Assembly (NCBI GenBank): GCA_040285855.1
Contig: JAUFOQ010000002.1
Location: 3,100,001 to 3,164,000 of the forward strand
Length of the DNA: 64,000 nucleotides
From: Eukaryota sp. GEM-RC1
Taxonomy: Eukaryota
Reading direction: 5' to 3'
In this document: positions 1 through 64,000 of the stretch, piece after piece
Position numbering within the stretch: position 1 is the first letter of the stretch
Layout of the letters: each line of letters opens with the position of its first letter
The notes under the pieces: generated by a model
What the model was told of the DNA's origin: nothing
The model's database searches: none
Seen by the model: the letters and a program-made list of their open reading frames with translations, nothing else
Made by a program: the position numbers and the translations under genes

Positions 1-349
1 GTTGTTTTTTCTTAGTAATTATTGTAGCGTTTTTTGTTGATGATCTCTGCTTGTATACAATAGGTATACGAATGCATGGAACAATACTATTTATAATCCT
101 CTTGATTTCTGTGGGGCAACACACATAAGTAATTGGTTGTTGAATGTCACACGTGATAGGATAAAGCACTGCATTACGCTGTTTGAAAACATCGCTCTAT
201 CGAGTGATTGATTCAATTCAATCTCTTGTTACAACATAAGCCTCCCAATACCTCCATGAGAAATATTCAGAGCATGTACATACATTAAAATTCAGAGTGA
301 AGAGTAATTAATGATTCAATTTTGCCTGCACATTCCGTAGCATTCACCA

Positions 350-2148
350 ATGGCTCATATCGAAGCCCTAAAACGCTCTTGGTTCAGTGACTTTGTCATT
401 CGCCAATCTGGACCCTTTACATCTTCATTCTTTCAACTGAACAAAGATCACAGCCCCATTGTCAACTTCATTGTCCGATCTATCCATATATGGGATGAAT
501 TCTCATCTCCTCAGCAACTAATTGTTGCGGATGAGCTATTCCTGATAAATCGCTTCCATCAACCCATAACAGGTTTATCTGCATTCTTCAATGTTTGTTT
601 CTACACCCCATCTTCATAATCCCAGAACTACAACGTTCCAATCTCACGTACCCTCCCCCAATGTTCCTTCTCAAGAGAAATCCTACTCAACTCCCAGTCT
701 GCTACTACTGTTTCATCCCCAATAGTCAAATCCCAACTTCATTCCCTATTGTATGACGTCATCTCAGAATCTCATCACAGCAACATCGACTGCACAACTA
801 CCGAGGCTATATTCTCACTCTCAATTGACTCACAAGATCACAACAATCTGTACTCTCTCATCATTTGGCTTCCACTGGTTCACTCACTAGAGACATTGTC
901 AATTGATGACCAGGATTTCAGAGTTGAAGGTGTTGACTGTGTACGGGAAAAAGTGAGTGGGAAAAGGCTCACGATTAATTCCTTCTCCCGATCATCAAAC
1001 TTTGACACTCCGAATCTATTCCGAACTCTGCCAATCAAAGTTGATATCAAGTTGACCTTCAGCTCAATAATGGCTGACAAAGTATTCCTAAAAACGACAA
1101 CAATGTTTATCTCTACAGATACGATAGAAGATCTTCCAGAAAGTAAAATCTGTTTGCACGATCACGTGCTGGATCAATACCACCTCACAGTCACTCAACA
1201 TGATTTTAAGCGAAACATTTTCAATAATGGAACTGTTGATATGATATCTTCTGGTTGTGAATTAGATTTGAATTCATCTGCTAACGTTTATTTCGTTGGA
1301 AGTCAGCCGAATAGTCTCCCAAAAGTCAATGGGGGTTAAATCAATTCGATCAGCAAAACTAGAGCAAAAACTTCGTGATTTGGTGAATCTTCCGGCATCT
1401 ACAATGCTTAATTCCTTAGAGGGAGAATTTGACACATCAATCAAAATAGACAGTTTGATTGAACTAATCATAATCATCACAGATGAGGATTCCTGGCCAA
1501 TGATTAAAACCAATGACCAAAGCATTTGTGTTGTACTTCCAAGGAGTGTTTATCTTCAAAACATCAAGTTTCCCACACTCCTCAAAAATCAATCACGTGA
1601 CAATGATTCAAAATTTAAGAAATCGAAAACTCTTCCAAAAACCATTAAAAATAAGCCGTTGTCAGTATCTGATGCTTTGCCAGGATTACATTTACGATCA
1701 CGATATGTTTACAGAACTCCTGAAACTGCTCAGAAAAAAAGGAAAATCAAAACAGCAGTGAAAAAGAAGAAATTAATGATGATTTGTATTGCGATCTGGC
1801 TCTATTACCTACAGTAATGGTCAAAAAGAAGTGATTGATGACGCGGACTATGGTGAACCCATTCCATTTCCTGATTTAAATTCGTTTTCTAATGATGAAA
1901 ATGAAGAATCAACCACAGAAAAAGAAGAAGAAAAGAAACAGCCAACAGAACAGGTAGAATTTCGATTTAAGAAGAAAATTACAATTGGACCAAACTGCAA
2001 AGTGATTGGATTAAAAACCAATCAAATGATAGGTAAAATGATCCCCATTTATCCGAATATGTCGATTCAAAAATTTAGAGACATATTGCCGAAAATTGAA
2101 CAAAAATTGAAAAAGAAAATCAATATCAAATATCGACTAAAAATGTAA
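350..2148 (+). CDS. Hypothetical protein, one short intron plus apparent frameshifts
   Basis: ORF 350-619 joins ORF 749-1339 in frame through a 33-nt GTTTGT...CCCAG intron (593-625) that removes the stop. Overlapping ORFs 1296-1817 and 1789-2148 continue it. No recognisable domain. Confidence 0.55.
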
Positions 2149-3537
2149 TTTAATGGTTCTACTGCTTTCAGGTTTAGAGTAAAAATCAGAAAGAAAAAGT
2201 TCAACAAAAGGAACAAAAATTGAATCAAACAAATTTTTGTCCTCGTCTTCTGAAAGGGATAGTTGGAAATTATTTAAATGTTTGGATATTTCATTCAGAA
2301 AAACTCGTTCGAAAGTAGAAAATGACAGTTCTTCAAAAATGTGGACAAATTCATAGACACATGTGAAAACGTTTTTAAAATTCTGCATCTTGATCAATTC
2401 ATCCGGAAATTTTGAAAAAATGTCACCTTTTGAAGCATAATTAAACTCAACTCGTTTAACAAAAATGTTATCAGATTGAGAAACTATTAAACCAGTCGCA
2501 AAGTTATTCAACATAATATCTAAAGATGCTCCAAATTTTGTTAGAAATTTAGACAAAGTATCAAGTTCCTTCAGCACAGTAACACACTTTGACAGCGGTT
2601 TCACTTTCCGCGCAAAAATCAACGAAGTGTTCAACAAAACAAAGGCCTCTGCAGCAAAGAAATCAGCAAGTAAACGAGAGTCAACAACTTCATCACTGTC
2701 TAAATCAATCAAAACTGATTGTGAAGGTAGTGATGGGTGATTCACCACGAATACGGAAGTGCACAGACTCAAAACAAACTTATGATTTTTAGATATATCA
2801 TCCATGAAATTTAAATACTGTGATAAAGACGCTTTTTTCAGATCCAAATTTTTCATTAATGTTACAGTTTTTTCATGAAATGCATCGAGCACCCATTTAA
2901 ATATTTGTTCATTATTTACTGGTTGGTCAGTAAAAGATGTGACGATCTTTAAGGTCATAATAGAATTGGCAATAGCTTCAACGTTGTGATCAAACTGATT
3001 GGGATTTTTAACTGATTGCTCCAACTGGAGGGAAAGATCCTTGGCTTGAATCAAACAAGAATCATAGAGCACCATAAACAGTTTCAAACCCTCGGGGGTG
3101 ACGTGATCAATGAGACGGTCCTTGATTTGACGGATTTCAGAAAGAATATCAACCACCAATTTGTAGTCCTTGTTTTGGATTCCAGACTTGAGAAGTGGCG
3201 GAGTGTTGAGAAGAGGATGAAGAGAAGAATAGAGGGAGAAATGATCAGGTAGGTCGTTTTGAAGGGATGATATGATAGAGGAAAGTTCACGAGGAATGGT
3301 GGCAAGAGTTTCTTTGAATTGAGAGAGATGTGAAGGGAGTGTGTGAGATGAGAGAGACGAGAGGGTGAGGGAAGAGGAACGAACTATGTTATAGGATTGG
3401 ATGAGGTCCGGAACATCTGAAAGATGTATACTTAGTGTGTCTTGAAGTTTGGTTTCCAATTCAGACTGGGAATCTTCAAGAGAAGTAATGAAGTCTTTAA
3501 GGTCTTCTAGAGACTGGCATTGTTCAAGTTGGTTCAT
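2137..3537 (-). CDS. CATCHR-family vesicle tethering subunit (COG8/Vps51/Sec5-like)
   Basis: N-terminal coiled coil followed by LLNTPPLLKSGIQNKDYKLVVDI, resembling the L.P..L...I....Y motif of COG8/Vps51/Sec5; long helical ORF; ATG at 3537. Confidence 0.5.
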   Translation of the reverse strand: MNQLEQCQSLEDLKDFITSLEDSQSELETKLQDTLSIHLSDVPDLIQSYNIVRSSSLTLSSLSSHTLPSHLSQFKETLATIPRELSSIISSLQNDLPDHFSLYSSLHPLLNTPPLLKSGIQNKDYKLVVDILSEIRQIKDRLIDHVTPEGLKLFMVLYDSCLIQAKDLSLQLEQSVKNPNQFDHNVEAIANSIMTLKIVTSFTDQPVNNEQIFKWVLDAFHEKTVTLMKNLDLKKASLSQYLNFMDDISKNHKFVLSLCTSVFVVNHPSLPSQSVLIDLDSDEVVDSRLLADFFAAEAFVLLNTSLIFARKVKPLSKCVTVLKELDTLSKFLTKFGASLDIMLNNFATGLIVSQSDNIFVKRVEFNYASKGDIFSKFPDELIKMQNFKNVFTCVYEFVHIFEELSFSTFERVFLNEISKHLNNFQLSLSEDEDKNLFDSIFVPFVELFLSDFYSKPESSRTIKLHF

Positions 3538-3817
3538 AGTTGAGTAGATGAATTGGACAGATTTGAATTGGAAAAGATTTGAAATAATTACTGGAGGAAA
3601 ATTGATGTTGTAAATCACTTACCATCCACTCCTAGTCGGAGCTTGTTCTTTTTTTTGAAACAGTTTTAAACGAGCTCAATAATTCACAGAAAAAACCAAT
3701 TCAGTTGCAGAAAGTTTATACTCAAAAAATGACAAAGATACATTGCATTGATAACAAAAAACGTGGTTTAATTGATTAAGCATACAAAAAACCGAGTACA
3801 TCTTCACACAACAATTG

Positions 3818-3880
3818 GTGATACAACATTTGTAACTACAACATTTGGTGATACAACATTTGGTGATACAACATTTGTAG
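3818..3880. repeat. Short tandem array of a ~14-bp unit (GGTGATACAACATTT)
   Basis: About four directly visible copies of TACAACATTTG. Confidence 0.8.
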
Positions 3881-4294
3881 TGACAACTCATAAGATTTTT
3901 ATATATATAATGCCGTTAAACACAACCAATAAAATATACAATCACAGTTTATCAAACTTAACTACCACTACTATATCCCCCCATCACCCTCGCAAACATC
4001 ACAGCCAACGAAAACGACTCCTTATATCCAATCCTGCAACAATACTCACACATCACTTCACGAAATTCATCCAATATTCCCAAACATTGTTCATCACAAA
4101 TCAATTGATCATTTAAGTCTAGTATCGACACAATAAAAGTACTGGTCAATGACAACACACTAAAGTATTTGTCCCTATCATTCAAATGAAAACTCAAAAT
4201 TTAGGCAATCAATAAATTTACATCTTTTAAAAATTGAAGTTTGGAAGACTGGTTGATGTTGTATCACTTTGGTTCTATTGTAGTGATACTCAGT

Positions 4295-4483
4295 TACAAC
4301 ATTGGTAACACAAGATGTGTAACACAACATTTGTAATACAAGATGTGTAATACAACATTTGTAACACAAGATGTGTTTTACAAGATGTGTAACACAAGAT
4401 GTGTAATACAACATTTGTAACACAAGATGTGTAACACAAGATGTGTAATACAACATTTGTAATACAAGATGTGTAATACAAGA
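4295..4483. repeat. Tandem array of a 13-bp unit (TAACACAAGATGTG / TAATACAACATTTG variants)
   Basis: Roughly 14 consecutive related units; they generate the spurious repetitive ORFs 4178-4495 and the tail of 4290-4952. Confidence 0.85.
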
Positions 4484-4489
4484 TGAAAC

Positions 4490-5990
4490 TATCAAAATTA
4501 CCTATATTGTCCAATCTTTTCAAAATTAAATATAATTCAAATAAAACACACATACCAGTCTTTTCATCATTTTCCAAATACTCTTTCAAAACATGAAACA
4601 ATTCCACAAGCACATCACTACAATAACGTTCATCAACATTATCCCTATTAATCACATCGGTAATGTAACAGTTTCTTATTGTTTTCACTTCCATACTTGA
4701 TGCAGATTCAGATCCAATACAATCTAGTACATTATCGACAATTGACTGAATTCCAATAGTTAAGTTCACTCTCAATTGTTTTGAAGTAGCAACACGATCA
4801 TACTCCAAAATAGGCGACAATGATATTGTTTCATAAGTCACATTGTCAGTTTGTTGATATTCACATATGGAATCACTTTTTTCATTTTCAAAGCTTTCAG
4901 TCTGAACTTCCTTGAGACAAAATCGTTTTTCATCATCAATAAGAGGAAACACTTGGGAACTTTTTTCTTTCTATACCAGCACTGACATTCCTATTTAATA
5001 ATAAATTCTTCGTTGGAAAAGGGGTTTTCTTCAAACGGGGAAGTGATGGTAGAGTAATGTTGCCGCGTGGTAATTGAGGAAGTTTAGACTTTTTCACACA
5101 AATCTCTGGGGAATTTTTGTTAAAAATTGAGTCACAATTAATAAATTTGGGAGGAATATTAGTTTCATCTTCTTCAAGTTCATCATTTACAACAAAATCA
5201 TCTAAACTTGTTGAAATTGTATCACTGTCAGATTCATCACCAGAATCGGATCCTGATAGTAGTGCTTCTGTTTCAAATAAATTCGATTTTTCGAAATGAT
5301 TTTTGTCCAAGTCAATAATCTGATTATCATTATTTTCAATAATTTGTTCATCAACATTATCAACAATAACTTCATCAACAACTTCATCAACACAATGAAC
5401 ATCTTCAGGAACAACCACATCATCCATAATTGGTTCACTCGATTCTGCACAAAAGTTTACAAACAATGAATTAAAATGATTGAAATCTCGTTGAAGACAA
5501 TGTTGATTTCCCAAAACATACAAATCAATAGTGGATGGCTTAACAGGATGAAAAGTTGAATAATACCATTGATACAATTCCAAATTTGGTGCTGGATAAC
5601 TTCTTCCAATGCTTAAAATCTTTAAACTCCTCCAAGACCTAACCCTACTTAAGGTCACATAAAGTTGGGCATATTCCCAAAACTGAATAGCAACTTCAAT
5701 CCCGTCAATTGTTGAACCTTGGGATCGATGCACTGTTATCGCCCAGCAAGGTCTTAGCGGAAACTGAATTCTTTTCGCCACTTGAACAGGTCTTCCGATT
5801 TCGTTCAAGTGTTCGATAGCAAACCTTGACTGACTGATTCTTTTCGGTTCTGCTTCAGCGTTGAACCGAACATCAATATATGTATCTGAAAAATTAACAA
5901 TAACTCCTTTTGAACCATTAACTAGTCCAAGTTCAGGCTTATTTTGAGTGTACATCACTTGTCCACCAAGAACACAGTCAAGTTTTTTAA
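4490..5990 (-). pseudogene. 5'-truncated Pif1-family (SF1B) helicase, C-terminal part
   Basis: GGQVMYTQN...LVNGSKGVI, RIQFPLRPCWAITVHRSQGSTI and QLYVTLSRVRS are Pif1/Helitron-helicase motifs. Walker A/B region is absent; an acidic tail continues through a frameshift into 4490-4952. Confidence 0.85.
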
Positions 5991-6004
5991 TTTAAAACTT
6001 AAAT

Positions 6005-8230
6005 TTGAAATCCAAAAGAATTGTTGCTATTGATCCTAATCAGCATGATTTGATGTACTGTGCTTCTTTAAAATCTAAGGAGGAAAAGAAAATCGAACGT
6101 TTCAATACGTCAGCCAATCTCAGAAGAAGAAAGATTTCTCCAAAATCATCAAAGAAAAAAGGAAGCTTGAAAAAATTAAAAAAAGAATTGAAGGATTGGA
6201 AAGACGCACCCACTATTGACAAACCAACAACTGTCAAATTGAAAAATCGTGATGATTGGAAAGTATTCAGATACACTGCTGGGGAACGCAATGCCGACAT
6301 TAAAAAGTCTCCATGGAAAAGAAAAAAACAAGGAAGGAAAGAAAAAGAGCTAAGAGAAAGAAGAGGAAGCTGGAGAAGAAAATAAGACGATATAATCTCC
6401 ACCGTTTATCTGAATCTGAACGGTTACAACAATACTCTACCCAATTTATTCACATTCCAGATGGCAGACGCATTGACATAAATGGGCAACAAATTTTAGA
6501 TCAATGGGGCTCTAACTCGCCAGGTAGTAAATCTTGTGAATTGACTCAGTATTCTGCTTTTGTTCTTGGTAAAGAAATTACCTGTTCTTTACTACGATCA
6601 CCCACTACTGATCAAAGAACTACAGAAGGAATTTACGAAGAAAAGTGGTTTAGACGGAATCGTCTCACTAGGGGTGTACAAAAACTCGACTCACGTTTAG
6701 ACTCGAGCTGAGTCTAGACTCAGACTTAGGCTCAGACTCAGACTCAGACTCACAATCCTTAAGTCCGACTCAGACTCAGACTCACAATCCTTAAGTCCGA
6801 CTCAGACTCAGACTCAGGTATTTCATATAAAATTATCTTATTAACAACAAACTCTCTAATGAAAGATCTTGCAAGAAAAAAAGTATGTGTTCGTAACGAA
6901 GAACAATCAACTGAGTTAGATGAACTTGATATCTATCTCAGTGATGGACTTATTGAAATGGACCAAGATCCTTTGATATAGTGGAAACTTAATGAATCAA
7001 AGTTCCCTACACTTGCAAGAACATCGCGAATTGCACTATCAGTTCAAGCCTCTAATGTAGCTTCTGAGTCTCTTTTTTCACAGGCTGGAATAGTTGTGAC
7101 TCCTGACAGATTACGTCTAACAGATTTAAATGTTGAAGCATGTGTCTGTCATAAGCGGTGGACAGTAGAATAATAATGGTTAATAATGTACTTAATTAAG
7201 ATTGTTTATGATGTGAAACTCAAGCTCAGACTCAGACTCAGATATTATGAGTGGGACTCAGACTCAGACTCAGATATGGTGAGTCGGACTCAGACTCAGA
7301 CTAGTTGAGTTCGACTCAGACTCAGATACGGTGAGTCGGACTCAGACTCAGACTTACAATAGCTGAGTCCGACTCGAGTCCGACTCGAGTCTTGTACACC
7401 CCTACGTCTCACACAGTATTCAAGAAAGGAACGAAGTGAGAAAAACATGCTTCACAGATTTGCTCTCCAGTTTGGAAACCCAGATGAAGTCGTTGTTGGG
7501 TATGGAGACTGGAACGACACTGCTTTTCGTCGAAGAAGAGGTAAAGCATCGACTGTAAAAGGTGCTTCAATTCGGAAATTATTGAGAAAATTTGGATTTA
7601 AAGTGTTCCTAGTTGATGAATTTAAGACCAGCAAATGTTGCTCTGCATGTGTTTCCAGAAACGACGAAGGTATCTGTTCCAATCCTGAAAGGATAAAAGT
7701 CACTGATCCTCATTGGAAGAAGAAGTTACAGAAGGAAGAGAAAAGAATTAAAAAAGGAAATTATGGAACACAATCAATTAGACAATATTGTGGAGCGTAA
7801 CTTTGATGATGAATGGACCAAACAGTTGTCATTATCAAAAGAAAGATTGAAGAGCAAAAAAGTCTCACCATGGGGCTTAGTTGAATGTGCTAAATGCCAT
7901 GTCCTCTGGAATAGAGACTTCAATTCTGCTATCAATATTTACAATATTGTAAATGGAACCATTCAAGGTCAAGGTAGACCTGCCATCCTCGAGAGACCAA
8001 AATCTCAAACAACACCTGTCGTGGATGGCGGGAATACAGATCAGATTCCTAAGAAAAAGACTGTGAGTAAGGGTAAGGGTAAAGCAAAGCGTCCTCTAAC
8101 AAAAGTCAGAGGTCCTAACAAGTGTGGTATATGTTTTCAACCTGGACATAACAGAGCAACTTGTCCAAATAAGCCTAAGAAAGATGTACCCAAGGACTCA
8201 CATGTAAACCAGAAAGATCAGGAATCTTGA
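6005..8230 (+). pseudogene. Fanzor (TnpB-like RuvC nuclease), 5'-truncated and disrupted by a hAT insertion
   Basis: RuvC-I IVAIDPN (D 6032), VVVGYGDW, RuvC-II LVDEFKTSKCCSAC (E 7618), ECAKCHVLWNRDFNSAINI (D 7916), RPAILER. Removing 6669-7412 restores the frame RNRLTQYSRKERSEKNMLHRF. Frameshifts near 6330 and 7760. Confidence 0.9.
6669..7404 (+). mobile_element. Non-autonomous hAT element
   Basis: TIR TAGGGGTGTACAA...TTGTACACCCCTA; 8-bp TSD CGTCTCAC (6661-6668, 7405-7412); subterminal GACTCA arrays; hAT dimerisation remnant (FPTLARTSRIALSVQASNVASESLFSQAG, ~6920-7170). Confidence 0.95.
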
Positions 8231-8287
8231 ATCTATGAAGTTAGCTCGTCTTAAAAGACTTTGCGAATGAGGACATTTATTTTATAT

Positions 8288-8376
8288 TTGTTCAAACTGT
8301 GAGTTTTGCTCTATATGAGATCATGAAAATGTGAAGGGTTATGCCTTTTGCATTTGGAATGAAATTCACAGAACAA
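8288..8376 (+). ncRNA. Candidate Fanzor omegaRNA scaffold (locus 1)
   Basis: CTGTGAGTTT (8297-8306) pairs with AAATTCACAG (8362-8371), enclosing a 12-bp hairpin with G-U pairs (8327-8338/8344-8355); lies just 3' of the Fanzor stop. Confidence 0.45.
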
Positions 8377-8412
8377 TAAAAATAACAATAATTTCGACAA
8401 AATCTGGCTTCA

Positions 8413-9405
8413 TTATAGATCATCAGTAACAACTTCCCCTTCAGCATTATAGAACTCAGCATCATGTGGTGCATCCAGTTCCTTTAACTTTTCACGTAAC
8501 ACGTCATGAGGAACTGACGACCGCAGCAGCAGAGATGAAGATACCAATGTATCATGATTCTGACGGACAACCAGGAAAGTACTTAGGAGATTAAATGGTT
8601 CATATAGTGATGCAAAGTTGGCAAAGTCAACAAGATACTGGAGATTGTTGGATTTAATGGAGAATGGAGTCCCTTGAAGTTCCATGGTAGAACCAAACTG
8701 TAGCCCAAAGGCATCAGTAAAGAATCGTTTAACAGCGGGCGGTCCATTAGCCTTGAGATGGGTACATTCTAGGGGACTATTGTCTTGGTGTTGATATAGG
8801 AACCAGAAGCGATAGTTGTTGGTCTTCTTTTTCCTGCCGCCGTCTGGCTCTTCCCTTGCCATTAACAGGCTTTGTAGAGATTGCATTGAGGTTTCGAGAA
8901 TGAACATTGGCTTCACGTTGAAGCTCATCTATCAGTTCTTCATCATAGTAGTCAACTATAGAAGGAATGGGATCTAGGTCGGGAGCATTTTCAGCCAGAA
9001 ATTGTTTCAGATAGTCCTCGTCATAAGACGAACGCCATTTGACGCAGTAAGTGACATTGTCACGAAGATCTCTCCGAATTGCAACTAGAGTTTCAAGTTC
9101 AGCAAACGACGGATGTCCAGAACAGAAATGAACGAGTTCCTTAAGATACTAAAGTCAAACAATAAGGTGGAACAAACCTTGATGTTGGTTGTTCGAATAT
9201 TCATCTCAGCACCATTAACTCCGAACCGACCATCAGTCACAATACCGAAAGCTTCTTCAAAGAAAGCTTTAGTAGCAGTACTTCCAGTACCTTTATGAGA
9301 AAAGAACTCAAGGTCAAAGCCAGGTATTTGAAATAGAAAGATGAAAAGATACTCAAAACGACCAGATGGTCGAGACTTCTTGAGAGGAGGTTCGACAGTA
9401 GACAT
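8413..9405 (-). CDS. Hypothetical protein(s) made of two homologous ~150-aa domains
   Basis: 29-nt intron 9149-9177. The spliced first half (KAFFEEAFG...IRTTNIKYLKELVHF) aligns by eye with ORF 8413-8928 (KRFFTDAFG...IKSNNLQYLVDFANF). Confidence 0.6.
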
Positions 9406-9501
9406 TGTAGAAGAAGTTAGTAGACGTGCTGTATTTATCGGTAGGTCTGTACCATTTCAATATTGGAGTCAGTTTGTCATTGTCTTTTATTTCTTTTTCT
9501 T

Positions 9502-11288
9502 ATGTCTAAACGACATGCTTCAACAGAGGACGAACCTCAGAACAAGATAACCAACGATTTTGACGATGATTTTCTTCCTTTTGAGTATGAAGTCTTATCT
9601 GGCGATGCTGCTGCTTCTTTTCTCTCAGATCTTCCCGATCAACCTACCGAGACTCCTTCTACCTCAGAACCCTCCAACAGTGTCCGACTTGCATCCAAGA
9701 AGTCCAAAGAAAGAAAAAAGATCATTAAACAACCCAAAAACACTCTTTCCATGATCCACTCCACGTCAGCAGACGATACAGCATCTTCTTTCGACCTTCA
9801 GTCTTCCCAATGGTACACACAACTCTCACTTCACCCATCACTTTGCTTGTCTCTTCACCACCTCTCTATCAACACCCCCAACCAAGTACAGTTAGCTACT
9901 GTTCCTTTATTCTTTCAAGATCACGATATTGCTGTAGCAGCTGAAACTGGTTCCGGTAAAACCTTCGCCTTTGCTCTTCCTCTTATTCATCTTCTCTTGT
10001 CTGAGAAGTTTTCTCGTAAGGGACCTAATGTGGTGGTGATTGCACCTACTAGAGAATTGTCAACTCAGATCACTGATGTTTTTAAAGTTCTACTGTCATT
10101 TGATGACGCTTTAGCAAAGGAAGTTGTTTGTATTACAGGGGGGTTAGCTCATGAAAAACAAATTAAAATTTTGAACAAAAAAAGACCTAGAATAATTGTT
10201 GGAACTGTTGGAAGATTATTGGAAATTCTATCAAAAGGAATGAGTGATTGGTTGACTGTGGAAAAATTAAATTTTTAAAATATTTGATTATCGACGAAGC
10301 TGACAAATTTGTAAATTCGTTGGATTTGAAATCTTTCTTGGAGAACTTTACATCATCATTTCAAGTTGCTCTTTTCTCAGCTACTTTGGAGGATGAATCT
10401 AATGGAATTGAAAAACTGTGCACAAGGTTATCCATAAATTTAAAAAATCCACAATATTTAGATTTGAGAAGTTCCTTGGTGGTTTCAACTGTTCGCGAGT
10501 ACAAAATGAATGTTGTCTCTCAACAGAAGGATTTGTATCTGTATCAGCTACTTATTGTGTTGTTAGAGTATCTTCAAAATTTTAAAATTTTCATTTTCGT
10601 CAATTCCATCGACTTAGTTAAACGGTTAACCTCTCTTTTAAATCTTCTCCTACCCAACGTCACTGTCTTAGGCATACATGCTAAACTTCAACAAAAAAGC
10701 AGACTAAAAATTTTAGAGAAATTTTCAAATTCTAAAACTCCTTTTCTTTTAGTTACGACAGACGTCTCATCGCGGGGACTTGATATCGAATCAGTTGATT
10801 CAGTGATTCACTACTCGGTACCAAAGACATTGGACGATTACGTTCACAGAACAGGAAGGTCAGCACGTTGTGGAAAAGATGGATCGTCAATCATGTTGTT
10901 GACTCCCGAAGATTTTAAGGCCAAAATCAAAAATGATATTGATTTGATGAGTCTGACGGAGGTTCGTAAGGAACTTTTTCCAATAGTTATGAGTGAACAA
11001 CACACAGTCACCCTTTTAAGTGACAGATTTCGACTGGCAAAGGAAATTGAACAAATGTCGTTTTCATCAACAAAGAAACATATGGAACAGAAAGGAAAAC
11101 TGGCACAAATGGCCAAAGCGGCAGGTTTGGTTGATGAATCAGATGATGAGGACTCAAGAAGACAATCAAAAAAGATGAAGGTCAAATTACGTGAGCTCAA
11201 GCAATCACTTTCAGAATTGATTTCAATGCCATTGGAAGGACGTCGAAAAGGTTTTGTGGTTGTTAATGGTGGTTTAAATACTATTTAA
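9502..11288 (+). CDS. DDX24: DEAD-box RNA helicase, DDX24/MAK5-like (frameshift near 10270)
   Basis: AETGSGKT, PTREL, DEAD, SAT, RGLDI and HRTGRSAR motifs; ITGGLAHEKQ and IFVNSIDLVKRL...HAKLQQKSRLKILEKF resemble DDX24/Mak5. Confidence 0.8.
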
Positions 11289-11415
11289 AATGTGCAAAAT
11301 TTAAATTTATTATAGTTTTTAGTTTTTCAATATACAAATAGCCTGTTTTCAAATAATTTAAATCGACAACGGCGGTGCATTAAAATCCCTAAAAGTTGAT
11401 AGCATTTGTGCACTT

Positions 11416-12769
11416 CTAGGTATAGTATACCTGGAATTCCTCATTAAAAAAGAAAAACAACAGGGCCAAAGAAGTTAAAACAAAAATAAAGCTAACTGAA
11501 TATACGTAGTTATACGTAATTCTTGACAAGTTTCGCCTTGCCACCCATAAGTACATATACAAATACCGTAATAACATTCACCTCGCCCCCGACAATTCAT
11601 TGGACAATCAAATGTATCATCAACACCACAATTTTCATCAGCTTTGAGAGCGAATCCCAATCGTAAATGATCGAGGTCGACTGTCACGTAATAACTGATT
11701 AGTACTAATGAGCCAACGATAAACGTATTTGAGCTGTATTCTAGACTGTCGACAGGTTTGATTGCTAGGCAATGGGAAAGAATTCCATTGTCGATTTGAG
11801 TGACAAGGTAATTCGACGGCGGAATTTTTAAAGAAAAAGTGTCGAAAACAATGGTAATTTCTGGGAAAGAGTTAACGTGACGTGAGTGGATTTCAAAACA
11901 GAAACCATCAAAAAGTGACCGCGACTGAGATATACCAATCAAATGTGAGTAATGTTTGATAAAAAACTGATGTAATTCTTCAAAAACATCACGTGTTAAA
12001 AGCATATCTCGAGCGCCGGTATCAAAAATCAATTTAAACTGACCATCATAAGTCAGAAAACGTTTCTTAGAAATCAAAACATCCTTCATTTCAGCCACAA
12101 ACCCAGACTGATCAAGAAGTCTTACAAAATCAAACGGTGACGCAACAAGCTCGAAATTCACATCACCAATCATTAATTCTCCAATAGACCGCCCAAAACA
12201 GAAAGCCAAGAGAGAACTCGAATGATTCAGAAGTAGAGGCAGGACAGAACTTCCATAACAACCATCAACACATGGATCCAGAGAAGGAGAACCAATACCC
12301 AAGATTCCAGTGAGAGAGTCGGTTGGGATTGAGAGGAGGTCCAAGTTAGCAAGGGAGAAGATGAAGGGATCTGAGGGTTGGAAGGGAAGGATGTTTGGCG
12401 TTGTTGGGGTGAAGAAGGATAGATGACCAGCAACAACAGAACCATCAACAAATTGAACATTGAAGAGACATGGATCAAAGGAAGAGTTGTGGAGCGGTTC
12501 TGTTGGATGGAATGTAGTACATGGTTCAGTTAAGTGGCTATGGTTGAGATAAGGTGATACGGACTTGGAAAGAAATAAGGCAGGAGAACCAGTATCGCAC
12601 AGTAGAAGAAGATGTATGTCTTCACTAACAGTTTGTTCAAAAAATAATATCCAGAATACTTTGGAGATGAAGTTAGTTGATAAGTTGTAGGAGTTACGGT
12701 AGATGTAACAAGGCTATTACAGAAGACTCCATGATACAGAAGAGTAAGAAGTACAAGGATGTTGAACAT
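11416..12769 (-). CDS. Pepsin-like (A1) aspartic protease with C-terminal EGF-like domain and TM helix (frameshifted)
   Basis: Signal peptide; first catalytic motif LLCDTGS in an alternate frame near 12590; second motif LIFDTG; YYVTVDLDHLRLGFA; CPMNCRGRGECYYGICICTYGWQGETC. The 3' end is approximate. Confidence 0.85.
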
Positions 12770-12834
12770 CCATAAAGACTACAAAGGTTTGTTGATCAAA
12801 ATCTTCATCTCTACTTTTGTCCTCTTTCAACTAA

Positions 12835-14078
12835 ATGCCTCCTAAAGCAAAGAAAAAGACTTCTGGTAAAGCATCTGCTGCCAGTGGTACTGACTATGAA
12901 GCTATTGTACAAGAACTCAAATCTCGTATCGAAGAACTCGAAAACGAAGTCACTACATCTATTCAAGAACGCAACTTTTATCAACTTGACCGTGACAAAA
13001 TCAACTCTTTCTGGGAGATCACCAAAAGGACCTCGAACTCGCCCAAGCGGAACTCCGAAACAAAGAACGTGAAATGGAAGAAATGGAAGAACGCCATCAA
13101 ACCAAGATCATGCTTTTCAAACAACACTCCCACCATCTTGCTCACGAACATCAAAACAACATAACATTACTAAAGAAGCAACAAGAAGAGCATCTACGTA
13201 AACTTCAAGAAGAACATGTTCAAAAGGAAGCCGAGATTAGAAAGGAAAGAGCTGAGTTGAAGGCCCAGCTAAGAGAACTTAAGGTTGCACACGAGAACTC
13301 CACGTGGACACTTGTTCAAGACTTTGACCAGAATGTGTCCTCTCTTCGCCAGGAGACCGAGAACCAAATTAAGCAACTACAGATCAAGTATGAAACTAGG
13401 TTGAGGGAGCAGAGAGAACATTTGGAAGATAGGTTTAGAAATGAGTTGGAGGAGCTGGAGAACACTAAGAATGAACATATTCAGCTATTGATGTCTCAGC
13501 ATGATGAGGCGTTTGCTGGGATTAAGAATTATTATACTGATATTACCAGGAATAACGTGGAGATGATTAAGAAATTTAAGACAGAAGTGGCAAAGATGAA
13601 ACGAGCTGAAGCTGCGCAAGAAAAGCTAATGTTTGAGGTGTGCCAAGATAACAAGAAGATGCGAGAACCCTTGCAACAAGCTCAAACGGAAGTGGAAAGA
13701 TTACGTCATCAAGTGGCCAATCACGACAAAGACAAAGCTTCCTTGAATAGTACTAAGGTTAGACTTCGAGATACCGAAGGACAATTAAAGCGGTTATCGT
13801 GGGAGCACGAGGTTCTGTTGCAACGATTTGTTCAAATGGAGAAGGAGCGGGATGAGCTGTATAACAAGTTTGAGGACTTAGTGCAGGAGATTCAGCAGAA
13901 GAGCGGGCTTAAGAATCTACTGTTGCATAAGAAGGTGGCTGTTTTAAGTGAAGAGATTGAGAAAAAGGAGTCTCAGTTGGCAGAGGTTCTGTCAGTTGCT
14001 GCTGGAAATCAAATGGTTTCGGGGGGGAATATTGGCGGCCAGTATCAGTCAGTCAATGCTCCGAATGCACTTAGGTAG
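12835..14078 (+). CDS. GAS8: Dynein regulatory complex subunit 4 (GAS8/DRC4/trypanin), frameshift near 13030
   Basis: MPPKAKKK start, ERNFYQLDRDKINSFWEIT, AFAGIKNYYTDITRNN, EIQQKSGLKNLLL. Confidence 0.93.
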
Positions 14079-14495
14079 ATTATTTTAATTATTTAATTGA
14101 TTGGGCTTTTTTATTGTATTATAGGTTTTTGAATCGGAAACCAGGAAAGAAATGACTAAAATTATTAAATTAAATTGTTATGAATGTTTTTTTGACTGGA
14201 AGTCTATATCTTTTCTAGCCTAGCTCACAGTTTAACCTAAAAATTAGAATTTTACCACGAATACAATTGAACTCTCTTACTTGTTGTTATCCCCGTCATC
14301 ATTCGCAAAGACCAAAAGGCAACGACAAACGAGGATTATTCGACACGCACAATTTTGAGCATATTAATTCTGATTATTCTAATGTAATTAGGTTTTATAT
14401 TATAGATTAACGAAATACAAACAACTAGTACTTAAAAGATTATTCTTATTTTTTTCTGATTGAGCGGTATTTTTTTCTCATTGAAGGATCAGACC

Positions 14496-14520
14496 TGTCC
14501 ACACGTGTCTTCGAACATTG
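14496..14520 (-). repeat. Solo terminus of the CAGTGTTCGAA hAT MITE family
   Basis: Reverse complement matches 41891-41915 at 23/25 nt. Confidence 0.6.
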
Positions 14521-14871
14521 ACGTTGAACACTTTTTTACAACTTTTTTAACACTTTTTTTGAGCGTTCGAGAGGAACACTTTTTCGATACAACGAGTATA
14601 CAGCTAGCAAAGCTTTGGATTCTAAAAAAATGTATTTAAAGAAGAGCTGAAAAAAAATTAAAGAAGAACAATTGTTATCTATAACAACGCTCTTTATTAA
14701 ACGGCTTTAGTTGCTATTACAATGGAAAGAATGCAAGTTTGTTAATAGAAGTGGAGTTATAAAGATCAACTGTGTTAAAGTCCATAGTTATTGCTGAAGA
14801 GGACAACCAAGGACCAATCAAAATATTTCTGCTCTTATCTTTCATAATAGAGGTACATGTAGGCAAATTTT

Positions 14872-16643
14872 TTGCTTAGTGGACAAACTAAGCAAATGTG
14901 TTCTATACAAGAGAAATCTTTATCTACGTCTTCTCATGGCTCAACCCCAGCTTTGTCATACCTTCAGCCTTCGTTATTGGTACTGATCAATTCCTGCATT
15001 CTTCAAAAAATGTTAAAACATCAATTAAAGATAACACATCAGGTCAGTGTCCATCACCTCAACCGCATGCTACTAAACCTTTCCCCTTTCTTTGAAAATA
15101 TTGCTTATGTAAGTCATCGTTTCTTTGATTCTGTACTCTCTTCTATCAAGATCTTTTTAGAAAACCACACAGTCCCAACTAAACTCACTGAACTTAATCG
15201 ACTTTTTCATGTTTCTGCTTTCTTTGGAGCTGAGTTACAATCTGTATCTCTGATTGTCGACTCACAGTCTTCATCTCAATGCTTACTTGTCTCTTCTATC
15301 CCTATAACTGAACTATCGTTTAACTTTGACCTTCTTAAAGAGTTTGAATTTCTTGATCCCACATCTTCCTTCTTTTGCCTCATCTCAAACGACTTAATGT
15401 TGATGTGACTACGAACCTTTGGATTGGCGCTTTCTGTCATCGTTTAAGTTTAAATTCCACTGTTATTGATCTAAATATTAGTTTTCCTGGCTCTCTGGTC
15501 ACGTCATCACAAGTTAGTGACCTTGTTCAAATGTTTAAGTCTAATAATCATTTAAAAGTTGTGGCTGTTTCATTTTGTTCCAATGGAGATCCTGAAGATG
15601 AATTAGAATCTTTTTTTAATGCACTTTCTTTGAATAATTCTATTGAATCACTTGATTTATTAGATTTTGATGTTGAAGATTCAAATCTGGCTATTCCATT
15701 GCTACGTAGCTCAACTATTCAAAATTTAAAATTTCCCCAGGTTGAATTTATCGATTCTACAGTGTTCTCAGTGCTCAGAACAAACACTTCAATTAGAGAA
15801 CTCACTTTGGGAGCCAACTTTAATGCTGAAGATCTTTGTGAAGTTTTAAAATTTAATAAATGTTTAAGAAAACTGGAATTGAGACAATGTCCGCGTTTAT
15901 TATCACCAATTTTTAAATCTTTGGAATTCAATTCTACTTTGCTAGAGTTGGTAATTGAAAAGTCTTGCCAGAAGTTAGTTGACCACGAGTCCGAAGCTTT
16001 AGTTGATATGATTAAAATTAACAAGAATTTACTTGTTTTATATTTGACTGGTTCTCTTATTAACTCTAATCATTTTAATTACATTCTTTCTAGTTTCGAG
16101 AACAACTCAACATTAAAGAAAGTTTTTCTACCTTCATTAGATCTAGGTTGTTTAATGACTCTTTTTACTCACAAATCTTTCATCAGATCAAAATCTTTGA
16201 TTGATTATTCCCCTCACGTTGTCGATTCTTTAAGAGGAAAGTTTTCGTTTTTACCTGTGGTACTTACTAAAATCAACACTGTTGAAATGATGGCTTTACA
16301 GTCTTTTTTAATGTCTTTTAGAGTCAAAGAGCTCACATTTAGAAATTGTAATTTTACTAATGAATCATTGCTTGATTTGTGTGATTTAATCAGGCTCAAT
16401 GATTCCTTGACTTTTATTGACTTCAGTTACTGTGGCCTTTATAATCACAATGTCGTTTCATTACTTAAGGTTCTGCGGAATAATTCTTGTTCAAAGCTTA
16501 CTACCATCAATCTTTCAGGAAATTCTATCAGTAATGAAGGTGCGTTGGAATTGATGGAATTTTTAAAATTTGAATGTTCAATCGCAAAGGTTAATCTTCA
16601 AAGTAATCATTTTGATTCTGAAACAAAGGAATTTATTATATAA
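14872..16643 (+). CDS. RNI-like leucine-rich repeat protein (frameshifted)
   Basis: Repeated L..N..L..L.L motifs (e.g. LTTINLSGNSISNEGALEL) in ORF 15375-16643; upstream ORF overlaps in another frame. Confidence 0.75.
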
Positions 16644-16858
16644 TTCTCAATGAATACATGTACGATATTTCTTTAATACAATATGTTATTAGATTGTTTT
16701 TTAACTTATAAGTGAGAATTTTTCAAGAAAGTTTTTGAAAAGATCAATCCGAACATGACCATAATTTCACTTCAAATTCAAAAGAAGAGAACTAATAATT
16801 AATATAATTTATTCAAAGATTAAAAAGAATCAGAATAAAACAAAACTAAATACTGTAC

Positions 16859-18149
16859 TTATTTAAACCAAGGAATGGCTTTCCTGTCCTTAGGGAAGTA
16901 CCAGTCGTAAGACAAGAAAACTTCCTCGTCCTTCAAATGTCTAAGGGCATATAGACCAACCAGCTTTTCCCCATTGACATCATTAAAGTCCTTTAAGTAC
17001 GCATTATGCTCGGGGTGGTAGTTGGCGAACTTGCCCAAGCATATAGCATTAGTTCCGTCAAGGTACATCCCGTCTTTTCTTTGGACAATGTAGCTAGTAA
17101 AGGATCGTTTAGCTAATTTCTTTGAGATCTGAGCACCTCGCCAGTAGGCAATGAGATCATGAGGAATGAGGGTCCCAGAAACGAAAAGTCCGTTTCCTGC
17201 ATTAGTTAAAGTAGAAGGAGCCTTGTAGATTGAGAAAGGGCGTCCAGTAAGTAAGGACTTGCATGACACTAGAATGAATTACAAAGTTGAAACAAACTCG
17301 AACCGTCTTCATTCATTGTTCTTCCGATCCACATTAAAGAGAGATCGCTCACTTCCAAAGTCTTGTTTTTCATAATCTTCTTCTTCTCATCGTGTGCTTT
17401 CTGGAGTTAGAGTAGTCGATCCTCAACATACCAGCATGATGCATTCTTCACACACAAATGCAGTTCCTGTGTCCCATCTGTTTTCCACACATTCTACATG
17501 GAATGCCCACTTGCATAAGCCTTCGCAAAAGACAATATCCTTGACCTTTGCACTGGCCTCTTCCTCACAGATGGGACAACTCACTCCATACTCAACTCCT
17601 TCTGAGTCTGAGCTGGAGTCATCGATGTAGTATTCTCTTGCAGATGGTGTACTCTCACCTCACCAGTAGGGAGGTGAATGCAGGTTCGTTCCTCAGGGGG
17701 TAGATCAGCGTGTACTTTGACGGGTTGGGATGGCCTAAAGTTTAGGTGTTGCCACATTGTGTTGATTGCTGTAATTAGTATGCAGAACACCACATACTGG
17801 TAGTTACATGCTCGCACCCGGGAACTCCGCATTGATACTGGTGATCAGGTTTGGAGTTCAGAGCCTTACAGCGTCTACGATGGATGGTGAGAGCTCCTTT
17901 TTGGGTAAAGGGTTGATGGCAACCTTCACATTCGTGGGGTTTTTCACCTGTGTGGATGAGCATGTGTTGCCTCAGGTTGTAAGCTGAATTCAATGTCTAG
18001 GATTAGTTTGTGGTTAAACATACCTTGGAACATTCACTGCACTGAAACTTAGTTGAATGCTTGGCGGTTATGTGCTTCCTTAATCCATCCTTGGTTCCGA
18101 AAACTGCATCACAGTCCTTGTTAGTACAAGCATACCCTCTTGTGGACAT
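16859..18149 (-). CDS. C2H2 zinc finger - PHD finger - SET domain protein, spliced
   Basis: ATG 18149; introns 17997-18023, 17769-17797, 17401-17431, 17269-17297. C2H2 fingers with HTGEKP linker; PHD-like CPIC...[13 protein letters not shown]...CEEC; SET motifs [20 protein letters not shown]. One unresolved frame change near 17650-17740. Confidence 0.8.
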
Positions 18150-19710
18150 GTGAGAAGAATTAATGCCGGTAGAAAAGTGAATTTCTTCTGTTACACTTCA
18201 TTTATACGTGTGTTGTCAGAATTCTCATTTCCTCTTGTCTTACATCTTTATCTCTTCAATGTTTCTTCTTTGTGTCTACTATTGCTGCTACATATGTCCA
18301 ACCTGTACTCCCATCCGATGCTTCACTTCACTGGTTTTGTGTTTTCTTAGTTAAATTGGTGTTAGTTTGAAAGAGAAAGTGTGTCTAATGTCTCCTGTTT
18401 ATTTAATATCATCTAGATTCTTGGTCATTTTCTTACTTCAATTGGGTTTGAACATAGATCAAGTTTCAAAGACGTAGGGTTAGGTGTTCATAATAAGAAG
18501 GAGTTAGAATTATGATTAAATTTGGGATTAATTTCCAGTGATTGAATAATTAGTGGTGATTATTTCATTTTCACTGAAGCGGTTTTTTGTAATTTCATCA
18601 TTGGTTCTACTTGTACAACTTATGATTTCATTAACTTGGTTAATGATGGTTGGTGATACCAAAAGATGAACTAAGTGGTGGATATCATTATCGTGTAAAA
18701 GGTTTAACCTTTTTCATCTCAAAAAAAAGCTTTTATGTTGTTTTTGTTAACTGAATGATCATTAAATTGCAATAATTTTGCTTTTGAGTCTTGAGACATT
18801 AAATAATAGACATGTTGAAGAAAAACTCAAAATTGTAACTATTTTGTAGCATCATTTCAAAAACTCTTTTCAATATAATCTTTCCCCAACCCCTCAAACC
18901 ATCTATGTTTCCAAGACAGTGAACAGAGATCATTATGACTTAACTTAGAACATGAACATCGTTAACTGTTTAACATTATTGAACTACTACAATGCCTTTT
19001 TTTACGTACCAATAAAGATCATCATCAATATTAACAAAAGAATATTCAATACTGAACTATGGTATCAACTGTTTAACCACAACCAATCACTTTAATCAAA
19101 CCATGAACAACCAGTTTGTTTTTGGAAGTAGAAATGACTAAAAAATCATTTGCAAACCAATCAATTTTCAATTTCTTCAAATACAATTTGAAAGAATGAG
19201 TGCACTAACATTGTACTTCATTTATTGAAATGATTACTATTAAAAAAGTTACGGCTCACTGAAGACAATATTAGAATCGTACTCTTTCGGATATCAATTT
19301 CGTCTAAATCTTCTCTCCGTAACAATCGCCTAAAGAAACAGACTTCTATAGTTGTACATATATATATTTCCACCGTATGTTTTAAATTATAGAAATCTAA
19401 AAAACTGGTTATTCCTCTACTATTAGTAGTAGTTGTGGTTTAAACATATATTTTTCAATTTAAACCGGAAGAACATGTACAATAAGAAAAACTAAAAGTA
19501 GCAGCAGACTATTGGATTGCCACTAGTTGAATCATTTGTGGAATAACATTGAAACATACGAAATTTGTTATGACTATTACGTAGTGAAGATATCCATAAA
19601 TAACGATTGAACATAAGACTCATCACCTCTTCTTTTATAACAATACAAATAGTAGTTCTTTACAATGCCAGAAAGAAATTCTAGTACATAAGAAAACAGT
19701 TTTGTCACAG

Positions 19711-20889
19711 TCATTGTAAGAAAAAATGATTTGAATATAAGGCTAAAATACAAATGCAGCAGATTTGGAAAATCACAAAATTTCCAAAAATACGCTGCTC
19801 AAAAATTGGATAGAAATAATTAAAAGGCTGACGTTCTAAATCGACAACTTTTTTCAATTGGTGTAGACTTACTCTTGGAAAATTTAAAATTATTCCCATC
19901 TTTCACCTGATCCCTCTTAGATTTCCTTTTCGGTGACAATGTTTCAGGAAAAACTTTGTTAGCAGTGAAACTAGAAAACAGAGGTTCAAAATCAACAGGA
20001 CTATCAGTGGGAACACCTTCTTTAGGACCAAATGAGTCAAAAACGATTCCCTCTTCTCTTGAACTGAAAAGATATCTCGAACATAATCTTTTCGTATACT
20101 ATTGTACAATGGTTGAGATTGAGTCATCATTGGTGACGTGGCAACCTTTGGTGACGTGTAAGTGTGAGCTGGCAGTGGAGCAAAAGCACGTGATGAGTGT
20201 CGTGACCCTGATGAATGAGATCTATCACTTTTGATTGAAGGAGGAGAATCCAAACTAGGAAAGGAGCAACAATCATCAAGATCAATGTCAAAATCTTTCT
20301 CATCAACAGGAATATTTAATGAAGTTTCCGCAATATTTTGAATTTCACGTTTACGATCATGCTGGAGCGAACTTAATAGTTTCTTCGATGTCTTTGAAGT
20401 CAAAAAACTAATCTGTTTTTCAAGTTTCTCCATTTGCCGTTGATGCACTGGTTTGTAATACGATGAAGCTCTCTTAACGACGTTATTAGCCTCATCTGTG
20501 AACTCCTTCCTCCTCAATTCCTTCAACTTCTCCGTGGAAACCACCTTAGCTGAATTAGCCATAGAAGCAGAAACAGAGGAAGACTGACGTTCAATGGTGT
20601 AGGAGGAGGGAACAGGGGATAGACCAGCTTGCTCTCGTTTATGCTCCTTGATCTTATCGAGAATGTGGCTTCGGGTGATGGTTGACTGACGAGGGACAGG
20701 ACGGGGGATGTAATGGAAGTGAGGAGAAGAAGGTAGGGAGATTGATTTCTGTTTGAGATGTTTGCGGAAGTTGAGTAACCGTCGTTGAGAACCCTTGATT
20801 TGTTCAGGAGAAGTGACTGCAGTACTCTCGTCGAAAGTGGAATCACAACGAGAGCAACAAGAAGGGAATAGATGGTTATGAGTAGACAT
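19711..20889 (-). CDS. Hypothetical Ser/Lys-rich protein (frameshift near 20010)
   Basis: Long ORF 19903-20928 with ATG at 20889; probable continuation in the downstream frame. Confidence 0.55.
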
Positions 20890-21989
20890 TCTTTGCCATT
20901 GGTTGGAAATTAATGATTTCTGGCACACTCTACTACTACTGTTAGTAGTAGCTTAACTTTGGATGAACATCTATGTCCTTATCATCGCTGCATCTGATCT
21001 CCAGGTTCAATGTTGGTTGTCAGACTTAAGTATTCCTATCTACTACTACTCTTTTCCAACTGTCAACGGCGATCCTTCAGTAACAAATAACCGCAAGATC
21101 ATTGCTCCAAGATCGGCTACTGCTGATCATCCGAAAGTGGTCTCAAACGACAGTGGCCCGGAAAAATAGGAGCTTCGGAAAGTGGTCTGATGACGTCACC
21201 ACTGCCACGTCATCCGAAAGTGATATACCGGACTGCAAACTCCCATGGTCTCCTCCTTGCGTAAATCCTTAAGTCTGATCACGTCATCCATCTCGATCTA
21301 CAGTTGAACGAGTCGTTCTACCGTTACGAAGAGCTTCAGGAGTCCCTCCTGTTGACCTTCGCCACACTCATCATTTGTTTTTTTCAGGTGAGCTTTTTTC
21401 AGGAAAGAAACAGACCACTATTATATTCACTTGATCTCAATAGATTCTTCCAATCTAATACGTACATATCGATCTGTTTCTTTAAAGAATGTTCTCTCAA
21501 GAAGATGGCCAATGAATTCAAGGTTAAAAGATGAAATTACTTTCAGAACTGTAGTTTCTTAAGAATTTGTTACGGTGTATGTAAATATCTGTCTACGGTT
21601 TCGGAACTTAATCATTGATGACGTGGTATTGATGACGTGGCGATGTGAGAATCTCATACTGTTGTTTTGTTTCTTTGAAAATGTTTTGAGCGATAACATG
21701 TTCTTGTTCTTCTCAATTTCAAAAATTGTGATCGATCATTGATTTCTCTCTCTCTTTCTCAAATATTTGTGTAATTCTATTCAGTGGAGGAAGGAATTTT
21801 CACTACTCAGAATTTCACATTTTTTGAAATATTTAATTTTAGTTTGATTTCCAATTTTATACATTTTAAGTACAAATAGATTTCTTTTTGATGGTGACAA
21901 ACCAGTCCTCGACACAACCTTGCCAAAAAACTGACACGTGGCAATGTCAGAGCTCAAATGGTGTTTGTAACAAGCTTTCTCTATCCCAG

Positions 21990-22795
21990 TGAGTAATATT
22001 CCCAGACTATACAGCTTTCGATTAAACGTCGAAAGCTGGACCATAGATCTTCTTGAAAGCTTCTGGAGGAGTTTTCTTTGTTCTCAAGTCTTCTTGTTCA
22101 ACGCACTTTGTCAAGAACTTACTGCACCAGTCCCAGTTGGTCATTTTTGAAGGAAGAATCTCCGTAAGTAGTCTCAAGATGATCGCACTGGAAGTAAGTA
22201 GCGAGATAGAAGATGTCATAGACGTTGGTGTGACCGAAGAAAGAAGAACAAGAATAAGACGACACAGTGAAGTGAGAAGTAATTGGAGTTACTTCGAGAG
22301 TTGAAGTGTAGTTTTACATGGTCCAAGAATCAAAAGTCAGTAAGCTTTCCCTGTGAGTTTACTATAATGACATTCTGAGGTTTAATATCATGATGGACAA
22401 TTCCTTTTGAATGTAAGTAGGACAAGTTACTGGAATAATATGTTAAGAAAACTCAATTAACTTACTTGGAATAATATCCATATCTGCAGCCTTTTGATAC
22501 CAATTGAGTACACGTTTGTACATGATCTTTTTCGATTCCTTCTCCATTGAAACAGAATATCTGCTTGATATTTTTTCAATATTCCCAGACTATAAACGTC
22601 GAAAGCTGGACCATAGATCTTCTTGAAAGCTTCTGGAGGAGTGTACTTCGGAGTTACTTGGAGCGTAGATGTAGAGTTATACATTGTCCAAGAATCAAAA
22701 TCAGTAAGCTTTACCTGTGAGTTTACTATAATGACATTCTGAGGTTTAATATCGTGATGTACAACTTTTTTAGTAAAGATACTTTTATGGAACAA
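21990..22795 (-). pseudogene. Duplicated Ser/Thr protein kinase fragments
   Basis: HHDIKPQNVIIVNSQVKLTDFD...TPPEAFKKIYGPAFDVYSLGI in 22457-22795, with second broken copies at ~22300-22430 and ~21995-22075. Confidence 0.8.
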
Positions 22796-22816
22796 AATAA
22801 GTAAGATAAATACATA

Positions 22817-25800
22817 TTATTGCCCTACTAGGAAGTCTGCTTCAGATGATGCCAAGATTGCCGAAGTTGTTTTGTCTGTTGAGTCTAAACAGTCTGTTCT
22901 TGATTTCCAAGAGACTGTTTGTGAGCCTAAAATTAATTCATCAATTTCATTGACCTGTCTTTTTTGTGCTAAATCTGTTTCTGGGAAAAATAAATCCAAT
23001 CGTCCACTTCTTGTGTGTTTTGATTGTTCACCTATTGATGTATGTCGTCCACAATTTAGAATTCCTATCATGATATCTCCAATGGCGGCCGTTAATGTCG
23101 GGACTGCTCTTAGAAGTGTGACACAAATTTTACGTGGTGGAATTTGGAATCCCGCACCTTTTGGCGATATATGTTGTCAATTGTTAAGAAGTCCAATAGA
23201 AAAATTAAACCTGTTCTTAAGTCTCAAGTTAGTGATAAGTTTATTGCTAAAAGATTTCAAAATCTTGTTTTACGAGGTCAGTTTTCTTCTGCTTTGTCCT
23301 CCCTTAATCACACACTTCCAGCTGAAGTTTCTGTTGAAACTGTTGAAAAACTGAAAAAATTACACCCTGTTGAAGAATTTTCAGGCAATCCGGTTTTTGG
23401 TGAACTTTCCATGTCGTACTGGACTAACAAACCTGTTTTAGTTGATGAAATTTTACAATTAATTTCGTCATCCCCTTCTGGTCGTGCTGCTGGTCCTTCT
23501 GGTATGAGTTTTGATCATTTTAAAATTGCCGTTAATGCTGTTCCTGAAATTTGTGAAGATCTTGCTGTTTTCTTTAATGAAGTTTTATTAGGCACAAAGA
23601 AATTACCTCATGCTCTTTGCTCTTCTAGATTAGTGGCTTTAAGCAAACCAAATGGAGGTGTGAGACCAATTGCAGTGGGTGAAACAATTTCTCGTATTTT
23701 TTCAACTTTGTGCTTTAGGAGAGTCAGAGATTCCTCTGTTGAATTCTTTAGACCGTTTCAATTTGCAGTTGGAGTTCCTGATGGTACTACGTGTGCTGCT
23801 TTAACCTCTGATTTTCTTTTTCATTCAAATGAGGAAAATGCCATTTTGAACATTGATTTTAAAAATGCATTTAATTGTGTTTTAAGATCAACTATATCTG
23901 ACGAACTTTCTAAATTTTTTCCTCAGTTGATTCCCTATTTTAATATTTTTTATGGTAAAGCGTCGAATTTAATTTATGACAAGTTTGATATTAAATCAAC
24001 TAGAGGGGTTAAGCAAGGTGATCCTTTGGGTCCTTTTTTGTTTTGTCTCGCTCTGCAAAAATTATTTAAAATCTTACAATTAGAATTTCCAACTGTTAAA
24101 ATTTGTGCTTATGCTGATGATTCTTCGCTGATCGCTCCAGTTGACGTTCTCAAAAAGTGTTTTTCACGTTTCATCGAACTTTCTTTGAGTATTGGTTTAA
24201 CAATCAATTTTGATAAGTGTTTTCTTGTTGTTAAGTCTTCGAATGTTTCTAATCTTGGTTTTTGTAATATTCCTATCATCGATTATTCTACTCAATGTTT
24301 TCGTTTCCTTGGCACGTTTTTGGGAAATTTTGAGAAAATTCATTCAGAATTGGAGAGTTCATTAACTACAATTGAAGAAAAACTAAATCAAATATTATCT
24401 TTAGATGTGAGCAAACATGTTTCCTTTGCTATGCTTCAGGTCTGTTTTTCCGGGAAAATTAATCATTTTTTACGTTCATTAGACTATTCCCTTACTGAAA
24501 CATTTGCCAAGAAATGTAATTCTATTAGAACAAATTTTCTCTCTAACTTGGCTGAAATTGATGAGTCTAAGATTCCATTTCATGCTTTTTATTCTTCTGA
24601 ATTCGCAGGAGTAGGTTTCACCCATGCAAAAATCATTAGAAAATCTGCTCTTTTAGGAGGTGTTAAGAATTTTATGTTTGAATTTTTGAAACGGTTTCCC
24701 TTGGATGGAATCAATCTGTTGAATTCCAGTAATTGCCGTTGGATTCAATCTGCTAAAGATTTGTTATCATCTTTGTCTCCTGAAATGTGGGAATCTTTGT
24801 TCCCTGCTCATTTGAAGGAGACTCCTTTAAAAAATATTTCATCTCTACCATCTGCTGTATGTAAGCTGCAAAATAAATTGACAAGGAGTTTGAACTCTTG
24901 GACTTTAATAATCGTATTAGCTTGGCTAAAACTAATAGTCCCGAGTTCGCTGCTTTTTTAATCGATCTTTGTAATAGTGGACCTTCTGGATTTATTTCTC
25001 AAATTCCAAAGGTGTATGGATTACATCTATCTGATGAAGCTTGGATGATCAATATGCGTCTTCGTTTGGCTATTTGGCCTGCAAATTTATTAAACTATTC
25101 AACGTGCTCTTGTGGAGCTAATGGTGTTTTTCGTCATTTAATTAATTGTCGTTATTTTATTCATCTCCGTGCAGTAATTCATGATGGTGTACGTGATTCT
25201 TGTTATTCCATGTTTAAAGCACATGGTTTTCACTCTAAAGTTGAACCAGTTTTGAATCATCTTTCAGAAAATGAATTTACTGATCAAAAACGAGGGGATC
25301 TACATACTCCGTGGCTTAAATCGAGTCAAGCATTAATGGATTTTACTACAGTAGATGTATGTAACAAATCTTGTGTTAGTAGGATATTAGATTCTTCTTT
25401 TAATCCATTAACAGCAGCTGAAAAGCTCAAACACACCAAGTATGACTCTCAAGTAGAAGAATTAAATAGAAACTCATATTCCAAATTTGTGTTTCAACCT
25501 TTTGCTGTTTCTCTTTTGGATCTATTAGTCCTGCTGGTGATCAATTTTTCAAGGATTTCGAAGAATTGTGTAAAGAAAAGAAGCGTAAGTTTAGAATGGC
25601 TGAATGGAAAAACCGTATAGTGTTTTCCATATATCGAAATATGCCTTTCTATTTCTCTAGATTAATTGAGAAATTGTACAAGTTTGGTGTGAAGGTTCAT
25701 GTAGATAAACGTAATCTTTTACCGGGTGGTGATGAAGTCGTTTGGATTTAATCTTAGTATTATTTGTTTGTTTTTACAATTTCATAGTTTGTAGAAAGGT

Positions 25801-25822
25801 TACCTTATTGGGTGCCGAATAA
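22817..25822 (+). mobile_element. CRE-type non-LTR retrotransposon (RT + CCHC + restriction-like endonuclease), probably 5'-truncated
   Basis: GVRPIAVGE, IDFKNAFN, GVKQGDPLGP and YADD (RT); CSCG...HLINC, RAVIHDGVRD, RGDL, DFTTV, AEKLKHTKY, FQPFAVS (REL); frameshifts near 23140, 24900, 25510. Confidence 0.9.
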
Positions 25823-26019
25823 ACATCTCCATGATTAAAGCAACATTCATTGCCATTAAAACTCACATCAGCTTTTTATTTTGTACGTCTGATTTCTACC
25901 ACTTCCAGTGTAGATGAACAAATGTTGAACACATCACATCTGTGTAAACCCAATATTTTCTTCTTCATAAAAAAATACATAGAGCTAATTGAGCTTTTCA
26001 AATCATAATAGGAATTGTT

Positions 26020-26200
26020 TTAAATATCGGAAAGACATTACTAGTACGATTCAACCAAAACTTAAAATCAAATTTCTTGTTCATTCTTTTTTTGGCAACT
26101 TTCTCAAAATCAGAGAGAAAACAAAGAGCATCTTACCAAGGCGACCATAAATTGAAATCGCAAAAGGACTTAATTTGTACTCCACATGTCTAGTATGTTT
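26020..26200 (-). mobile_element. Degraded 3' fragment of a related CRE-type element
   Basis: Minus strand reads ...YKLSPFAISIYGRLG...FDFKFWLNR, homologous to the REL C-terminus at 25490-25640. Confidence 0.6.
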
Positions 26201-26320
26201 GAGAGCAGTCAATGTACAACTGAACATAGCTGACTTTGAGTTCTATTACTAGTATAGAAAAAAATCCATCATCTCTTGAAGAAACATAAAGTCTAAAGAC
26301 GTAAACAAAATTAAATTATA

Positions 26321-26780
26321 AGAGTTTATTTGCAACAATAAATTAATACATACTAATTCAGAAAATGAAAGAAGTTAAATTCTCCACATCAACACGAGAA
26401 TTGTCCCTATACAACTTCGAATAAATGGAACAAAATTAAATTCCATGACAAGGTCTTGAACCCCAAAAAGTTTCTTTAAAATTCCGTCGAAATACGGAAA
26501 CATTGAACGAAATATAGAAACATTCCAAAAACTAATGTTAAACTTCTTGCCAAATTCACAACAAAATTGATTAAAAGACGACATAATCGTTTGACCTGCA
26601 GAACCCAAATTCCCATAAACTGAAATAACGAATGGTTGAAACACCAAAGGATTATGTCTTTGTGAACTTATTTTAGAAATATAATCACAATAACGAAGAC
26701 ATGTCTTATCTTCAGCATTATCCAAAGGTGAAAAGTGATCATTCAATATTTTACTACAAGCAGAATCATTACATAGAGAC
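26321..26780 (-). mobile_element. 3' fragment of a second CRE-type subfamily
   Basis: FQPFVISVYGNLGSAG motif; the terminal ~110 nt are nearly identical (inverted) to 60160-60270. Confidence 0.75.
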
Positions 26781-27177
26781 AGAAAAGAAATATGGAGATG
26801 GGAACGGCCACCAACTACTAGTAGCTAGTTGATGGATGACAGATAAAACCATCTATACTGGTGCTTCAGAATACTGGAAAACTTACAGTAATTCACACTT
26901 TTTCCAGTGTTATCAGTTTTCTGAAGTGAGCTACTACATGTAGTAGTTAGATAGATGTGCACATTCATTTCTTTTTTTTTATTTTCATTAATTTATCGAA
27001 CAAAAACACTAAGATAGACACAAATACTAGAACTCAATATCATTAAAGCAACAATCATTGCCATTAGAACTCACATCAGCTTTTTCTTCATAAAAAATAC
27101 TGAGAGCTAATAGAGCTTTTGAAATCATTTCGTATTTCACAACAAACAAAGATTTTTCTGTTCTTTGTCCACTTCTT

Positions 27178-27729
27178 ATGGATATTCACTCTCTCTTTGG
27201 AATTGGTGATTCCGACCTAGAGGAGTTCGATGTTTCACAGGAAGAATCCTCTCAAACTCAATCTGATCCTCTTGACCAGCACTATACCCACTTAGAATCT
27301 TCAGCAACTGTATCTCTACCATACCCTCTCCCATCTTTATCATCAAATATCCGAAGTTACATAATACCAGAGGGATTTATTAACATTGGGGATGAATCTT
27401 CATCTACAACTTCTCCTTACACTATTCATATTCGCAGGGATCCGGATGGTACCATTCACAGCAATGCGAACATAGTCTTTTGGAGCAATGGTGATGTTAC
27501 TTTCCACATTGGTTCCAAGACTGTTCTAGCCAAAATAGAGTCGCTTTCAGACCTGTTTAAGGGACATTATTTAGCACAAAACTATGATGAGGCTGGTTGT
27601 TATGTGACTTTAGGGCAAGTTGATAGGAAACTCAACATGCAAAAAGTTGATGCAAAGCATGAGGTTTTACCAAAAACCCCGATAGTTAAGCTTGAATCTG
27701 CTCCCCGAACAACCAAAAGCCACATTTGA
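27178..27729 (+). CDS. LEO1: Leo1-like Paf1 complex subunit
   Basis: IRRDPDGTIHSNANIVFWSNGDVTFHIG resembles the Leo1 core SNARIVKWSDGS..L.IG. Confidence 0.7.
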   Translation: MDIHSLFGIGDSDLEEFDVSQEESSQTQSDPLDQHYTHLESSATVSLPYPLPSLSSNIRSYIIPEGFINIGDESSSTTSPYTIHIRRDPDGTIHSNANIVFWSNGDVTFHIGSKTVLAKIESLSDLFKGHYLAQNYDEAGCYVTLGQVDRKLNMQKVDAKHEVLPKTPIVKLESAPRTTKSHI

Positions 27730-27921
27730 TCCTAGTCATCACTCTGTTGGAGGTGTGAAGGACTTAACATTGACAGAAGACTTTTTAATGCAAGAGGATT
27801 CAGTGAGTTATATAGAACAACGAAAATAAGTAAACAAATTTGGCAAGTACCAAAGAGAATCAAGAGCTATGTTCTAGTTAACATTAGAATCGGATAAATT
27901 ACAACAGATAAATACACAGAA

Positions 27922-28918
27922 TTAATCTAGTTCGTCCAAATCTTCACCTTCATCAGGATTTGGTTCAGTCGCTTGTGTAATAAAAAAACTATCTTCCTCA
28001 TCTTCTAATTCTTCTACTGTGGCATCTTTTGGTGAGAACGGTTCTATAACAACCTCTTCTAGCTCTGGAAGGGCTTCCTCTTTGAGATCACCTATAGGCT
28101 CACTCTCCATTGGAGATGCCACGTCATCAGTGGTGACGTCATCAGACACGTCATCGGTATCATCTACAATGTTTGTGTTATTACAGAACTTCTCTCTAAA
28201 GGCTTGCATGTTCTGTTTATCTTTATCTAACTTCTCCACGCGCTGACGTTCTCTTTCTTTCTGCTCCGCCTCAAGTCCACCCTCTGCCCACGCCTTGACT
28301 AGCATCCTCTCAGCATCAAAAACAGGCCTATCATCAAGGTAAGTGAGATTGGGTAGAGTAGAGAGAAGAGTTTTTCTATAGTTTTCAATCTTTTTTTACT
28401 ACTGGGTTTCCGTTAAGATACAAGACTTTTAGATTGGGCATCTGCTCTAGGACTTCAATGATTCCCGTGTCGTCTAGAACGTTGTCAGAGAGATCTAGAA
28501 CGGATATAGAAGGACATTCGATTAAATGGCGGATGGAATCAGCGTCGGATAGTTGGTTCTTTTTGAGATGAAGAGCACGAAGGTTGGGAAGAGTGGAGAG
28601 GTTTTCAAGGTGAGAGACAAAGTTGTTACTAAGGTTGAGTTGATCTAGAAGGGAGAGATGAGAAATGTGATCAATTTTGGATATACAGTTTTCTTGAGCA
28701 TATAGACAGCGAAGGTCAGTCTGGGCAGAGAGGCCATTGAGTGATTTGAGACCATTTCCTTCAAGCCACAGTGATTTTATGGCAGTGTAAGGCTCCAAGT
28801 TATCAATTGCAAGAAAACCTTGATAATGAAGGTACATGACTTCATTTAAGTTAGGAGTAGTGTAGAGCTTCTGCTTTTTGCACAAGTCTCTGAGCAGAGC
28901 CGCAGTCATGACTGTCAT
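27922..28918 (-). CDS. DNAAF1: Dynein axonemal assembly factor 1 (LRRC50/ODA7), frameshift near 28390
   Basis: [43 protein letters not shown], LRRs, YRK...[20 protein letters not shown]. Confidence 0.92.
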
Positions 28919-28958
28919 TTGAACTGGTTCAGAAAAAATGCGGATTTTGGTTTCCCAA

Positions 28959-29324
28959 ATGGCTGACTCGTCTCTCCTCTTCGATTTAGATAACAACCTT
29001 CGTCTTTTAGATCCATCCTCTTTTCATCAGACAGAGGAGCTTGTCAATGAACTTGAAAACTTTACCGAACAGTTCAAACAACACACAACAGCAGTCGCAG
29101 ATGTTCTGCCATCTCTAGCGAAACTGCGAGAACATATCGACAGTGCTCGTCTTGTCGTACTGGGCCTAAAAAATCGAAAGCAACAACGTGCAGTTGATCA
29201 GAACCGAAAGAAGGAGATGCTAGAGTATATGATTTCTGCATCACGAGCAAAGTTATCCCATCTAGAAGATCAGGAGGAGTATCTGACATCCCTTATTGAT
29301 TCACTTTCTTCTGCAACCGACTAA
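28959..29324 (+). CDS. IFT20: Intraflagellar transport protein 20
   Basis: LLFDLDNNLRLLDP...TEEL N-terminus and a ~120-aa coiled coil typical of IFT20. Confidence 0.85.
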   Translation: MADSSLLFDLDNNLRLLDPSSFHQTEELVNELENFTEQFKQHTTAVADVLPSLAKLREHIDSARLVVLGLKNRKQQRAVDQNRKKEMLEYMISASRAKLSHLEDQEEYLTSLIDSLSSATD

Positions 29325-29409
29325 GTCCATGTCCTCTTCTCCCATCTTCACTATGTATATTATTTGTACTATTTTTAAAAAACAAGCTATATTAAATTAC
29401 TAAATATGA

Positions 29410-30273
29410 CTAATTACTGTCATTTACGCTACATAAACAAGTTAATCGACAGTCTAGTTCAGTACTTTCTACTTCCTTTAGCTCAGAAGTATCTAACACT
29501 GATAGTTTACCATTGCTTCCAATCACTGCAATCTGATCATTATTCACTAATGCAAGGCCACGTACACGTTGGCCAAAATCAACTACAACTGAAGCTTCTG
29601 CATTAAAGTCAGACAGATTGTACTTTGAAATAGTACAGTGATGAGATAAAAAGACAGAATCACCAACAACCAAAACTTCTTTTGCACTTCCAGAACACGT
29701 CTGCTTGATCTCCTTTTTACCAGCAATGTCGACATAAAGAAAATCTGCCATTGTAGCTATTATTAGCTTTGTTCCATCACTTGAGAATGAACATGAAAGA
29801 GGATTTGATGAGAGCTTCTTAGACGTAATGACTTTGAAACCAGCCATATCGATTAAAGAAAACCTATTGTCGGAAGTCAGCACTAGACAAATTGTAGAGT
29901 CACAGTGAATTGCTATCGAAACAATAGATGCTTTAAGACGAAGTTCAGCTACAGAAGACCAATCAGATGTTCTAGATAAGACTAGCTTCCCATCTTTCGA
30001 TCCAGAGACTAAGAATCGTTCACTATTGTCAAAGCACAGTGCAGTGATCGTATCGTTGTGACAATATAGAGAAGTAAGTTCTCTACGTTTTTGAGCATCA
30101 AAAACATGTATTATTTCATCTGTTGAACCAGAAGCAAAATACTTACGCATACAAGCCAAAGCTTTGACAGTATCTGAATGACAAACATGTTGAAAGACAG
30201 GTTGTAGTGATGTATCGATAAGTTCAAAGCCTAAGACAGTACGTTCATAACATCCACAAATGATGAGACTCAT
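29410..30273 (-). CDS. PAK1IP1: WD40 protein PAK1IP1/MAK11-like (60S biogenesis)
   Basis: IICGCYERTVLG start, ASGSTDEIIHVFD, terminal CRLTCL. Confidence 0.8.
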   Translation of the reverse strand: MSLIICGCYERTVLGFELIDTSLQPVFQHVCHSDTVKALACMRKYFASGSTDEIIHVFDAQKRRELTSLYCHNDTITALCFDNSERFLVSGSKDGKLVLSRTSDWSSVAELRLKASIVSIAIHCDSTICLVLTSDNRFSLIDMAGFKVITSKKLSSNPLSCSFSSDGTKLIIATMADFLYVDIAGKKEIKQTCSGSAKEVLVVGDSVFLSHHCTISKYNLSDFNAEASVVVDFGQRVRGLALVNNDQIAVIGSNGKLSVLDTSELKEVESTELDCRLTCLCSVNDSN

Positions 30274-30339
30274 TTCAAGTTGGCAAAAGTGAAGTTCTGA
30301 TCACAACTTTTTCAACCAACTTAAAACAAATAATCTTAC

Positions 30340-32398
30340 ATGACTCTTCTACCCAGTGATAGAAAGGCAGCAGCCTTTTTCTTCTTCAGTTCTAGAGGGG
30401 ATTCTGACTCTGAAGGGGAACTCGAATCTCTTTCTTCCCTAGTTCTTCATGATGATCAAGTTTTTTCCTCTGCAGAAGAAGCTTCTGAATACGAACTCTC
30501 CGATCATGAAAACGATACTCCCGCTACTGCTAAATTCCTCCTCAGACCTAAATACGGTCGTGAGTATTTCTATAAGACTACTGATGATCGGGAAGCGGCC
30601 TCCAAAATTAAAGCCAAGCCCATCAAGCCGAAGAGAGAGGACAGAAAACCCACTGAAAAAACCACAATCACACCTTCTACACGCAAGGAGGAAGACCTTA
30701 TCCTTACCAGAGGTGATATCACCAAGAAACTGACCGAGATCCTCACGCTGCGTGGTAGGAAGTCCATCGATCGTAGAGAACAAGTCGATGCTCTAAAAGA
30801 ACTTGCCGATGTTGCCAAGAAACTGAAACTCCCCAGTCTAGAAGCCCACCTTAAACTACAAGTAGCCTCTGCTATCTTTGACATCATGGTCGGACAAGCC
30901 ACCATTGCCATGCCTAGAGATTTGTGGGGGGAAGCTCTAACTATGCTTAACGAAGCGCTTACCCTTGCCGACGAGAATCCCGTCATTGTCCTCGACTCCA
31001 AGCTCGTTGACACCGCCCCTACTGAAGATGTTGCTTTCTCCATGCATCTCTCCCTGTCCCCTTTTGTTACCAAGCTTGAGTACGAGCTGACCAAGGCTCT
31101 GCAGTTGGTAGACTATCGTGATGCAGAGGAGTATCAACAACGAGTTGATGACGAGCTGGAGTTTCTTAAACTGGCTGAAAGAGCTCAGGATTACTATCAT
31201 CGGAACGAGTTGTACAGTCACTGTATCCATTTGGCCCTGCGTCAACTGGAACACGTGTTTTTCCGAACTGATGACGAACATAGCCATTTGCTCATGTTCC
31301 CTCAATTTTGACCACTCAAAGGTTCAAAATGTGACGTCATTGATTGAGTCTTTGGTTAAGATGATCTTCTCCGAGTATCACTCTAAAACTAGAGATAAGA
31401 ATAGAGAGGAAGCAGATGATGAGTTCTATGCTATTACTAAGACTTCTCTGCTGTACGTGCATCATTTGGCTCTTTTAGGAAGGTTTAGAGAAGCTAAAGA
31501 TCGTTTATTGATGACTCATCTACATGAGAAACTTCATGATCCTAAATATCCCCTTTCAAATGATCATTCAATCAAAATGATTTACAATAGAGTTTTGACT
31601 GTGCTTGGTGTATCAGCATTTAGGAATGGTGAGTTCTATGATGCGGTTTCCCTTTTGTCAGATGTTGTTGGCTCTGGAAAAGCTAGGGAATTGACTTCTC
31701 AAGACTTCAAACTTCCTAAACATGCACCATATAATCAATTTTTAAAATTGGAGTTGATTGAAGTCGTGTTTCATTTGTCCGCTCTTTTGATTGAGATTCC
31801 GTTCACTGTTGGATCTAAGAACGTCACTGTTGCTCAATCCTTAATGACTCCTTCTATGCCTTCTCTCTTCGATTGTACTGATAGAACTAGAAGACCTTTC
31901 ACCAAGGTTTTTAGAAGATTAATGGGTATTGAACAGAGAGCTTTGTTCGCTACCCCACCAGAGTCGTCAAGAGATTGGACTGTTTACTTGGCTAAGGCTG
32001 TAGAAGAGGGAGAAGTAGGAAGAGCTGTGGAGATTTTGCAGAATTTAGATATTTGGAATAATATTGCTAATTCCGAAGAATGTCTGGAGCTGTATGAAAC
32101 CGAGCTTCGTGTAGCTTGTTTGTTGTGTTTTGTTCACAAATCTATTGCTCAGATTGAGTGTATTCCTTTGTCTTTATTGTCTGATATGTTTTTGATTTCT
32201 CTTGATCGATTGGTGACGTTATTTAGTCAGTTTATTGTGAAAGGATGGATTATAGGAAGGTTAATCAAAAATGATGGCCAATGGGTGTTAAAGTGTGGTC
32301 AGCAGCCGGCATCTGATCCTTTTGTCTTGGAGGTTTTCAATTTAGCTGAAAAAAGTAGTTTTTTGAAGGAGTTGTTACTGTCTGAGCCTTCTACATAG
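30340..32398 (+). CDS. EIF3C: Translation initiation factor eIF3 subunit c (frameshift near 31305)
   Basis: KKLTEILTLRGRKSIDRREQV, YELTKALQ.VD....EY..R..DE, AKDRLLMTHL, PPESSRD and PCI-like C-terminus. Confidence 0.88.
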
Positions 32399-33268
32399 TT
32401 ATCGTTTAAGTTAGTTTTTATCATAAAAGAATTCTTTTTGAATTGGCAGTTCAGTATACATTTTTTAATATTTACCGCATTGTTCTGGTTTTGTCAGTTC
32501 TACACGTAGGTTGATACTGGATCCTTTTTCAAAATGACAATTATCGTATGCTCCTAAGATTGATTACTGAATTTTTAATGAATTCTTTCCTCCTCTGTTC
32601 TCATCCTATGTAACAATTATCTCAGTATGACTATCTAAACAGTTGGAACAGTTACTACGTTCCAAAATGTATTCAGCAGTCGAACATTTCTTGCTTGGTT
32701 AAAACAAATGATTGTAATTTTGTACTTTCATCGATTCAGAATATCATAATTACTAAATATCGTTGTTACTGTCATTTTTTGGATAATTGTTGCTAAATCG
32801 AAACTGCATATTGTTGTTTACGGATGTTGATATGATAAATACTTTTAAATAAATGCCAGTTTTGCGGATCAACTCAAAGTTGTTTCTCAGGTTTTCAAAC
32901 GATACATTACGAGGTAATTTAAACTTGTGAATCTTTACTCTTAATTCATTGTAGATACACCATTCAGTTTAGAAAACCCTCTGTAAATTAATATGTGTTT
33001 TAATATTGTTGTTATCAAACGGTTTCCTCCTTATGACGGGACAATTGACCTTCAGTGTCTCCACATTTATGGTCTGAGCATGTGGGTTTTTGGATGAATC
33101 ACAACTGTAACTTTACTGTGATTGTTTTTCTAGGTTAGCCTAAATTGTTTGGAAACTTCTGTTAACTCGAAATTGGTAATGATGTTGTCAATCAAACAAA
33201 TGAGTATGCAAAAAATAGAATTTAAATAATTTAATTAATAAGGAAAGAAAAAGAAATCAAGAGACAAT

Positions 33269-34306
33269 CTACTCACCGTCACGATCAACATTTTCAAACA
33301 TCAGCGGCATAACTTCCAGATCGTGAACAAAAGTATTCTCAATTTTTAAATTTTCCAGGACCCACGAAGTCAAATCAATCTCCTGAAATTTAAAATTCTC
33401 ACATGAAACAAATTTCAAAAATTCAGAATCGTTTGCAGAACTCTTATGACATATTCCGACAACAAAACTATTCCTATTAGAACAATAACTACTACTGCTG
33501 GGAATTTCGCCTTCTGATAAATTTAATATTGCTTCAGTCTTGATAGTTTTATCATTTGCGACATTTAGAACAAATAATTTAAAAATCGAATCTTCAGACG
33601 TTGCTCCAGCTAACAGTAGAAGAGATCCATGCACACACAAAATCGAAAAATATCTGAAATTTTCAATTTGTTTCGAAGAAAGAGGGTAAACAGTTCCACT
33701 ACTATTCACATCAAACAACAGAATGTTTCCATCTAAATCAATAGAGATCAAATACTCTGAATCAAGAAGTTGAATTGTAGCAAGAGACGAAATCGTATTT
33801 GAATTCCCAAAGAAAAATCCATCGATAATGTCTGATGATGGCAAAAGAGTTTTTCTAATTCGGTCGTCACGATCAGTCGTGAAAATATACTGTTGTTGTG
33901 AATCAATAATCAAAGAGTGTATACCTAGGAGATGTCCAAGAAGATGAACTGGACGGGAATCACGCGTGATGTAAACGTCACCTTCCCTATCAGCAAAGAT
34001 GACATAGAAGGTATCATTGTGAATGATAGAGGAATGACAGGAGATTCGTCTGGTGAGGGAGTTCGCGGGAACATGAAAATGTAGGGACCAATCTTTAGTA
34101 GAGAAAGCTTGGATATCATCAGCAATGACATAGAAGAAGTGATAATCAGACGAAATGCCGCAGAAGCGTATCAGAGAGGTTGATGAGTGGTGGAACAGTT
34201 TGGTGGTACAAGAGCAGTCAAAAACAGACAAGCTACATCCTGAGGAGATGACAAAGAAGGGGGATCTGAGTAGTACACATCCAATGCCAGACACTGTATA
34301 ACGCAT
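33269..34306 (-). CDS. WDR4: tRNA m7G46 methyltransferase non-catalytic subunit WDR4/Trm82
   Basis: ADREGDVY...LLGHL...YIFTTDRDDRIR...IDGFFFG motifs. Confidence 0.85.
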   Translation of the reverse strand: MRYTVSGIGCVLLRSPFFVISSGCSLSVFDCSCTTKLFHHSSTSLIRFCGISSDYHFFYVIADDIQAFSTKDWSLHFHVPANSLTRRISCHSSIIHNDTFYVIFADREGDVYITRDSRPVHLLGHLLGIHSLIIDSQQQYIFTTDRDDRIRKTLLPSSDIIDGFFFGNSNTISSLATIQLLDSEYLISIDLDGNILLFDVNSSGTVYPLSSKQIENFRYFSILCVHGSLLLLAGATSEDSIFKLFVLNVANDKTIKTEAILNLSEGEIPSSSSYCSNRNSFVVGICHKSSANDSEFLKFVSCENFKFQEIDLTSWVLENLKIENTFVHDLEVMPLMFENVDRDGE

Positions 34307-34822
34307 TAAAGAACAAAAATAATTACACTGGTCATTCTGTTGTAATTAGACTATTTTACTTTTCGATTTTCGGGCATTAGAGATTTCCGGTGTCAAATTG
34401 GAGTGAATAATTGAACCACTATACTAGTAGGAAGGAAGTGAGAAATTTCTCTGTCATTAATCACAGTATAGCATAATATGCTAAGCATATACACTTTTCT
34501 TGGATAAAAAGTAACTTTTGATTACGCATTTAAACTAAATAAACTGCACTTTGAGAATTACTGTGATGCACACTATGTGCTTGATTTTGTTCTATAACCT
34601 AGTTTTACCAGTAAAAACTTGACTCATTTTTTGTGTATTATGATACTCAAAGAATATTATCGCATGTTAATGAAGAGATACGTGATGATACTGTTAGAAG
34701 ACGCAATCAAGAAGACCGCAGGTGTGTTTAACAAGTAATGTATACGGTTGTTTATTATATGATGATGATCGTCAGTACTACAATGATGAGCCGTCGTTGT
34801 CATTTATGGTCCAGAGACCATA

Positions 34823-35267
34823 CACTAATCACGGTAATTAGTCTCACGTGGTAGTTAGTCTCACTCAGACTAATTTTCTGTTGTAACACTTTTAACTAAA
34901 ACTCGATTGGAAATAAGTCTCACTTTTTGTAATAGAAAAGTTCTTTTCAACAAATAGAACAACCTTCGGCTAATACAAATGCTGAACCACGACGATGTTT
35001 CTTCTATTCCCCTACCAGTAGCATCTCCATTGATGTTTGTATTTACACGTCAAGAAATTGTTGGTCAGGACGTCGTTCTTTCAATAATGAGCGTATTATA
35101 GCACATCCTTCTGGTTGCCGAAGGTTAATGGTTTACTGGTTGGTTTATCCATCCTAATATGATTGTTGTGGAAGTATATCAAGCTGACGAATGCTCTGCT
35201 ATTCTATTGATCATTATGAATGAGAACAAAATTTGGTTGGATGTGAGACTAATTACCATGATTAGTA
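34823..35267. mobile_element. Tc1/mariner-type MITE
   Basis: 25-bp TIR CACTAATCACGGTAATTAGTCTCAC / GTGAGACTAATTACCATGATTAGTA (2 mismatches), flanked by TA on both sides. Confidence 0.8.
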
Positions 35268-35612
35268 TAGCCTGACAAACAATTGACATACTCTCATTTG
35301 TGATGTTATAACCATTGCATTACTTGTCGAATACAATATAAATTAAGTATTTTAACAATTGCCCTCATCGACTCCAAAGCACTCCCAGCAGTGAGTTTTC
35401 TTTTGGAGGACAAAACTACTTTAATGTCACAATGGATGCAGATTGAAAATCGAGTCTCTTGTATTCATTCAGGTTGAGTAATATAAATCTTGAAAAACAC
35501 ACACACAATAGTAAGAGTTGATCAAGTTTCGGCTTCAATTTTATTCATCAATTAGAAAATAACACCATATTTTGCGTATTTTCATCCCAAATAAAAAAAG
35601 AAGAAATATCAC

Positions 35613-36110
35613 TCACAAAAAAGTGCGATACCCAATTATGGATAAATGTGAAACATAAAAGAACCAATGATGTGGTACAAATCTACAGTGTACTAAACGT
35701 TCATTTGAAAAGTGATTTATATGATTTGGAGAAGAAACATAATCATCCGCTGTCCTTTTATTAGTGGGGAAAGCGGATGCAAAAGCGGGTGCGATTTTCT
35801 GGTAGAATCTGACATCGCACCCGCTGTCTTTGTCTAATGTTTCTTTCATTAAGTAGACTTTACTTCTTGGTGGTTGATTTTGATCCTTTCTGAGCAATCT
35901 TGCGTTGTTTCGCCTTGTGTGCATAAATTCGGCGGTTTGCATTCTTGCCAAACTTGGCAAAAGTACAGCCGTGATTGATGGGTTGTCCCCGAACCTTTTT
36001 GTTGCATCTGAAACAAAAGAATCCCATGAAATCAGCTCATTTATACACATAGTTTTGTAATTATAGAATAAATATTGTTTTCTGTTTTCCAATTTCACAT
36101 CATATACCAT
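35613..36110 (-). CDS. Hypothetical protein divergent from the 2A/Fanzor cassette
   Basis: 165-aa ATG ORF starting ~140 bp from the 36253 ORF; no recognised domain. Confidence 0.4.
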   Translation of the reverse strand: MVYDVKLENRKQYLFYNYKTMCINELISWDSFVSDATKRFGDNPSITAVLLPSLARMQTAEFMHTRRNNARLLRKDQNQPPRSKVYLMKETLDKDSGCDVRFYQKIAPAFASAFPTNKRTADDYVSSPNHINHFSNERLVHCRFVPHHWFFYVSHLSIIGYRTFL

Positions 36111-36252
36111 ATACTGTTAGTTACAATTAGTACGACATCAACTGTTATTGTATCAGTGACATATTCTCAAACTTGTCAAGATGTCAACATGTCAATGTAG
36201 ACATTAACCACAAATAGTTCAAACAGAAATTTAAGATCATTCGCTTAGTGAG

Positions 36253-37371
36253 ATGTCTATCGACTTTGTGTTGGTTAGATATCTCACTGTGCTTCGTCTC
36301 CCCCACTGTCAGGAGCCTTCAATGGGTCTTTTGATCCTCAGATCACTCCTTTGCTTGGTTTGTTGTCTTATCACTCAAGACCGTCAGGTCTTTATGAAGA
36401 TTTTCATGGGTCCCTCGATCCTCAAATCTCTTCTATTTCTTTTTTGTTTTTGTCTTATCACTCAAGACCGTCAGGTCTTTATGAAGATTTTCATGGGTCC
36501 CTCGATCCTCAAATCTCTTCTATTTCTTTTTTGTTTTTGTTATAGTACTGCATACTGTAGTGGTTCTTGTTGTGCTGGTTGCATTACAAAATCCAAAATA
36601 AATCTCCAGTCATCACAATTTCTCCGTGATTTGACTATGGACGGGGACATTGAGTCTAATCCTGGACCCGATCTAATTGAAAATCATTCCAATATTGATT
36701 CTTTGCTACCTCATAGTTGGTTATGGACCACTATTGTAGACTTTTATGGACAGTACATTACTGAACATAGTGTTAAATGTTCATATCTCTCGTGTGAAGC
36801 ATTGTCACTTGCAATTACAGAGGACAATTTGGCTGAAGAAGAAAGAGATCGTTGGCATCTTCACAAACTATTTCAAGACACCTTAGATTTGATGAATTCT
36901 TTCAGACCACCAACCAAACAATATTTGTTTATTCCAATAAACGATGGTATCTTTAATAATGAAGCTACTCACGGGACTCTGTTGATTTGTGATATTAAGA
37001 GAAAAAGATACTATTCCCTTGATCCAATGTTTACTCAAAATCAACATCAAAAGTTTTCAGATACTTTAGGTCGTTGCGAAGATGTTATTAGACAATTTGA
37101 ATATGATGCTCTAGAAATGAGGAAAAGGATTTTGAATCTCATCATTGACACTCACACTGGTCAACATCGATCTGTTGCTCAACAAATTTTAAATTCAATC
37201 TTGTCTGGAGAAATTGTACAACAAACAATCGAAGTTCAACAAACAACTCAAGTTTCTACTGGTAGAAGAAAGACACAATGTCCCAAAACTAATCAACCTG
37301 CTGGAAAAGAAATAAATCTTCTGACACTTCTGAAAGAACTACACGTAAGTCATCTCGTCGTAAAACTCTAG
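36253..37371 (+). CDS. Polyprotein part 1: hydrophobic leader - 2A peptide - Ulp1/SENP8-like (C48) protease domain, degraded
   Basis: RDLTMDGDIESNPGP, then LLPHSWLWTTIVDFYGQYI and YLFIPIND...THGTLLICDIKRKRYYSLDP, matching C48 protease architecture; no QxNxxDCG catalytic Cys motif seen. Confidence 0.65.
   Translation: MSIDFVLVRYLTVLRLPHCQEPSMGLLILRSLLCLVCCLITQDRQVFMKIFMGPSILKSLLFLFCFCLITQDRQVFMKIFMGPSILKSLLFLFCFCYSTAYCSGSCCAGCITKSKINLQSSQFLRDLTMDGDIESNPGPDLIENHSNIDSLLPHSWLWTTIVDFYGQYITEHSVKCSYLSCEALSLAITEDNLAEEERDRWHLHKLFQDTLDLMNSFRPPTKQYLFIPINDGIFNNEATHGTLLICDIKRKRYYSLDPMFTQNQHQKFSDTLGRCEDVIRQFEYDALEMRKRILNLIIDTHTGQHRSVAQQILNSILSGEIVQQTIEVQQTTQVSTGRRKTQCPKTNQPAGKEINLLTLLKELHVSHLVVKL
36364..36540 (+). 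repeat. Perfect 87-bp in-frame tandem duplication
   Basis: CLITQDRQVFMKIFMGPSILKSLLFLFCF encoded twice (period 87). Confidence 0.95.
36613..36669 (+). other. 2A-like ribosome-skipping (StopGo) peptide 1
   Basis: SQFLRDLTMDGDIESNPG/P fits the D(V/I)ExNPG-P consensus. Confidence 0.85.
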
Positions 37372-37989
37372 AAGTAACTAATAAAATTTCGTCAAGTTAT
37401 TCTTCTTCATCTGACACATCCGTCAAAAACTCTAAAGCACGACGGCTAGAACGGAAACCAAAAAGTGTCATTCGTCAGTAATTCATCGTCCTCAAGAACA
37501 AGGTTCTAAACGTCAACAGAGACTGTATGATTTAAGTTGGGAAAAGTAGTAAGGTGAAGATGAATTGAGGAAGTCTAGGTCATCATCATAGTCACGTCTG
37601 AGCTCTACTCCTGTAACTAAATGAGAAAATCCAAGAATATCTTCAACTTCAAAGGAATCGTCAACATGTAGGAAAACAGATGACACAGCTGCTTTAAAGA
37701 GGGAAGCGATGGAAGTAAGTTGAGGAAGATCTTCAGGCAACATAGGAAACGTTGTAGTTTTAAAAAACACATTGGTTGATTGTTGTATGGATTCACTGAA
37801 ACGGTGACTGACTTGGCTAACCGGAAGAATACGGGCAAATCATGTATCAAGTGTTTGAAAGGACTATCAGGGGAAACGACATCCAACTCTAGAGAAGATC
37901 GTAAGTGACGTTTAAGCCACCGTGTGATTACAAAGATTAATAAGGACTTTTCTAGGTAAATTGGTATGAATTTTGGATGATTTAAAGAT

Positions 37990-40900
37990 GTGGATTGTGT
38001 ACCAATGCCTCAATCTCAATGGAAACGGAATCTCGCAGAAGATGGAGATGTTGAGACTAATCCCGGACCTCGCAATTCTCATGATCAATCTAGTGGTTGT
38101 ACAAAATTTCCAAAAACTGACGAAGAATGTCAAAGTTCGCAAGTAGTTGAAGGTTCAACTGGTTCTTTGAATGAATTTGAGGAAATTCCAGTTGTTAAAG
38201 GAAAAAAGGAAAAAGAATCAAGAATTCCATTTATTGACATTGCAACTGATACTGTTGTCGATGACTCCCTTCCTACAGTTTTTATAATTGATATTGAAAC
38301 AAGAAATATCAATGAGAGAATTCCTACACGAGTGAACAAAGAATTGAATGAACATCGTAGAACGGAAAAAGAGTCTTTGAAACAGAGAAGATTGTTAATG
38401 AATGATTTTGAGAAAGAAGCTCACGACCTTGATTTTCTCGCAGATCAACAAATCATCATGATCTCTGTCATTATTGCAAAATTGCAATCCAACGGTGAAT
38501 TACAATTTGACAACTCAATCGTCCTTTACACTGACTACAACTATAAAATCAAATTCAGTGAATCAGAAACACCAGCTTTTAAATTAGATCTTTTGGACTT
38601 CCCAAATGAAAACGAATTATTGGTTAAGTACGCTAATATTGTTAATCAATATAAACCAAATGCTTTTATTGGACATAATATTTTCAATTTTGATTTGCCC
38701 ATAATTGACAATAGAATGTGGGCTCTTGACCTTCCTCTTTTAACTAACCCAATTCCAATTCAGTTACCTTTACATAGTAGATGGCTGGATATCATAAAAG
38801 ATCACAATGGTTTTACAGTTTTGGATACCTTCATATTTGCAAAGAAGTATATTGGTCTCAAGTATGGTTGTAGTCTAGCTAATTTATCTTGGAATTTACT
38901 TTCTGAACCCAAATTGAAATTGGATAAAGACTTGGATCACTTACTCCCAGTTGATTGTTTAAGAAATGATAAAAGAATGAAAACTTTAATCAACTACTGC
39001 CTTCATGATTCAATTTTGGCGTTTAAATTGTTTATTTTATTTCAAAAAGACAAAATTGTTTTTCAATCATGGGCTTCTATTAAAACATCAGTTGTTAGTG
39101 TGGTAAAACATCAAGAAGTTCAAGATGCCATGCTTTTAGGATCTCAGTTTTACAATGCTTTAAGACAACAGACTACAATGTGTGTTAAAGAATATCTGTT
39201 GGCTCGCTATCGTCTTGGACAAGATTTGTCTAAGTTTGATTACAAGTTGTTTTATCATACAATGCTTTCAATTAGAAATCTTTCATCTGAAGTTCATGGA
39301 TTCAAAATATACAACAATTATCCTATATCAACAATTGATACAGATCTTCGTGATTTTGTTACTGGAGAAGGAATCTATACTGCCAATTCAAACTACCCCG
39401 GATATAAGCACTGTGTTACTGATACATTTGGCCAATGTCATATACCAGAACTGGATTTTGATCACATCAGTAGAGCTTTTGAATACACTACTCAGTATGA
39501 AATGTGGCCTGCGTTTGAACTAAATATTCGTCGCAATTATGAGTTGTACATTAAAAGATTTATCAATACAGTAATGGGTAAGAAAGAGTTTGAAAAGGGA
39601 ATGAAAGAGAGTCGTAATTTAGTTTTAGGTCCAGAACTTGCAGGACTAACAGGACGTGAAGCTCAAAAGTTCACTAGTTACTTCAGATTTCGATTAAAGA
39701 TGTTGAAAGACCAGATTTTGTATCGAGCTAGAGATGATGCCTTACACTACATTAATTCTTTTAACTCTGCCACTCACCCTGAAAATGTTAAGTTTATTGA
39801 TGAAGTTTCCAAAGTTTTTGATGATGATTTCAGTATGTTAATATTTGAACAGGTTAATTCTCTAATGGCTGATAAAATTCCAGAATTACTTCAAAGATTT
39901 AACATCATATTTCCTACTTCAATCACTACTAACGACAATGAAACTGTAGACGTTCATAATTTACTTTACACAGTTCAGGAGTATCCACTTCATTTTCTAA
40001 GAAATTCTCTTCAAATCTCAGATTACTTGGAATCCAAGGGTGCTAAGTTGTATAATGTAATTCCTTTAAGTTTAGAGAATACTCCTTGTTTTTTCCCAAT
40101 AGATACCAGAACTCTTTGGGGACTGGCTAAGCACTGTTTTGGATATAAGAATAAAGATAAGAAGATTGGTCCTTTACATTCAAAAGTGACTAATTACATG
40201 TCTGCTGATCAGATTAAAAACTTGACCCATTCTCAACAACAGGATTACTGGAAAAGATGGTTTAACTATGATGACAGAAGTTTTCACAAAGCCAATTTTG
40301 AATTCAACAACTATGCTGTAACTGATGGAATTTCGATTTGTTTTCAATTTGTGAGAAAGGATTTGAAAGGAATGAAATGTAAACCTGATTCAAGTAAAGC
40401 TTCAGTAAAAGTACAATATTTCAATGAATGTGATAGGTCTGATTTTTTATTTCTAAACAAATGGTTTATGTGGACATTGGAAAGAGAGATATGCTACAAC
40501 TTGCATCTAAATCAAATAGGGAAACTCAAAATCCTCTAAAGAAATACAACTTCTTACGATTGACATATGCTGAGTGGTCTAGAGTTTCAAGAAAGCATAA
40601 AAGAATCCACCAGTACCTTGTTAGAAGGAGATCAGGTACTACTACCGTGAGAGCAGGTGATGATATTCCATTAACTGTAACAATGAAAATTGAGAAATGG
40701 AACACTTGGTTAAGTGAAGAACAGAATTCTAAAACTGTTAATTACAATAAATTTAGAAAGTTTATTCTGGCTAAATGCATTCACTACAATGCAACTAAAG
40801 ACTTCTATGATTTGCATATATGGAGGATTCACAAAATCCAAAATCATGTCCATAAGCAAAAGACAGAGTCTAAATTGGTTAACAGCATTGTAAAAACTTT

Positions 40901-41353
40901 CGGTAGTCGTGACAAAATTGTACTATGTATTGGTGATTTAGGTCAGAAACCAATCACCAACTTAAAACACAGTCCACCATCCAGAACTAAGACTTGGACT
41001 TCATTCTTTCAGAGAAACGGTTTTTTAACAGTGATGAATGATGAGAGAAACACTTCGTCCAAGTGTCCAGAATGTCATGAAGATGTTTTTGAAACTTCTA
41101 TTGAGGTTGTCAACCCAAAGCCCAAATCAAGAGAGAAGAGAGAATGGATTCACCCACATGGCTTACTAGAGTGTAAGAGCAAACATTGTCTGGGAGAAGT
41201 CAAGAAGCGATTGAAGGGGAAAAGAAAGGGTACACAGTGCCCAGTCAAATGTATTGGAATCGAAACAAGATGGCTTGTTTGAACATGATGAACATGTTCG
41301 AGCATTGGATGAGTGGTAGTGATGAGAGAGTAGAGTATTTGTGTAGAAATTAG
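37990..41353 (+). CDS. 2A - PolB-type DEDDy 3'-5' exonuclease fused to Fanzor1 (frameshifts near 40450 and 41225)
   Basis: ExoI IIDIET (38290), ExoII GHNIFNFD (38671-38694), ExoIII YCLHD (38995-39009). In the same ORF follow Fanzor motifs NIRRNYELYIKRFIN, LYNVIPL...PIDTRTL and TDGISICFQFVRKDL; then RuvC-I VYVDIG (40473), IGDLG, DERNTSSKCPEC (E 41043), HGLLECKSKHC, and YWNRNKMACLNM...RVEYLCRN* (41249-41353). Confidence 0.88.
38014..38070 (+). other. 2A-like ribosome-skipping (StopGo) peptide 2
   Basis: SQWKRNLAEDGDVETNPG/P fits the D(V/I)ExNPG-P consensus. Confidence 0.85.
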
Positions 41354-41363
41354 CTTTATTTTT

Positions 41364-41446
41364 GTTAGCTGGCTGGTGAAACCCGGCCATATTTGGTTAA
41401 TTCCATGAAATGAATGAATTGACGAGAATCAAATCTTCTTGTTGAC
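41364..41446 (+). ncRNA. Candidate Fanzor omegaRNA scaffold (locus 2)
   Basis: Starts 10 nt after the stop. Closing stem GTTAGC/GTTGAC encloses hairpins TGGCTGG-TGAAAC-CCGGCCA (41370-41389) and GTTAATTC/GAATTGAC (41396-41423). Confidence 0.55.
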
Positions 41447-41890
41447 TTTGCCTCTAAAACTAGTATTAAGGTTCGAATATGACATAGAGGTTTATAAGGT
41501 AAAAGGAAAAGAGAATTCTAATGGTAAATAAAGCTAATAAATCAACACTGGTCTTCTCTCTTCTTCTTCAGTGTTTTGGAAATAATTCAAAATTTTGGAA
41601 AATAAGAAGATAGGTTACTTCTTATTACGTGGAGAAGAACGTTTAGGGGACTTCTGGTTCTTAATAAAGTCAAAGATTAGAATCAAATCCTCTAGATTTT
41701 TTTCGTGTTAGTACGATATTCTTCCTGAGATCCTTTTACAGTCAATAGTTCACGATACTCTTAAATTATCAGTAAATTAAGATAACAGAATAACAACTAA
41801 ATAACAACATTTGCAAAGTGATTTCAAATTTTTGGAAACACAGTTGATAACACTTTAGGAGTTTACTAAATACAATATTTGTATCGGCGA

Positions 41891-42403
41891 CAGTGTTCGA
41901 AGACACGCGTGGACACGTTTGGACACGCAGACACGTTTGGACACGGACACGGTGTCTTTTGAAAAACACGCAAAAAGACACGCAAAAAGACACCGCGTAT
42001 GTACGTGTTTTTCTGCAAAAAACCTAGAAAACTTCGAAAGTACCCTTTTATTTCCCTCAATATTGTTCGACTTGAATGTTTTTCTATATGCTATACCACA
42101 ACAGACTGCAATGCCAACAGAAAAGTGGCCAAAATACTGACATGATGCGTTGTCAAACAAACCTGGAACACAATTCAACTCAACAGAACCACAGAATCCC
42201 AGATTCAGTGATGGGATGTCAGATAAAGGCCAGAATTGGCCCAAAACAATGTTTTCATAGTCAAACTCTGTGTAGTTGACGAGAATTTTTTTTGAAAAAA
42301 CACGCAAAAACACCCAAAAGACACATCAAAGACACCGTGTGGACACGCGTGTTAACACCGACACGGTGTCTTTTAAAAAACACGTGGGAAATTTCGAACA
42401 CTG
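41891..42403. mobile_element. hAT MITE
   Basis: TIR CAGTGTTCGAA...TTCGAACACTG; 8-bp TSD ATCGGCGA (41883-41890, 42404-42411); GACAC subterminal repeats. Confidence 0.93.
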
Positions 42404-42915
42404 ATCGGCGATACATCAAAAGTAATAGCATTGATACTAAATGAAATAAAGTATGTTGATTGTCACGATTGGACCACATTGGATTACCAATTGACTCACC
42501 CCATTGAGTTATATATTGTCATCCAGAAAATGACCTAAAACAAATGGTAAGATAACTCAGTCCTGAAGAGAAAGTATATATATGCAAATTGGATTGAAGA
42601 GCACGATTTGCTTGTGCAGTTCCTTTCTCAGGAAATGACACGGATGCAGAAAGAACGTAATGATTTTGAGCATCAACAGAAGCTTGATCTGTTCAGACGA
42701 CTCGCATCATTTATGATCAACAGTAGAAAACGTCCATCGTCTGTGGCTAAATTTGGCGAGGCTGCTTTAAAACTCTTCAAAACTGTAGAGGAGAGACCAG
42801 ATCCCCATGGTCAGTCACCTAATTAGTATAATTTTTAAACAATAAATCAGTGTTCGAATCTAAAGACAACTCACAACCCAATATGAAAAAACATGGTTTC
42901 TGAAGATATATGTAT

Positions 42916-44000
42916 TTACTGAACAACTGCTCCACTAACAAAACGTTCACTGTCTAAATAAGGCGATTGGAAATATTCGTATTGTTTCCACCCACATCTG
43001 TTAAAGATTGAGGTACAATCAATATTCATGTTCACTATGACACGTTGCAAAATTGAAATTGTGTCATTAATTGTTCTTGGTGGATGATGAAAAGAAGCAT
43101 CCGCTACTCTGTTTCTGAACTGTTTAAAGAACATTTCAATTGGATTGTTCTCAGGAGTGTAAGGAGGGAGTATACGGTATTTTATACCGCAGTGGTGGTT
43201 AAGTGCTGCTTCAAGTGCAGGAGATCGATGAATGGCACACCCGTCTAACACCCATTTCGATCGAACACCATCATTATCTTGTACAAAACCTCCTAAGATT
43301 AAATCTGTTATAAAGCTCATGTATTGTAATCGTGAAAATGTCCTTTTGTATATGATGGAGTACATAACCATTTACATCTATGGCTACTATCAGACATACA
43401 GTTTCATCCATTTGAGGGGCTGGTGGAGCTGCTACGGGTGTTCCAACAGGAGAATATCCATACTGCCGTTGAAAATGGCAAGGAGTAAATGAGAGTTCAT
43501 CAATAAAGAGAAGTTGCGGTAGAAGTAAGATACCAAAGTCGGTTTGTAGTCGGTACTGAAAGCTGGTTATCAGTCTTAACCGAGCTTTGTACATCAAAGG
43601 AACACATTTCTTATGACTTAAACCATTTTTAATTATGATCCTTGGAAGCAGTTGATTTCGATATAAGAATGTCAAAAGTTGAGTAGATATACTGTTGTAG
43701 TTCGCGCAGGTAGATGTGAGGATTGTCAATGACCCAATCAACCACGGTTTTCACTTGTACTTCTGTCAGAATACGGCTAGTGCGTGTGCAGACAATTTCA
43801 TCATCAGTATCAGACATCATCTCAGTCTTCCATCGGCTAATGGTTGATTGACTGACGTGATAAAAGAACGCGATGTCATTTTGGGTGAGACCATGAAGTA
43901 GTAAGCAACTCATAGCTCTTGCTTTAGTATCAGGGCTGGCTTGAATCTTAGAAGACAAGATTTCATGTCCATTTAAGACATGGGAGTAATCAAATCCCAT
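42916..44000 (-). mobile_element. IS630/Tc1-mariner superfamily transposase, DD35E, frameshifted
   Basis: HTH (LTQNDIAFFYHVSQSTISRW; NPHIYLRELQ), LLFIDE, VLDGCAIH...LPPYTPENNPIE with 35 residues between D and E; spread over three overlapping frames; TIRs not found. Confidence 0.88.
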
Positions 44001-44142
44001 TATTTAGACAGATTCAGCTTATCAGAGAAGATGGAAACTTTTTGGGAAAAGGGAGAAAATGGGGCAAAAGAAAAACCGGAATATTTACCAGAATTAAGAC
44101 CCACTGTCTGATTCAGTTAACTTATTTTCCACTCTAACATCC

Positions 44143-45272
44143 ATGTCTGACTTCGAAGAATTTGATCGCGAACAAGAAGAGTTCCAGGAAATGACTCTTG
44201 ATGATCCTACCACTATTACTTATTATAAGACAGCATCAGACATCTCAAATGCTGCACTTGAACGAGTTCTTTCAGCAGTGAAACCCGGTTCCTCAGTGGT
44301 CGATCTCTGTCGCCTTGGTGATAGCGCTATCGTGGAACTTTGCTCTGCTGTTTTCAAAAGAAGAAGGACATCGTCAAGGGTATTGCTCACCCCACTTGTG
44401 TTTCTGTGAATAGTCAAGTCAATTACGTTTCTCCTAGCCAAAGTGATGATGCCATCATCAATGAAGGTGATGTGGTAAAAGTGTATCTTGCTGCTCACAT
44501 CAACGGTCTTGCTTCTCACGTTGGACAAACCATTGTCTGTCTTGCCGATCTAGCTTCCCCAGTGATTGATCGCAAAGCCGATGTCCTCTGCGCTGCCCAC
44601 TTTGTTTCCGAAGCCGTGTTACGAAAGCTCCGCCCCGGTGTCACTAATACCGACATTGAATCCATTGTCCGTAAGGTCGCTGAAGAGTTTGACTGCCACC
44701 CAGTAGAAGGCCAGATCTCCTACGAAGGTGCTCAGTGGACCATGGAAACCAACCGTGTTATTCCTAGTGCTCTCACCCCTGATCAACGTGTTGATAGCTA
44801 TGAACTAGAGGAAAACACCGCCTACCATATGTCCTTCTTCATCTCCACTGGAGAAGGTAAGTCTCGCCAAGCCGATAACCGAACAACTATCTACAAGCGT
44901 GACCCCAACACTCTCTACAACCTCAAGATGAAGACATCTAGACAGGTGTTCAACGTCATTATGAACCAGTTCAATGACTTTGCTTTCTCTCTTAGACAAT
45001 TGGACGATATTGACTCCAAGCTCCGATTGGGTATTCCCGAGTTGTCCAAGCATGATATGATTTACCCGTACCCTGTTGAAGAAGAAAAGGATACCAATGC
45101 TTTTGTAGCACAGGTCTCCTTCACTGCTTTAATTCTACCTAAGCAAACCCAGAAGCTTCTGACAGTTTCTCAACCTAATGTTGTTTCTTCATCGAAGGAA
45201 ATTAAGGATGCTGAGATTGTTGAACTTTTGGCAACTGAAGTGGAGAAAAAGAAGAAAAAAGTAGTAGTTTAG
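44143..45272 (+). CDS. PA2G4: Proliferation-associated 2G4 / EBP1 (M24 fold), frameshift near 44360
   Basis: YKTASDI..., LCRLGD, KGIAHPTCVSVN, RKADVLCAAH, RTTIYKRD..YNLKMKTSR. Confidence 0.93.
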
Positions 45273-45360
45273 TGTTTTTCAAATGGTTTTAATAAAACAG
45301 TTTAGTTTTGAGAGAGATAATTCACAATTATTAAACGCTGCCAATTTTAATCTACATTAC

Positions 45361-46120
45361 CAGGAGTTGGAAAAATTGCATTGCCAATTAATTGTTCTCA
45401 GTTTTTCAGAGACAATGAATTATTGCAATTATCACATGTGCTACAATTAATTGGGCAATTAATTGGTCTGTGATAAAGTGACCATTTGCAGTTAAAAGAA
45501 AGTTCAAAAGTTTGTTCTTTATGATAACAAAACTAGTTTTTCAGTGTACAATCAGTGTTCATCAACGTCTTGCAGGATATTGTGCGCTTAATACCGGAAA
45601 ATTACCTATTGAGTTCGTTTTCTACAAAGTTGAACGGTCTGAGGCCTTTAATAACCAACTTCATTCATTTAAAGTATTCTGAGTATTTGTCTTCAATTAC
45701 AAATGTGCCAAGAGTGCTCATTTGCCTTTCATCAAGTCATTGTGCTCCTGTTGAAAATTAACATGCTTTGTTCTCAGATGGTTGGAAAGATTTGTTCACA
45801 CGTTACCTTTCAATATCATTGCTTTGCACTTACAAGTGTAGTGTTGCCCTTTGACGTGAGCACTTTTTCCAGAATCGGACGGAGAAAAGAAAGTCAAGCA
45901 CAGAGTACGATTGTCTGTAGGTAAAGGAAGGAAAGTGTTTTATTGTACATCTGCATTCTGTTATCTGTTTGTAATTTCTATTCATTTCGTGCATTTGAAA
46001 CCCCCGTGATAATTGCAATTAATTGCCCAATTAATTGTCGTCCTATTTTAGGGCCAATTACTTATTGCAATTAATTAATTGGCAATAATTTAATTGGCAA
46101 TGCAATTTTTCCAACTCCTG
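45361..46120. mobile_element. hAT MITE
   Basis: Perfect 30-bp TIR CAGGAGTTGGAAAAATTGCATTGCCAATTA; 8-bp TSD TACATTAC (45353-45360, 46121-46128). Confidence 0.95.
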
Positions 46121-46360
46121 TACATTACTATTTGAACTATGAAAGTACACGTACACTGTATTCATGAACAGAAACATCAATTAAAAGTTGTTTGAGAAAA
46201 CTGTACGCGTTAAACTCTAGAGTCACTTTTCAAGGGTTGATGTCACATGTACTTGTACATTAAATAGCATAGTCAAATTATTTAAATATTTGATCACTTG
46301 AAATATGATATATTTATTAATACAAACAAAAGCTAACAAATTCCATCGTTATAATACAGC

Positions 46361-48982
46361 TCAAGACAACATTGATGACAATTGAGCTTTCCAATCATCT
46401 TCTGCTTGAACAACATCCTGATTATCAACAATTCTTCTATCCTCAAAAACTCTAGAACTATCCATCGAAACATCTTCATTATTAGAAGTCAAAGTGAGCG
46501 AAGACAAAGACTCTGGAAACTTCAACAAAGTATTAGGAGTGAAAGTACATTGGGAGAGTTCCTCCTCTTCTTTAAGTCTGGTTTGTTGTTCAATCCAATG
46601 ATTCTTTTTCTTAGCTTCATCAATCAAAATATCTTCAATAGGCACGTGTTGATTAGGTCTACGCTTCGTGGCAAGTTCAGCAGACTTGGGATTAATGTTA
46701 GGGGCAAATGAAGGTTCAGGTTCTAGCTCTGAAGATGGAGATTCATTCTTTTTGGTTAAAACGCCAGAATTAAGGTAGCTTCGGGGACCCCAACGATGTT
46801 CAGTTAATTGTTCATCCATTAAACAAACAAAATCAGCAAACGTGATCAATTCCTTATCACTTGCCTTTAACAGAGGGTAGAGCTCAGATGCAACGTCGAG
46901 GGGTAACAAAGCAGAACTTTCATCAATCAATTGAGGGTTAATAACCCCATCACGATCAGTATCAAGACAATCAAACACCTCCTTCAATCGTCTAGCACGG
47001 AGCTCATTCACTATTTTAGCTGAATTTGGTGCTAAATGACTAGATGTCGCCTTCTTTCGAGCAACAGTAGCATCAATTACAGACAGTCTACTCTTAATAT
47101 CCTCCATCTCATACTTGTTCATAAACAGCCAATCTCCAATGTCCAATCCTTCAGAGTTTCTTCTCTTTGGAGATCTACCAGTAATAGGAGTGAAGAGAGG
47201 TTGCCCTGTTGCGGGATCAATGTTGTTGTGGATCTGACGACGAAGTTCTTCAACGTTAGTATCAGTAATTCTCTTAGAGTTCACCAGACGATTGATGAGC
47301 TCTTCACGACTCTCTTTCTTTTGCTGTTTCGACACAATCTGAGGCTTAAAGGTAGCTTGTTCGGGAAACCATTGTCCGTACTCCCTCATTCGCTCTCCTC
47401 TTCTAGTAGCATCTCTATACAATTGGTCGGAATGTTGGGAGGGAGAAATAGTCTTACCCTGTTGAAGCTTCAGCACTAACTTCTCAGATCTCTTGTTGAT
47501 AGCAGGTTTGAAAGGACAATTCTTCTTATTCTCTTCATCAGCTTTCGACACCAACTGTTCCTTGTTTTGCTTCATCGTGTGACCTTCAGGATCTATAATT
47601 CTCTCCCATGTCTCAACCCCTTCTCTAGTAATAGACCTACAAGTCTTAGATGTCTTTGGTCTCAGAGTGAGGTTGGGATCGGGCTCTTCCTTTCCGCACG
47701 GTCTTTGGCTTGTTGTTCTCTAGTCTTACGAAGTTGAACACCTTGTTGATACAGGCGTTCACCGTAGTTATCAAACTCAGCACCGTAGTTAGCTACAAGT
47801 TCACGACTCTTCTTGGACATCATCATTGGCGGTTTCTCAGGTTGTTCTTCCTTGATTGGTTCAGGTGAGGGTCGGTTACGTGATGTTTGATAGAGACGGT
47901 CAAAAACAGTGCCACCATCATTCTGAGCCATTTTACGTGATCGTGATAGAATGGTTGGACTGTAGGTCCCAGATCCCTGTTCTTTCACTGCCTCCTTTCT
48001 CTTCTTTTCACGAGACAATGGGATATCGTGAACTAGTGCATCTAAACGACTGCTCTGACCGCTCTTTCTTGAGTATTTTGACTTGGTTGACTTAGAAGTT
48101 TTAGTAGAGGCCACGCTCTGGGTATCAGGTTCTTTAAGATTCTGTACATTTTCCTTGATTTTTAGAGATAGTGGGCCAATAACATCCTTGGGTAGGCTGT
48201 GAGCAACACAAAACTCACGAGCAAGCTCATAATGATTAGAGAACTCCTTAACTTCGATTGAAGCGACACGGCCATCACCTATATCAACAGTCATAATGAG
48301 GATGACCTTGCCAGAACCTCGTGATCCAACTATTCCAGACTTTGGAGAGCGCGAAACGGAAGGAGAAGGTCTAGGCGAAGAGGAATAGGACTGAGGAGAG
48401 CGGACAGTTTCGACTAAGTCTCGTTTTGGTGTTCCTGCATTGGGGGACATTATAGCAGATTGTTCAGCTCGAGACATAGTGTTGGTTAGCTTACGTAACG
48501 CGGAAGCTTCGGTACGACGTCGTTTGGTTTCTTCCAGATCACGTTTTCTTGCTTCAACTTCACGGAGCCATCGGGCACGTTCTTCAGCTTCTGCGGCTAG
48601 GGTTTGTCTTTTGATTTCTTCATCTACGAACTCAGAGGTGTTTTGACTGCTGATGTCCGTGCTATGGTCTTTTAAGAGTTGGTCATCAAGTTGTTGTTGA
48701 TTAGCAGTAGCTTCAAGAAGAGCAGCTTCAGAACGGATACGTCGTTCTTCATCCATGAGAAAAGTTTGATTGATGAGATAAGCTCGGTCAGCTTCACGCT
48801 TGAGAAATTCAGCCTGTTCTTTTTTCTAGACGAGCACGCTCTTCCTGCGCAATTGCCTGCTCTTCTAAGCAAAGGACTTGGAGTTCGTATCGACGGGCTT
48901 CAGCAAGTTCTGCAGCAAGATTACGTGCCTCTTCTTCCCGGGCTCTTTCAGCCTCACTCATAAGAATGCTAAGATCTGCCAT
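46361..48982 (-). CDS. Large coiled-coil / EF-hand protein with repeated (C)xFxPxI motifs (frameshifted)
   Basis: Three abutting ORFs (48809-49093 from ATG 48982, 47662-48756, 46361-47575); CPFKPAIN, TFKPQI, SFAPNIN, CTFTPN; EF-hand FDCLDTDRDGVI. Confidence 0.65.
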
Positions 48983-49061
48983 GAGATATGGTCGAGATAA
49001 GAGATTGGTTTGGAGCGGTGGAAATCTTTTCAAGTCCGCTTCAAAACAACTCTCATTGTTC

Positions 49062-49694
49062 ATGGATTCCATTTTTCTTAGAGAACAGATCAACGTTCCT
49101 ACTGATCTTCCAACTATTCTTACAGAGTGGTCTAAAGCTGTTATCAGAAATCAGCCCCGCGATTTGTATGAATTTTCCGCAAACTACTTTGCTGCCCTTG
49201 CAAACACTTCTCTGGGTGAAGAAAAGTACACAGTCGCTCCATTTGAAGTAAAACCTGATACTCTTCGCGAATTATCTTCCCTGCTGCACTCATCTGACCC
49301 TTCCCAATCACTTTCACTTACTCGTCTTCAAATAGTAGCACAGTCCAGATCCGTATATATTCCTCCGGATGTTACTAACTCTGTTCTAGATCTTCTTTCA
49401 GTTGAATCCAACACTGTTTCATGGCCTGCTTTTGTTGCAATTTTGACTACTTTGGCAACTTCCTCTTTCAAGGACAGTCTACGTCTCTTAGTTTCCTGCT
49501 TTGAATCTGTCTTTGGCGACCAGATTCCTCTGCCTGTCCTTCTAACATCCATAGTGTCTATTGTTGAAAGAGATGCAGATATGAAACATCATATGGATAC
49601 TTTAGTAACTCTTACTGGAGATGATGACTGGAAATCTACGACGTTTTCTTCTGCTGAGTTTCTTGACTTGCCTGAAATCCGTCAGTTGCTGTAG
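49062..49694 (+). CDS. ROPN1L: Ropporin-like / radial spoke protein 11 (RIIa D/D domain)
   Basis: EQINVPTDLPTILTEWSKAVIRNQPRDLYEFSANYFAAL. Confidence 0.8.
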   Translation: MDSIFLREQINVPTDLPTILTEWSKAVIRNQPRDLYEFSANYFAALANTSLGEEKYTVAPFEVKPDTLRELSSLLHSSDPSQSLSLTRLQIVAQSRSVYIPPDVTNSVLDLLSVESNTVSWPAFVAILTTLATSSFKDSLRLLVSCFESVFGDQIPLPVLLTSIVSIVERDADMKHHMDTLVTLTGDDDWKSTTFSSAEFLDLPEIRQLL

Positions 49695-49812
49695 ATTTGT
49701 TTTTGACGTCATTATTTTTTTTATTTGTACTATATTTATTTGATTGCAAGGAGATTCTCAATTTTAACATTTATAAAAAATACAGTTTTTGGTTCAATTC
49801 AAGGACATTAAT

Positions 49813-50568
49813 CTATGGATCAGCTTCGGAGACACTCATTCGTCTAAGAATCTCTTCCTTGGCAAAAACAAATGCTTCAGGATATTCTTTTCTCAATTCC
49901 TCAGCAACATGAGCCCAAGTTTCAACATCGCTTCTCAACTTCTGATTTTGTTCTAATGTTGTCTTAATAAGATCTGTTAAATATGCTACTTCTTCTTCAG
50001 TAGATTGGATTGATTTTGAAATGGTCTCTGTTAATTCAAGAGGATCTGATGAAACAGGTAGATTACAAACTGATGACGACGAAGATGAAGGTTCCCTTGG
50101 TTTTCTTCTAGATGTAACAAATTCTAGATCCATGTCTTTACATTCAGGACAATGCAATGGCACTCTGCCTTGCTTATTATGTTCAAACTCCTTGAGTTAC
50201 AGAAAAAATGTAGACAAACCATTCCACATTCTTTACATGTAGGATTTTTTCTTTTCTGGTTTTGATAAAATCCTACAATCAGGACAAAACGGTGGTGCCT
50301 ATTATAAGTAACAAAATGACAAACTTTTGCTGATCCGGTATACAAGAATTCACCTGCACATGTTTCACATGTAGCGGTTAGCAAGGAATCAATATAATCT
50401 AAATCTTGTTCAAATCTTTTAGCATAGGGTTGAATTTTGCAATTTGGACATCTGTTTGGAAGGCGTCAATAATTAAATAGAAAACAAAGCATACCCTCGT
50501 TGCTTCATACGGGTAAATTGAGTGTTACATACTTCACAGGTTATAACAACAGTTCCTGGGGAAGTCAT
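49813..50568 (-). CDS. Protein with three CxxC-x(n)-CPxC zinc ribbons and a C-terminal coiled coil, spliced
   Basis: CEVC/CPNC, CETC/CPDC and CKEC/CPEC pairs joined by GT-AG introns (e.g. 50299-50324, 50191-50219); also needs frameshifts. Confidence 0.55.
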
Positions 50569-50627
50569 GTCAGGAAAAAGTATTTGAATTAGCCAAATTT
50601 TTGCTCTTCCTCACCAAAAACCCTTGT

Positions 50628-51652
50628 ATGAATTGGTTCGCTGGGTCATCCAGCTCTTTAAAGACTCAAGAAGTAGCTTCTACCCAAGTTTCCAATGATT
50701 CTATCGCTTCACTTTCTTGGGCTCCCAATGGTCCCTACTTGGCTTCTACTTCGTGGGATGGTGAAGCTCGAGCCTATCAAGTTGATCCTTCATCTGGTCG
50801 CGCAGAGCAGAAACTAACCATCAAACGTCAGTACCCTCTTCTAAGTTCGTGCTGGACTTCTGATGGTACCAAGGTCTTAATTGGTTCTGCAGACAAGGAA
50901 CTATCCATCTGGGATATAGCATCCAACCAATTCACCAAATTTGGATCCCACAACGACTCTGTGTCATTCATCAAATCCATCCCAGAGCACAATTTGTACG
51001 TTTCTGGAGGCTGGGACGGTGCTCTGCACTACCATGACCTCCGATCTCCGAACCCTGTCAAATCCCTTAATCTCAACTCTCCTATCATTGGTTTAGATGT
51101 ACGTAAGAACGCCATCCTTGTTTGTTTGGCTTCTCTCCAAATGCACGCTTTCATGATGCCCAATGTTGACCAACCAGTTCTTTCCAAGCGGTGTTCCTCA
51201 ATTCATCTCCCACGTGCTGTAGCTTTATCCAACGACCTCACCTTCTTCGTAGAAGCCTGTATAGAAGGTCGATGTGCTCTACACTCTCTTAGTAATCCCT
51301 CAATGGATCCCTTTAGATTCAAATGTGCTCACAACCCTCAGATGCGTGAACTCTATGCCACCAACGTCGTTTCCTTTCATCCCAATCCCACTGGAGGATA
51401 CGAGGGAATCTTTTGACCGCTGGGTCAGATGGAAACGTGGTGTTTTGGAATGGTATAGGGCGGTCCAAGGTGAAAACGATTGGCGTGGGTTATACTAAGA
51501 CACCAGTGACTGCAGGGGGCTTTAATAGTGATGGAAAGATGATTGCTATTGCTTATGGCTATGATTGGAGCAAGGGCGATTTCCAACATCGGTTTAAAAC
51601 GTCGATTTCGATAAGTGTTCTCCCTGATAGCTATCTGCAAACGAAGAAGTAG
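50628..51652 (+). CDS. RAE1: mRNA export factor Rae1/Gle2 (WD40), frameshift near 51412
   Basis: DSIASLSWAP, IEGRCA, FRFKC.H, TAGSDG, AYGYDWSKG. Confidence 0.88.
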
Positions 51653-52768
51653 GGCTGTTAATTGTTGTTGTTTTGTTTCTTGGTTATTTATTAGATTTTG
51701 TTTTATTATTGGGGGAGTTTTTTTGTGCAGTGGTTTTGTTTGATGTTCATTAGGTTAAAAATTACGTGTTTAGAATTACATATATTAAAATTGAAAACAT
51801 ATTTTATAATTTTTGAAAGGATATTTGGATGTCTTACAATCATATTTATTGATTATTTTAAACCCTACATTAATGTACGACTGAAGGTATCATAAATTCA
51901 TTTTTTATGGGATATGTAAATCAAATTGAACAAGTGTTTCTTGATCGGCAATGAGTTTTAACAACAATGATTCATGCTCAAGCTCTACGTGGAATGGCTC
52001 TTCGACAACGTTGGATTTTTTTTTTGGAATTGTTCAATTGAAGTGTAGTTCAACATTTGTGATCGTGTTATTTACCATCAATGAATTTCTGTGTATGTTG
52101 AGAGTTTTTTTAATACTTGTACAATTCCATTTTAAAAATAATTCTGTTTATGCAATTGTTCAATACCAACTAGAAGTCTTAGTACAAAAGTGAATCTCTT
52201 ATTGAGCAATTGTTGCAGTTTCAAAAATAGAACAAATGTCATTGTTCCATCGATCAATGCTGAACTTACGGTTTAAAGCAACAAAAATCCCCATCAAATC
52301 TTATCACAGATATATCCTAATAAAAGGAACTCTCTGCAAGTTATGCTTTGGGGACGATTAGGGGAATTGCTTTAACCAATAACCCAAACAATTTGTAACA
52401 GCTGACGATGTACTTTGTTTGGTATGATGACATAACATAATGGTGCCGTGATAACACGTGTTTTGACAATCACATCATCAACACACGTCTAAAATTAGAA
52501 GAACCGGTGTGCTCATTGAGACTTTGGCCTCTAAGAATGAAACCAGTCACTTAGTCAGATTCAACAAAGTCGTGCTACTATGAATTTAAACTAGTTTATG
52601 AAGAAGAAAAGGTATAGAAAGTACAACAGCGCTCACAGCTGTCACCGAATTAGTCTCCTTTGACATTGACGGTAGGGGGGTCTAGGGGAGCTCGACACGA
52701 GGTAACTTATGGATATTAAGGCTTCTGGGATGTAGTTGACGCGGTGGCAAAACTTGAACGTCTTCATT

Positions 52769-52939
52769 CTAGACATACTTCAAAAGTACAGCCAGAGCGA
52801 AGATGACACCTGGAAGCCATCCCACAATAGTCAGAATGACACTAATCCAAAACTTAGTGTTAAGGAAATCACCGTTCATTGCCACGGCAAGAGGAGGTAG
52901 GAGAATGGCGATAACCAAAAGCAGAAGAGGAACTGTCAT
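52769..52939 (-). CDS. PMP3: Plasma membrane proteolipid 3 (Pmp3/UPF0057) family, 56 aa
   Basis: Manual translation MTVPLLLLVIAILLPPLAVAMNGDFLNTKFWISVILTIVGWLPGVIFALAVLLKYV*; absent from the ORF track. Confidence 0.9.
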   Translation of the reverse strand: MTVPLLLLVIAILLPPLAVAMNGDFLNTKFWISVILTIVGWLPGVIFALAVLLKYV

Positions 52940-53268
52940 GTGAAGAAGGAAGGAAAATCCTCTAAAAATGCATCTTCATCAAAACTGATGTACTTCTGTG
53001 ATCTGCAACCACCTACTAGTAAATCTTGGCTGACATGCTCCTTCAACTCACCATGATTAATGTACTTGGCTTTCACTGTGTAATACTAGGATGAGAGTTG
53101 GATTTCGCGAATTTCAATAGAGCTGTCTATATAAAAAAGGTCTTTTATACATACGTTTCCATTTTGTTTACAACATAGGCAGCAGCTTCAGATGTATCAG
53201 TAGCTTGACGAATATTTAGAACACTTCAACTCTACACATTCATCATATTATCTACAGACGGCTCCAAC

Positions 53269-53955
53269 CAGTGATGTACAAAATTAGTAGCCGTAAATTA
53301 TTTCCGTATTTTTACAGTTGCCGTATTTTACGGCAAGTTTGAAACGAAGTGAGAATACGCGAAATACGGAAAAATATTTGTATTATTGAAACTCCAAATC
53401 TAAGAGCAAATAAAGATCAAAACCATGATCCACCACTAATCAGAATGGGCATGTTAATATTCTTCAGAATGACCTGCATGCAGAACGGTGTCATCAGTGT
53501 CCAGTAGTTATGTATAGAAGAAAAAATTGACGTCTTAAAGGTTTCCACTTCAAACGATGACGATGGTCAACATAATACGGTTTTTCAAGTTGTCTTAGCA
53601 GGAGTATCACATTTGATTAATAAAAACAATAAGGTTGTACCAGCTTCTAAGTATTTCAGCTCTTGTCGTGTATCCAACCCAGTCAATTCTCTTCTTTCAA
53701 GTACTAGAGCGACATACAATGGCTCAGTTGTTTCAGAACTCATGAAAATGATCAAGATTACTTTGATGTTTCGATTTATGGGGTATACAATAAGAGTATT
53801 TTAAATTCTCACTAAGGAAACATTTACCGTAAATAATTTCCGTATTTTGACAGTTACCGTATTTTACGGATACCGAGTACAGTGCCGTACCGTACTTTAC
53901 GGTAGTGTACGGCAAATAGAATAGTGTACGGTACGCTATTGTTTGTACATCACTG
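53269..53955. mobile_element. hAT MITE
   Basis: TIR CAGTGATGTACAAA...TTTGTACATCACTG; 8-bp TSD GCTCCAAC (53261-53268, 53956-53963); CCGTA/TACGG subterminal motifs. Confidence 0.93.
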
Positions 53956-54080
53956 GCTCCAACTCCAACTCAGGTACAATGTATACTATGCCACATCAAC
54001 AGTAGCTTCTTTTGTCAAGCCGATGTATTGCGCCATAAATTGATACAAGAATTTTCCAAGTATGTTTTACTTTAAATATT

Positions 54081-54425
54081 CTAAATATGTTTTTGATTAG
54101 GAGGATCCGGTGCATACTTTCCATGAAGTTCATGTTTATGTTGTGTGTGAATTCTCTCCAAATATGCAGTGTCTCGTAGATCTTGGTGAGGTTCTAAATG
54201 ACTTTCTCTAGTTGCTCGCCCTCTTCTAGAAGGGTGTTCTTCATCCAGGTTTGCTATTGATCGTGGACCAGTCTTGACTGTAAGTGGCGTACCTGATCCA
54301 TGATTGAGATTCTTCTTTGGATTAACTGGAATACGTTTGTCCGAAAGTTTTTTCTCCATTCTGGAGTTTGGAGGTTGTGTCGCAAACTTCTTCGTTTGTT
54401 CTCTAGGTCCTCTAGTTCTTGGCAT
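54081..54425 (-). CDS. Short basic hypothetical ORF
   Basis: 114-aa ATG ORF directly downstream of a dispersed ~105-bp repeat. Confidence 0.3.
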   Translation of the reverse strand: MPRTRGPREQTKKFATQPPNSRMEKKLSDKRIPVNPKKNLNHGSGTPLTVKTGPRSIANLDEEHPSRRGRATRESHLEPHQDLRDTAYLERIHTQHKHELHGKYAPDPPNQKHI

Positions 54426-54526
54426 TGAAAAAGTGGGTTTCGATTAGCATCTACGTTAGTAATTATTAACAGGATATCATTTTCCCTTCATACCGCTAAC
54501 CAGTGATGTACAGTCACCAACAACAT
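54423..54526. repeat. Dispersed ~105-bp repeat, copy 1
   Basis: Closely matches 62256-62359 (CATTGAAAAAGTGGGTTTCGATTA...CAGTGATGTACAGTCACCAACAACAT). Confidence 0.85.
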
Positions 54527-54625
54527 CTAAAAATGCCATAGACCAATAGGGTCATAACGGTTAGAAACGTACGGAAGTTTCTGTGGTCATTCACATATTT
54601 TACAACTACATATATAAACTATATG

Positions 54626-54776
54626 CGGCACCCAATAAGGTAACCTTCCTACAAAACTATGAAATTGTAAAAACAAACAAATAATATTAAAATTAAATCC
54701 AAACGACTTCATCACCACCTGGTAAAAGATTACGTTTTTCAACATTAACCTTCACACCAAACTTGTACAATTTCTC
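54626..54776 (-). mobile_element. Heavily 5'-truncated copy of the CRE-type element 3' end
   Basis: Reverse complement closely matches 25668-25818 (GAGAAATTGTACAAGTTTGG...CCTTATTGGGTGCCG). Confidence 0.9.
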
Positions 54777-54998
54777 AAAAAAAAGTTACAGTAATGTCTG
54801 GTTTTAAAAAAAAGAAAATTGGTTCATTTAAGAAGAGTCAAGAAATATAGAGATACAAATAGTGTATTATCATTGTTGATATACAAAAACAACTTTTTGA
54901 AAAACAATGGCATGAACACCAAGACCTCCAAAACCTATACAAGAAAAACGATTTTCAGCTGAAAAAAGGAATAGTTGGCTAATAATACAAATATAATA

Positions 54999-55542
54999 TC
55001 AACCAAAACTGAACTTTGATACAGTAACCATCGCAACAATAAATCCAAAAATAGAAAACGCTGAAGCAAAGACTTCACAAATAAACACTTTAACAAATAG
55101 ACTTTCGTTACGTGCATCTGCAACAGCACACCCTCCTCCTACGATACCAATAGATACACTGAAATGAGAACTAAGAGCAAACATACCCACAGACAAGATT
55201 TGTTAGTCCTGCAACAAGACATCCCCAGAAGATGGCATAAGAAGTAGTTACCACGTTGACGCAGTTTAATTCATCAGGAAATTCTTCCTTATTTACAAAG
55301 ATAATGGCAACAATAACTCCAAAGATGGCAACAGCTTCACAAAAGATGATGGAGATGAGATTGCGGGAACGGATTCTTGGGGATTTTATTCCAGCTCCAA
55401 GAAGTGAAACGCCAGTAGAAACGATACCCCATCCAGATCCAAGAACAGAAAGAAAGATACATAACGCGATTCCAACATTAGTGAATGCCCAAGGAGAGAT
55501 ATAGCCTAGGATGGTTTCTTCACAAGGAAATTCTTCTGACAT
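54999..55542 (-). CDS. VMA16: V-ATPase proteolipid subunit c'' (Vma16/ATP6V0B)
   Basis: PRIRSRNLISIIFCEAVAIFG, GLTNLVCG|VSIGIVGGGCAVADA; 28-nt intron 55159-55186. Confidence 0.93.
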
Positions 55543-57139
55543 CAGCTAATAGCTTATTAATGTCAAATAATAGTGACCCGGTTAGATCACTGGAGGGAGA
55601 GAAAATTATCTGGGGTTTTCATTTTAGTTGCATTTTAGAACCCCATTCAAGAACACCACTACGAAGAACACTTTTTCTGTTTTCTACCTATCAACATACA
55701 GTCTGTAGCAAAACATGCTAGTCCCTATGTCCCATTGTTTGTGAGGACCCTCAACCATGAAGAACCATGCTTCAAACAACAAAGCTCGTGTTATACATGC
55801 TCTCAGTACCTGACAAACGTTCCTACATAGATCTAGAACTATACAATGCCTCATCGGTGCCACAGATATGGATATGAGTGTTGTCATCAAGTTTGTGTAT
55901 CCACATTATGTTTTGTCCTCTGTATATGTCTGTAACAATACTAAACACCAACAACATATTTGAGGGTCCCTATCTTATATAAAAACAGACATTTTTCATG
56001 TTATTTAACAGATATCTATGGGTCTTTATTGAAAAGATTACAAGCCGATATGGATTAGAGTTGCCGTCGACTGGACTCGAGTCAAAAACTCTAAGTACAC
56101 TCGGGCACAGACTCGAGTCGCGCCGATCGTCACACACACACAAACCAATTGTTCTCAAGTGAAGAAGATGTTGACCTCTTTGTCAACTTCGAAAGGAGTT
56201 GGGGTATAAACATTGAGTACAGGAACCTGGAGTACGTAAATAAGAATGTTCCTTGTCAGGCTACTGAAAAATTGTACAAACTAAGAGACTGACGAGATGA
56301 AAGAGTGGGCGGAGGAATGTTAAAAGGTTGACCACTGTCTTCAGGAAAGATCAGAGGCTTCTTACATGGAGGGGAAACAATTTGATGGGCTACAACATGG
56401 AATTACGATGAGCATAAATCTCCTTGAAGGACGTATTGAAGAGAGGGGGGAATGGTTGGTTGCTCTCAGTCTTGAAGACATGAAAGCAGGGGATTTAGAG
56501 AGGGTAGATCTTGAGAAGGGTAGATCTTCTGAGCGAAATAGAAGACTTGAAACGATAGAAGATTTCTGAGATCTCGGAAACAAACTGTAAGGAACAAAAC
56601 TCTTTCGGGAAGAATCAGTGTAAACGGCACAATGAATCCAGTCTTCGGGATTGTATTAAGCTTCAATAAGTGATGAAATCAAGACTAACATTCGGATGAC
56701 AAGATGTCAGTTGTACTTACTGATAATTCATTCAAGATCTCATCAGCACCAGTGAAATCGTTGGTTGAGGAGAAATGGAGGATCTTCTGCTTCGGCCGAA
56801 GATGCTGAAAGGCGAAAAGACGAATTGAATCGAACATGTAGAGATGGTGTCTTCTTAGTAAATGTAGATAAGACATCCCAAAGTAAAATTAAAAAGAAAA
56901 GATATATTGACAAGATCAACCTATACAGAACCAGACCAAAGAGGAATGATGGATAAAAGAATCAAGATCATGAGCAAATATAATTGAGAACCAGTAAGCA
57001 ACGAGCGTACTTGAGTGTCTGTATCAGTCTGGCCATGAATACTCACAGACAACGCTATTTTTTATGATGTATTACAAACAAATTAATAAACACATTGTTG
57101 AAGAAGTTAACTGGAAACTGAAAAACAATCATAAATTGA

Positions 57140-58936
57140 TTGCCAATGTCGTGTACTCGTTTCTGCAGCGCTGCTGCATTCTTCCAGGAACGTGCACGGG
57201 CTTCAATTGTTGAAGACGTGGCCTTCTTAACAAAGGCAGCTTACTGGACGTCTCTCTTTGTCCGTAAGTTTCTCCACCAATTCCCCGAATTGGGTAGTTG
57301 GGCCACAACTCATGACTTCTGGGTCACAGCATTTGATTTCATGCTGAAGACCAATCCCAGATCTAGGGCCCAGTTCCAGGACAAGCCAAACCGGCATCCT
57401 GAAGTCTTTGCCGCCTTCTGGCAGACCAAATCTGCTTGGCCATACGGGGTGCTAGCCGGCCAAGTTGATGCTCAACTGGTATCAGCTCGGGCGAAACAAT
57501 TGGCCCAGAATCACCGCCAGATTCTGACTGACGGACCAGTGGTGTGGTCAACCAATTGGTTCCACACCATGGCTCAGTTACGAGGATGTCCTGTCCCAAA
57601 GGCATACTCAAAAGCCTGTGTTGGGACCAGCTCCTTTCCTCCATCCGTGCGTCAGTGGGTAGGGTCCAACCACCAAAGACTTCTAGAAGAATTTATCAAC
57701 TGTCTTGGTGGACCCGCTGCCTACTCACAGTGGCTTGAGATCCTCTCCAGTCGGTCTTTGCTGTTGAGTAGCGAGAAGGCCTCGTTTATATCAACAAGAG
57801 GTCTGAGATTGCTCTCCTACTTGGAAGCAATAGCTCCCGTGCTCATGAAGCGCAATAGGCTCTCACCTATTGCGTCTTTTGTACCAGGGATGATCACCCT
57901 CAGCGAACAGACCCTGGCTCGATACTGCCGCCTAAATGATACTAGGGCCTTAATGATTTCTCCATATGAAAAGCACCACGAGAAGCCTTCCAGATATCCC
58001 ACGTGGGCCATGTCTACTAATGGCCTCAGTGTTTATGTTTCCTTTCAACCAAAGGTTCGTCTGAAACGACGACGAAGAACCAAAGCCGAAATGGAGGTGG
58101 CTCGTGATGCAGGCAGCATTGATGATTTTCGCCCTAGAGAAGTAAATCGAAAAAAGAATCTTAAAGGCAAAATCCCAAGACGAAATTGGCAAGAGGTTCC
58201 AGATGATTCTTGGCCTCAAAACCCAGTTGATCCTTTCTTCGTTGCCATCGACCCCAACCACAAGAACTTATGTGGTTGGACTGCAGGGGTAACTGATCCC
58301 GATGGACCACAACACTCAGGTCTCCTGCTGAACCCTAAACCAGAAGAATGGGTTCCTGAACGCACGATTACTCAGCTGAGTGCTGATGTGTACCTTGCTC
58401 AAGACTTCGACCAGTACTTGTTTGAGATCACAGCTACACGTGAAAACCTGGGGAATCAGTCTATTGTTGACTTTCACCTAAGTCAGGGCCTTGTTTGGGA
58501 GCGTCGAAGACGAAAGTTCGATTTTTTGATAAGAAAACAACAACGATTAGACAATTTTGTTGTAAAGATAGAGAAGCTAGCCGAAAACAGGCCTGTTTAC
58601 ATTTGGTTTGGAAAAGGAGGAGATGGAGCATCACGCCAGGCTGTCAAGAGTCCAAGAACATGGTTTCTGAAAGCTCTGAAAACTCGATTTGATCATGTAA
58701 AGATGGGAGATGAATACTATACATCAGCTAAAGTGGCTTGTCACCGTCAGTTTGGAAGGAAACTTCGTGTACTTGTGAATGGAAATATGAAGACTCTGTA
58801 CACCCACTTTCAATGTCCGGTATGCTCTTTAATTTGGTCTAGGGACATTTCAGCGTCCATCAACCAGTGGTACATCGCTCTGGAGGAATACTATCACAAT
58901 AGTAGGCCGATAGAGTTTCGACGTCCACATAGATAA
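57140..58936 (+). CDS. Intact Fanzor (TnpB-like RNA-guided endonuclease), ~598 aa
   Basis: TNGLSVYVSF; RuvC-I VAIDPN (D 58250); YIWFGKG; RuvC-II GDEYYTSAKVACH (E 58712); FQCPVCSLIWSRDISASIN (D 58844); terminal RPIEFRR. Confidence 0.9.
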   Translation: MPMSCTRFCSAAAFFQERARASIVEDVAFLTKAAYWTSLFVRKFLHQFPELGSWATTHDFWVTAFDFMLKTNPRSRAQFQDKPNRHPEVFAAFWQTKSAWPYGVLAGQVDAQLVSARAKQLAQNHRQILTDGPVVWSTNWFHTMAQLRGCPVPKAYSKACVGTSSFPPSVRQWVGSNHQRLLEEFINCLGGPAAYSQWLEILSSRSLLLSSEKASFISTRGLRLLSYLEAIAPVLMKRNRLSPIASFVPGMITLSEQTLARYCRLNDTRALMISPYEKHHEKPSRYPTWAMSTNGLSVYVSFQPKVRLKRRRRTKAEMEVARDAGSIDDFRPREVNRKKNLKGKIPRRNWQEVPDDSWPQNPVDPFFVAIDPNHKNLCGWTAGVTDPDGPQHSGLLLNPKPEEWVPERTITQLSADVYLAQDFDQYLFEITATRENLGNQSIVDFHLSQGLVWERRRRKFDFLIRKQQRLDNFVVKIEKLAENRPVYIWFGKGGDGASRQAVKSPRTWFLKALKTRFDHVKMGDEYYTSAKVACHRQFGRKLRVLVNGNMKTLYTHFQCPVCSLIWSRDISASINQWYIALEEYYHNSRPIEFRRPHR

Positions 58937-58956
58937 TTATATTATCTTTCATGTAT

Positions 58957-59030
58957 TGCTCCTAGAGGGAAGATGATGTTTCCAACAGAGATCGGAACTC
59001 ATTAGTCTAGGAGCGTTTGTGGTTGATCTC
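58957..59030 (+). ncRNA. Candidate Fanzor omegaRNA scaffold (locus 3)
   Basis: Perfect 9-bp stem GCTCCTAGA (58958-58966)/TCTAGGAGC (59006-59014); loop GAGATC (58988-58993) is complementary to downstream GATCTC (59025-59030). Confidence 0.6.
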
Positions 59031-60009
59031 CTTGGGTCTCCTACTTTTACAATGGACTCCCAAGATATGTTTGTGAATGGGTAATTTGTGAACTAAGAAT
59101 TCCGAAGAATCCATTTCAAATGAAATCCACAGATGCAGAAGTTCTTTTCCTCTTCCTCTGCTCCAGTGTTTTTGGAGTTCGTGTACGTACAAATTTGTTA
59201 AGTACGTACTTCTTTGTAAATACGTACTCGTACGTACTTCACGTACTTTCCTGTTCTGAAGTCTAATCTGCATTGATTGACCCCTTTTGTTCTCAAGATA
59301 AGGGGTCATAACAACACCAATATTGTATGAACATTTGTTGAACTCATAAAACACTTTATCATCATCTTGAAAAAACACACCAGTTCAAAGTCTGCAGCAG
59401 AAATCAGGATGTGGAACTGTACTTGTCTTAAGAAGGGGTTCTTCAACGGCTAAGCAAGTCCTTCTTTCAGACGTCAGGAGGTGCATCAGTAGGTTTGATT
59501 CCAATGTTAGCTAATTCCCTCAGTAAGAGGTGTTATAAAAGCAGATGTTTACAAAAGTTTTATGTGTACCATGAGAAATAAACTCCACTTGACTAACAGT
59601 GTGCTAAGTCGCTTGAAAAGAACGCCTGAGTATCAAACTAAGAAGTGTATTAGGAGAACTGGTGTAAATGGAGGTGGATGAACGACTCAGAACAGATGAA
59701 ACGTATTGCACAACAGGATTCTATGAAGAAACAGAGATGATGAGCATAAGAATGTAGGTGGGTTAGAGAAGTACGATAAGTACGGAAAATACGGACTGAA
59801 CTTAGAAGTTCAAATACGGCGTATTTAGGCTGAAGTACGCGTATTTCCGAAACAGTGCTCTGCTCTAAGTGCGTTTTCCTCTGACATGTTCATCTACAAT
59901 ATGAATCATGTTCAACACAGCTTTTCTGTGCATTCTGTTTGAGCTTCTCATCTCAACCAGAGGTGGGAAAAAATATTTCTATTTAAATGATTTTCTTTTT
60001 TTTTAAAAT

Positions 60010-60272
60010 AAATCAATTTTTGGTAATATTGGTCCAGCCAGTTTAAAGTTTTTCAGTGATTTTAGTCTTTTATGTCGTTCTAATGGCAAGGTGTTTAATA
60101 GCGCTGTATGGATTAATCGAATTATGTTCGCTCTTTATAGAAGCATTCCCAAGTATTTATGTTCCATTTATTCGAAGTTGTATAGGGACAATTCTCGTGT
60201 TGATGAGGAGAATTTAACTTCTTTCATTTTCTGAATTAGTATGTATTAATTTATTGTTGCAAATAAACTCCT
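60010..60272 (+). mobile_element. CRE-type retrotransposon 3' fragment inside the outer hAT
   Basis: Encodes FGNIGPASLKFFSDF...WINRIMFALYRSIPKY; last ~110 nt match 26321-26432 inverted. Confidence 0.8.
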
Positions 60273-60470
60273 ATATTGCATAAAAAGATTTATTTCTTTT
60301 CTTCCCATATTGAAATATATATTTTTCATCATGACTGATTGAAATATTTATTGTTCGTCATGTATTAATTTGCAATATTTTTCTTGTTTCTACCAAATTG
60401 AAAACAGTTCGAATAATGTTCTCCACAATTACAGAAGGTACATTTCTTGTATTTCGTGTTGATTCTTCCC

Positions 60471-61651
60471 TAGGGCTGTTAATGGGAGATGGGAGTTTCT
60501 CCCACTCCCAACACGTGTTCTCCCACTACCACTCCCACCTCCCACTTGTCATAGGTGAGACTCCCACTCCCACCTCCCACTCCCAACAAATTCTCCCAAC
60601 TCCCACCCAACTCCCATTTTTGTATCTTCTAGTACAATGACACTTTACTTTATAAACATAACAATCACTAACTCTATCTCTGATTCATGAACAACTCTCT
60701 CATCTCCCGACCTTTGAACCATGATTTCAAACAAAGGACTACTTCAATAGAATCACTACTCAAGGAAGCTCGTAACTTCGTAACAACACACCCTGCCTGA
60801 GAAAATAACTGTTCACTTGGAACTGATGAGGCTTGTGTTGTCATAAAGTTCTTAGCATACAATGTATGCGGATAGTCGTGAATACCTGTTGAAACACAAC
60901 ACATTTTGTATTTTAAACCAAATTCAGTAATAATTTCTTCCACAGCATCGGCAATGTTGATGGCAGTGTGGTTTTCTTTCAAGTGCTTAAAACCGTGGAC
61001 GTACATTGTAAATGTTTAAATTCCAGTCTTCAATACAGTGAACTGTTACCCCATTAAAATGCTTGTTTGTATTCGATGTCCATCTATCAATCCTAATAGA
61101 TACTTTAGAAGAATTACACACATTTTTGAATTTATCTATCAAGTATCCTTTAAATAACTCATAAACATTCAACATATCATTTCTTATCGTGGTTCTTTTT
61201 GGAATTTTGAATGAATCTGAAAGAGAGGAAACAAATTCGATAAAATCAGGATGTTTAAACAGACCAGAGTTTTCAGGATCTTCAGATAATTCAAGCGATG
61301 ACATTGGTTGAAATTTACAGATAAACAACCACGCTCTTTATAAAACGAAAATAAATAAAACAAAACAAAATAAAGACAGTAAAAATGTAATACACCTAGT
61401 CCTATTAATATTCTAGAAAAATTATAACTGTATTTGTCTAGCTAGCTTGTTTCTGTTTTAAATTGAAGTTAGAGTTGTGTCTGTAAATGGGAGATGGGAG
61501 TTTTTGGGAGTTCCCACCTCCCAACGGAGAGCTCCCACTCCCACTCCCACTCCCAAAAATTGCTACTGAAGCTCCCACTCCCACTCCCAAGGGTCATGGG
61601 AGATGGGAGTTGGGTGGGAGTTGGGAGAAATGGGAGAAATTGACAGCCCTA
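60471..61651 (-). mobile_element. Internally deleted hAT element (inner) with transposase remnants
   Basis: TIR TAGGGCTGTTAAT...ATTGACAGCCCTA; TSD TTCTTCCC (60463-60470, 61652-61659); DRWTS...GVTVH, HTAINIA, QASSVPSEQLFSQAG...LCLKSW; CTCCCA subterminal arrays. Confidence 0.95.
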
Positions 61652-62255
61652 TTCTTCCCTCTTTTTATAGTGACGTGACACGTACAATTTCTGAACTTTC
61701 GTTCTGTGCTGAACACTTTTCTGTTCCTTTTCGCATGACTTTGAAACCGAAGGACGTGGCATTGTTCAACTTCAAGCCCATGATTTATTTCCAGCTGGCA
61801 AGATTGCATGGCAATGTAAACACTGCACTGCCAGCAACCCTTTCATCCTGTTCGTGAAGAAGCATTCCGACTAACGTCCGTCCCCGTTGTCTTGGTTTTT
61901 AATACGGTGTGATTCCAGAAATAATCTATACTATGATAAGTACAAAAGTATAGACAACGCCATTAGTCATTGAACTCAAAGAAGAGTTGTGTCACAGCAA
62001 TATCTATTGAATATTGCAATAATTGCAATATTTATTTAGGAGTCAACTTTGTTGCAATGTTTGTTGTTTGAACTGAACCTATTGAAATATTTATTGTTGG
62101 CCATGAAATTTATTTAAATATTTTTTTCCAACCCCTGATCTCAACTTCTCAAATGTTGTCAAGTGTTTTTCACTTCAGATGTATCGTAGGTGTCCCAATA
62201 CAAGCAACTTTATATCTGGCACAAGCAAACACATCATACTTCTTCGCAAACTTTC

Positions 62256-62359
62256 CATTGAAAAAGTGGGTTTCGATTAACGTCTACGTTAGTAATTATT
62301 TATAGGATAACATTTTCTCTTCATACCGCTAACCAGTGATGTACAGTCACCAACAACAT
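62256..62359. repeat. Dispersed ~105-bp repeat, copy 2
   Basis: Closely matches 54423-54526. Confidence 0.85.
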
Positions 62360-62839
62360 TTATAACGGTTAATAAAGAACAGAAGTTGTTGTGGTCATAG
62401 CACAACATTAATGATTGCTCTTTCACATATTGCACATTTAGATGTATGCCAAAATTGTTGTATATCCCAATTGAAATCAGATGTACATAGATTCTCAACG
62501 TAAATGCTGTGGAAATTATACAGTATCAAAAGTACATTAGGATATACAGCGCTCAGAATTTCAGCACGCCTCTACCGAACAATGTTGTTGACTCTACAGA
62601 CAGCCTGTTTTACTCTTTACATCCACCTGTATTTACAGAAAACATACTGCACTTGTCAATTACAGCTCCTATAATTCAAAAGAAGAAGAAAATTTAGAAG
62701 AGCAGAATTATTTAAAATCATCCAAATAAAAAGGTACACATATAACGCACACAACAACAAAACTACACAAATCCACTCCGAAAATATTCAAAATCCTCAC
62801 CTCAGAATCACCACTCATCTTGTAAAACACTCTAAATAA

Positions 62840-64000
62840 CTATTCTTCGACCCTTACCCTTTTAACATCTTCATCCCCCTCCACTCTTCTCTTCCTATTA
62901 TCTCCATTACGTGTCCTTTCCCCATTAGGAAACAACCAATCAGGCAATTCTGACCGTCTCACGTGAGTGATTGTCACGTTCAAAGGCACTGACCGATCCT
63001 TTGTCTGGGTAAGCACTGTCTGAAACTGTTCTACTGCCGGTGTTAGATCAACACACCTCGCAGACGCAATGGTTCCTGGTGCTAGTGACACTTGATGTGA
63101 CAGCGGTTGATGTGCTTCAAGTACCAAACCTAGAACAAAGGCAGTTACTCCCCTCTCACTGTTTTCGAAAGAGGGAAGGCCATGGATGACAATGTTTAAC
63201 ATTTTCAGTAATTTCAAGTTTTGTAATAATCTTTTTCATTCGTGACTCAACAAAACCAGAGTGAAGCCGCCTTCCATCTTCAGAAGAAGACCTGATCTCA
63301 ATCAACAAATAATGACGATACAAGCTCAAAAAGTTGATTGGCTCAAACAAAAGAGACCAATCAGCAGTACCCAACTCAATCTTATTACAAACCTTCAAAC
63401 CTCTCCTAAATTCCTTCTTCATCACAGCTAACGACGACACTGTAACATTATAAGTACAATTCATAGCTGGATATGTAGGTGTAATCACAGGCATTAGATC
63501 TTGTCCTTTGGGGTTTCGCTGATCCCATACTTGATCTGCAAACACTCCTTCATCTTCTACTATTTCATTGAGCTGGACTGGATGAGGCCACTCCCATCTA
63601 TCGTAGACGAAGAAGAAACGTGAGAAGAGAGTAGATGGAGCAGCATTGGGGTAGAGCTGGCAAACACGTGCTACAAGCAGAGCCCAGGTAACACCCCCAG
63701 GTACCCCATAGCATTGTTTTTAATACCACGGTTTTGAGCCCATAGTTTAACGGCACGCAGAGTTAGCTTGAAATTATTGATGTTTGGTACAAGTGACATA
63801 ATCAGCTCAGCTACACGAGGTCCGTTGATCTGCCGTACGTAGTTCCGTTCAACATTGCGGAGGATTGAAGGGGACATAATATCAAAGTCAGGTGGGATTG
63901 TTGAGAGATTGGTTTTTCCAAGGAGAAGATCAATGGAGATGCCATCAAAAATGAACTTCATAACTGGTGTTGTAGCCTTGGGGACAGCCACGAGCTCAGT
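62840..64000 (-). CDS. PAP: Canonical poly(A) polymerase, 5' part outside the window (frameshifted)
   Basis: PVMKFIFDGISIDLL, INGPRVA, LRAVKLWAQNRGI..N..GYLG, WEWPHPV, LMPVITPTYPAMNCTYNV, GFVESRM. Confidence 0.93.

Follow-up and report, generated by a model that had tools for sequence, protein, structure and literature searches.

The window analyzed here, a 64-kb (64,000-nucleotide) stretch of the genome of the single-celled eukaryote Eukaryota sp. GEM-RC1, carries on one strand a leader with a 2A-like motif and a C48 protease cassette, a closed linker, and a core (38005-41353) in which a 2A motif is followed by a PolB-type 3'-5' exonuclease and then by a full Fanzor1 (Table 1). The locus represents a damaged copy of an element that is probably mobile. 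Protein records show the element to be multi-copy, the other copies being 87-97% identical to the window copy, and its copy number suggests mobility as a cut-and-paste element. Neither element ends, terminal repeats, a target duplication nor a transposase turned up around the window copy; its flanks contained no inverted repeat longer than 9 nt and no convincing target duplication between them. The hAT-like and Tc1-like elements nearby are distinct from the Fanzor element, each being bounded by ends of its own.

Table 1. Features of the locus, in positions of the window.
Feature	Position	Strand	Basis or remark
ORF1 leader	36253..36609	+	87-bp unit repeated in tandem, two and a half times; no domain recognized
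2A-like motif 1, core GDIESNPGP	36610..36669	+	predicted skip before Pro at 36667
SENP8/NEDP1-like C48 protease, broken, with tail to stop	36670..37371	+	stop common to 7/7 copies
Linker	37372..38004	+	open in no frame
ATG, then directly 2A-like motif 2, core GDVETNPGP	38005..38070	+	predicted skip before Pro at 38068
Low-complexity linker with basic cluster	38071..38280	+	cluster also in P0095/P0098
PolB-type (Pol delta-like) DEDDy 3'-5' exonuclease, no polymerase domain	38281..39060	+	profile match, motifs, fold
Intact Exo motifs	ExoI 38281-38301, ExoII 38671-38697, ExoIII 38995-39012	+	
Full-length Fanzor1 (WED/REC, RuvC, zinc finger)	39079..41353	+	stop 41351-41353
Fanzor1 RuvC catalytic residues	D 40473, E 41043, N in WNRN 41252-41269	+	
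Candidate omegaRNA scaffold, three predicted hairpins	41354..41450	+	folding

The DEDDy exonuclease proposed in the initial annotation was borne out by a match of ORF2 to DNA_pol_B_exo1 (E=4.5e-14) and by its intact Exo motifs. Its best matches were proofreading domains of DNA polymerases, among them Pol delta (E=3e-10). The ExoI DxE, ExoII Nx3D and ExoIII Yx3D motifs were all intact in 11 proteins from three species; ExoIII was garbled in P0037. Residues 132-379 of the P0086 model (pLDDT 78.5) aligned with PolB exonucleases over about 185 residues, with Z of 17-18 and an rmsd of about 2.7. The polymerase domain PF00136 had no match in the window ORF or in any fusion protein scanned. In the same model, the Fanzor WED strand begins within about 5 residues of the end of the exonuclease. 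No 2A motif lies between the two domains and the exonuclease stays fused to Fanzor, which had been overlooked. The basic cluster upstream of the exonuclease is a possible nuclear localisation signal.

The assignment of the downstream part to a Fanzor1 RuvC and zinc finger was confirmed in copy P0011, whose C-terminal part matched SpuFz1 (E=8e-16) and PpFz1 (E=7e-15). The Fanzor1 motif D-X(125,275)-[TS]-[TS]-X-X-C4 zinc finger-X(5,50)-RD (PMC3627910) was matched in the window, except that RD is replaced by RN: TS at 41052 lies 192 residues after the Asp at 40473, and the C4 finger spans 41064-41189. The rearranged RuvC-II Glu, near the zinc finger, aligns with the DE motif of SpuFz1 and PpFz1. 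Residues 381-1096 of the model of P0086, a protein ~30% identical to the window copy, aligned with PpFz1 (9cf0) over 577 residues (Z 27.0, rmsd 3.5). In 14 of 15 proteins of the clade, RuvC ends in WNRN. The first reading of the locus had missed that Asn is the third RuvC residue. We rejected the idea that WNRN marks a dead RuvC, because the D-E-N triad is reported to be active in GtFz1, as it is in SpuFz1 D606N (PMC11423790).

The exonuclease-Fanzor fusion is real, with profile support, and is conserved across three species, although the single frame claimed for it in the window copy is broken by two one-base frameshifts. Two -1 shifts are needed to read it, at a T-run (40443-40448) and near a G/A run (41216-41224), the second placed by comparison with in-frame copies. 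The first site, at the RuvC-I junction, is read through in 12/12 other copies, and the second in 2/7 (P0011 and P0118, to the C-terminus). The fusion also occurs in two other named species, at 25-55% identity and with intact exonuclease motifs and a D-E-N RuvC triad, and the exonuclease-Fanzor clade (9 of 26 tree rows) had support of 100/100. P0075 was left out of the count of proteins with both domains because it is a full PolB. P0030 and P0086 are complete exonuclease-Fanzor proteins at ~30% identity, and P0095 (1,233 aa) holds 2A, exonuclease and complete Fanzor within a single predicted ORF. Longer fused forms (1,403-4,005 aa) numbered 0 among 4,603 candidates, a weak negative given that a 2,027-aa member, P0085, later surfaced inside a cluster. 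Relatives were absent from viral contigs over three scans (3, 74 and 81 pattern matches) and from prokaryote genomes (0/24), and the ESM Atlas yielded leads below 0.9 only. In metagenomes, Fanzor relatives numbered 0/242 and protease relatives 9/95; none of these nine protease loci had a 2A motif, exonuclease or Fanzor.

ORF1 (36235-37371) gave a weak Peptidase_C48 match below the cut-off (E=0.0036), and intact copies matched the same profile with E=1e-10 to 3e-10. The proposed C48/Ulp1-like domain is correctly assigned. Its best match was SENP8 (E=2e-13, versus 1e-7 for SENP2), and SENP8 also took Foldseek rank 1 for the fold of intact copies, in a low-confidence model (pLDDT 53). In the window copy, the His at 36970 is retained, with HW changed to HG, and a 59-codon in-frame deletion between 37098 and 37099 has removed the Q-x-x-x-DCG motif together with the catalytic Cys. 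The His-Asp-Cys triad, absent here, is present in other copies of the same variant (P0020, P0100, P0101, P0102 and P0104). Judged by these residues, the protease is dead in the window copy, a point that the initial annotation overlooked. At least four variants of the protease exist, with a tandem arrangement in P0115.

A search of all six frames of the window found exactly two NPGP motifs, at 36646 (DIESNPGP) and 38047 (DVETNPGP), in agreement with the claim of two 2A motifs on one strand and in one frame class. Both match the class A core (G/H)D(V/I)ExNPGP, as do P0095 and P0098. The motif-1 2A also heads other C48 variants, the same 2A preceding three different ones, and the number of leader repeats differs among copies (P0027, P0104). 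P0033, P0037, P0087 and P0088 have His in place of the 2A Glu, a change reported to abolish skipping (PMC3708506), and the ORF of the P0030/P0084/P0085/P0086 family has no 2A; both observations count against 2A release. Single-position 2A variants can retain activity; skipping also requires a suitable upstream context, the core by itself being described as inactive (PMC3708506).

The continuous frame from leader to Fanzor that had been proposed was not found in the window copy. The 762 bp between 37243 and 38004 needed 11 stops or shifts to be repaired, versus 9.2 +/- 1.7 in random sequence of the same make-up, and 271 of 300 random controls needed as few or fewer; being as broken as random sequence, the linker keeps no measurable open frame. 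Over its first ~110 bp, a Ser/Lys/Arg-rich reading that starts near 37290 goes on in the -1 frame. Each of the seven copies that extend to the end of ORF1 terminates there at one shared stop. We suspected a frame error at this stop, with a selected -1 frame. In a substitution test, 1/5 distinct changes was synonymous in the -1 frame versus 34% expected, in three cleanly aligned tails (three of six were misaligned by a 3-nt indel). When the linker was scanned for codon preference, none of the frames stood out. What backs a frame error is low third-position GC (0.22) and a matching frameshift in a single-copy host gene of the window, which loses its frame in the same context, after an AAAAG run. 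A programmed -1 frameshift was also rejected: no canonical slippery heptamer was visible by eye, and assembly error is the simpler explanation given the same one-base deficits in host genes.

Both the random-like linker and the shared stop of the 7/7 copies favor a reading to which we assign somewhat less than an even chance. Under it, this family expresses no long polyprotein: the 2A-protease and the 2A-exonuclease-Fanzor would be genes apart, or cassettes that can be exchanged, and both would come with a short leader and a 2A of their own. An ATG at 38005 belongs to ORF2 itself, and one 2A heads several C48 variants. Of 17 listed exonuclease-Fanzor locus tags, just one had any of the 26 listed C48 tags no more than 5 tags away, and 0/6 free-standing copies of the window C48 variant had a listed Fanzor within 46 tags, although these tag lists are incomplete and the protein search covered 204-651 aa. 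The relatives speak against separate cassettes. In P0098, protease C-terminus, 2A, exonuclease and Fanzor form a single predicted ORF, in which the last C48 helix passes straight into the 2A motif and then the exonuclease; P0095, from a different locus, has the same C48-2A junction. P0037 is a predicted 2A-protease-exonuclease-Fanzor protein, and P0104 joins the window's protease variant to the window's Fanzor sequence. The AAAAG context of the ORF1 stop points in the same direction. These long ORFs are gene predictions and may hide introns placed over frameshifts. The two halves are thus not independent insertions that never meet elsewhere, since P0098, P0037 and P0104 each join them, and by predicted sequence the linkage to a SENP8-like protease cassette is seen in three species. 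A frame that joins protease, 2A and exonuclease-Fanzor is predicted in P0098, P0095 and P0037. For the window family the continuous polyprotein is a proposal, and against it stand the closed linker, the ORF1 stop common to 7/7 copies and the separation, by locus tag, of most listed halves.

For the compact structured RNA described at the 3' end, the predicted fold is modest (-23.4 kcal/mol, z -2.64, with 0/200 shuffles as stable), but similar values occurred in the background (z<-2 in 11 and z<-3 in 3 of 160 windows), and no Rfam match was found. We regard it as a weak omegaRNA candidate.

What the exonuclease might do can be framed as follows. We hold it to be an evenly balanced proposition that the exonuclease-Fanzor protein is an RNA-guided cut-and-trim enzyme that helps to restore the element, by copying, at a site that has been emptied. 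Through 2A skipping, an exonuclease-Fanzor of ~1,095 aa would be freed from a leader or protease, and this protein would load an omegaRNA from the 3' end of the element. The empty site would be cut 14-17 nt from the TAM, the distance reported for SpuFz1 and GtFz1 on the non-target strand (PMC10432273). Such a cut would leave, on the TAM side, a 3' tail that lacks a counterpart at the corresponding junction of the filled allele; trimming of this tail by the tethered exonuclease would let repair copy the element (restorative homing). An intact protease would blunt NEDD8/SUMO-dependent host control. The element would also need a transposase acting in trans, and no such enzyme was found. Restorative homing is reported for bacterial TnpB and not for Fanzor (PMC13565253). 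Fusion of the 5' exonuclease T5 to SpuFz1 lowered editing (PMC13434818), a result that counts against the cut-and-trim reading. The fuller proposal, tentative and rather unlikely, is a self-contained cut-trim-copy homing element whose virus-style 2A polyprotein would supply both an RNA-guided nuclease with its own proofreading exonuclease and a deNEDDylase for disarming the cullin ligases of the host.

Less probable still is that the exonuclease chews cut ends to block clean rejoining, so that deletions destroy targets such as rival elements or viruses and copy-back is not aided. Both active sites are intact across 25-55% identity, as this reading would expect, and engineered pairings of Cas nucleases with exonucleases such as TREX2 are described as raising mutagenic repair. 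By contrast, the many near-identical copies and the internally deleted derivatives (the window protease, P0104) are more in keeping with a selfish element than with a fixed host gene, and no guide or target was identified. A role in RNA maturation, trimming the 3' end of the omegaRNA guide, seems doubtful: DEDDy folds include RNases, yet the best matches here are DNA-polymerase proofreading domains, including Pol delta. Fanzor omegaRNAs are reported to end 14-15 nt past the conserved scaffold (PMC10432273), an end that takes 3' processing. RNA maturation in other Fanzors, however, does without a domain of this kind. A chance fusion, in which a Fanzor element inserted into a viral or Polinton PolB gene and merely took the exonuclease along, draws on the abundance of both genes in large DNA viruses (ESM Atlas leads below 0.9), and is very improbable and, by motif conservation, largely refuted, as three species have retained the junction and every catalytic residue despite about 70% divergence, with no polymerase remnant and no viral relative in the three scans.

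The role of Fanzors for eukaryotic hosts or elements is stated to be still open (PMC10432273), and a clade with an end-processing exonuclease on the same chain offers a sharp test of it: homing predicts removal of exactly the TAM-to-cut tail, and defence predicts larger deletions. For editing, the fusion is of direct interest as a naturally occurring pairing of nuclease and exonuclease, whose predicted coding sequence is complete in relatives (P0086, P0095); if cut-and-trim is true, nature would have arrived at a construct that genome engineers assemble by hand. Through the 2A motifs, ribosome skipping would reach beyond RNA viruses and retrotransposons into DNA elements, here with a protease cargo directed at NEDD8 or SUMO. 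Should the homing polyprotein prove true, it would rank as the first 3'-5' exonuclease-Fanzor fusion in nature and the first case of a 2A at work in a DNA transposon, and would demonstrate directly that Fanzors serve homing.

The closest known systems include Fanzor1 (SpuFz1, PDB 8gkh/9cez; PpFz1, 9cf0; GtFz1, 9cer; PMC3627910, PMC10432273, PMC11423790). In predicted models, the whole WED/REC-RuvC-zinc-finger chain aligns with Z of 20.8-27.0, the rearranged Glu lies beside the zinc finger, and Asn is the third catalytic residue as in GtFz1. Like Spu-1, the element is multi-copy with no transposase inside. Unlike known Fanzor1 proteins, the Fanzor here shares its chain with an N-terminal exonuclease of the proofreading type (~250 aa), follows an upstream 2A and is linked to a C48 protease; the available portions of the Fanzor literature described none of these three. 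The Ulp1/OTU domains that DNA transposons carry as cargo (Ginger1, Mutator, Helitron; PMC2836005) and SENP8/NEDP1 (PDB 1xt9, 2bkq) share the C48 fold and the H-D-C triad with the intact copies, but the C48 here is attached to Fanzor through 2A and not to a transposase. As reported for 2A/StopGo sequences of RNA viruses and APE-type non-LTR retrotransposons (PMC3708506; bioRxiv 10.64898/2026.09.24.754024; 10.64898/2026.06.17.732966), canonical GD(V/I)ExNPGP cores follow short leaders. The upstream (W/F)xR(D/N)L of the window motifs resembles the highly active chimeric class W(V/I)RDL...GDVESNPGP, and some 2A-bearing retrotransposon ORF2p proteins likewise have deubiquitinase domains. Unlike in those viruses and retrotransposons, there is no reverse transcriptase or RNA-virus gene here, and the predicted product downstream of 2A is an RNA-guided DNA nuclease. 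Homing of the T4 td intron gives the trimming step a precedent, as a functional analogy only: its nuclease is reported to cut 23-25 nt from the insertion site and the 3'-5' exonucleases DexA and gp43 Exo are used (PMC2988022), so that both systems would combine a cut away from the insertion point with a polymerase-type 3'-5' exonuclease. In T4 the phage makes its exonucleases as proteins apart from the nuclease, and a protein recognizes the target, whereas here the two activities would share one chain and, judging by the family, an RNA guide.

The exonuclease–Fanzor fusion is real. A Pfam-type domain scan of the window ORFs gave a strong PolB exonuclease match in ORF2, and a protein search with positions 38038–40440 returned one cluster of 18 members, 15 of them listed. 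Among the protein records of copies, P0011 begins within the exonuclease and continues as far as the end of the Fanzor; its C-terminal part matches the known Fanzor1 proteins SpuFz1 and PpFz1. The exonuclease and Fanzor assignments of the initial annotation were borne out. An unfiltered search of 1.84 billion representatives yielded 56 matches, with exonuclease plus Fanzor in 9, exonuclease only in 9 and Fanzor only in 37; P0075, a full PolB, was removed from the both-domain count. Whole fusions were present at about 30% identity (P0030 and P0086) and at 45–54% (P0095). P0086 was modelled with AlphaFold (alignment of 49 rows, pLDDT 78.5); in the model, residues 132–379 correspond to the exonuclease (Z 17–18 against PolB exonucleases) and residues 381–1096 to Fanzor1 (Z 27.0 against PpFz1, 26.4 against SpuFz1 and 20.8 against GtFz1). 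In profile comparison, Pol delta was the closest match of the exonuclease (E=3e-10, against 1e-7 for the family ranked second). A tree built from 26 C-terminal halves placed 9 rows in a single clade with support of 100/100.

By pattern, ExoI was found in 16, ExoII in 17 and ExoIII in 19 of 25 family proteins, and all three in 11; the misses were fragments, P0015 (one residue off the pattern) and P0037 (garbled ExoIII). At the RuvC end, the family has WNRN in 14 of 15 proteins and WNRD in one, whereas Asp is present in 8 of 9 proteins outside it. GtFz1 uses Asn as a catalytic residue, and the D606N change raises the activity of SpuFz1 above that of the wild type, according to the available part of PMC11423790, indicating that Asn here does not mean a dead site.

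The RuvC part of the ORF2 region lies in a different frame from the exonuclease, and the last 33 codons lie in a third. Two −1 shifts across 3,346 bp restore the exonuclease–Fanzor reading in this copy. Other copies were compared as protein records rather than genome DNA, and the nearest relatives (87–97% identical over the main segments), labelled 'Eukaryota sp. GEM-RC1' by NCBI, were counted as copies of one element family; remoter relatives are labelled 'TZLM1-RC' and 'TZLM3-RCL'. The junction preceding RuvC-I is in frame in 12 of the 13 stored proteins spanning it, this copy being the sole exception, and the C-terminal junction is in frame in 2 of 7 and shifted in 5, as in this copy. Because one-base frame changes, most of them at short A/T runs, are also seen in host-type genes of the window, the one-base deficits are likely a feature of the assembly. 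Assembly error is the simplest account of the host-gene shifts, for which genome-wide recoding may be an alternative.

Only two NPGP motifs occur in the six frames of the 64 kb, exactly the pair initially proposed as 2A peptides. Both have the canonical core sequence. Upstream of it, their residues are similar to those of a chimeric class for which 89–100% skipping in cells is given in the available text of bioRxiv 10.64898/2026.09.24.754024. The core alone is insufficient, and Glu substitutions usually abolish activity (PMC3708506, in part), which bears on four relatives with His in their 2A. If motif 2 works, the putative product would be a 1,095-aa exonuclease–Fanzor beginning at Pro 38068. 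No 2A separates exonuclease from Fanzor in any surveyed protein (118 stored).

ORF1 gave a C48 match below threshold in the domain scan and forms its own protein family (9 matches). The C48/Ulp1-like assignment stands: the family is nearest to SENP8/NEDP1, and intact copies of this variant keep His, Asp and Cys. In this copy, 59 codons, Cys among them, are deleted. There are at least four C48 variants, three preceded by nearly the same 2A. A broader SENP8-like cassette family (P0022–P0027, P0107 and P0115) mostly carries the same 2A at its head and has leaders with repeats; P0115 has two C48 domains in tandem. Ulp1/OTU cargo is known on transposons, with a suggested role in repair or transposition (PMC2836005, in part).

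Linkage of the two halves, which the initial annotation had proposed checking elsewhere, was found in three proteins. P0098 reads C48 C-terminus (match probability 69%, E=5e-5), 2A, basic linker, exonuclease and Fanzor; P0037 reads leader, 2A, C48, linker, exonuclease and Fanzor N-terminus (97%); and in P0104 a piece of this Fanzor, out of frame (86% to 40103–40186), comes after this protease (94% to 36364–37098). P0095, at a different locus, has the same junction as P0098 with a complete Fanzor. The predicted proteins P0098 and P0037 would fit the proposed single polyprotein. Against it, 11 lesions have to be mended to open the linker of this copy, compared with 9.2 ± 1.7 for control sequences. 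ORF1 ends at a single common stop position in all seven copies reaching it. Leader-2A-exonuclease without protease occurs in P0033, P0087 and P0088, with Fanzor sequence next in P0033 and P0088, and one four-protein family lacks 2A. In partial locus-tag lists (3 members unlisted, searches length-limited), 1 of 17 listed exonuclease–Fanzor tags lay within 5, and 3 within 25, of any of 26 listed C48 tags. Since the long ORFs of relatives are gene predictions, and AUGUSTUS was run after repeat masking in a published genome study of organisms so named (PMC11316075, in part), introns may bridge breaks in them, as they probably do in the P0085 helicase and P0042 DM10 fusions. In P0085 (2,027 aa) a divergent DEAH helicase is joined to a complete exonuclease–Fanzor; the helicase may be genuine cargo, or the joint may come from gene prediction. 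We read the element as modular, with shuffled 2A-headed cassettes, and this copy as a derivative with internal damage. Relatives probably make a 2A polyprotein; for the family of this copy it is an unproven candidate.

The segment proposed as omegaRNA folds with z −2.64 at the expected position, but z<−2 was reached by 11 of 160 background windows and an Rfam search of the 3' region gave no match; it is a candidate only. The window is a segment of a compact eukaryotic genome in which host-type genes, for example DEAD-box helicase, eIF3c-like and PA2G4-like ORFs as judged from their translations, are interspersed with many mobile elements (Table).

Table. Features of the locus and its surroundings (window positions)
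Position	Strand	Feature	Remarks
4936–5991	−	C-terminal fragment of a Pif1-like helicase	Helitron-like; weak Pfam matches; adjoins start of broken third Fanzor, opposite strand
~6000–8230	+	Third Fanzor	WNRD; C-terminal zinc knuckle; broken by hAT-like element
6669–7404		hAT-like element	13-bp terminal repeats; 8-bp target duplication
10248–10278; ~31290–31311; 44325–44360		One-base frame changes	Host-type genes
23114–25620	+	Non-LTR reverse transcriptase	RVT_1 E=3e-20; C-terminal part frameshifted, presumably restriction-like endonuclease
34821–35269		MITE-like element, 449 bp	27-nt inverted repeats (93%)
35613–36047	−	Short basic Cys/His-containing reading	Two frames; points away from ORF1; no match in Pfam scan; may or may not be part of element
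36235–37371	+	ORF1	Leader, 2A motif 1 (GDIESNPGP, 36610–36669), C48
37243–38004		Linker	
38005–41353	+	Core, beginning with ORF2	2A motif 2 (GDVETNPGP), exonuclease 38281–39060, Fanzor1 39079–41353
41210–41309		Strongest nearby fold	z −4.47; inside coding end
41354–41450	+	Candidate omegaRNA	
41891–42403		hAT-like miniature element	11-bp terminal repeats; perfect 8-bp target duplication; 450 bp beyond the candidate omegaRNA; related end near 14490–14523
42950–44011	−	Tc1/IS630-like transposon	Terminal repeats; HTH and DDE_3 pieces over three frames
57140–58936	+	Second, unrelated Fanzor ORF, 596 aa	Intact-looking; WSRD; Cas12f1-like_TNB E=6e-4; two more copies; very long branch in tree

Fanzor1 cuts the non-target strand 14–17 nt past the TAM (PMC10432273), and the role proposed for OMEGA nucleases is to cleave the excision-emptied site, leading to copy-back from the filled sister (PMC13565253; both sources in part). 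Given this cut geometry and copy-back from the filled allele, the TAM-side 3' end would be left with a tail lacking at the same junction of that allele, and its removal would be required. A tethered proofreading domain could trim it before copy-back. In T4 intron homing the cut falls 23–25 nt away from the insertion site, and polymerase-type 3'–5' exonucleases are used (PMC2988022, in part); on our own reading these may remove such a tail. Homing by RNA-guided cutting, exonuclease trimming and copy-back is the mechanism we favour, with about even confidence, because a tethered proofreading domain suits tail removal. Destructive end-chewing would also employ an exonuclease and is unlikely, ranking below cutting, trimming and copy-back on that ground; guide trimming, ranked below it as well, is more doubtful still.

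No natural Fanzor/TnpB–exonuclease or –2A fusion was found in the literature searched, in the parts available; Fanzor catalogues and the tables of 2A screens may contain these proteins. The available portions of 10.1101/2023.08.09.552727, PMC10432273 and PMC13565253 make no mention of an exonuclease, and those of two 2A screens and PMC11316075 none of Fanzor; the comparison also spans accessible parts of PMC10530073, PMC3627910, PMC6338049 and PMC13434818. The component parts are all known; what appears to be undescribed so far is the fused enzyme, together with its 2A/protease setting.

Follow-up and report, generated by a model that had tools for sequence, protein, structure and literature searches.

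Two conserved 2A/StopGo motifs in a likely mobile Fanzor1 cassette

Two 2A/StopGo motifs lie close together on one strand of a 64,000-nt stretch of DNA, hereafter the window, and raise the question of what kind of element carries them and what they would do for the proteins encoded downstream. On the basis of sequence comparison, we consider it rather probable that they are conserved 2A sequences belonging to a Fanzor1 cassette that exists in many copies and is likely mobile, and in which predicted skipping would free a C48 protease and an exonuclease-Fanzor protein from variable hydrophobic leaders. This reading draws on the motifs and the protein-level selection acting on them, on the three domains and the exonuclease-Fanzor fusion, and on the existence of copies and of distant relatives in which the layout recurs.

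Two 2A motifs at the heads of separate reading frames

36619..36669, plus strand: 2A/StopGo motif 1, FLRDLTMDGDIESNPG/P, with the predicted skip between 36666 and 36667
36670..37371, plus strand: C48/Ulp1-type cysteine protease, damaged copy (Pfam E 0.0036)
37372..37980, plus strand: spacer with stops in all plus frames, Ser/Lys/Arg-rich
38020..38070, plus strand: 2A/StopGo motif 2, WKRNLAEDGDVETNPG/P, 21 residues after the ATG at 38005
38263..39050, plus strand: PolB-type 3'-5' proofreading exonuclease (Pfam PF03104, E 4.5e-14)
39051..41353, plus strand: Fanzor1, in-frame fusion with the preceding exonuclease (RuvC motifs and the match of its relative P0011)

Motif 1, RDLTMDGDIESNPGP (36625-36669), and motif 2, RNLAEDGDVETNPGP (38026-38070), are both on the plus strand with a spacing of 1401 nt, and SQ-F-L or SQ-W-K precedes each. 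An earlier note had described them as two full-consensus motifs that chance is very unlikely to have produced, each placed before a new domain. A scan of all six frames of the window bore this out: NPGP and ExNPG were found at these two sites only, and D[VI]ExNPGP is expected 3.6e-5 times by chance. The core D(V/I)ExNPGP is in frame with the downstream ORF at both sites, with motif 1 heading the C48/Ulp1 protease and motif 2 heading the PolB exonuclease fused to Fanzor1, whose exonuclease domain begins approximately 73 codons past the motif.

The two motifs have 12 of 19 residues in common, and 8 of the 12 corresponding codons differ (over the 19 codons, 4 are identical, 8 synonymous, and 7 non-synonymous). 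The synonymous differences indicate that the likeness is held at the protein level, and they rule out a recent DNA duplication of one motif. The ORFs that carry the motifs, 36235-37371 and 37981-40539, are separated by approximately 610 nt in which every plus frame contains stops, and a single polyprotein in the window was therefore rejected.

Conservation and class of the motifs

D(V/I)ExNPGP was retained in 12 of the 13 protease relatives that reach the site, with the remaining one reading NLGP. Between subfamilies (P0016/P0034 and P0034/P0022), 15 or 16 of 16 motif residues were common, whereas the 40-residue flanks were 20-42% alike, so that conservation of the 2A exceeds that of its flanks at the protein level too. 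Recent recombination, instead of selection, may account in part for 2As that are identical between subfamilies. The distant relative P0130 encodes leader, DGDIHPNPGP, C48 protease, exonuclease, and the NH2-terminal part of a Fanzor in one ORF, and P0056 has DGDVHKNPGP followed by the exonuclease. Both thus carry H in place of E, a variant that has been tested and found to be active (PMC12846837). As judged from these sequences, both 2A signals are confirmed as real and under selection at the protein level.

A 2A is carried by two of five distant proteins that hold ExoI; in P0040 and P0047 the sequence upstream of the exonuclease lacks one, and P0052 begins at ExoI. Among close copies, the 2A-exonuclease arrangement was seen in the window only, given that none of the 14 other members of the Fanzor cluster (15 of 18 listed) reaches motif 2. 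In P0037, the motif-2 peptide heads another protein, in which Pfam detects a weak CCHC knuckle (E 0.042).

Motif 1 contains exactly the RDLTxDG-DIESNPGP arrangement of StopGo upstream motif 4 (DLTxDG, W-V-(R/K)-D-L-T-x-acidic-G; PMC12846837), a class akin to class B of PMC12338488, and has the class-preferred D at p12 and S at p15, although the signature W is replaced by F. In motif 2, W, R, L, and DG are retained at the corresponding positions, whereas DLT is replaced by NLA, its hexapeptide NLAEDG being a two-residue variant of DLTxDG. Motif 4 was defined in RNA virus proteomes, whereas the present motifs are chromosomal and lie beside DNA-acting enzymes.

Skipping by motif 4 is almost 100% (PMC12846837). 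A tested peptide, ATEWLRDLTKDGDVESNPGP, in which 14 of the last 17 residues are the same as those of motif 1, was classed as skipping (PMC13405545, supplement file 3). A eukaryotic peptide with the end DLCVDGDIHPNPGP was non-skipping, and the 2A core alone is thus insufficient. The peptides tested in PMC13405545 and PMC12338488 are analogues, the exact peptides of motifs 1 and 2 not being found in the supplement text searched for both. These data bear on the suggestion that the peptides stall or drop ribosomes and so keep protease and nuclease low, or are now inert, with no splitting of the product. Most retrotransposon 2A-like peptides tested lowered protein abundance (bioRxiv 10.64898/2026.06.17.732966), and motif 2 of the window copy would free only 21 residues. 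The abundance-reducing class is, however, tied to poly-leucine helices, which are missing from motifs 1 and 2, and the closest tested motif-4 peptide skips (PMC13405545); we regard this suggestion as the least credible of those considered here.

The protease gene and its leader

36322..36540, plus strand: tandem repeat of 87 nt (2.6 copies) that encodes the ORF1 leader, which is hydrophobic and rich in Cys

The number of leader repeats differs among the relatives P0018, P0022, and P0027, and the leaders of P0034, P0037, and P0130 also consist of tandem repeats, which are unrelated. The protease of the window is damaged at two positions: HG replaces HW at 36970-36975, and the QxxxDCG cysteine motif is lost to an in-frame gap of 59 residues at 37098/37099. 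His-Asp-Cys is whole in P0017, P0023, P0024, P0025, P0027, P0019, and P0034, and the triad together with the oxyanion Gln, absent from the window copy, is present in P0017 (Pfam E 8.6e-11) and P0034 (Pfam E 2.9e-21). A search of the PDB with the protease gave weak matches only (E 0.04-0.07). As far as sequence can tell, the window copy is a damaged member of its family. The codon-usage signal of the spacer is weak and moves between frames, and this region is possibly a decayed coding linker or the lost leader of ORF2.

The stop at 37371 is common to P0017, P0023, P0024, and P0025. Together with the separateness of the two ORFs, this stop would fit protease and Fanzor genes that are separate mobile or captured units with a promiscuous 2A leader, brought together by nesting or chance, the protease family being a repeat of its own. 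Leaders and cargo do occur in combinatorial mixes, and the locus tags of the listed Fanzor and protease copies are mostly non-adjacent, although such tags are weak evidence because gene models of repeats are incomplete. In P0027, however, the 2A-protease is joined to sequence matching window positions 40103-40186, which shows a second copy with linkage of the protease and Fanzor genes, and a single ORF of P0130 spans 2A, protease, and exonuclease. We consider separate units improbable.

A PolB-type exonuclease fused to Fanzor1

The exonuclease motifs are intact, with ExoI DIET at 38290, ExoII GHNIFNFD at 38671, and ExoIII YCLHDS at 38995 (DEDDy); ExoI DxE, ExoII NxxxFD, ExoIII YxxxD, and the fold are those of a PolB exonuclease. 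No polymerase domain follows. The profile match was to Pol delta (E 1.2e-8), and a structure model with a pLDDT of 86 fitted PolB structures (best E of 4e-10 in the PDB and 8e-12 among viral models). A single-sequence fold with a pLDDT of 38 was discarded, and the ESM Atlas gave no usable match.

The best viral match of the model was a pithovirus PolB (E 7.8e-12), large DNA viruses carry Fanzors (PMC3627910), and virus contigs often contain motif 4 (64 stretches). Descent from an endogenous large DNA virus or Polinton-like element, of which the cassette would be a remnant, is nonetheless very improbable: no capsid, packaging ATPase, or polymerase domain was seen, and the cassette is flanked by host genes and other transposons. 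Outside the 2A, none of 128 motif-bearing loci matches exonuclease, Fanzor, or protease, with the exception of the weak L090 (E 5e-4, no Pfam domain), and no relatives of the cassette were found in the viral and metagenome contigs searched.

The protein downstream of the exonuclease, overlooked in the earlier note, is a Fanzor. Its RuvC-I D is at 40473 (DIG), RuvC-II E at 41043, and RuvC-III N at 41264 (WNRN), with RuvC-II E and zinc finger motifs at 41043-41075 and 41166-41189. Two breaks interrupt the frame, one in a T run (near 40443-40447) and the other in a purine run (near 41216-41245). The match to Fanzor1 was scored with the intact relative P0011, which reads through both breaks (E 8e-16 to SpuFz1, 8gkh; 7.4e-15 to PpFz1, 9cf0). 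Assignment to Fanzor1 is based on this homology and on the RuvC-II E, which lies six residues ahead of a C4 zinc finger. The window protein and P0011 have DIG and RN in place of the usual DPG at RuvC-I and RD at RuvC-III. DPG is retained in P0040-P0043 and P0045, and the catalytic D in the window Fanzor. RN at RuvC-III is clade-wide, with ten WNRN Fanzors forming one branch (SH-aLRT 99 in a quick tree). GtFz1 is active with N in place of D at RuvC-III, and the D606N change improves cutting by SpuFz1 (PMC11423790); the notion of a Fanzor inactivated by WNRN was dropped, given that the D-E-N variant cuts. A Fanzor-like ORF at 57140 was rejected as a copy for want of a significant match.

The exonuclease and Fanzor are also continuous in P0011, P0014, and P0040 (34%, 1281 amino acids), and the fusion is maintained across 26-52% identity; P0130 and P0056 stop short of RuvC. 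The window protein resembles SpuFz1, PpFz1, and GtFz1 (PMC3627910, PMC10432273, PMC11423790) in its RuvC-I D and in the E six residues before a C4 finger; it resembles GtFz1 in its D-E-N triad, and Fanzor1 elements in being multi-copy with a predicted structured 3' flank and no transposase inside, as for Spu-1. It differs in its NH2-terminal PolB exonuclease (about 1,100 amino acids in all) and in DIG, and the cassette differs in its 2A leader and linked C48 protease; inverted repeats were not found. An engineered 5' exonuclease fusion, of another enzyme class, reduced SpuFz1 editing (PMC13434818).

Copies, ends, and surroundings of the cassette

Close copies of both genes, available as proteins only, are numerous in one metamonad genome. 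The earlier note had placed the two motifs in a DNA-element context. The motifs stand, whereas a DNA transposon is only one candidate identity of the element: no transposase lies inside the cassette, and the longest exact direct or inverted match between its flanks, examined in one copy, was 10-11 nt, as chance would give, with no TIR or TSD rising above that level. A Tc1/IS630-like gene at 42916-44003 was set aside as the cassette's transposase, having candidate inverted repeats of its own. The statement that no RT or APE is adjacent was correct, the nearest RT (23114-25617, CRE-like, RVT_1 E 3.2e-20, without NPGP) being 11 kb upstream. The hallmarks of a non-LTR retrotransposon (RT with APE or RLE in the element and a 3' A-tail) were not found, although mobilisation in trans is conceivable. 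The data support a cargo of Fanzor1, PolB exonuclease, and C48 protease that is DNA-acting or accessory rather than retroelement machinery, and the cassette probably represents a mobile element in a single-celled eukaryote.

The leaders and 2As might instead have come from a LINE, with a LINE-derived non-autonomous element, its 5' module comprising the 2A and the cysteine protease, having captured exonuclease-Fanzor in place of RT and being copied via RNA by an RT in trans. Ulp1 domains occur in NeSL-type LINEs. The tandem-repeat 5' leaders, the CRE-like RT elsewhere in the window, and the motif-2 peptide ahead of the CCHC-knuckle protein P0037 would suit such an origin. Most cellular 2As lie in the NH2-termini of LINE ORF1p or ORF2p, in some cases accompanied by Josephin or OTU cysteine proteases (bioRxiv 10.64898/2026.06.17.732966); L1Tc is a 2A-bearing LINE (PMC5814959), and one Fanzor1 clade has been reported near LINEs (PMC10530073). 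On the other hand, a Pfam scan found no RT, APE, or RLE in the 2A-bearing relatives P0017, P0022, P0034, P0037, P0056, and P0130, no poly(A) tail is visible past the Fanzor stop, the RT of the window lacks NPGP, and Rfam scans revealed no HDV-like ribozyme. We judge a LINE origin unlikely, while ranking it ahead of the other alternatives.

The cassette resembles 2A non-LTR retrotransposons (L1Tc/ingi, CR1, L2, Crack, Dualen/RandI) in its NH2-terminal 2A after a short or hydrophobic leader, and Dualen/RandI with Josephin or OTU in the occasional cysteine protease module. It differs from 2A LINEs in lacking a downstream RT/APE, in its C48/Ulp1 protease and exonuclease-Fanzor cargo, and in having a 2A of the DLTxDG rather than the leucine-rich class. 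Ulp1 domains are also found in MULE, Zisupton, and Ginger elements. DNA transposons that carry Ulp1 or DEDD domains share an accessory SUMO-type protease or DEDD nuclease on a mobile element, those in P and piggyBac elements being DEDDh nucleases (PMC3627910). In contrast, the exonuclease of the cassette is a PolB-type DEDDy enzyme joined to Fanzor, no transposase is present in cis, and 2A-based expression is predicted.

Proposed function

In the Fanzor1 cassette that we favor, the ribosome would skip the Gly-Pro bond and give each enzyme a defined Pro start, its amount probably being rationed. Guided by RNA from the 3' end of the element, Fanzor would cut DNA with a D-E-N site like that of GtFz1, and the fused exonuclease may trim the 3' DNA ends at the cut. 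Such trimming could influence how empty or excision sites are repaired, in favor of copying the element back or keeping it. The protease may strip SUMO or a ubiquitin-like tag and thereby counter host silencing or turnover, the cassette would be moved by a transposase supplied in trans, and the 2A may be a point of exchange for leaders and cargo genes between families. More speculatively, and with considerable doubt, we envisage a mobile-element lineage that resembles a small virus polyprotein, with swappable leaders, 2A sites as cargo-swap junctions, a SUMO protease, and a natural RNA-guided editor that both cuts and trims, in the form of an active D-E-N Fanzor with its own 3'-5' exonuclease, spreading without an RT of its own.

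Among the literature matches listed, taken as the best 10-20 wherever matches were numerous, we found no 2A with a Fanzor, no Fanzor with Ulp1, no exonuclease-Fanzor fusion, and no StopGo in a DNA transposon. Cellular StopGo sites have been reported mostly in retrotransposons and a few host genes, and conserved use in an RT-less Fanzor element would broaden this range; it also suggests that StopGo may work on metamonad-type ribosomes. The natural fusion provides a handle on what Fanzors do for their elements, given that a specific fate is predicted for the cut ends when an exonuclease is present; it is also a ready-made candidate nuclease-exonuclease editor.

Structured segments near the ends

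41327..41560, plus strand: structured segment spanning the Fanzor stop and continuing past it, candidate omegaRNA scaffold (z -3.4 and position)
36247..36288, plus strand: strong hairpin upstream of and overlapping the first ATG at 36253 (z -4.1 for 36170-36400)

None of 200 shuffles was as low as the 3' stretch, which was not unique in the scan and is represented by one DNA copy only; its position makes it a candidate omegaRNA scaffold. The 5' hairpin had the lowest z (-6.9) among 70 scan windows of 200 nt and is a possible left-end or 5' leader structure. Rfam gave no match of note for the hairpin and leader, and a ribozyme in the leader was accordingly dropped. A further hairpin is located at 35745.

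Two 2A motifs in separate open reading frames

Re-reading of the window sequence located the two 2A/StopGo (ribosome-skip) motifs at the positions claimed in the earlier note, motif 1 at 36625-36669 and motif 2 at 38026-38070 on the + strand, and a search of all six frames revealed no further NPGP in the window. Given that 3.6e-5 full 2A cores are expected in the window, a chance origin is improbable, as that note had argued. The motifs lie in distinct ORFs (motif 1 in ORF1, 36235-37371; motif 2 in ORF2, 37981-40539), with stop codons in all three + frames between them. Aligned over 19 codons, the motifs share 4, show silent differences at 8 and encode another residue at 7. Each motif heads a domain as proposed, a C48/Ulp1 protease for motif 1 and a PolB-type exonuclease for motif 2. 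It was also correct that no reverse transcriptase (RT) adjoins them, the nearest being 11 kb away and lacking a 2A.

Passages of PMC12846837 describe upstream motif 4, DLTxDG with a W-V-(R/K) lead, as nearly 100% active, and a 2A core with an E-to-H change (the H variant) as active; according to parts of PMC12338488, class B tolerates W-to-F at a reduced level. Supplement excerpts of PMC13405545 contain a skipping peptide with 14 of its last 17 residues in common with motif 1, and a non-skipping peptide ending DLCVDGDIHPNPGP. Because these are tested analogues and motif classes, and the exact motif 1 and motif 2 peptides do not occur in the supplement text consulted for PMC13405545 and PMC12338488, skipping at both motifs is graded as likely.

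The C48/Ulp1 protease and its leaders

The protease of ORF1 was assigned to C48/Ulp1 (Pfam E 0.0036 for the window copy). A search with it yielded 7 clusters among 135 candidates, one being the window's own and six from Eukaryota sp. GEM-RC1, with a total of 20 named members. Intact relatives contain HW, D and QxxxDCG. The window copy has HG for HW and lacks 59 residues, the cysteine among them, a gap that looks like real decay. The 2A core is kept in 12 of the 13 relatives that reach the protease N-terminus, with NLGP in the other one; the seven that start further down were left out of this count. Between protease subfamilies, 15-16 of 16 motif residues are identical, against 20-42% likeness in the 40-residue flanks. 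Hydrophobic tandem repeats make up the leaders, which show no kinship between families, and leader and cargo are mixed: leader A occurs with protease A or C, and protease B has leader B or C.

In the ORF1 leader repeat (36279-36545, +), a second frame is also open; there, a diverged copy of the repeat has changes at several synonymous sites, and the codon-usage score is slightly above that of the ORF1 frame. That the ORF1 frame is the true leader frame is uncertain. P0034 and P0019, from a related family, carry two C48 domains in tandem behind a single 2A.

The exonuclease-Fanzor1 fusion

The PolB-type exonuclease of ORF2 has all three motifs (Pfam E 4.5e-14; profile match to Pol delta), and its model (pLDDT 86, built from 7 sequences) resembles PolB structures. 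It continues in frame into Fanzor1. The Fanzor cluster has 18 members, and the 15 listed comprise the window's own and 14 from Eukaryota sp. GEM-RC1, none of which (0/14) reaches motif 2. P0011, a relative that matches SpuFz1 (E 8e-16), reads through both frame breaks of the window Fanzor. Errors of assembly may have caused these breaks, since they fall within homopolymer or purine runs and one of the window's host genes has a similar break in a run of A. P0027 joins a 2A-protease to sequence matching window 40103-40186 and thus links the protease and Fanzor genes in a second copy.

The full search with P0011 gave 757 matches at E 0.001, and distant relatives were taken from the 150 listed. 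P0040 (34%) is a whole exonuclease-Fanzor with no 2A. P0130 has, in one ORF, a leader, WKKDLTVDGDIHPNPGP, a C48-like protease, an exonuclease and the start of a Fanzor; its protease, with HW and QxxxxDCG, was identified by alignment and has no Pfam score at E 0.05. In P0056, WIKDLTADGDVHKNPGP precedes the exonuclease. Only P0130 and P0056 among the 150 matches listed have a 2A-like sequence, and two of five distant proteins carrying ExoI have a 2A.

The cassette Fanzor retains D at RuvC-I and E at RuvC-II and has N at RuvC-III, as does GtFz1, which cuts; SpuFz1 D606N cuts better (passages of PMC11423790). Its RuvC-I reads DIG, whereas DPG is nearly always present in Fanzors according to parts of PMC10711439. 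For a quick midpoint-rooted tree, 54 of 152 candidates lacking motif or length were dropped, and 58 RuvC regions were used: 13 with the label N and, out of 85 with the label D, the 45 that scored best. Ten WNRN proteins formed a single branch (SH-aLRT 99); three further N rows were scattered. The Fanzor 3' flank folds well (z -3.4) and is only a candidate guide RNA, because four other windows in the scan (70 windows, 25 shuffles each), one within coding DNA, reached z -3.8 or lower.

Proposed mechanism

Most likely, ribosomes would skip at both 2A sites, so that each enzyme, beginning at a fixed Pro, is freed from its fast-evolving leader. A guide from the 3' end of the element would direct cutting by the Fanzor, the exonuclease would trim the 3' ends left by the cut, the protease would oppose SUMO-type control, and movement of the element would require an enzyme in trans. 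What is established of this scheme is its anatomy, conservation and homologies, and the actions themselves are proposed. A benefit from the fusion is not a given, because editing by SpuFz1 was lowered in one engineered fusion with a 5' exonuclease (passages of PMC13434818). The parts are each of a known kind and the combination appears new: a literature search of incomplete coverage found no report of a 2A with Fanzor or of a natural exonuclease-Fanzor fusion, and neither is mentioned in main-text passages of the Fanzor surveys PMC3627910, PMC10711439, PMC10530073 and PMC10432273.

Element type and neighbourhood

A DNA element, where the earlier note had placed the motifs, is one possible reading. 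Matches between the cassette flanks (terminal inverted repeat and target site duplication type) were at no more than chance level, and the viral and metagenome contigs searched yielded no related DNA locus. Against a DNA element, P0037, the single match among 200 candidates when the first 140 residues of ORF2 were compared with longer proteins, has a repeat leader and the same 2A as motif 2 before another kind of protein that bears a weak CCHC knuckle, and some LINEs have a leader-2A-cysteine-protease layout (passages of bioRxiv 10.64898/2026.06.17.732966 and PMC5814959).

In virus and metagenome collections, a degenerate motif-4 pattern retrieved 128 loci. Most are long polyproteins, and the cassette's exonuclease, Fanzor or protease occurs in none of them (0/128). 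Metagenome contigs L117 (1009-2361), L070, L087, L092, L093, L097, L099, L116 and L119 have a motif-4 2A of the H variant; the proteins behind these are uncharacterised, one having an MLLE domain (E 5.9e-22).

Other features of the window
3808-4485 and 6684-7391: short-repeat arrays, in the region of the next two features
4939-5991, -: helicase C-terminal fragment, weak UvrD_C_2/SH3_13 matches
7697-8227, +: Fanzor-like zinc-finger fragment, near the helicase fragment
22758-25617, +: frameshifted non-LTR retrotransposon, zinc fingers at its N-terminus, RT and restriction-like endonuclease; presumably CRE-like, going by its motifs
34821-35269: MITE-like element whose 27-nt inverted repeats are 93% complementary
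35745-35845: pair of strong neighbouring hairpins (z -4.2), lying 400 nt ahead of ORF1
41900-42384: ACACG-rich repeats downstream of Fanzor, two blocks separated by 414 nt
42916-44011, -: Tc1/IS630-like transposase with HTH and DDE_3, spread over three frames
42950 and 43990: candidate inverted repeats of the Tc1/IS630-like gene, 22 nt, imperfect
57140-58933, +: second Fanzor-like ORF, 598 aa, DPN, EYYTS and WSRD motifs, TNB domain (E 0.0006)

The hairpins at 35745-35845 match no Rfam family and may represent a small RNA or the end of an element. The stretch 4293-8227 is possibly a Helitron-type element with Fanzor. The second Fanzor-like ORF is apparently intact and showed no match to the 2A family. 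Small assembly indel errors or very short introns are suggested by the frame shifts of host genes at 28385-28395, 31112-31311 and 10248-10275, at least one of them in a run of A.

Follow-up and report, generated by a model that had tools for sequence, protein, structure and literature searches.

The gene analysed here belongs to a clade of Fanzor1 in which a family B DNA polymerase (PolB) proofreading exonuclease is joined to the first strand of the WED domain. It represents a real, conserved Fanzor1 variant with a catalytic-type end-processing domain, apparently undescribed and seen so far in three related protist genomes. The gene lies in a 64,000-nucleotide stretch of a contig from Eukaryota sp. 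GEM-RC1, hereafter called the window. An initial annotation of this DNA had proposed an in-frame exonuclease-Fanzor fusion, and this was confirmed by a single open reading frame, by matches to both PF03104 and a Fanzor profile, by sibling copies, by copies in other species, by a phylogenetic tree and by a structure model. The analysis also revealed features that the annotation had not contained, i.e., two frameshifts, a 2A-like motif, an upstream Ulp1-like module and a D-E-N triad in the RuvC domain.

Architecture of the fusion gene

The exonuclease and Fanzor sequences share one ORF on the forward strand (37981-40539, 852 aa from stop to stop), which crosses the junction in a single frame. 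The encoded protein has 844 aa when read from the ATG at 38005 and 849 aa when read from the GTG at 37990. The gene and its surroundings contain the following features.

36253-37371 (+): upstream ORF (372 aa); its leader is hydrophobic and contains an 87-nt tandem duplication; also a 2A-like motif and a weak Ulp1/C48 protease-like domain
36628-36669 (+): 2A-like StopGo motif 1; DLTxDG-type upstream motif and canonical core octamer (36646-36669)
38047-38070 (+): second 2A-like StopGo motif, a canonical octamer that lies ahead of the exonuclease in the same ORF and frame
38269-39054 (+): PolB-type (DEDDy) 3'-5' exonuclease domain, from PF03104, motifs and fold
38290-38298 (+): ExoI, DIE in translation
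38674-38694 (+): ExoII, HNIFNFD in translation
38995-39009 (+): ExoIII, YCLHD in translation
39061-40442 (+): WED-REC lobe of Fanzor1, sharing the frame of the exonuclease; its first WED lysine is at 39082
40443-40448 (+): frameshift 1, a T6 run just 5' of RuvC-I; 11 of the 11 other close copies reaching the site read through
40449-41219 (+): second frame, with RuvC-I Asp (40473), RuvC-II Glu (41043) and a C4 zinc finger (41064-41189)
41216-41223 (+): frameshift 2, a G/A run ahead of RuvC-III; both frameshifts lie in homopolymer runs
41220-41353 (+): RuvC-III, with Asn (41264-41266) as third catalytic residue, for which GtFz1 is a precedent, and the stop codon
41300-41460 (+): weak candidate for an omegaRNA, containing a G+C hairpin (41370-41389); z -2.06, with 6 of 200 shuffled sequences folding equally well

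In Pfam, the N-terminal part of the fusion ORF matched PF03104 with an E-value of 4.5e-14 and a score of 52.9 bits, the cut-off being 23. The PolB DEDDy signatures, i.e., DxE in ExoI, NxxxFD in ExoII and YxxxD in ExoIII, are all present between 38290 and 39009, and the motifs are complete, as had been claimed. Together with the fold matches described below, these results answer the concern that the N-terminal domain might not be DEDD-like. The polymerase family PF00136 gave no match in the fusion ORF or in the relatives' proteins scanned, and the palm, fingers and thumb of a family B polymerase have a Fanzor fold in their place. The annotation was thus correct that no polymerase domain follows the exonuclease.

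The profile check that had been suggested was carried out as proposed, and the Fanzor profile matched the same ORF as PF03104. This profile derives from 87 hits to stand-alone Fanzors, all free of any exonuclease match. In the 844-aa protein its alignment starts at residue 353, which pairs with profile position 17 of 666 (E 2e-42) and lies 18 residues past the ExoIII Asp. By alignment, the segment IKTSVVSV is the first WED strand and corresponds to K25-T26-S27 of SpuFz1.

Downstream of the WED-REC lobe, the second frame of Fanzor is open over 40443-41282 and the third frame ends at 41353. The RuvC-II Glu at 41043 lies six residues ahead of the zinc finger, whose first Cys is at 41064; this arrangement is described as a Fanzor1 feature (PMC13565253). 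The Fanzor1 motif D-X(125-275)-[TS][TS]xx-C4 zinc finger-X(5-50)-RD fits, except that it ends in N, as it does in GtFz1. The motif is split by the two frameshifts in the window copy and is whole in the relatives P0012, P0022 and P0178. Six close copies reach the second frameshift site, where one is in frame, four shift one way and one shifts as in the window. A programmed -1 frameshift at this site was considered and rejected, because the run is out of slippery-heptamer phase and the copies shift both ways. As assembled, with breaks that may be mutations or long-read errors, the window copy cannot encode the full nuclease.

The possibility that the junction is a gene-model chimera or an assembly artefact was ruled out by the single-frame DNA and the fixed junction in relatives. 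The argument that the fusion is not a frameshift artefact was borne out too, with sibling copies, other species, the tree and the model all backing the junction.

Distribution and phylogeny of the fusion family

The protein nearest to the window fusion, P0001, is 95% identical to it. Its 90% cluster has 18 members, and those listed include 14 from Eukaryota sp. GEM-RC1 and the window's own protein. A second 90% cluster, of 11 members, belongs to TZLM1-RC, which we take to be the third isolate of the skoliomonad genome paper. When 1.84 billion representatives were searched with a profile, 1182 matched at E <=0.001, and the exonuclease was present in 8 of the best 150 of these. The exonuclease profile matched 27 of the 191 collected proteins: 7 from GEM-RC1, 4 from TZLM1-RC, 12 from TZLM3-RCL, the window's own and 3 others. 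The fusion family comprises about nine subfamilies in three named protist genomes, where it is multi-copy, and its members are likely mobile elements (jumping genes). GEM-RC and TZLM3-RCL are described as skoliomonads, free-living anaerobic metamonads (10.1101/2023.05.03.539051).

Most copies of the family are fragmentary as gene models. Four relatives, P0022 (1233 aa), P0028, P0177 and P0178, combine ExoI-III with Fanzor through RuvC-III in one predicted protein, and they come from two named genomes other than GEM-RC1; as gene models, they could hide modelled introns. P0177 (2027 aa) carries a DEAH-type helicase at its N-terminus, found in one of four cluster members, which may be a gene-model join.

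In a Fanzor tree of 75 rows (FastTree), seven fusion rows and eight shortened kin formed one clade with an SH-like support of 99. The exonuclease tree (35 rows) placed the eight family rows in one long-branched clade outside the 27 polymerase rows, which are mostly Pol delta. Since this clade lies outside all sampled polymerases, the tree singles out no donor polymerase. When DNA of the relatives was sought in viral contigs, two ordinary PolB genes and no fusion were found, and the metagenome contigs scanned gave no match. The ESM Atlas yielded PolB exonuclease clusters at 0.82, which we regard as a lead only.

Conservation of the exonuclease and the junction

Pairwise identity of the exonuclease ranges from 20 to 40% among seven subfamilies. 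Over 10 pairs, identity was 30-41% for the exonuclease and 28-53% for the Fanzor WED-REC lobe, so that the two domains are kept alike. The catalytic acids were counted in the 27 exonuclease-matching proteins, using those that cover each site: ExoI D and E are kept in 17/17, ExoII D in 18/18 and ExoIII D in 23/24, counts that have a slight bias from seven seed domains cut at the Exo motifs and include close copies that are not independent. The single ExoIII miss is a frameshifted tail. In P0056, whose row in alignment A5 is poorly aligned, a Thr replaces the ExoII Asn and ExoIII is shortened.

The RuvC triad D-E-N was found by motif scan in 21 family proteins, and P0018 has D at the third position. 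A nuclease-dead Fanzor, as might be suspected from replacement of the third catalytic Asp by Asn, was rejected because GtFz1 with Asn is active and the SpuFz1 mutant D606N is reported to be more active (PMC11423790).

The distance from the ExoIII Asp to the first WED Lys or Arg is exactly 25 residues in all 11 of 11 proteins, which represent about nine subfamilies. At the level of sequence, this invariant spacing argues for a packed joint rather than a loose tether.

Structure model

Structure prediction, the second check that had been suggested, was performed on the intact relative P0178 and produced a PolB exonuclease fold and an SpuFz1 fold. The AlphaFold2 model, obtained with a 90-row alignment, had a pLDDT of 78.8 and a pTM of 0.71 (single-sequence AlphaFold gave a pLDDT of 34), and pLDDT across the junction was only 73-82. 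Using VIA-align, residues 131-380 matched PolB exonucleases (Z 15.7-16.9) and residues 383-1096 matched SpuFz1 18-631 (Z 26.3, rmsd 3.4 over 574), so that the Fanzor fold begins after a gap of 2 residues. The full-length Fanzor1 fold, with an enlarged REC lobe, is present in the model. Foldseek ranked SpuFz1, PpFz1 and GtFz1 first and family B polymerases next, and a Foldseek search of a viral library was led by viral Fanzors.

In SpuFz1, the WED residues H21, T22 and K25 touch the first guide-target pair beside the TAM (PMC10432273). The joint of the fusion therefore leads into the counterpart of the strand that makes these contacts in SpuFz1.

Upstream modules and element boundaries

The upstream ORF matched PF02902 in Pfam with an E-value of 0.0036, below the cut-off. 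His and Asp motifs were seen in it, and QxNxxDCG is absent from every frame. Its 90% cluster has one member, and BLASTP matches were weak, to P0056 (E 0.19) and P0186 (E 0.017). In P0025, P0056 and P0186, Ulp1-like modules with QxNxxDCG-type motifs precede the exonuclease in the same ORF. Judged from these data, the upstream ORF probably belongs to the same element as the fusion.

A six-frame translation of the window contains two canonical 2A octamers, where 0.00017 would be expected. Both cores have the form (D/G/C/N)(V/I)ExNPGP, and the first is preceded by an upstream motif of a known class, DLTxDG being among those described (PMC12846837). Among the 191 collected proteins, eight contain 2A-like motifs; all belong to the fusion family, they represent five subfamilies, and the motif always lies 5' of the exonuclease. 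Four of these eight motifs have His in place of the core Glu. A 2A-like motif would free the exonuclease-Fanzor protein from the upstream protease module.

A search for terminal inverted repeats and target site duplications around the gene found no transposase and no element ends for the fusion element, and the omegaRNA candidate had no matches in Rfam.

Other features of the window

Two further Fanzor-like sequences occur in the window. A second, unrelated ORF of 596 aa at 57140-58936 (+) lacks an exonuclease, forms a long branch outside the fusion clade and falls in a 3-member cluster. At about 7400-8230 (+) lies the broken C-terminal part of a third Fanzor, with hexamer-like repeats before it and a CCHC knuckle after it. 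Some 200-230 nt 3' of both long Fanzor genes, at 41555-41580 and 59148-59175, there is a pyrimidine-rich run with a similar CAGTGTTTT motif. This shared motif could be due to chance, mark an element end or reflect a common target.

The non-coding element at 41891-42403 carries terminal inverted repeats, shows a target duplication of exactly 8 bp and resembles a hAT-like MITE. A Tc1/IS630-like element with 22-nt inverted repeats occupies 42950-44011, and its frameshifted HTH and DDE_3 transposase is on the minus strand. The 449-nt segment at 34821-35269 is MITE-like, with 27-nt inverted ends that are 93% complementary. A 167-aa ORF at 35613-36116 (-) points away from the fusion element and has no Pfam match; a weak lead (0.88, 77 shared features) connects it to retrotransposon gag. 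Frameshifted ORFs resembling non-LTR reverse transcriptases, judged by eye from the translation, are present at 23114-25620 (+), and a Pif1/RecD-like helicase fragment, possibly derived from a Helitron, at 4936-5991 (-).

Possible role of the exonuclease

We propose, with a probability of about 0.45, that the exonuclease trims the TAM-side single-stranded 3' tail that Fanzor would leave, after which repair would copy the element back (restorative homing). Cutting of the empty site and restoration of the element by gene conversion have been proposed generally for OMEGA nucleases (PMC13565253). The cut geometry is known for two Fanzors: on the non-target strand, the distance between cut and TAM is 16-17 nt for SpuFz1 and 14-17 nt for GtFz1 (PMC10432273). 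By analogy, the fusion protein would cut an empty site and leave a 3' tail of 14-17 nt beside the TAM. This tail would presumably be right-flank sequence and would be non-homologous on the donor, where the element follows the TAM. It would have to go before synthesis; left in place, it might anneal, so that the empty site would be rebuilt. An exonuclease anchored at the TAM junction and specific for single strands would halt where the Fanzor-held duplex starts, and with the element-bearing chromatid as template the element would be restored. Retention of Fanzor on the TAM-side product is assumed here from the behaviour of Cas12a.

The initial annotation had suggested that resection by the tethered exonuclease biases repair toward homing. 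This needs correcting: recombination depends on 3' tails, which a 3'-5' exonuclease is unable to make and can only shorten, and the plausible role is therefore removal of a non-homologous 3' tail. Tail trimming is preferred because of the SpuFz1 cut geometry and two precedents: proofreading by yeast Pol delta removes non-homologous 3' tails during gene conversion (PMC9477423), and the 43Exo activity of T4 polymerase affects the efficiency of intron homing (PMC2988022). Two reports count against it. Empty-site restoration is shown for bacterial TnpB and IscB, the only cases listed in a review (PMC13565253), and fusions to TREX1, TREX2 and T5 exonuclease impaired the engineered Fanzor2 evoMmeFz2 (PMC12923547). 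Further counterarguments are that the search around the gene yielded neither a transposase nor element ends, that the model has a modest pLDDT at the junction and that most copies are fragmentary gene models. That the protein is a natural single-chain RNA-guided endo-exonuclease, in which the domain trims the displaced strand to the TAM and the defined end steers repair to the homologous donor, we advance as a tentative proposal that falls somewhat short of an even chance. If true, the protein would be a homing machine complete in itself and would offer a ready-made design for genome editors that favour templated repair.

Alternatively, the exonuclease could degrade cut ends without a defined stop, blocking religation and deleting or destroying targets (empty sites, rival elements or viruses) in the manner of Cas9-TREX2. 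The intact active site and the tethering fit this mode of action too, and engineered Cas-exonuclease fusions exist. However, deletions at the empty site alone do not preserve the element, and PolB proofreading domains prefer single-stranded ends. With the impairment of a Fanzor2 by such fusions (PMC12923547) as a further counterargument, we consider the deletion bias suggested in the annotation unlikely and retain it only as a rival reading.

A role in transposition or replication intermediates of the element, with Fanzor merely a carrier in a polyprotein, would agree with the polyprotein layout and with the occurrence of DEDD exonucleases as transposon accessories (KolobokD, PMC9587614; P and piggyBac, PMC3627910). 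It is made quite improbable by the junction length, which is constant in 11/11, and by the 2A-like motifs, which could separate modules but were never found between exonuclease and Fanzor.

Trimming of the omegaRNA, in which the exonuclease would mature the element transcript by cutting its 3' end back to guide length, had been suggested as well and was judged less likely, with a low probability. The Fanzor guide is indeed the transcript 3' end (PMC13565253), and Terminon DEDDy exonucleases have been proposed to process RNA or ssDNA 3' ends (PMC6431247). On the other hand, the sequence and fold relatives of the domain, among the matches listed, are proofreading domains of DNA polymerases and not RNase D/Rrp6, the domain is anchored at the guide end that lies closest to the scaffold (PMC10432273), and 87 stand-alone Fanzors do without an exonuclease domain.

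Finally, the near-invariance of the catalytic acids at 20-41% identity makes it very improbable that the domain serves only for structure or DNA binding, or persists as a neutral relic, with a nuclease activity that is irrelevant, even if the Pol alpha exonuclease domain, which is inactive, is among the equally good fold matches.

The fusion clade bears on what Fanzors do in eukaryotic genomes. A catalytic end-processing domain that has remained fixed to the nuclease while the sequences diverged to about 30% identity suggests selection on the fate of cut ends. Comparing exonuclease-dead with wild-type protein would test directly whether restorative homing takes place in eukaryotes. For tool design, the family offers an evolved geometry for a type of fusion that lowered activity when engineered on Fanzor2.

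Comparison with known systems

In titles and abstract openings of the open full-text literature searched, no natural Fanzor-exonuclease fusion was found. The word "exonuclease" does not occur in the main texts of PMC3627910, PMC10432273, PMC10530073, PMC10711439 and PMC13565253, and supplementary Fanzor catalogues could list these proteins. Likewise, "Fanzor" does not occur in the skoliomonad genome paper (10.1101/2023.05.03.539051).

The family resembles Fanzor1 (SpuFz1, 8GKH and 9CEU-9CEZ; PpFz1, 9CF0; GtFz1, 9CER) in its WED-REC-RuvC-zinc finger fold (Z 21-26), in sequence (phmmer E 1.6e-14) and in the Glu six residues ahead of the zinc finger. With GtFz1, described as active (PMC11423790), it shares the D-E-N triad. 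Unlike in these proteins, a catalytic-type exonuclease of 250 aa replaces the short N-terminal tail, and 2A-like and Ulp1-like modules lie upstream. The exonuclease itself resembles the proofreading domain of family B polymerases in ExoI-III and in fold (PDB 3iay, E 3.4e-11, Z about 16); Pol delta is best by sequence, and alpha, epsilon and Pol II tie by fold. It differs from these polymerases by the absence of a polymerase domain and by forming a long-branched clade outside the 27 sampled rows.

Mobile elements are already known to carry 3'-5' exonucleases, namely the DEDD enzymes of KolobokD, P, piggyBac and LTR elements and Terminons (PMC6338049, PMC3627910, PMC6431247, PMC9587614). Those accessories are described as DEDDh/DnaQ-like or DEDDy, and none is joined to an RNA-guided nuclease in the parts of these sources covered here.

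PolB proofreading acts on 3' ends in homing or gene conversion, as we propose here, in two known cases: 43Exo in homing of the T4 td intron, and Pol delta in yeast. There the activity sits in the replicative polymerase and not on the cutter.

The analogy to engineered Cas-exonuclease fusions drawn in the annotation holds for the tethering of an exonuclease to an RNA-guided cutter, as in Cas9-TREX2, exoCasMINI and evoMmeFz2-TREX/T5. It does not extend to performance, since the engineered Fanzor2 fusions lowered editing. Unlike those constructs, the fusion described here is natural, has a fixed 2-residue joint and uses a PolB-type domain.
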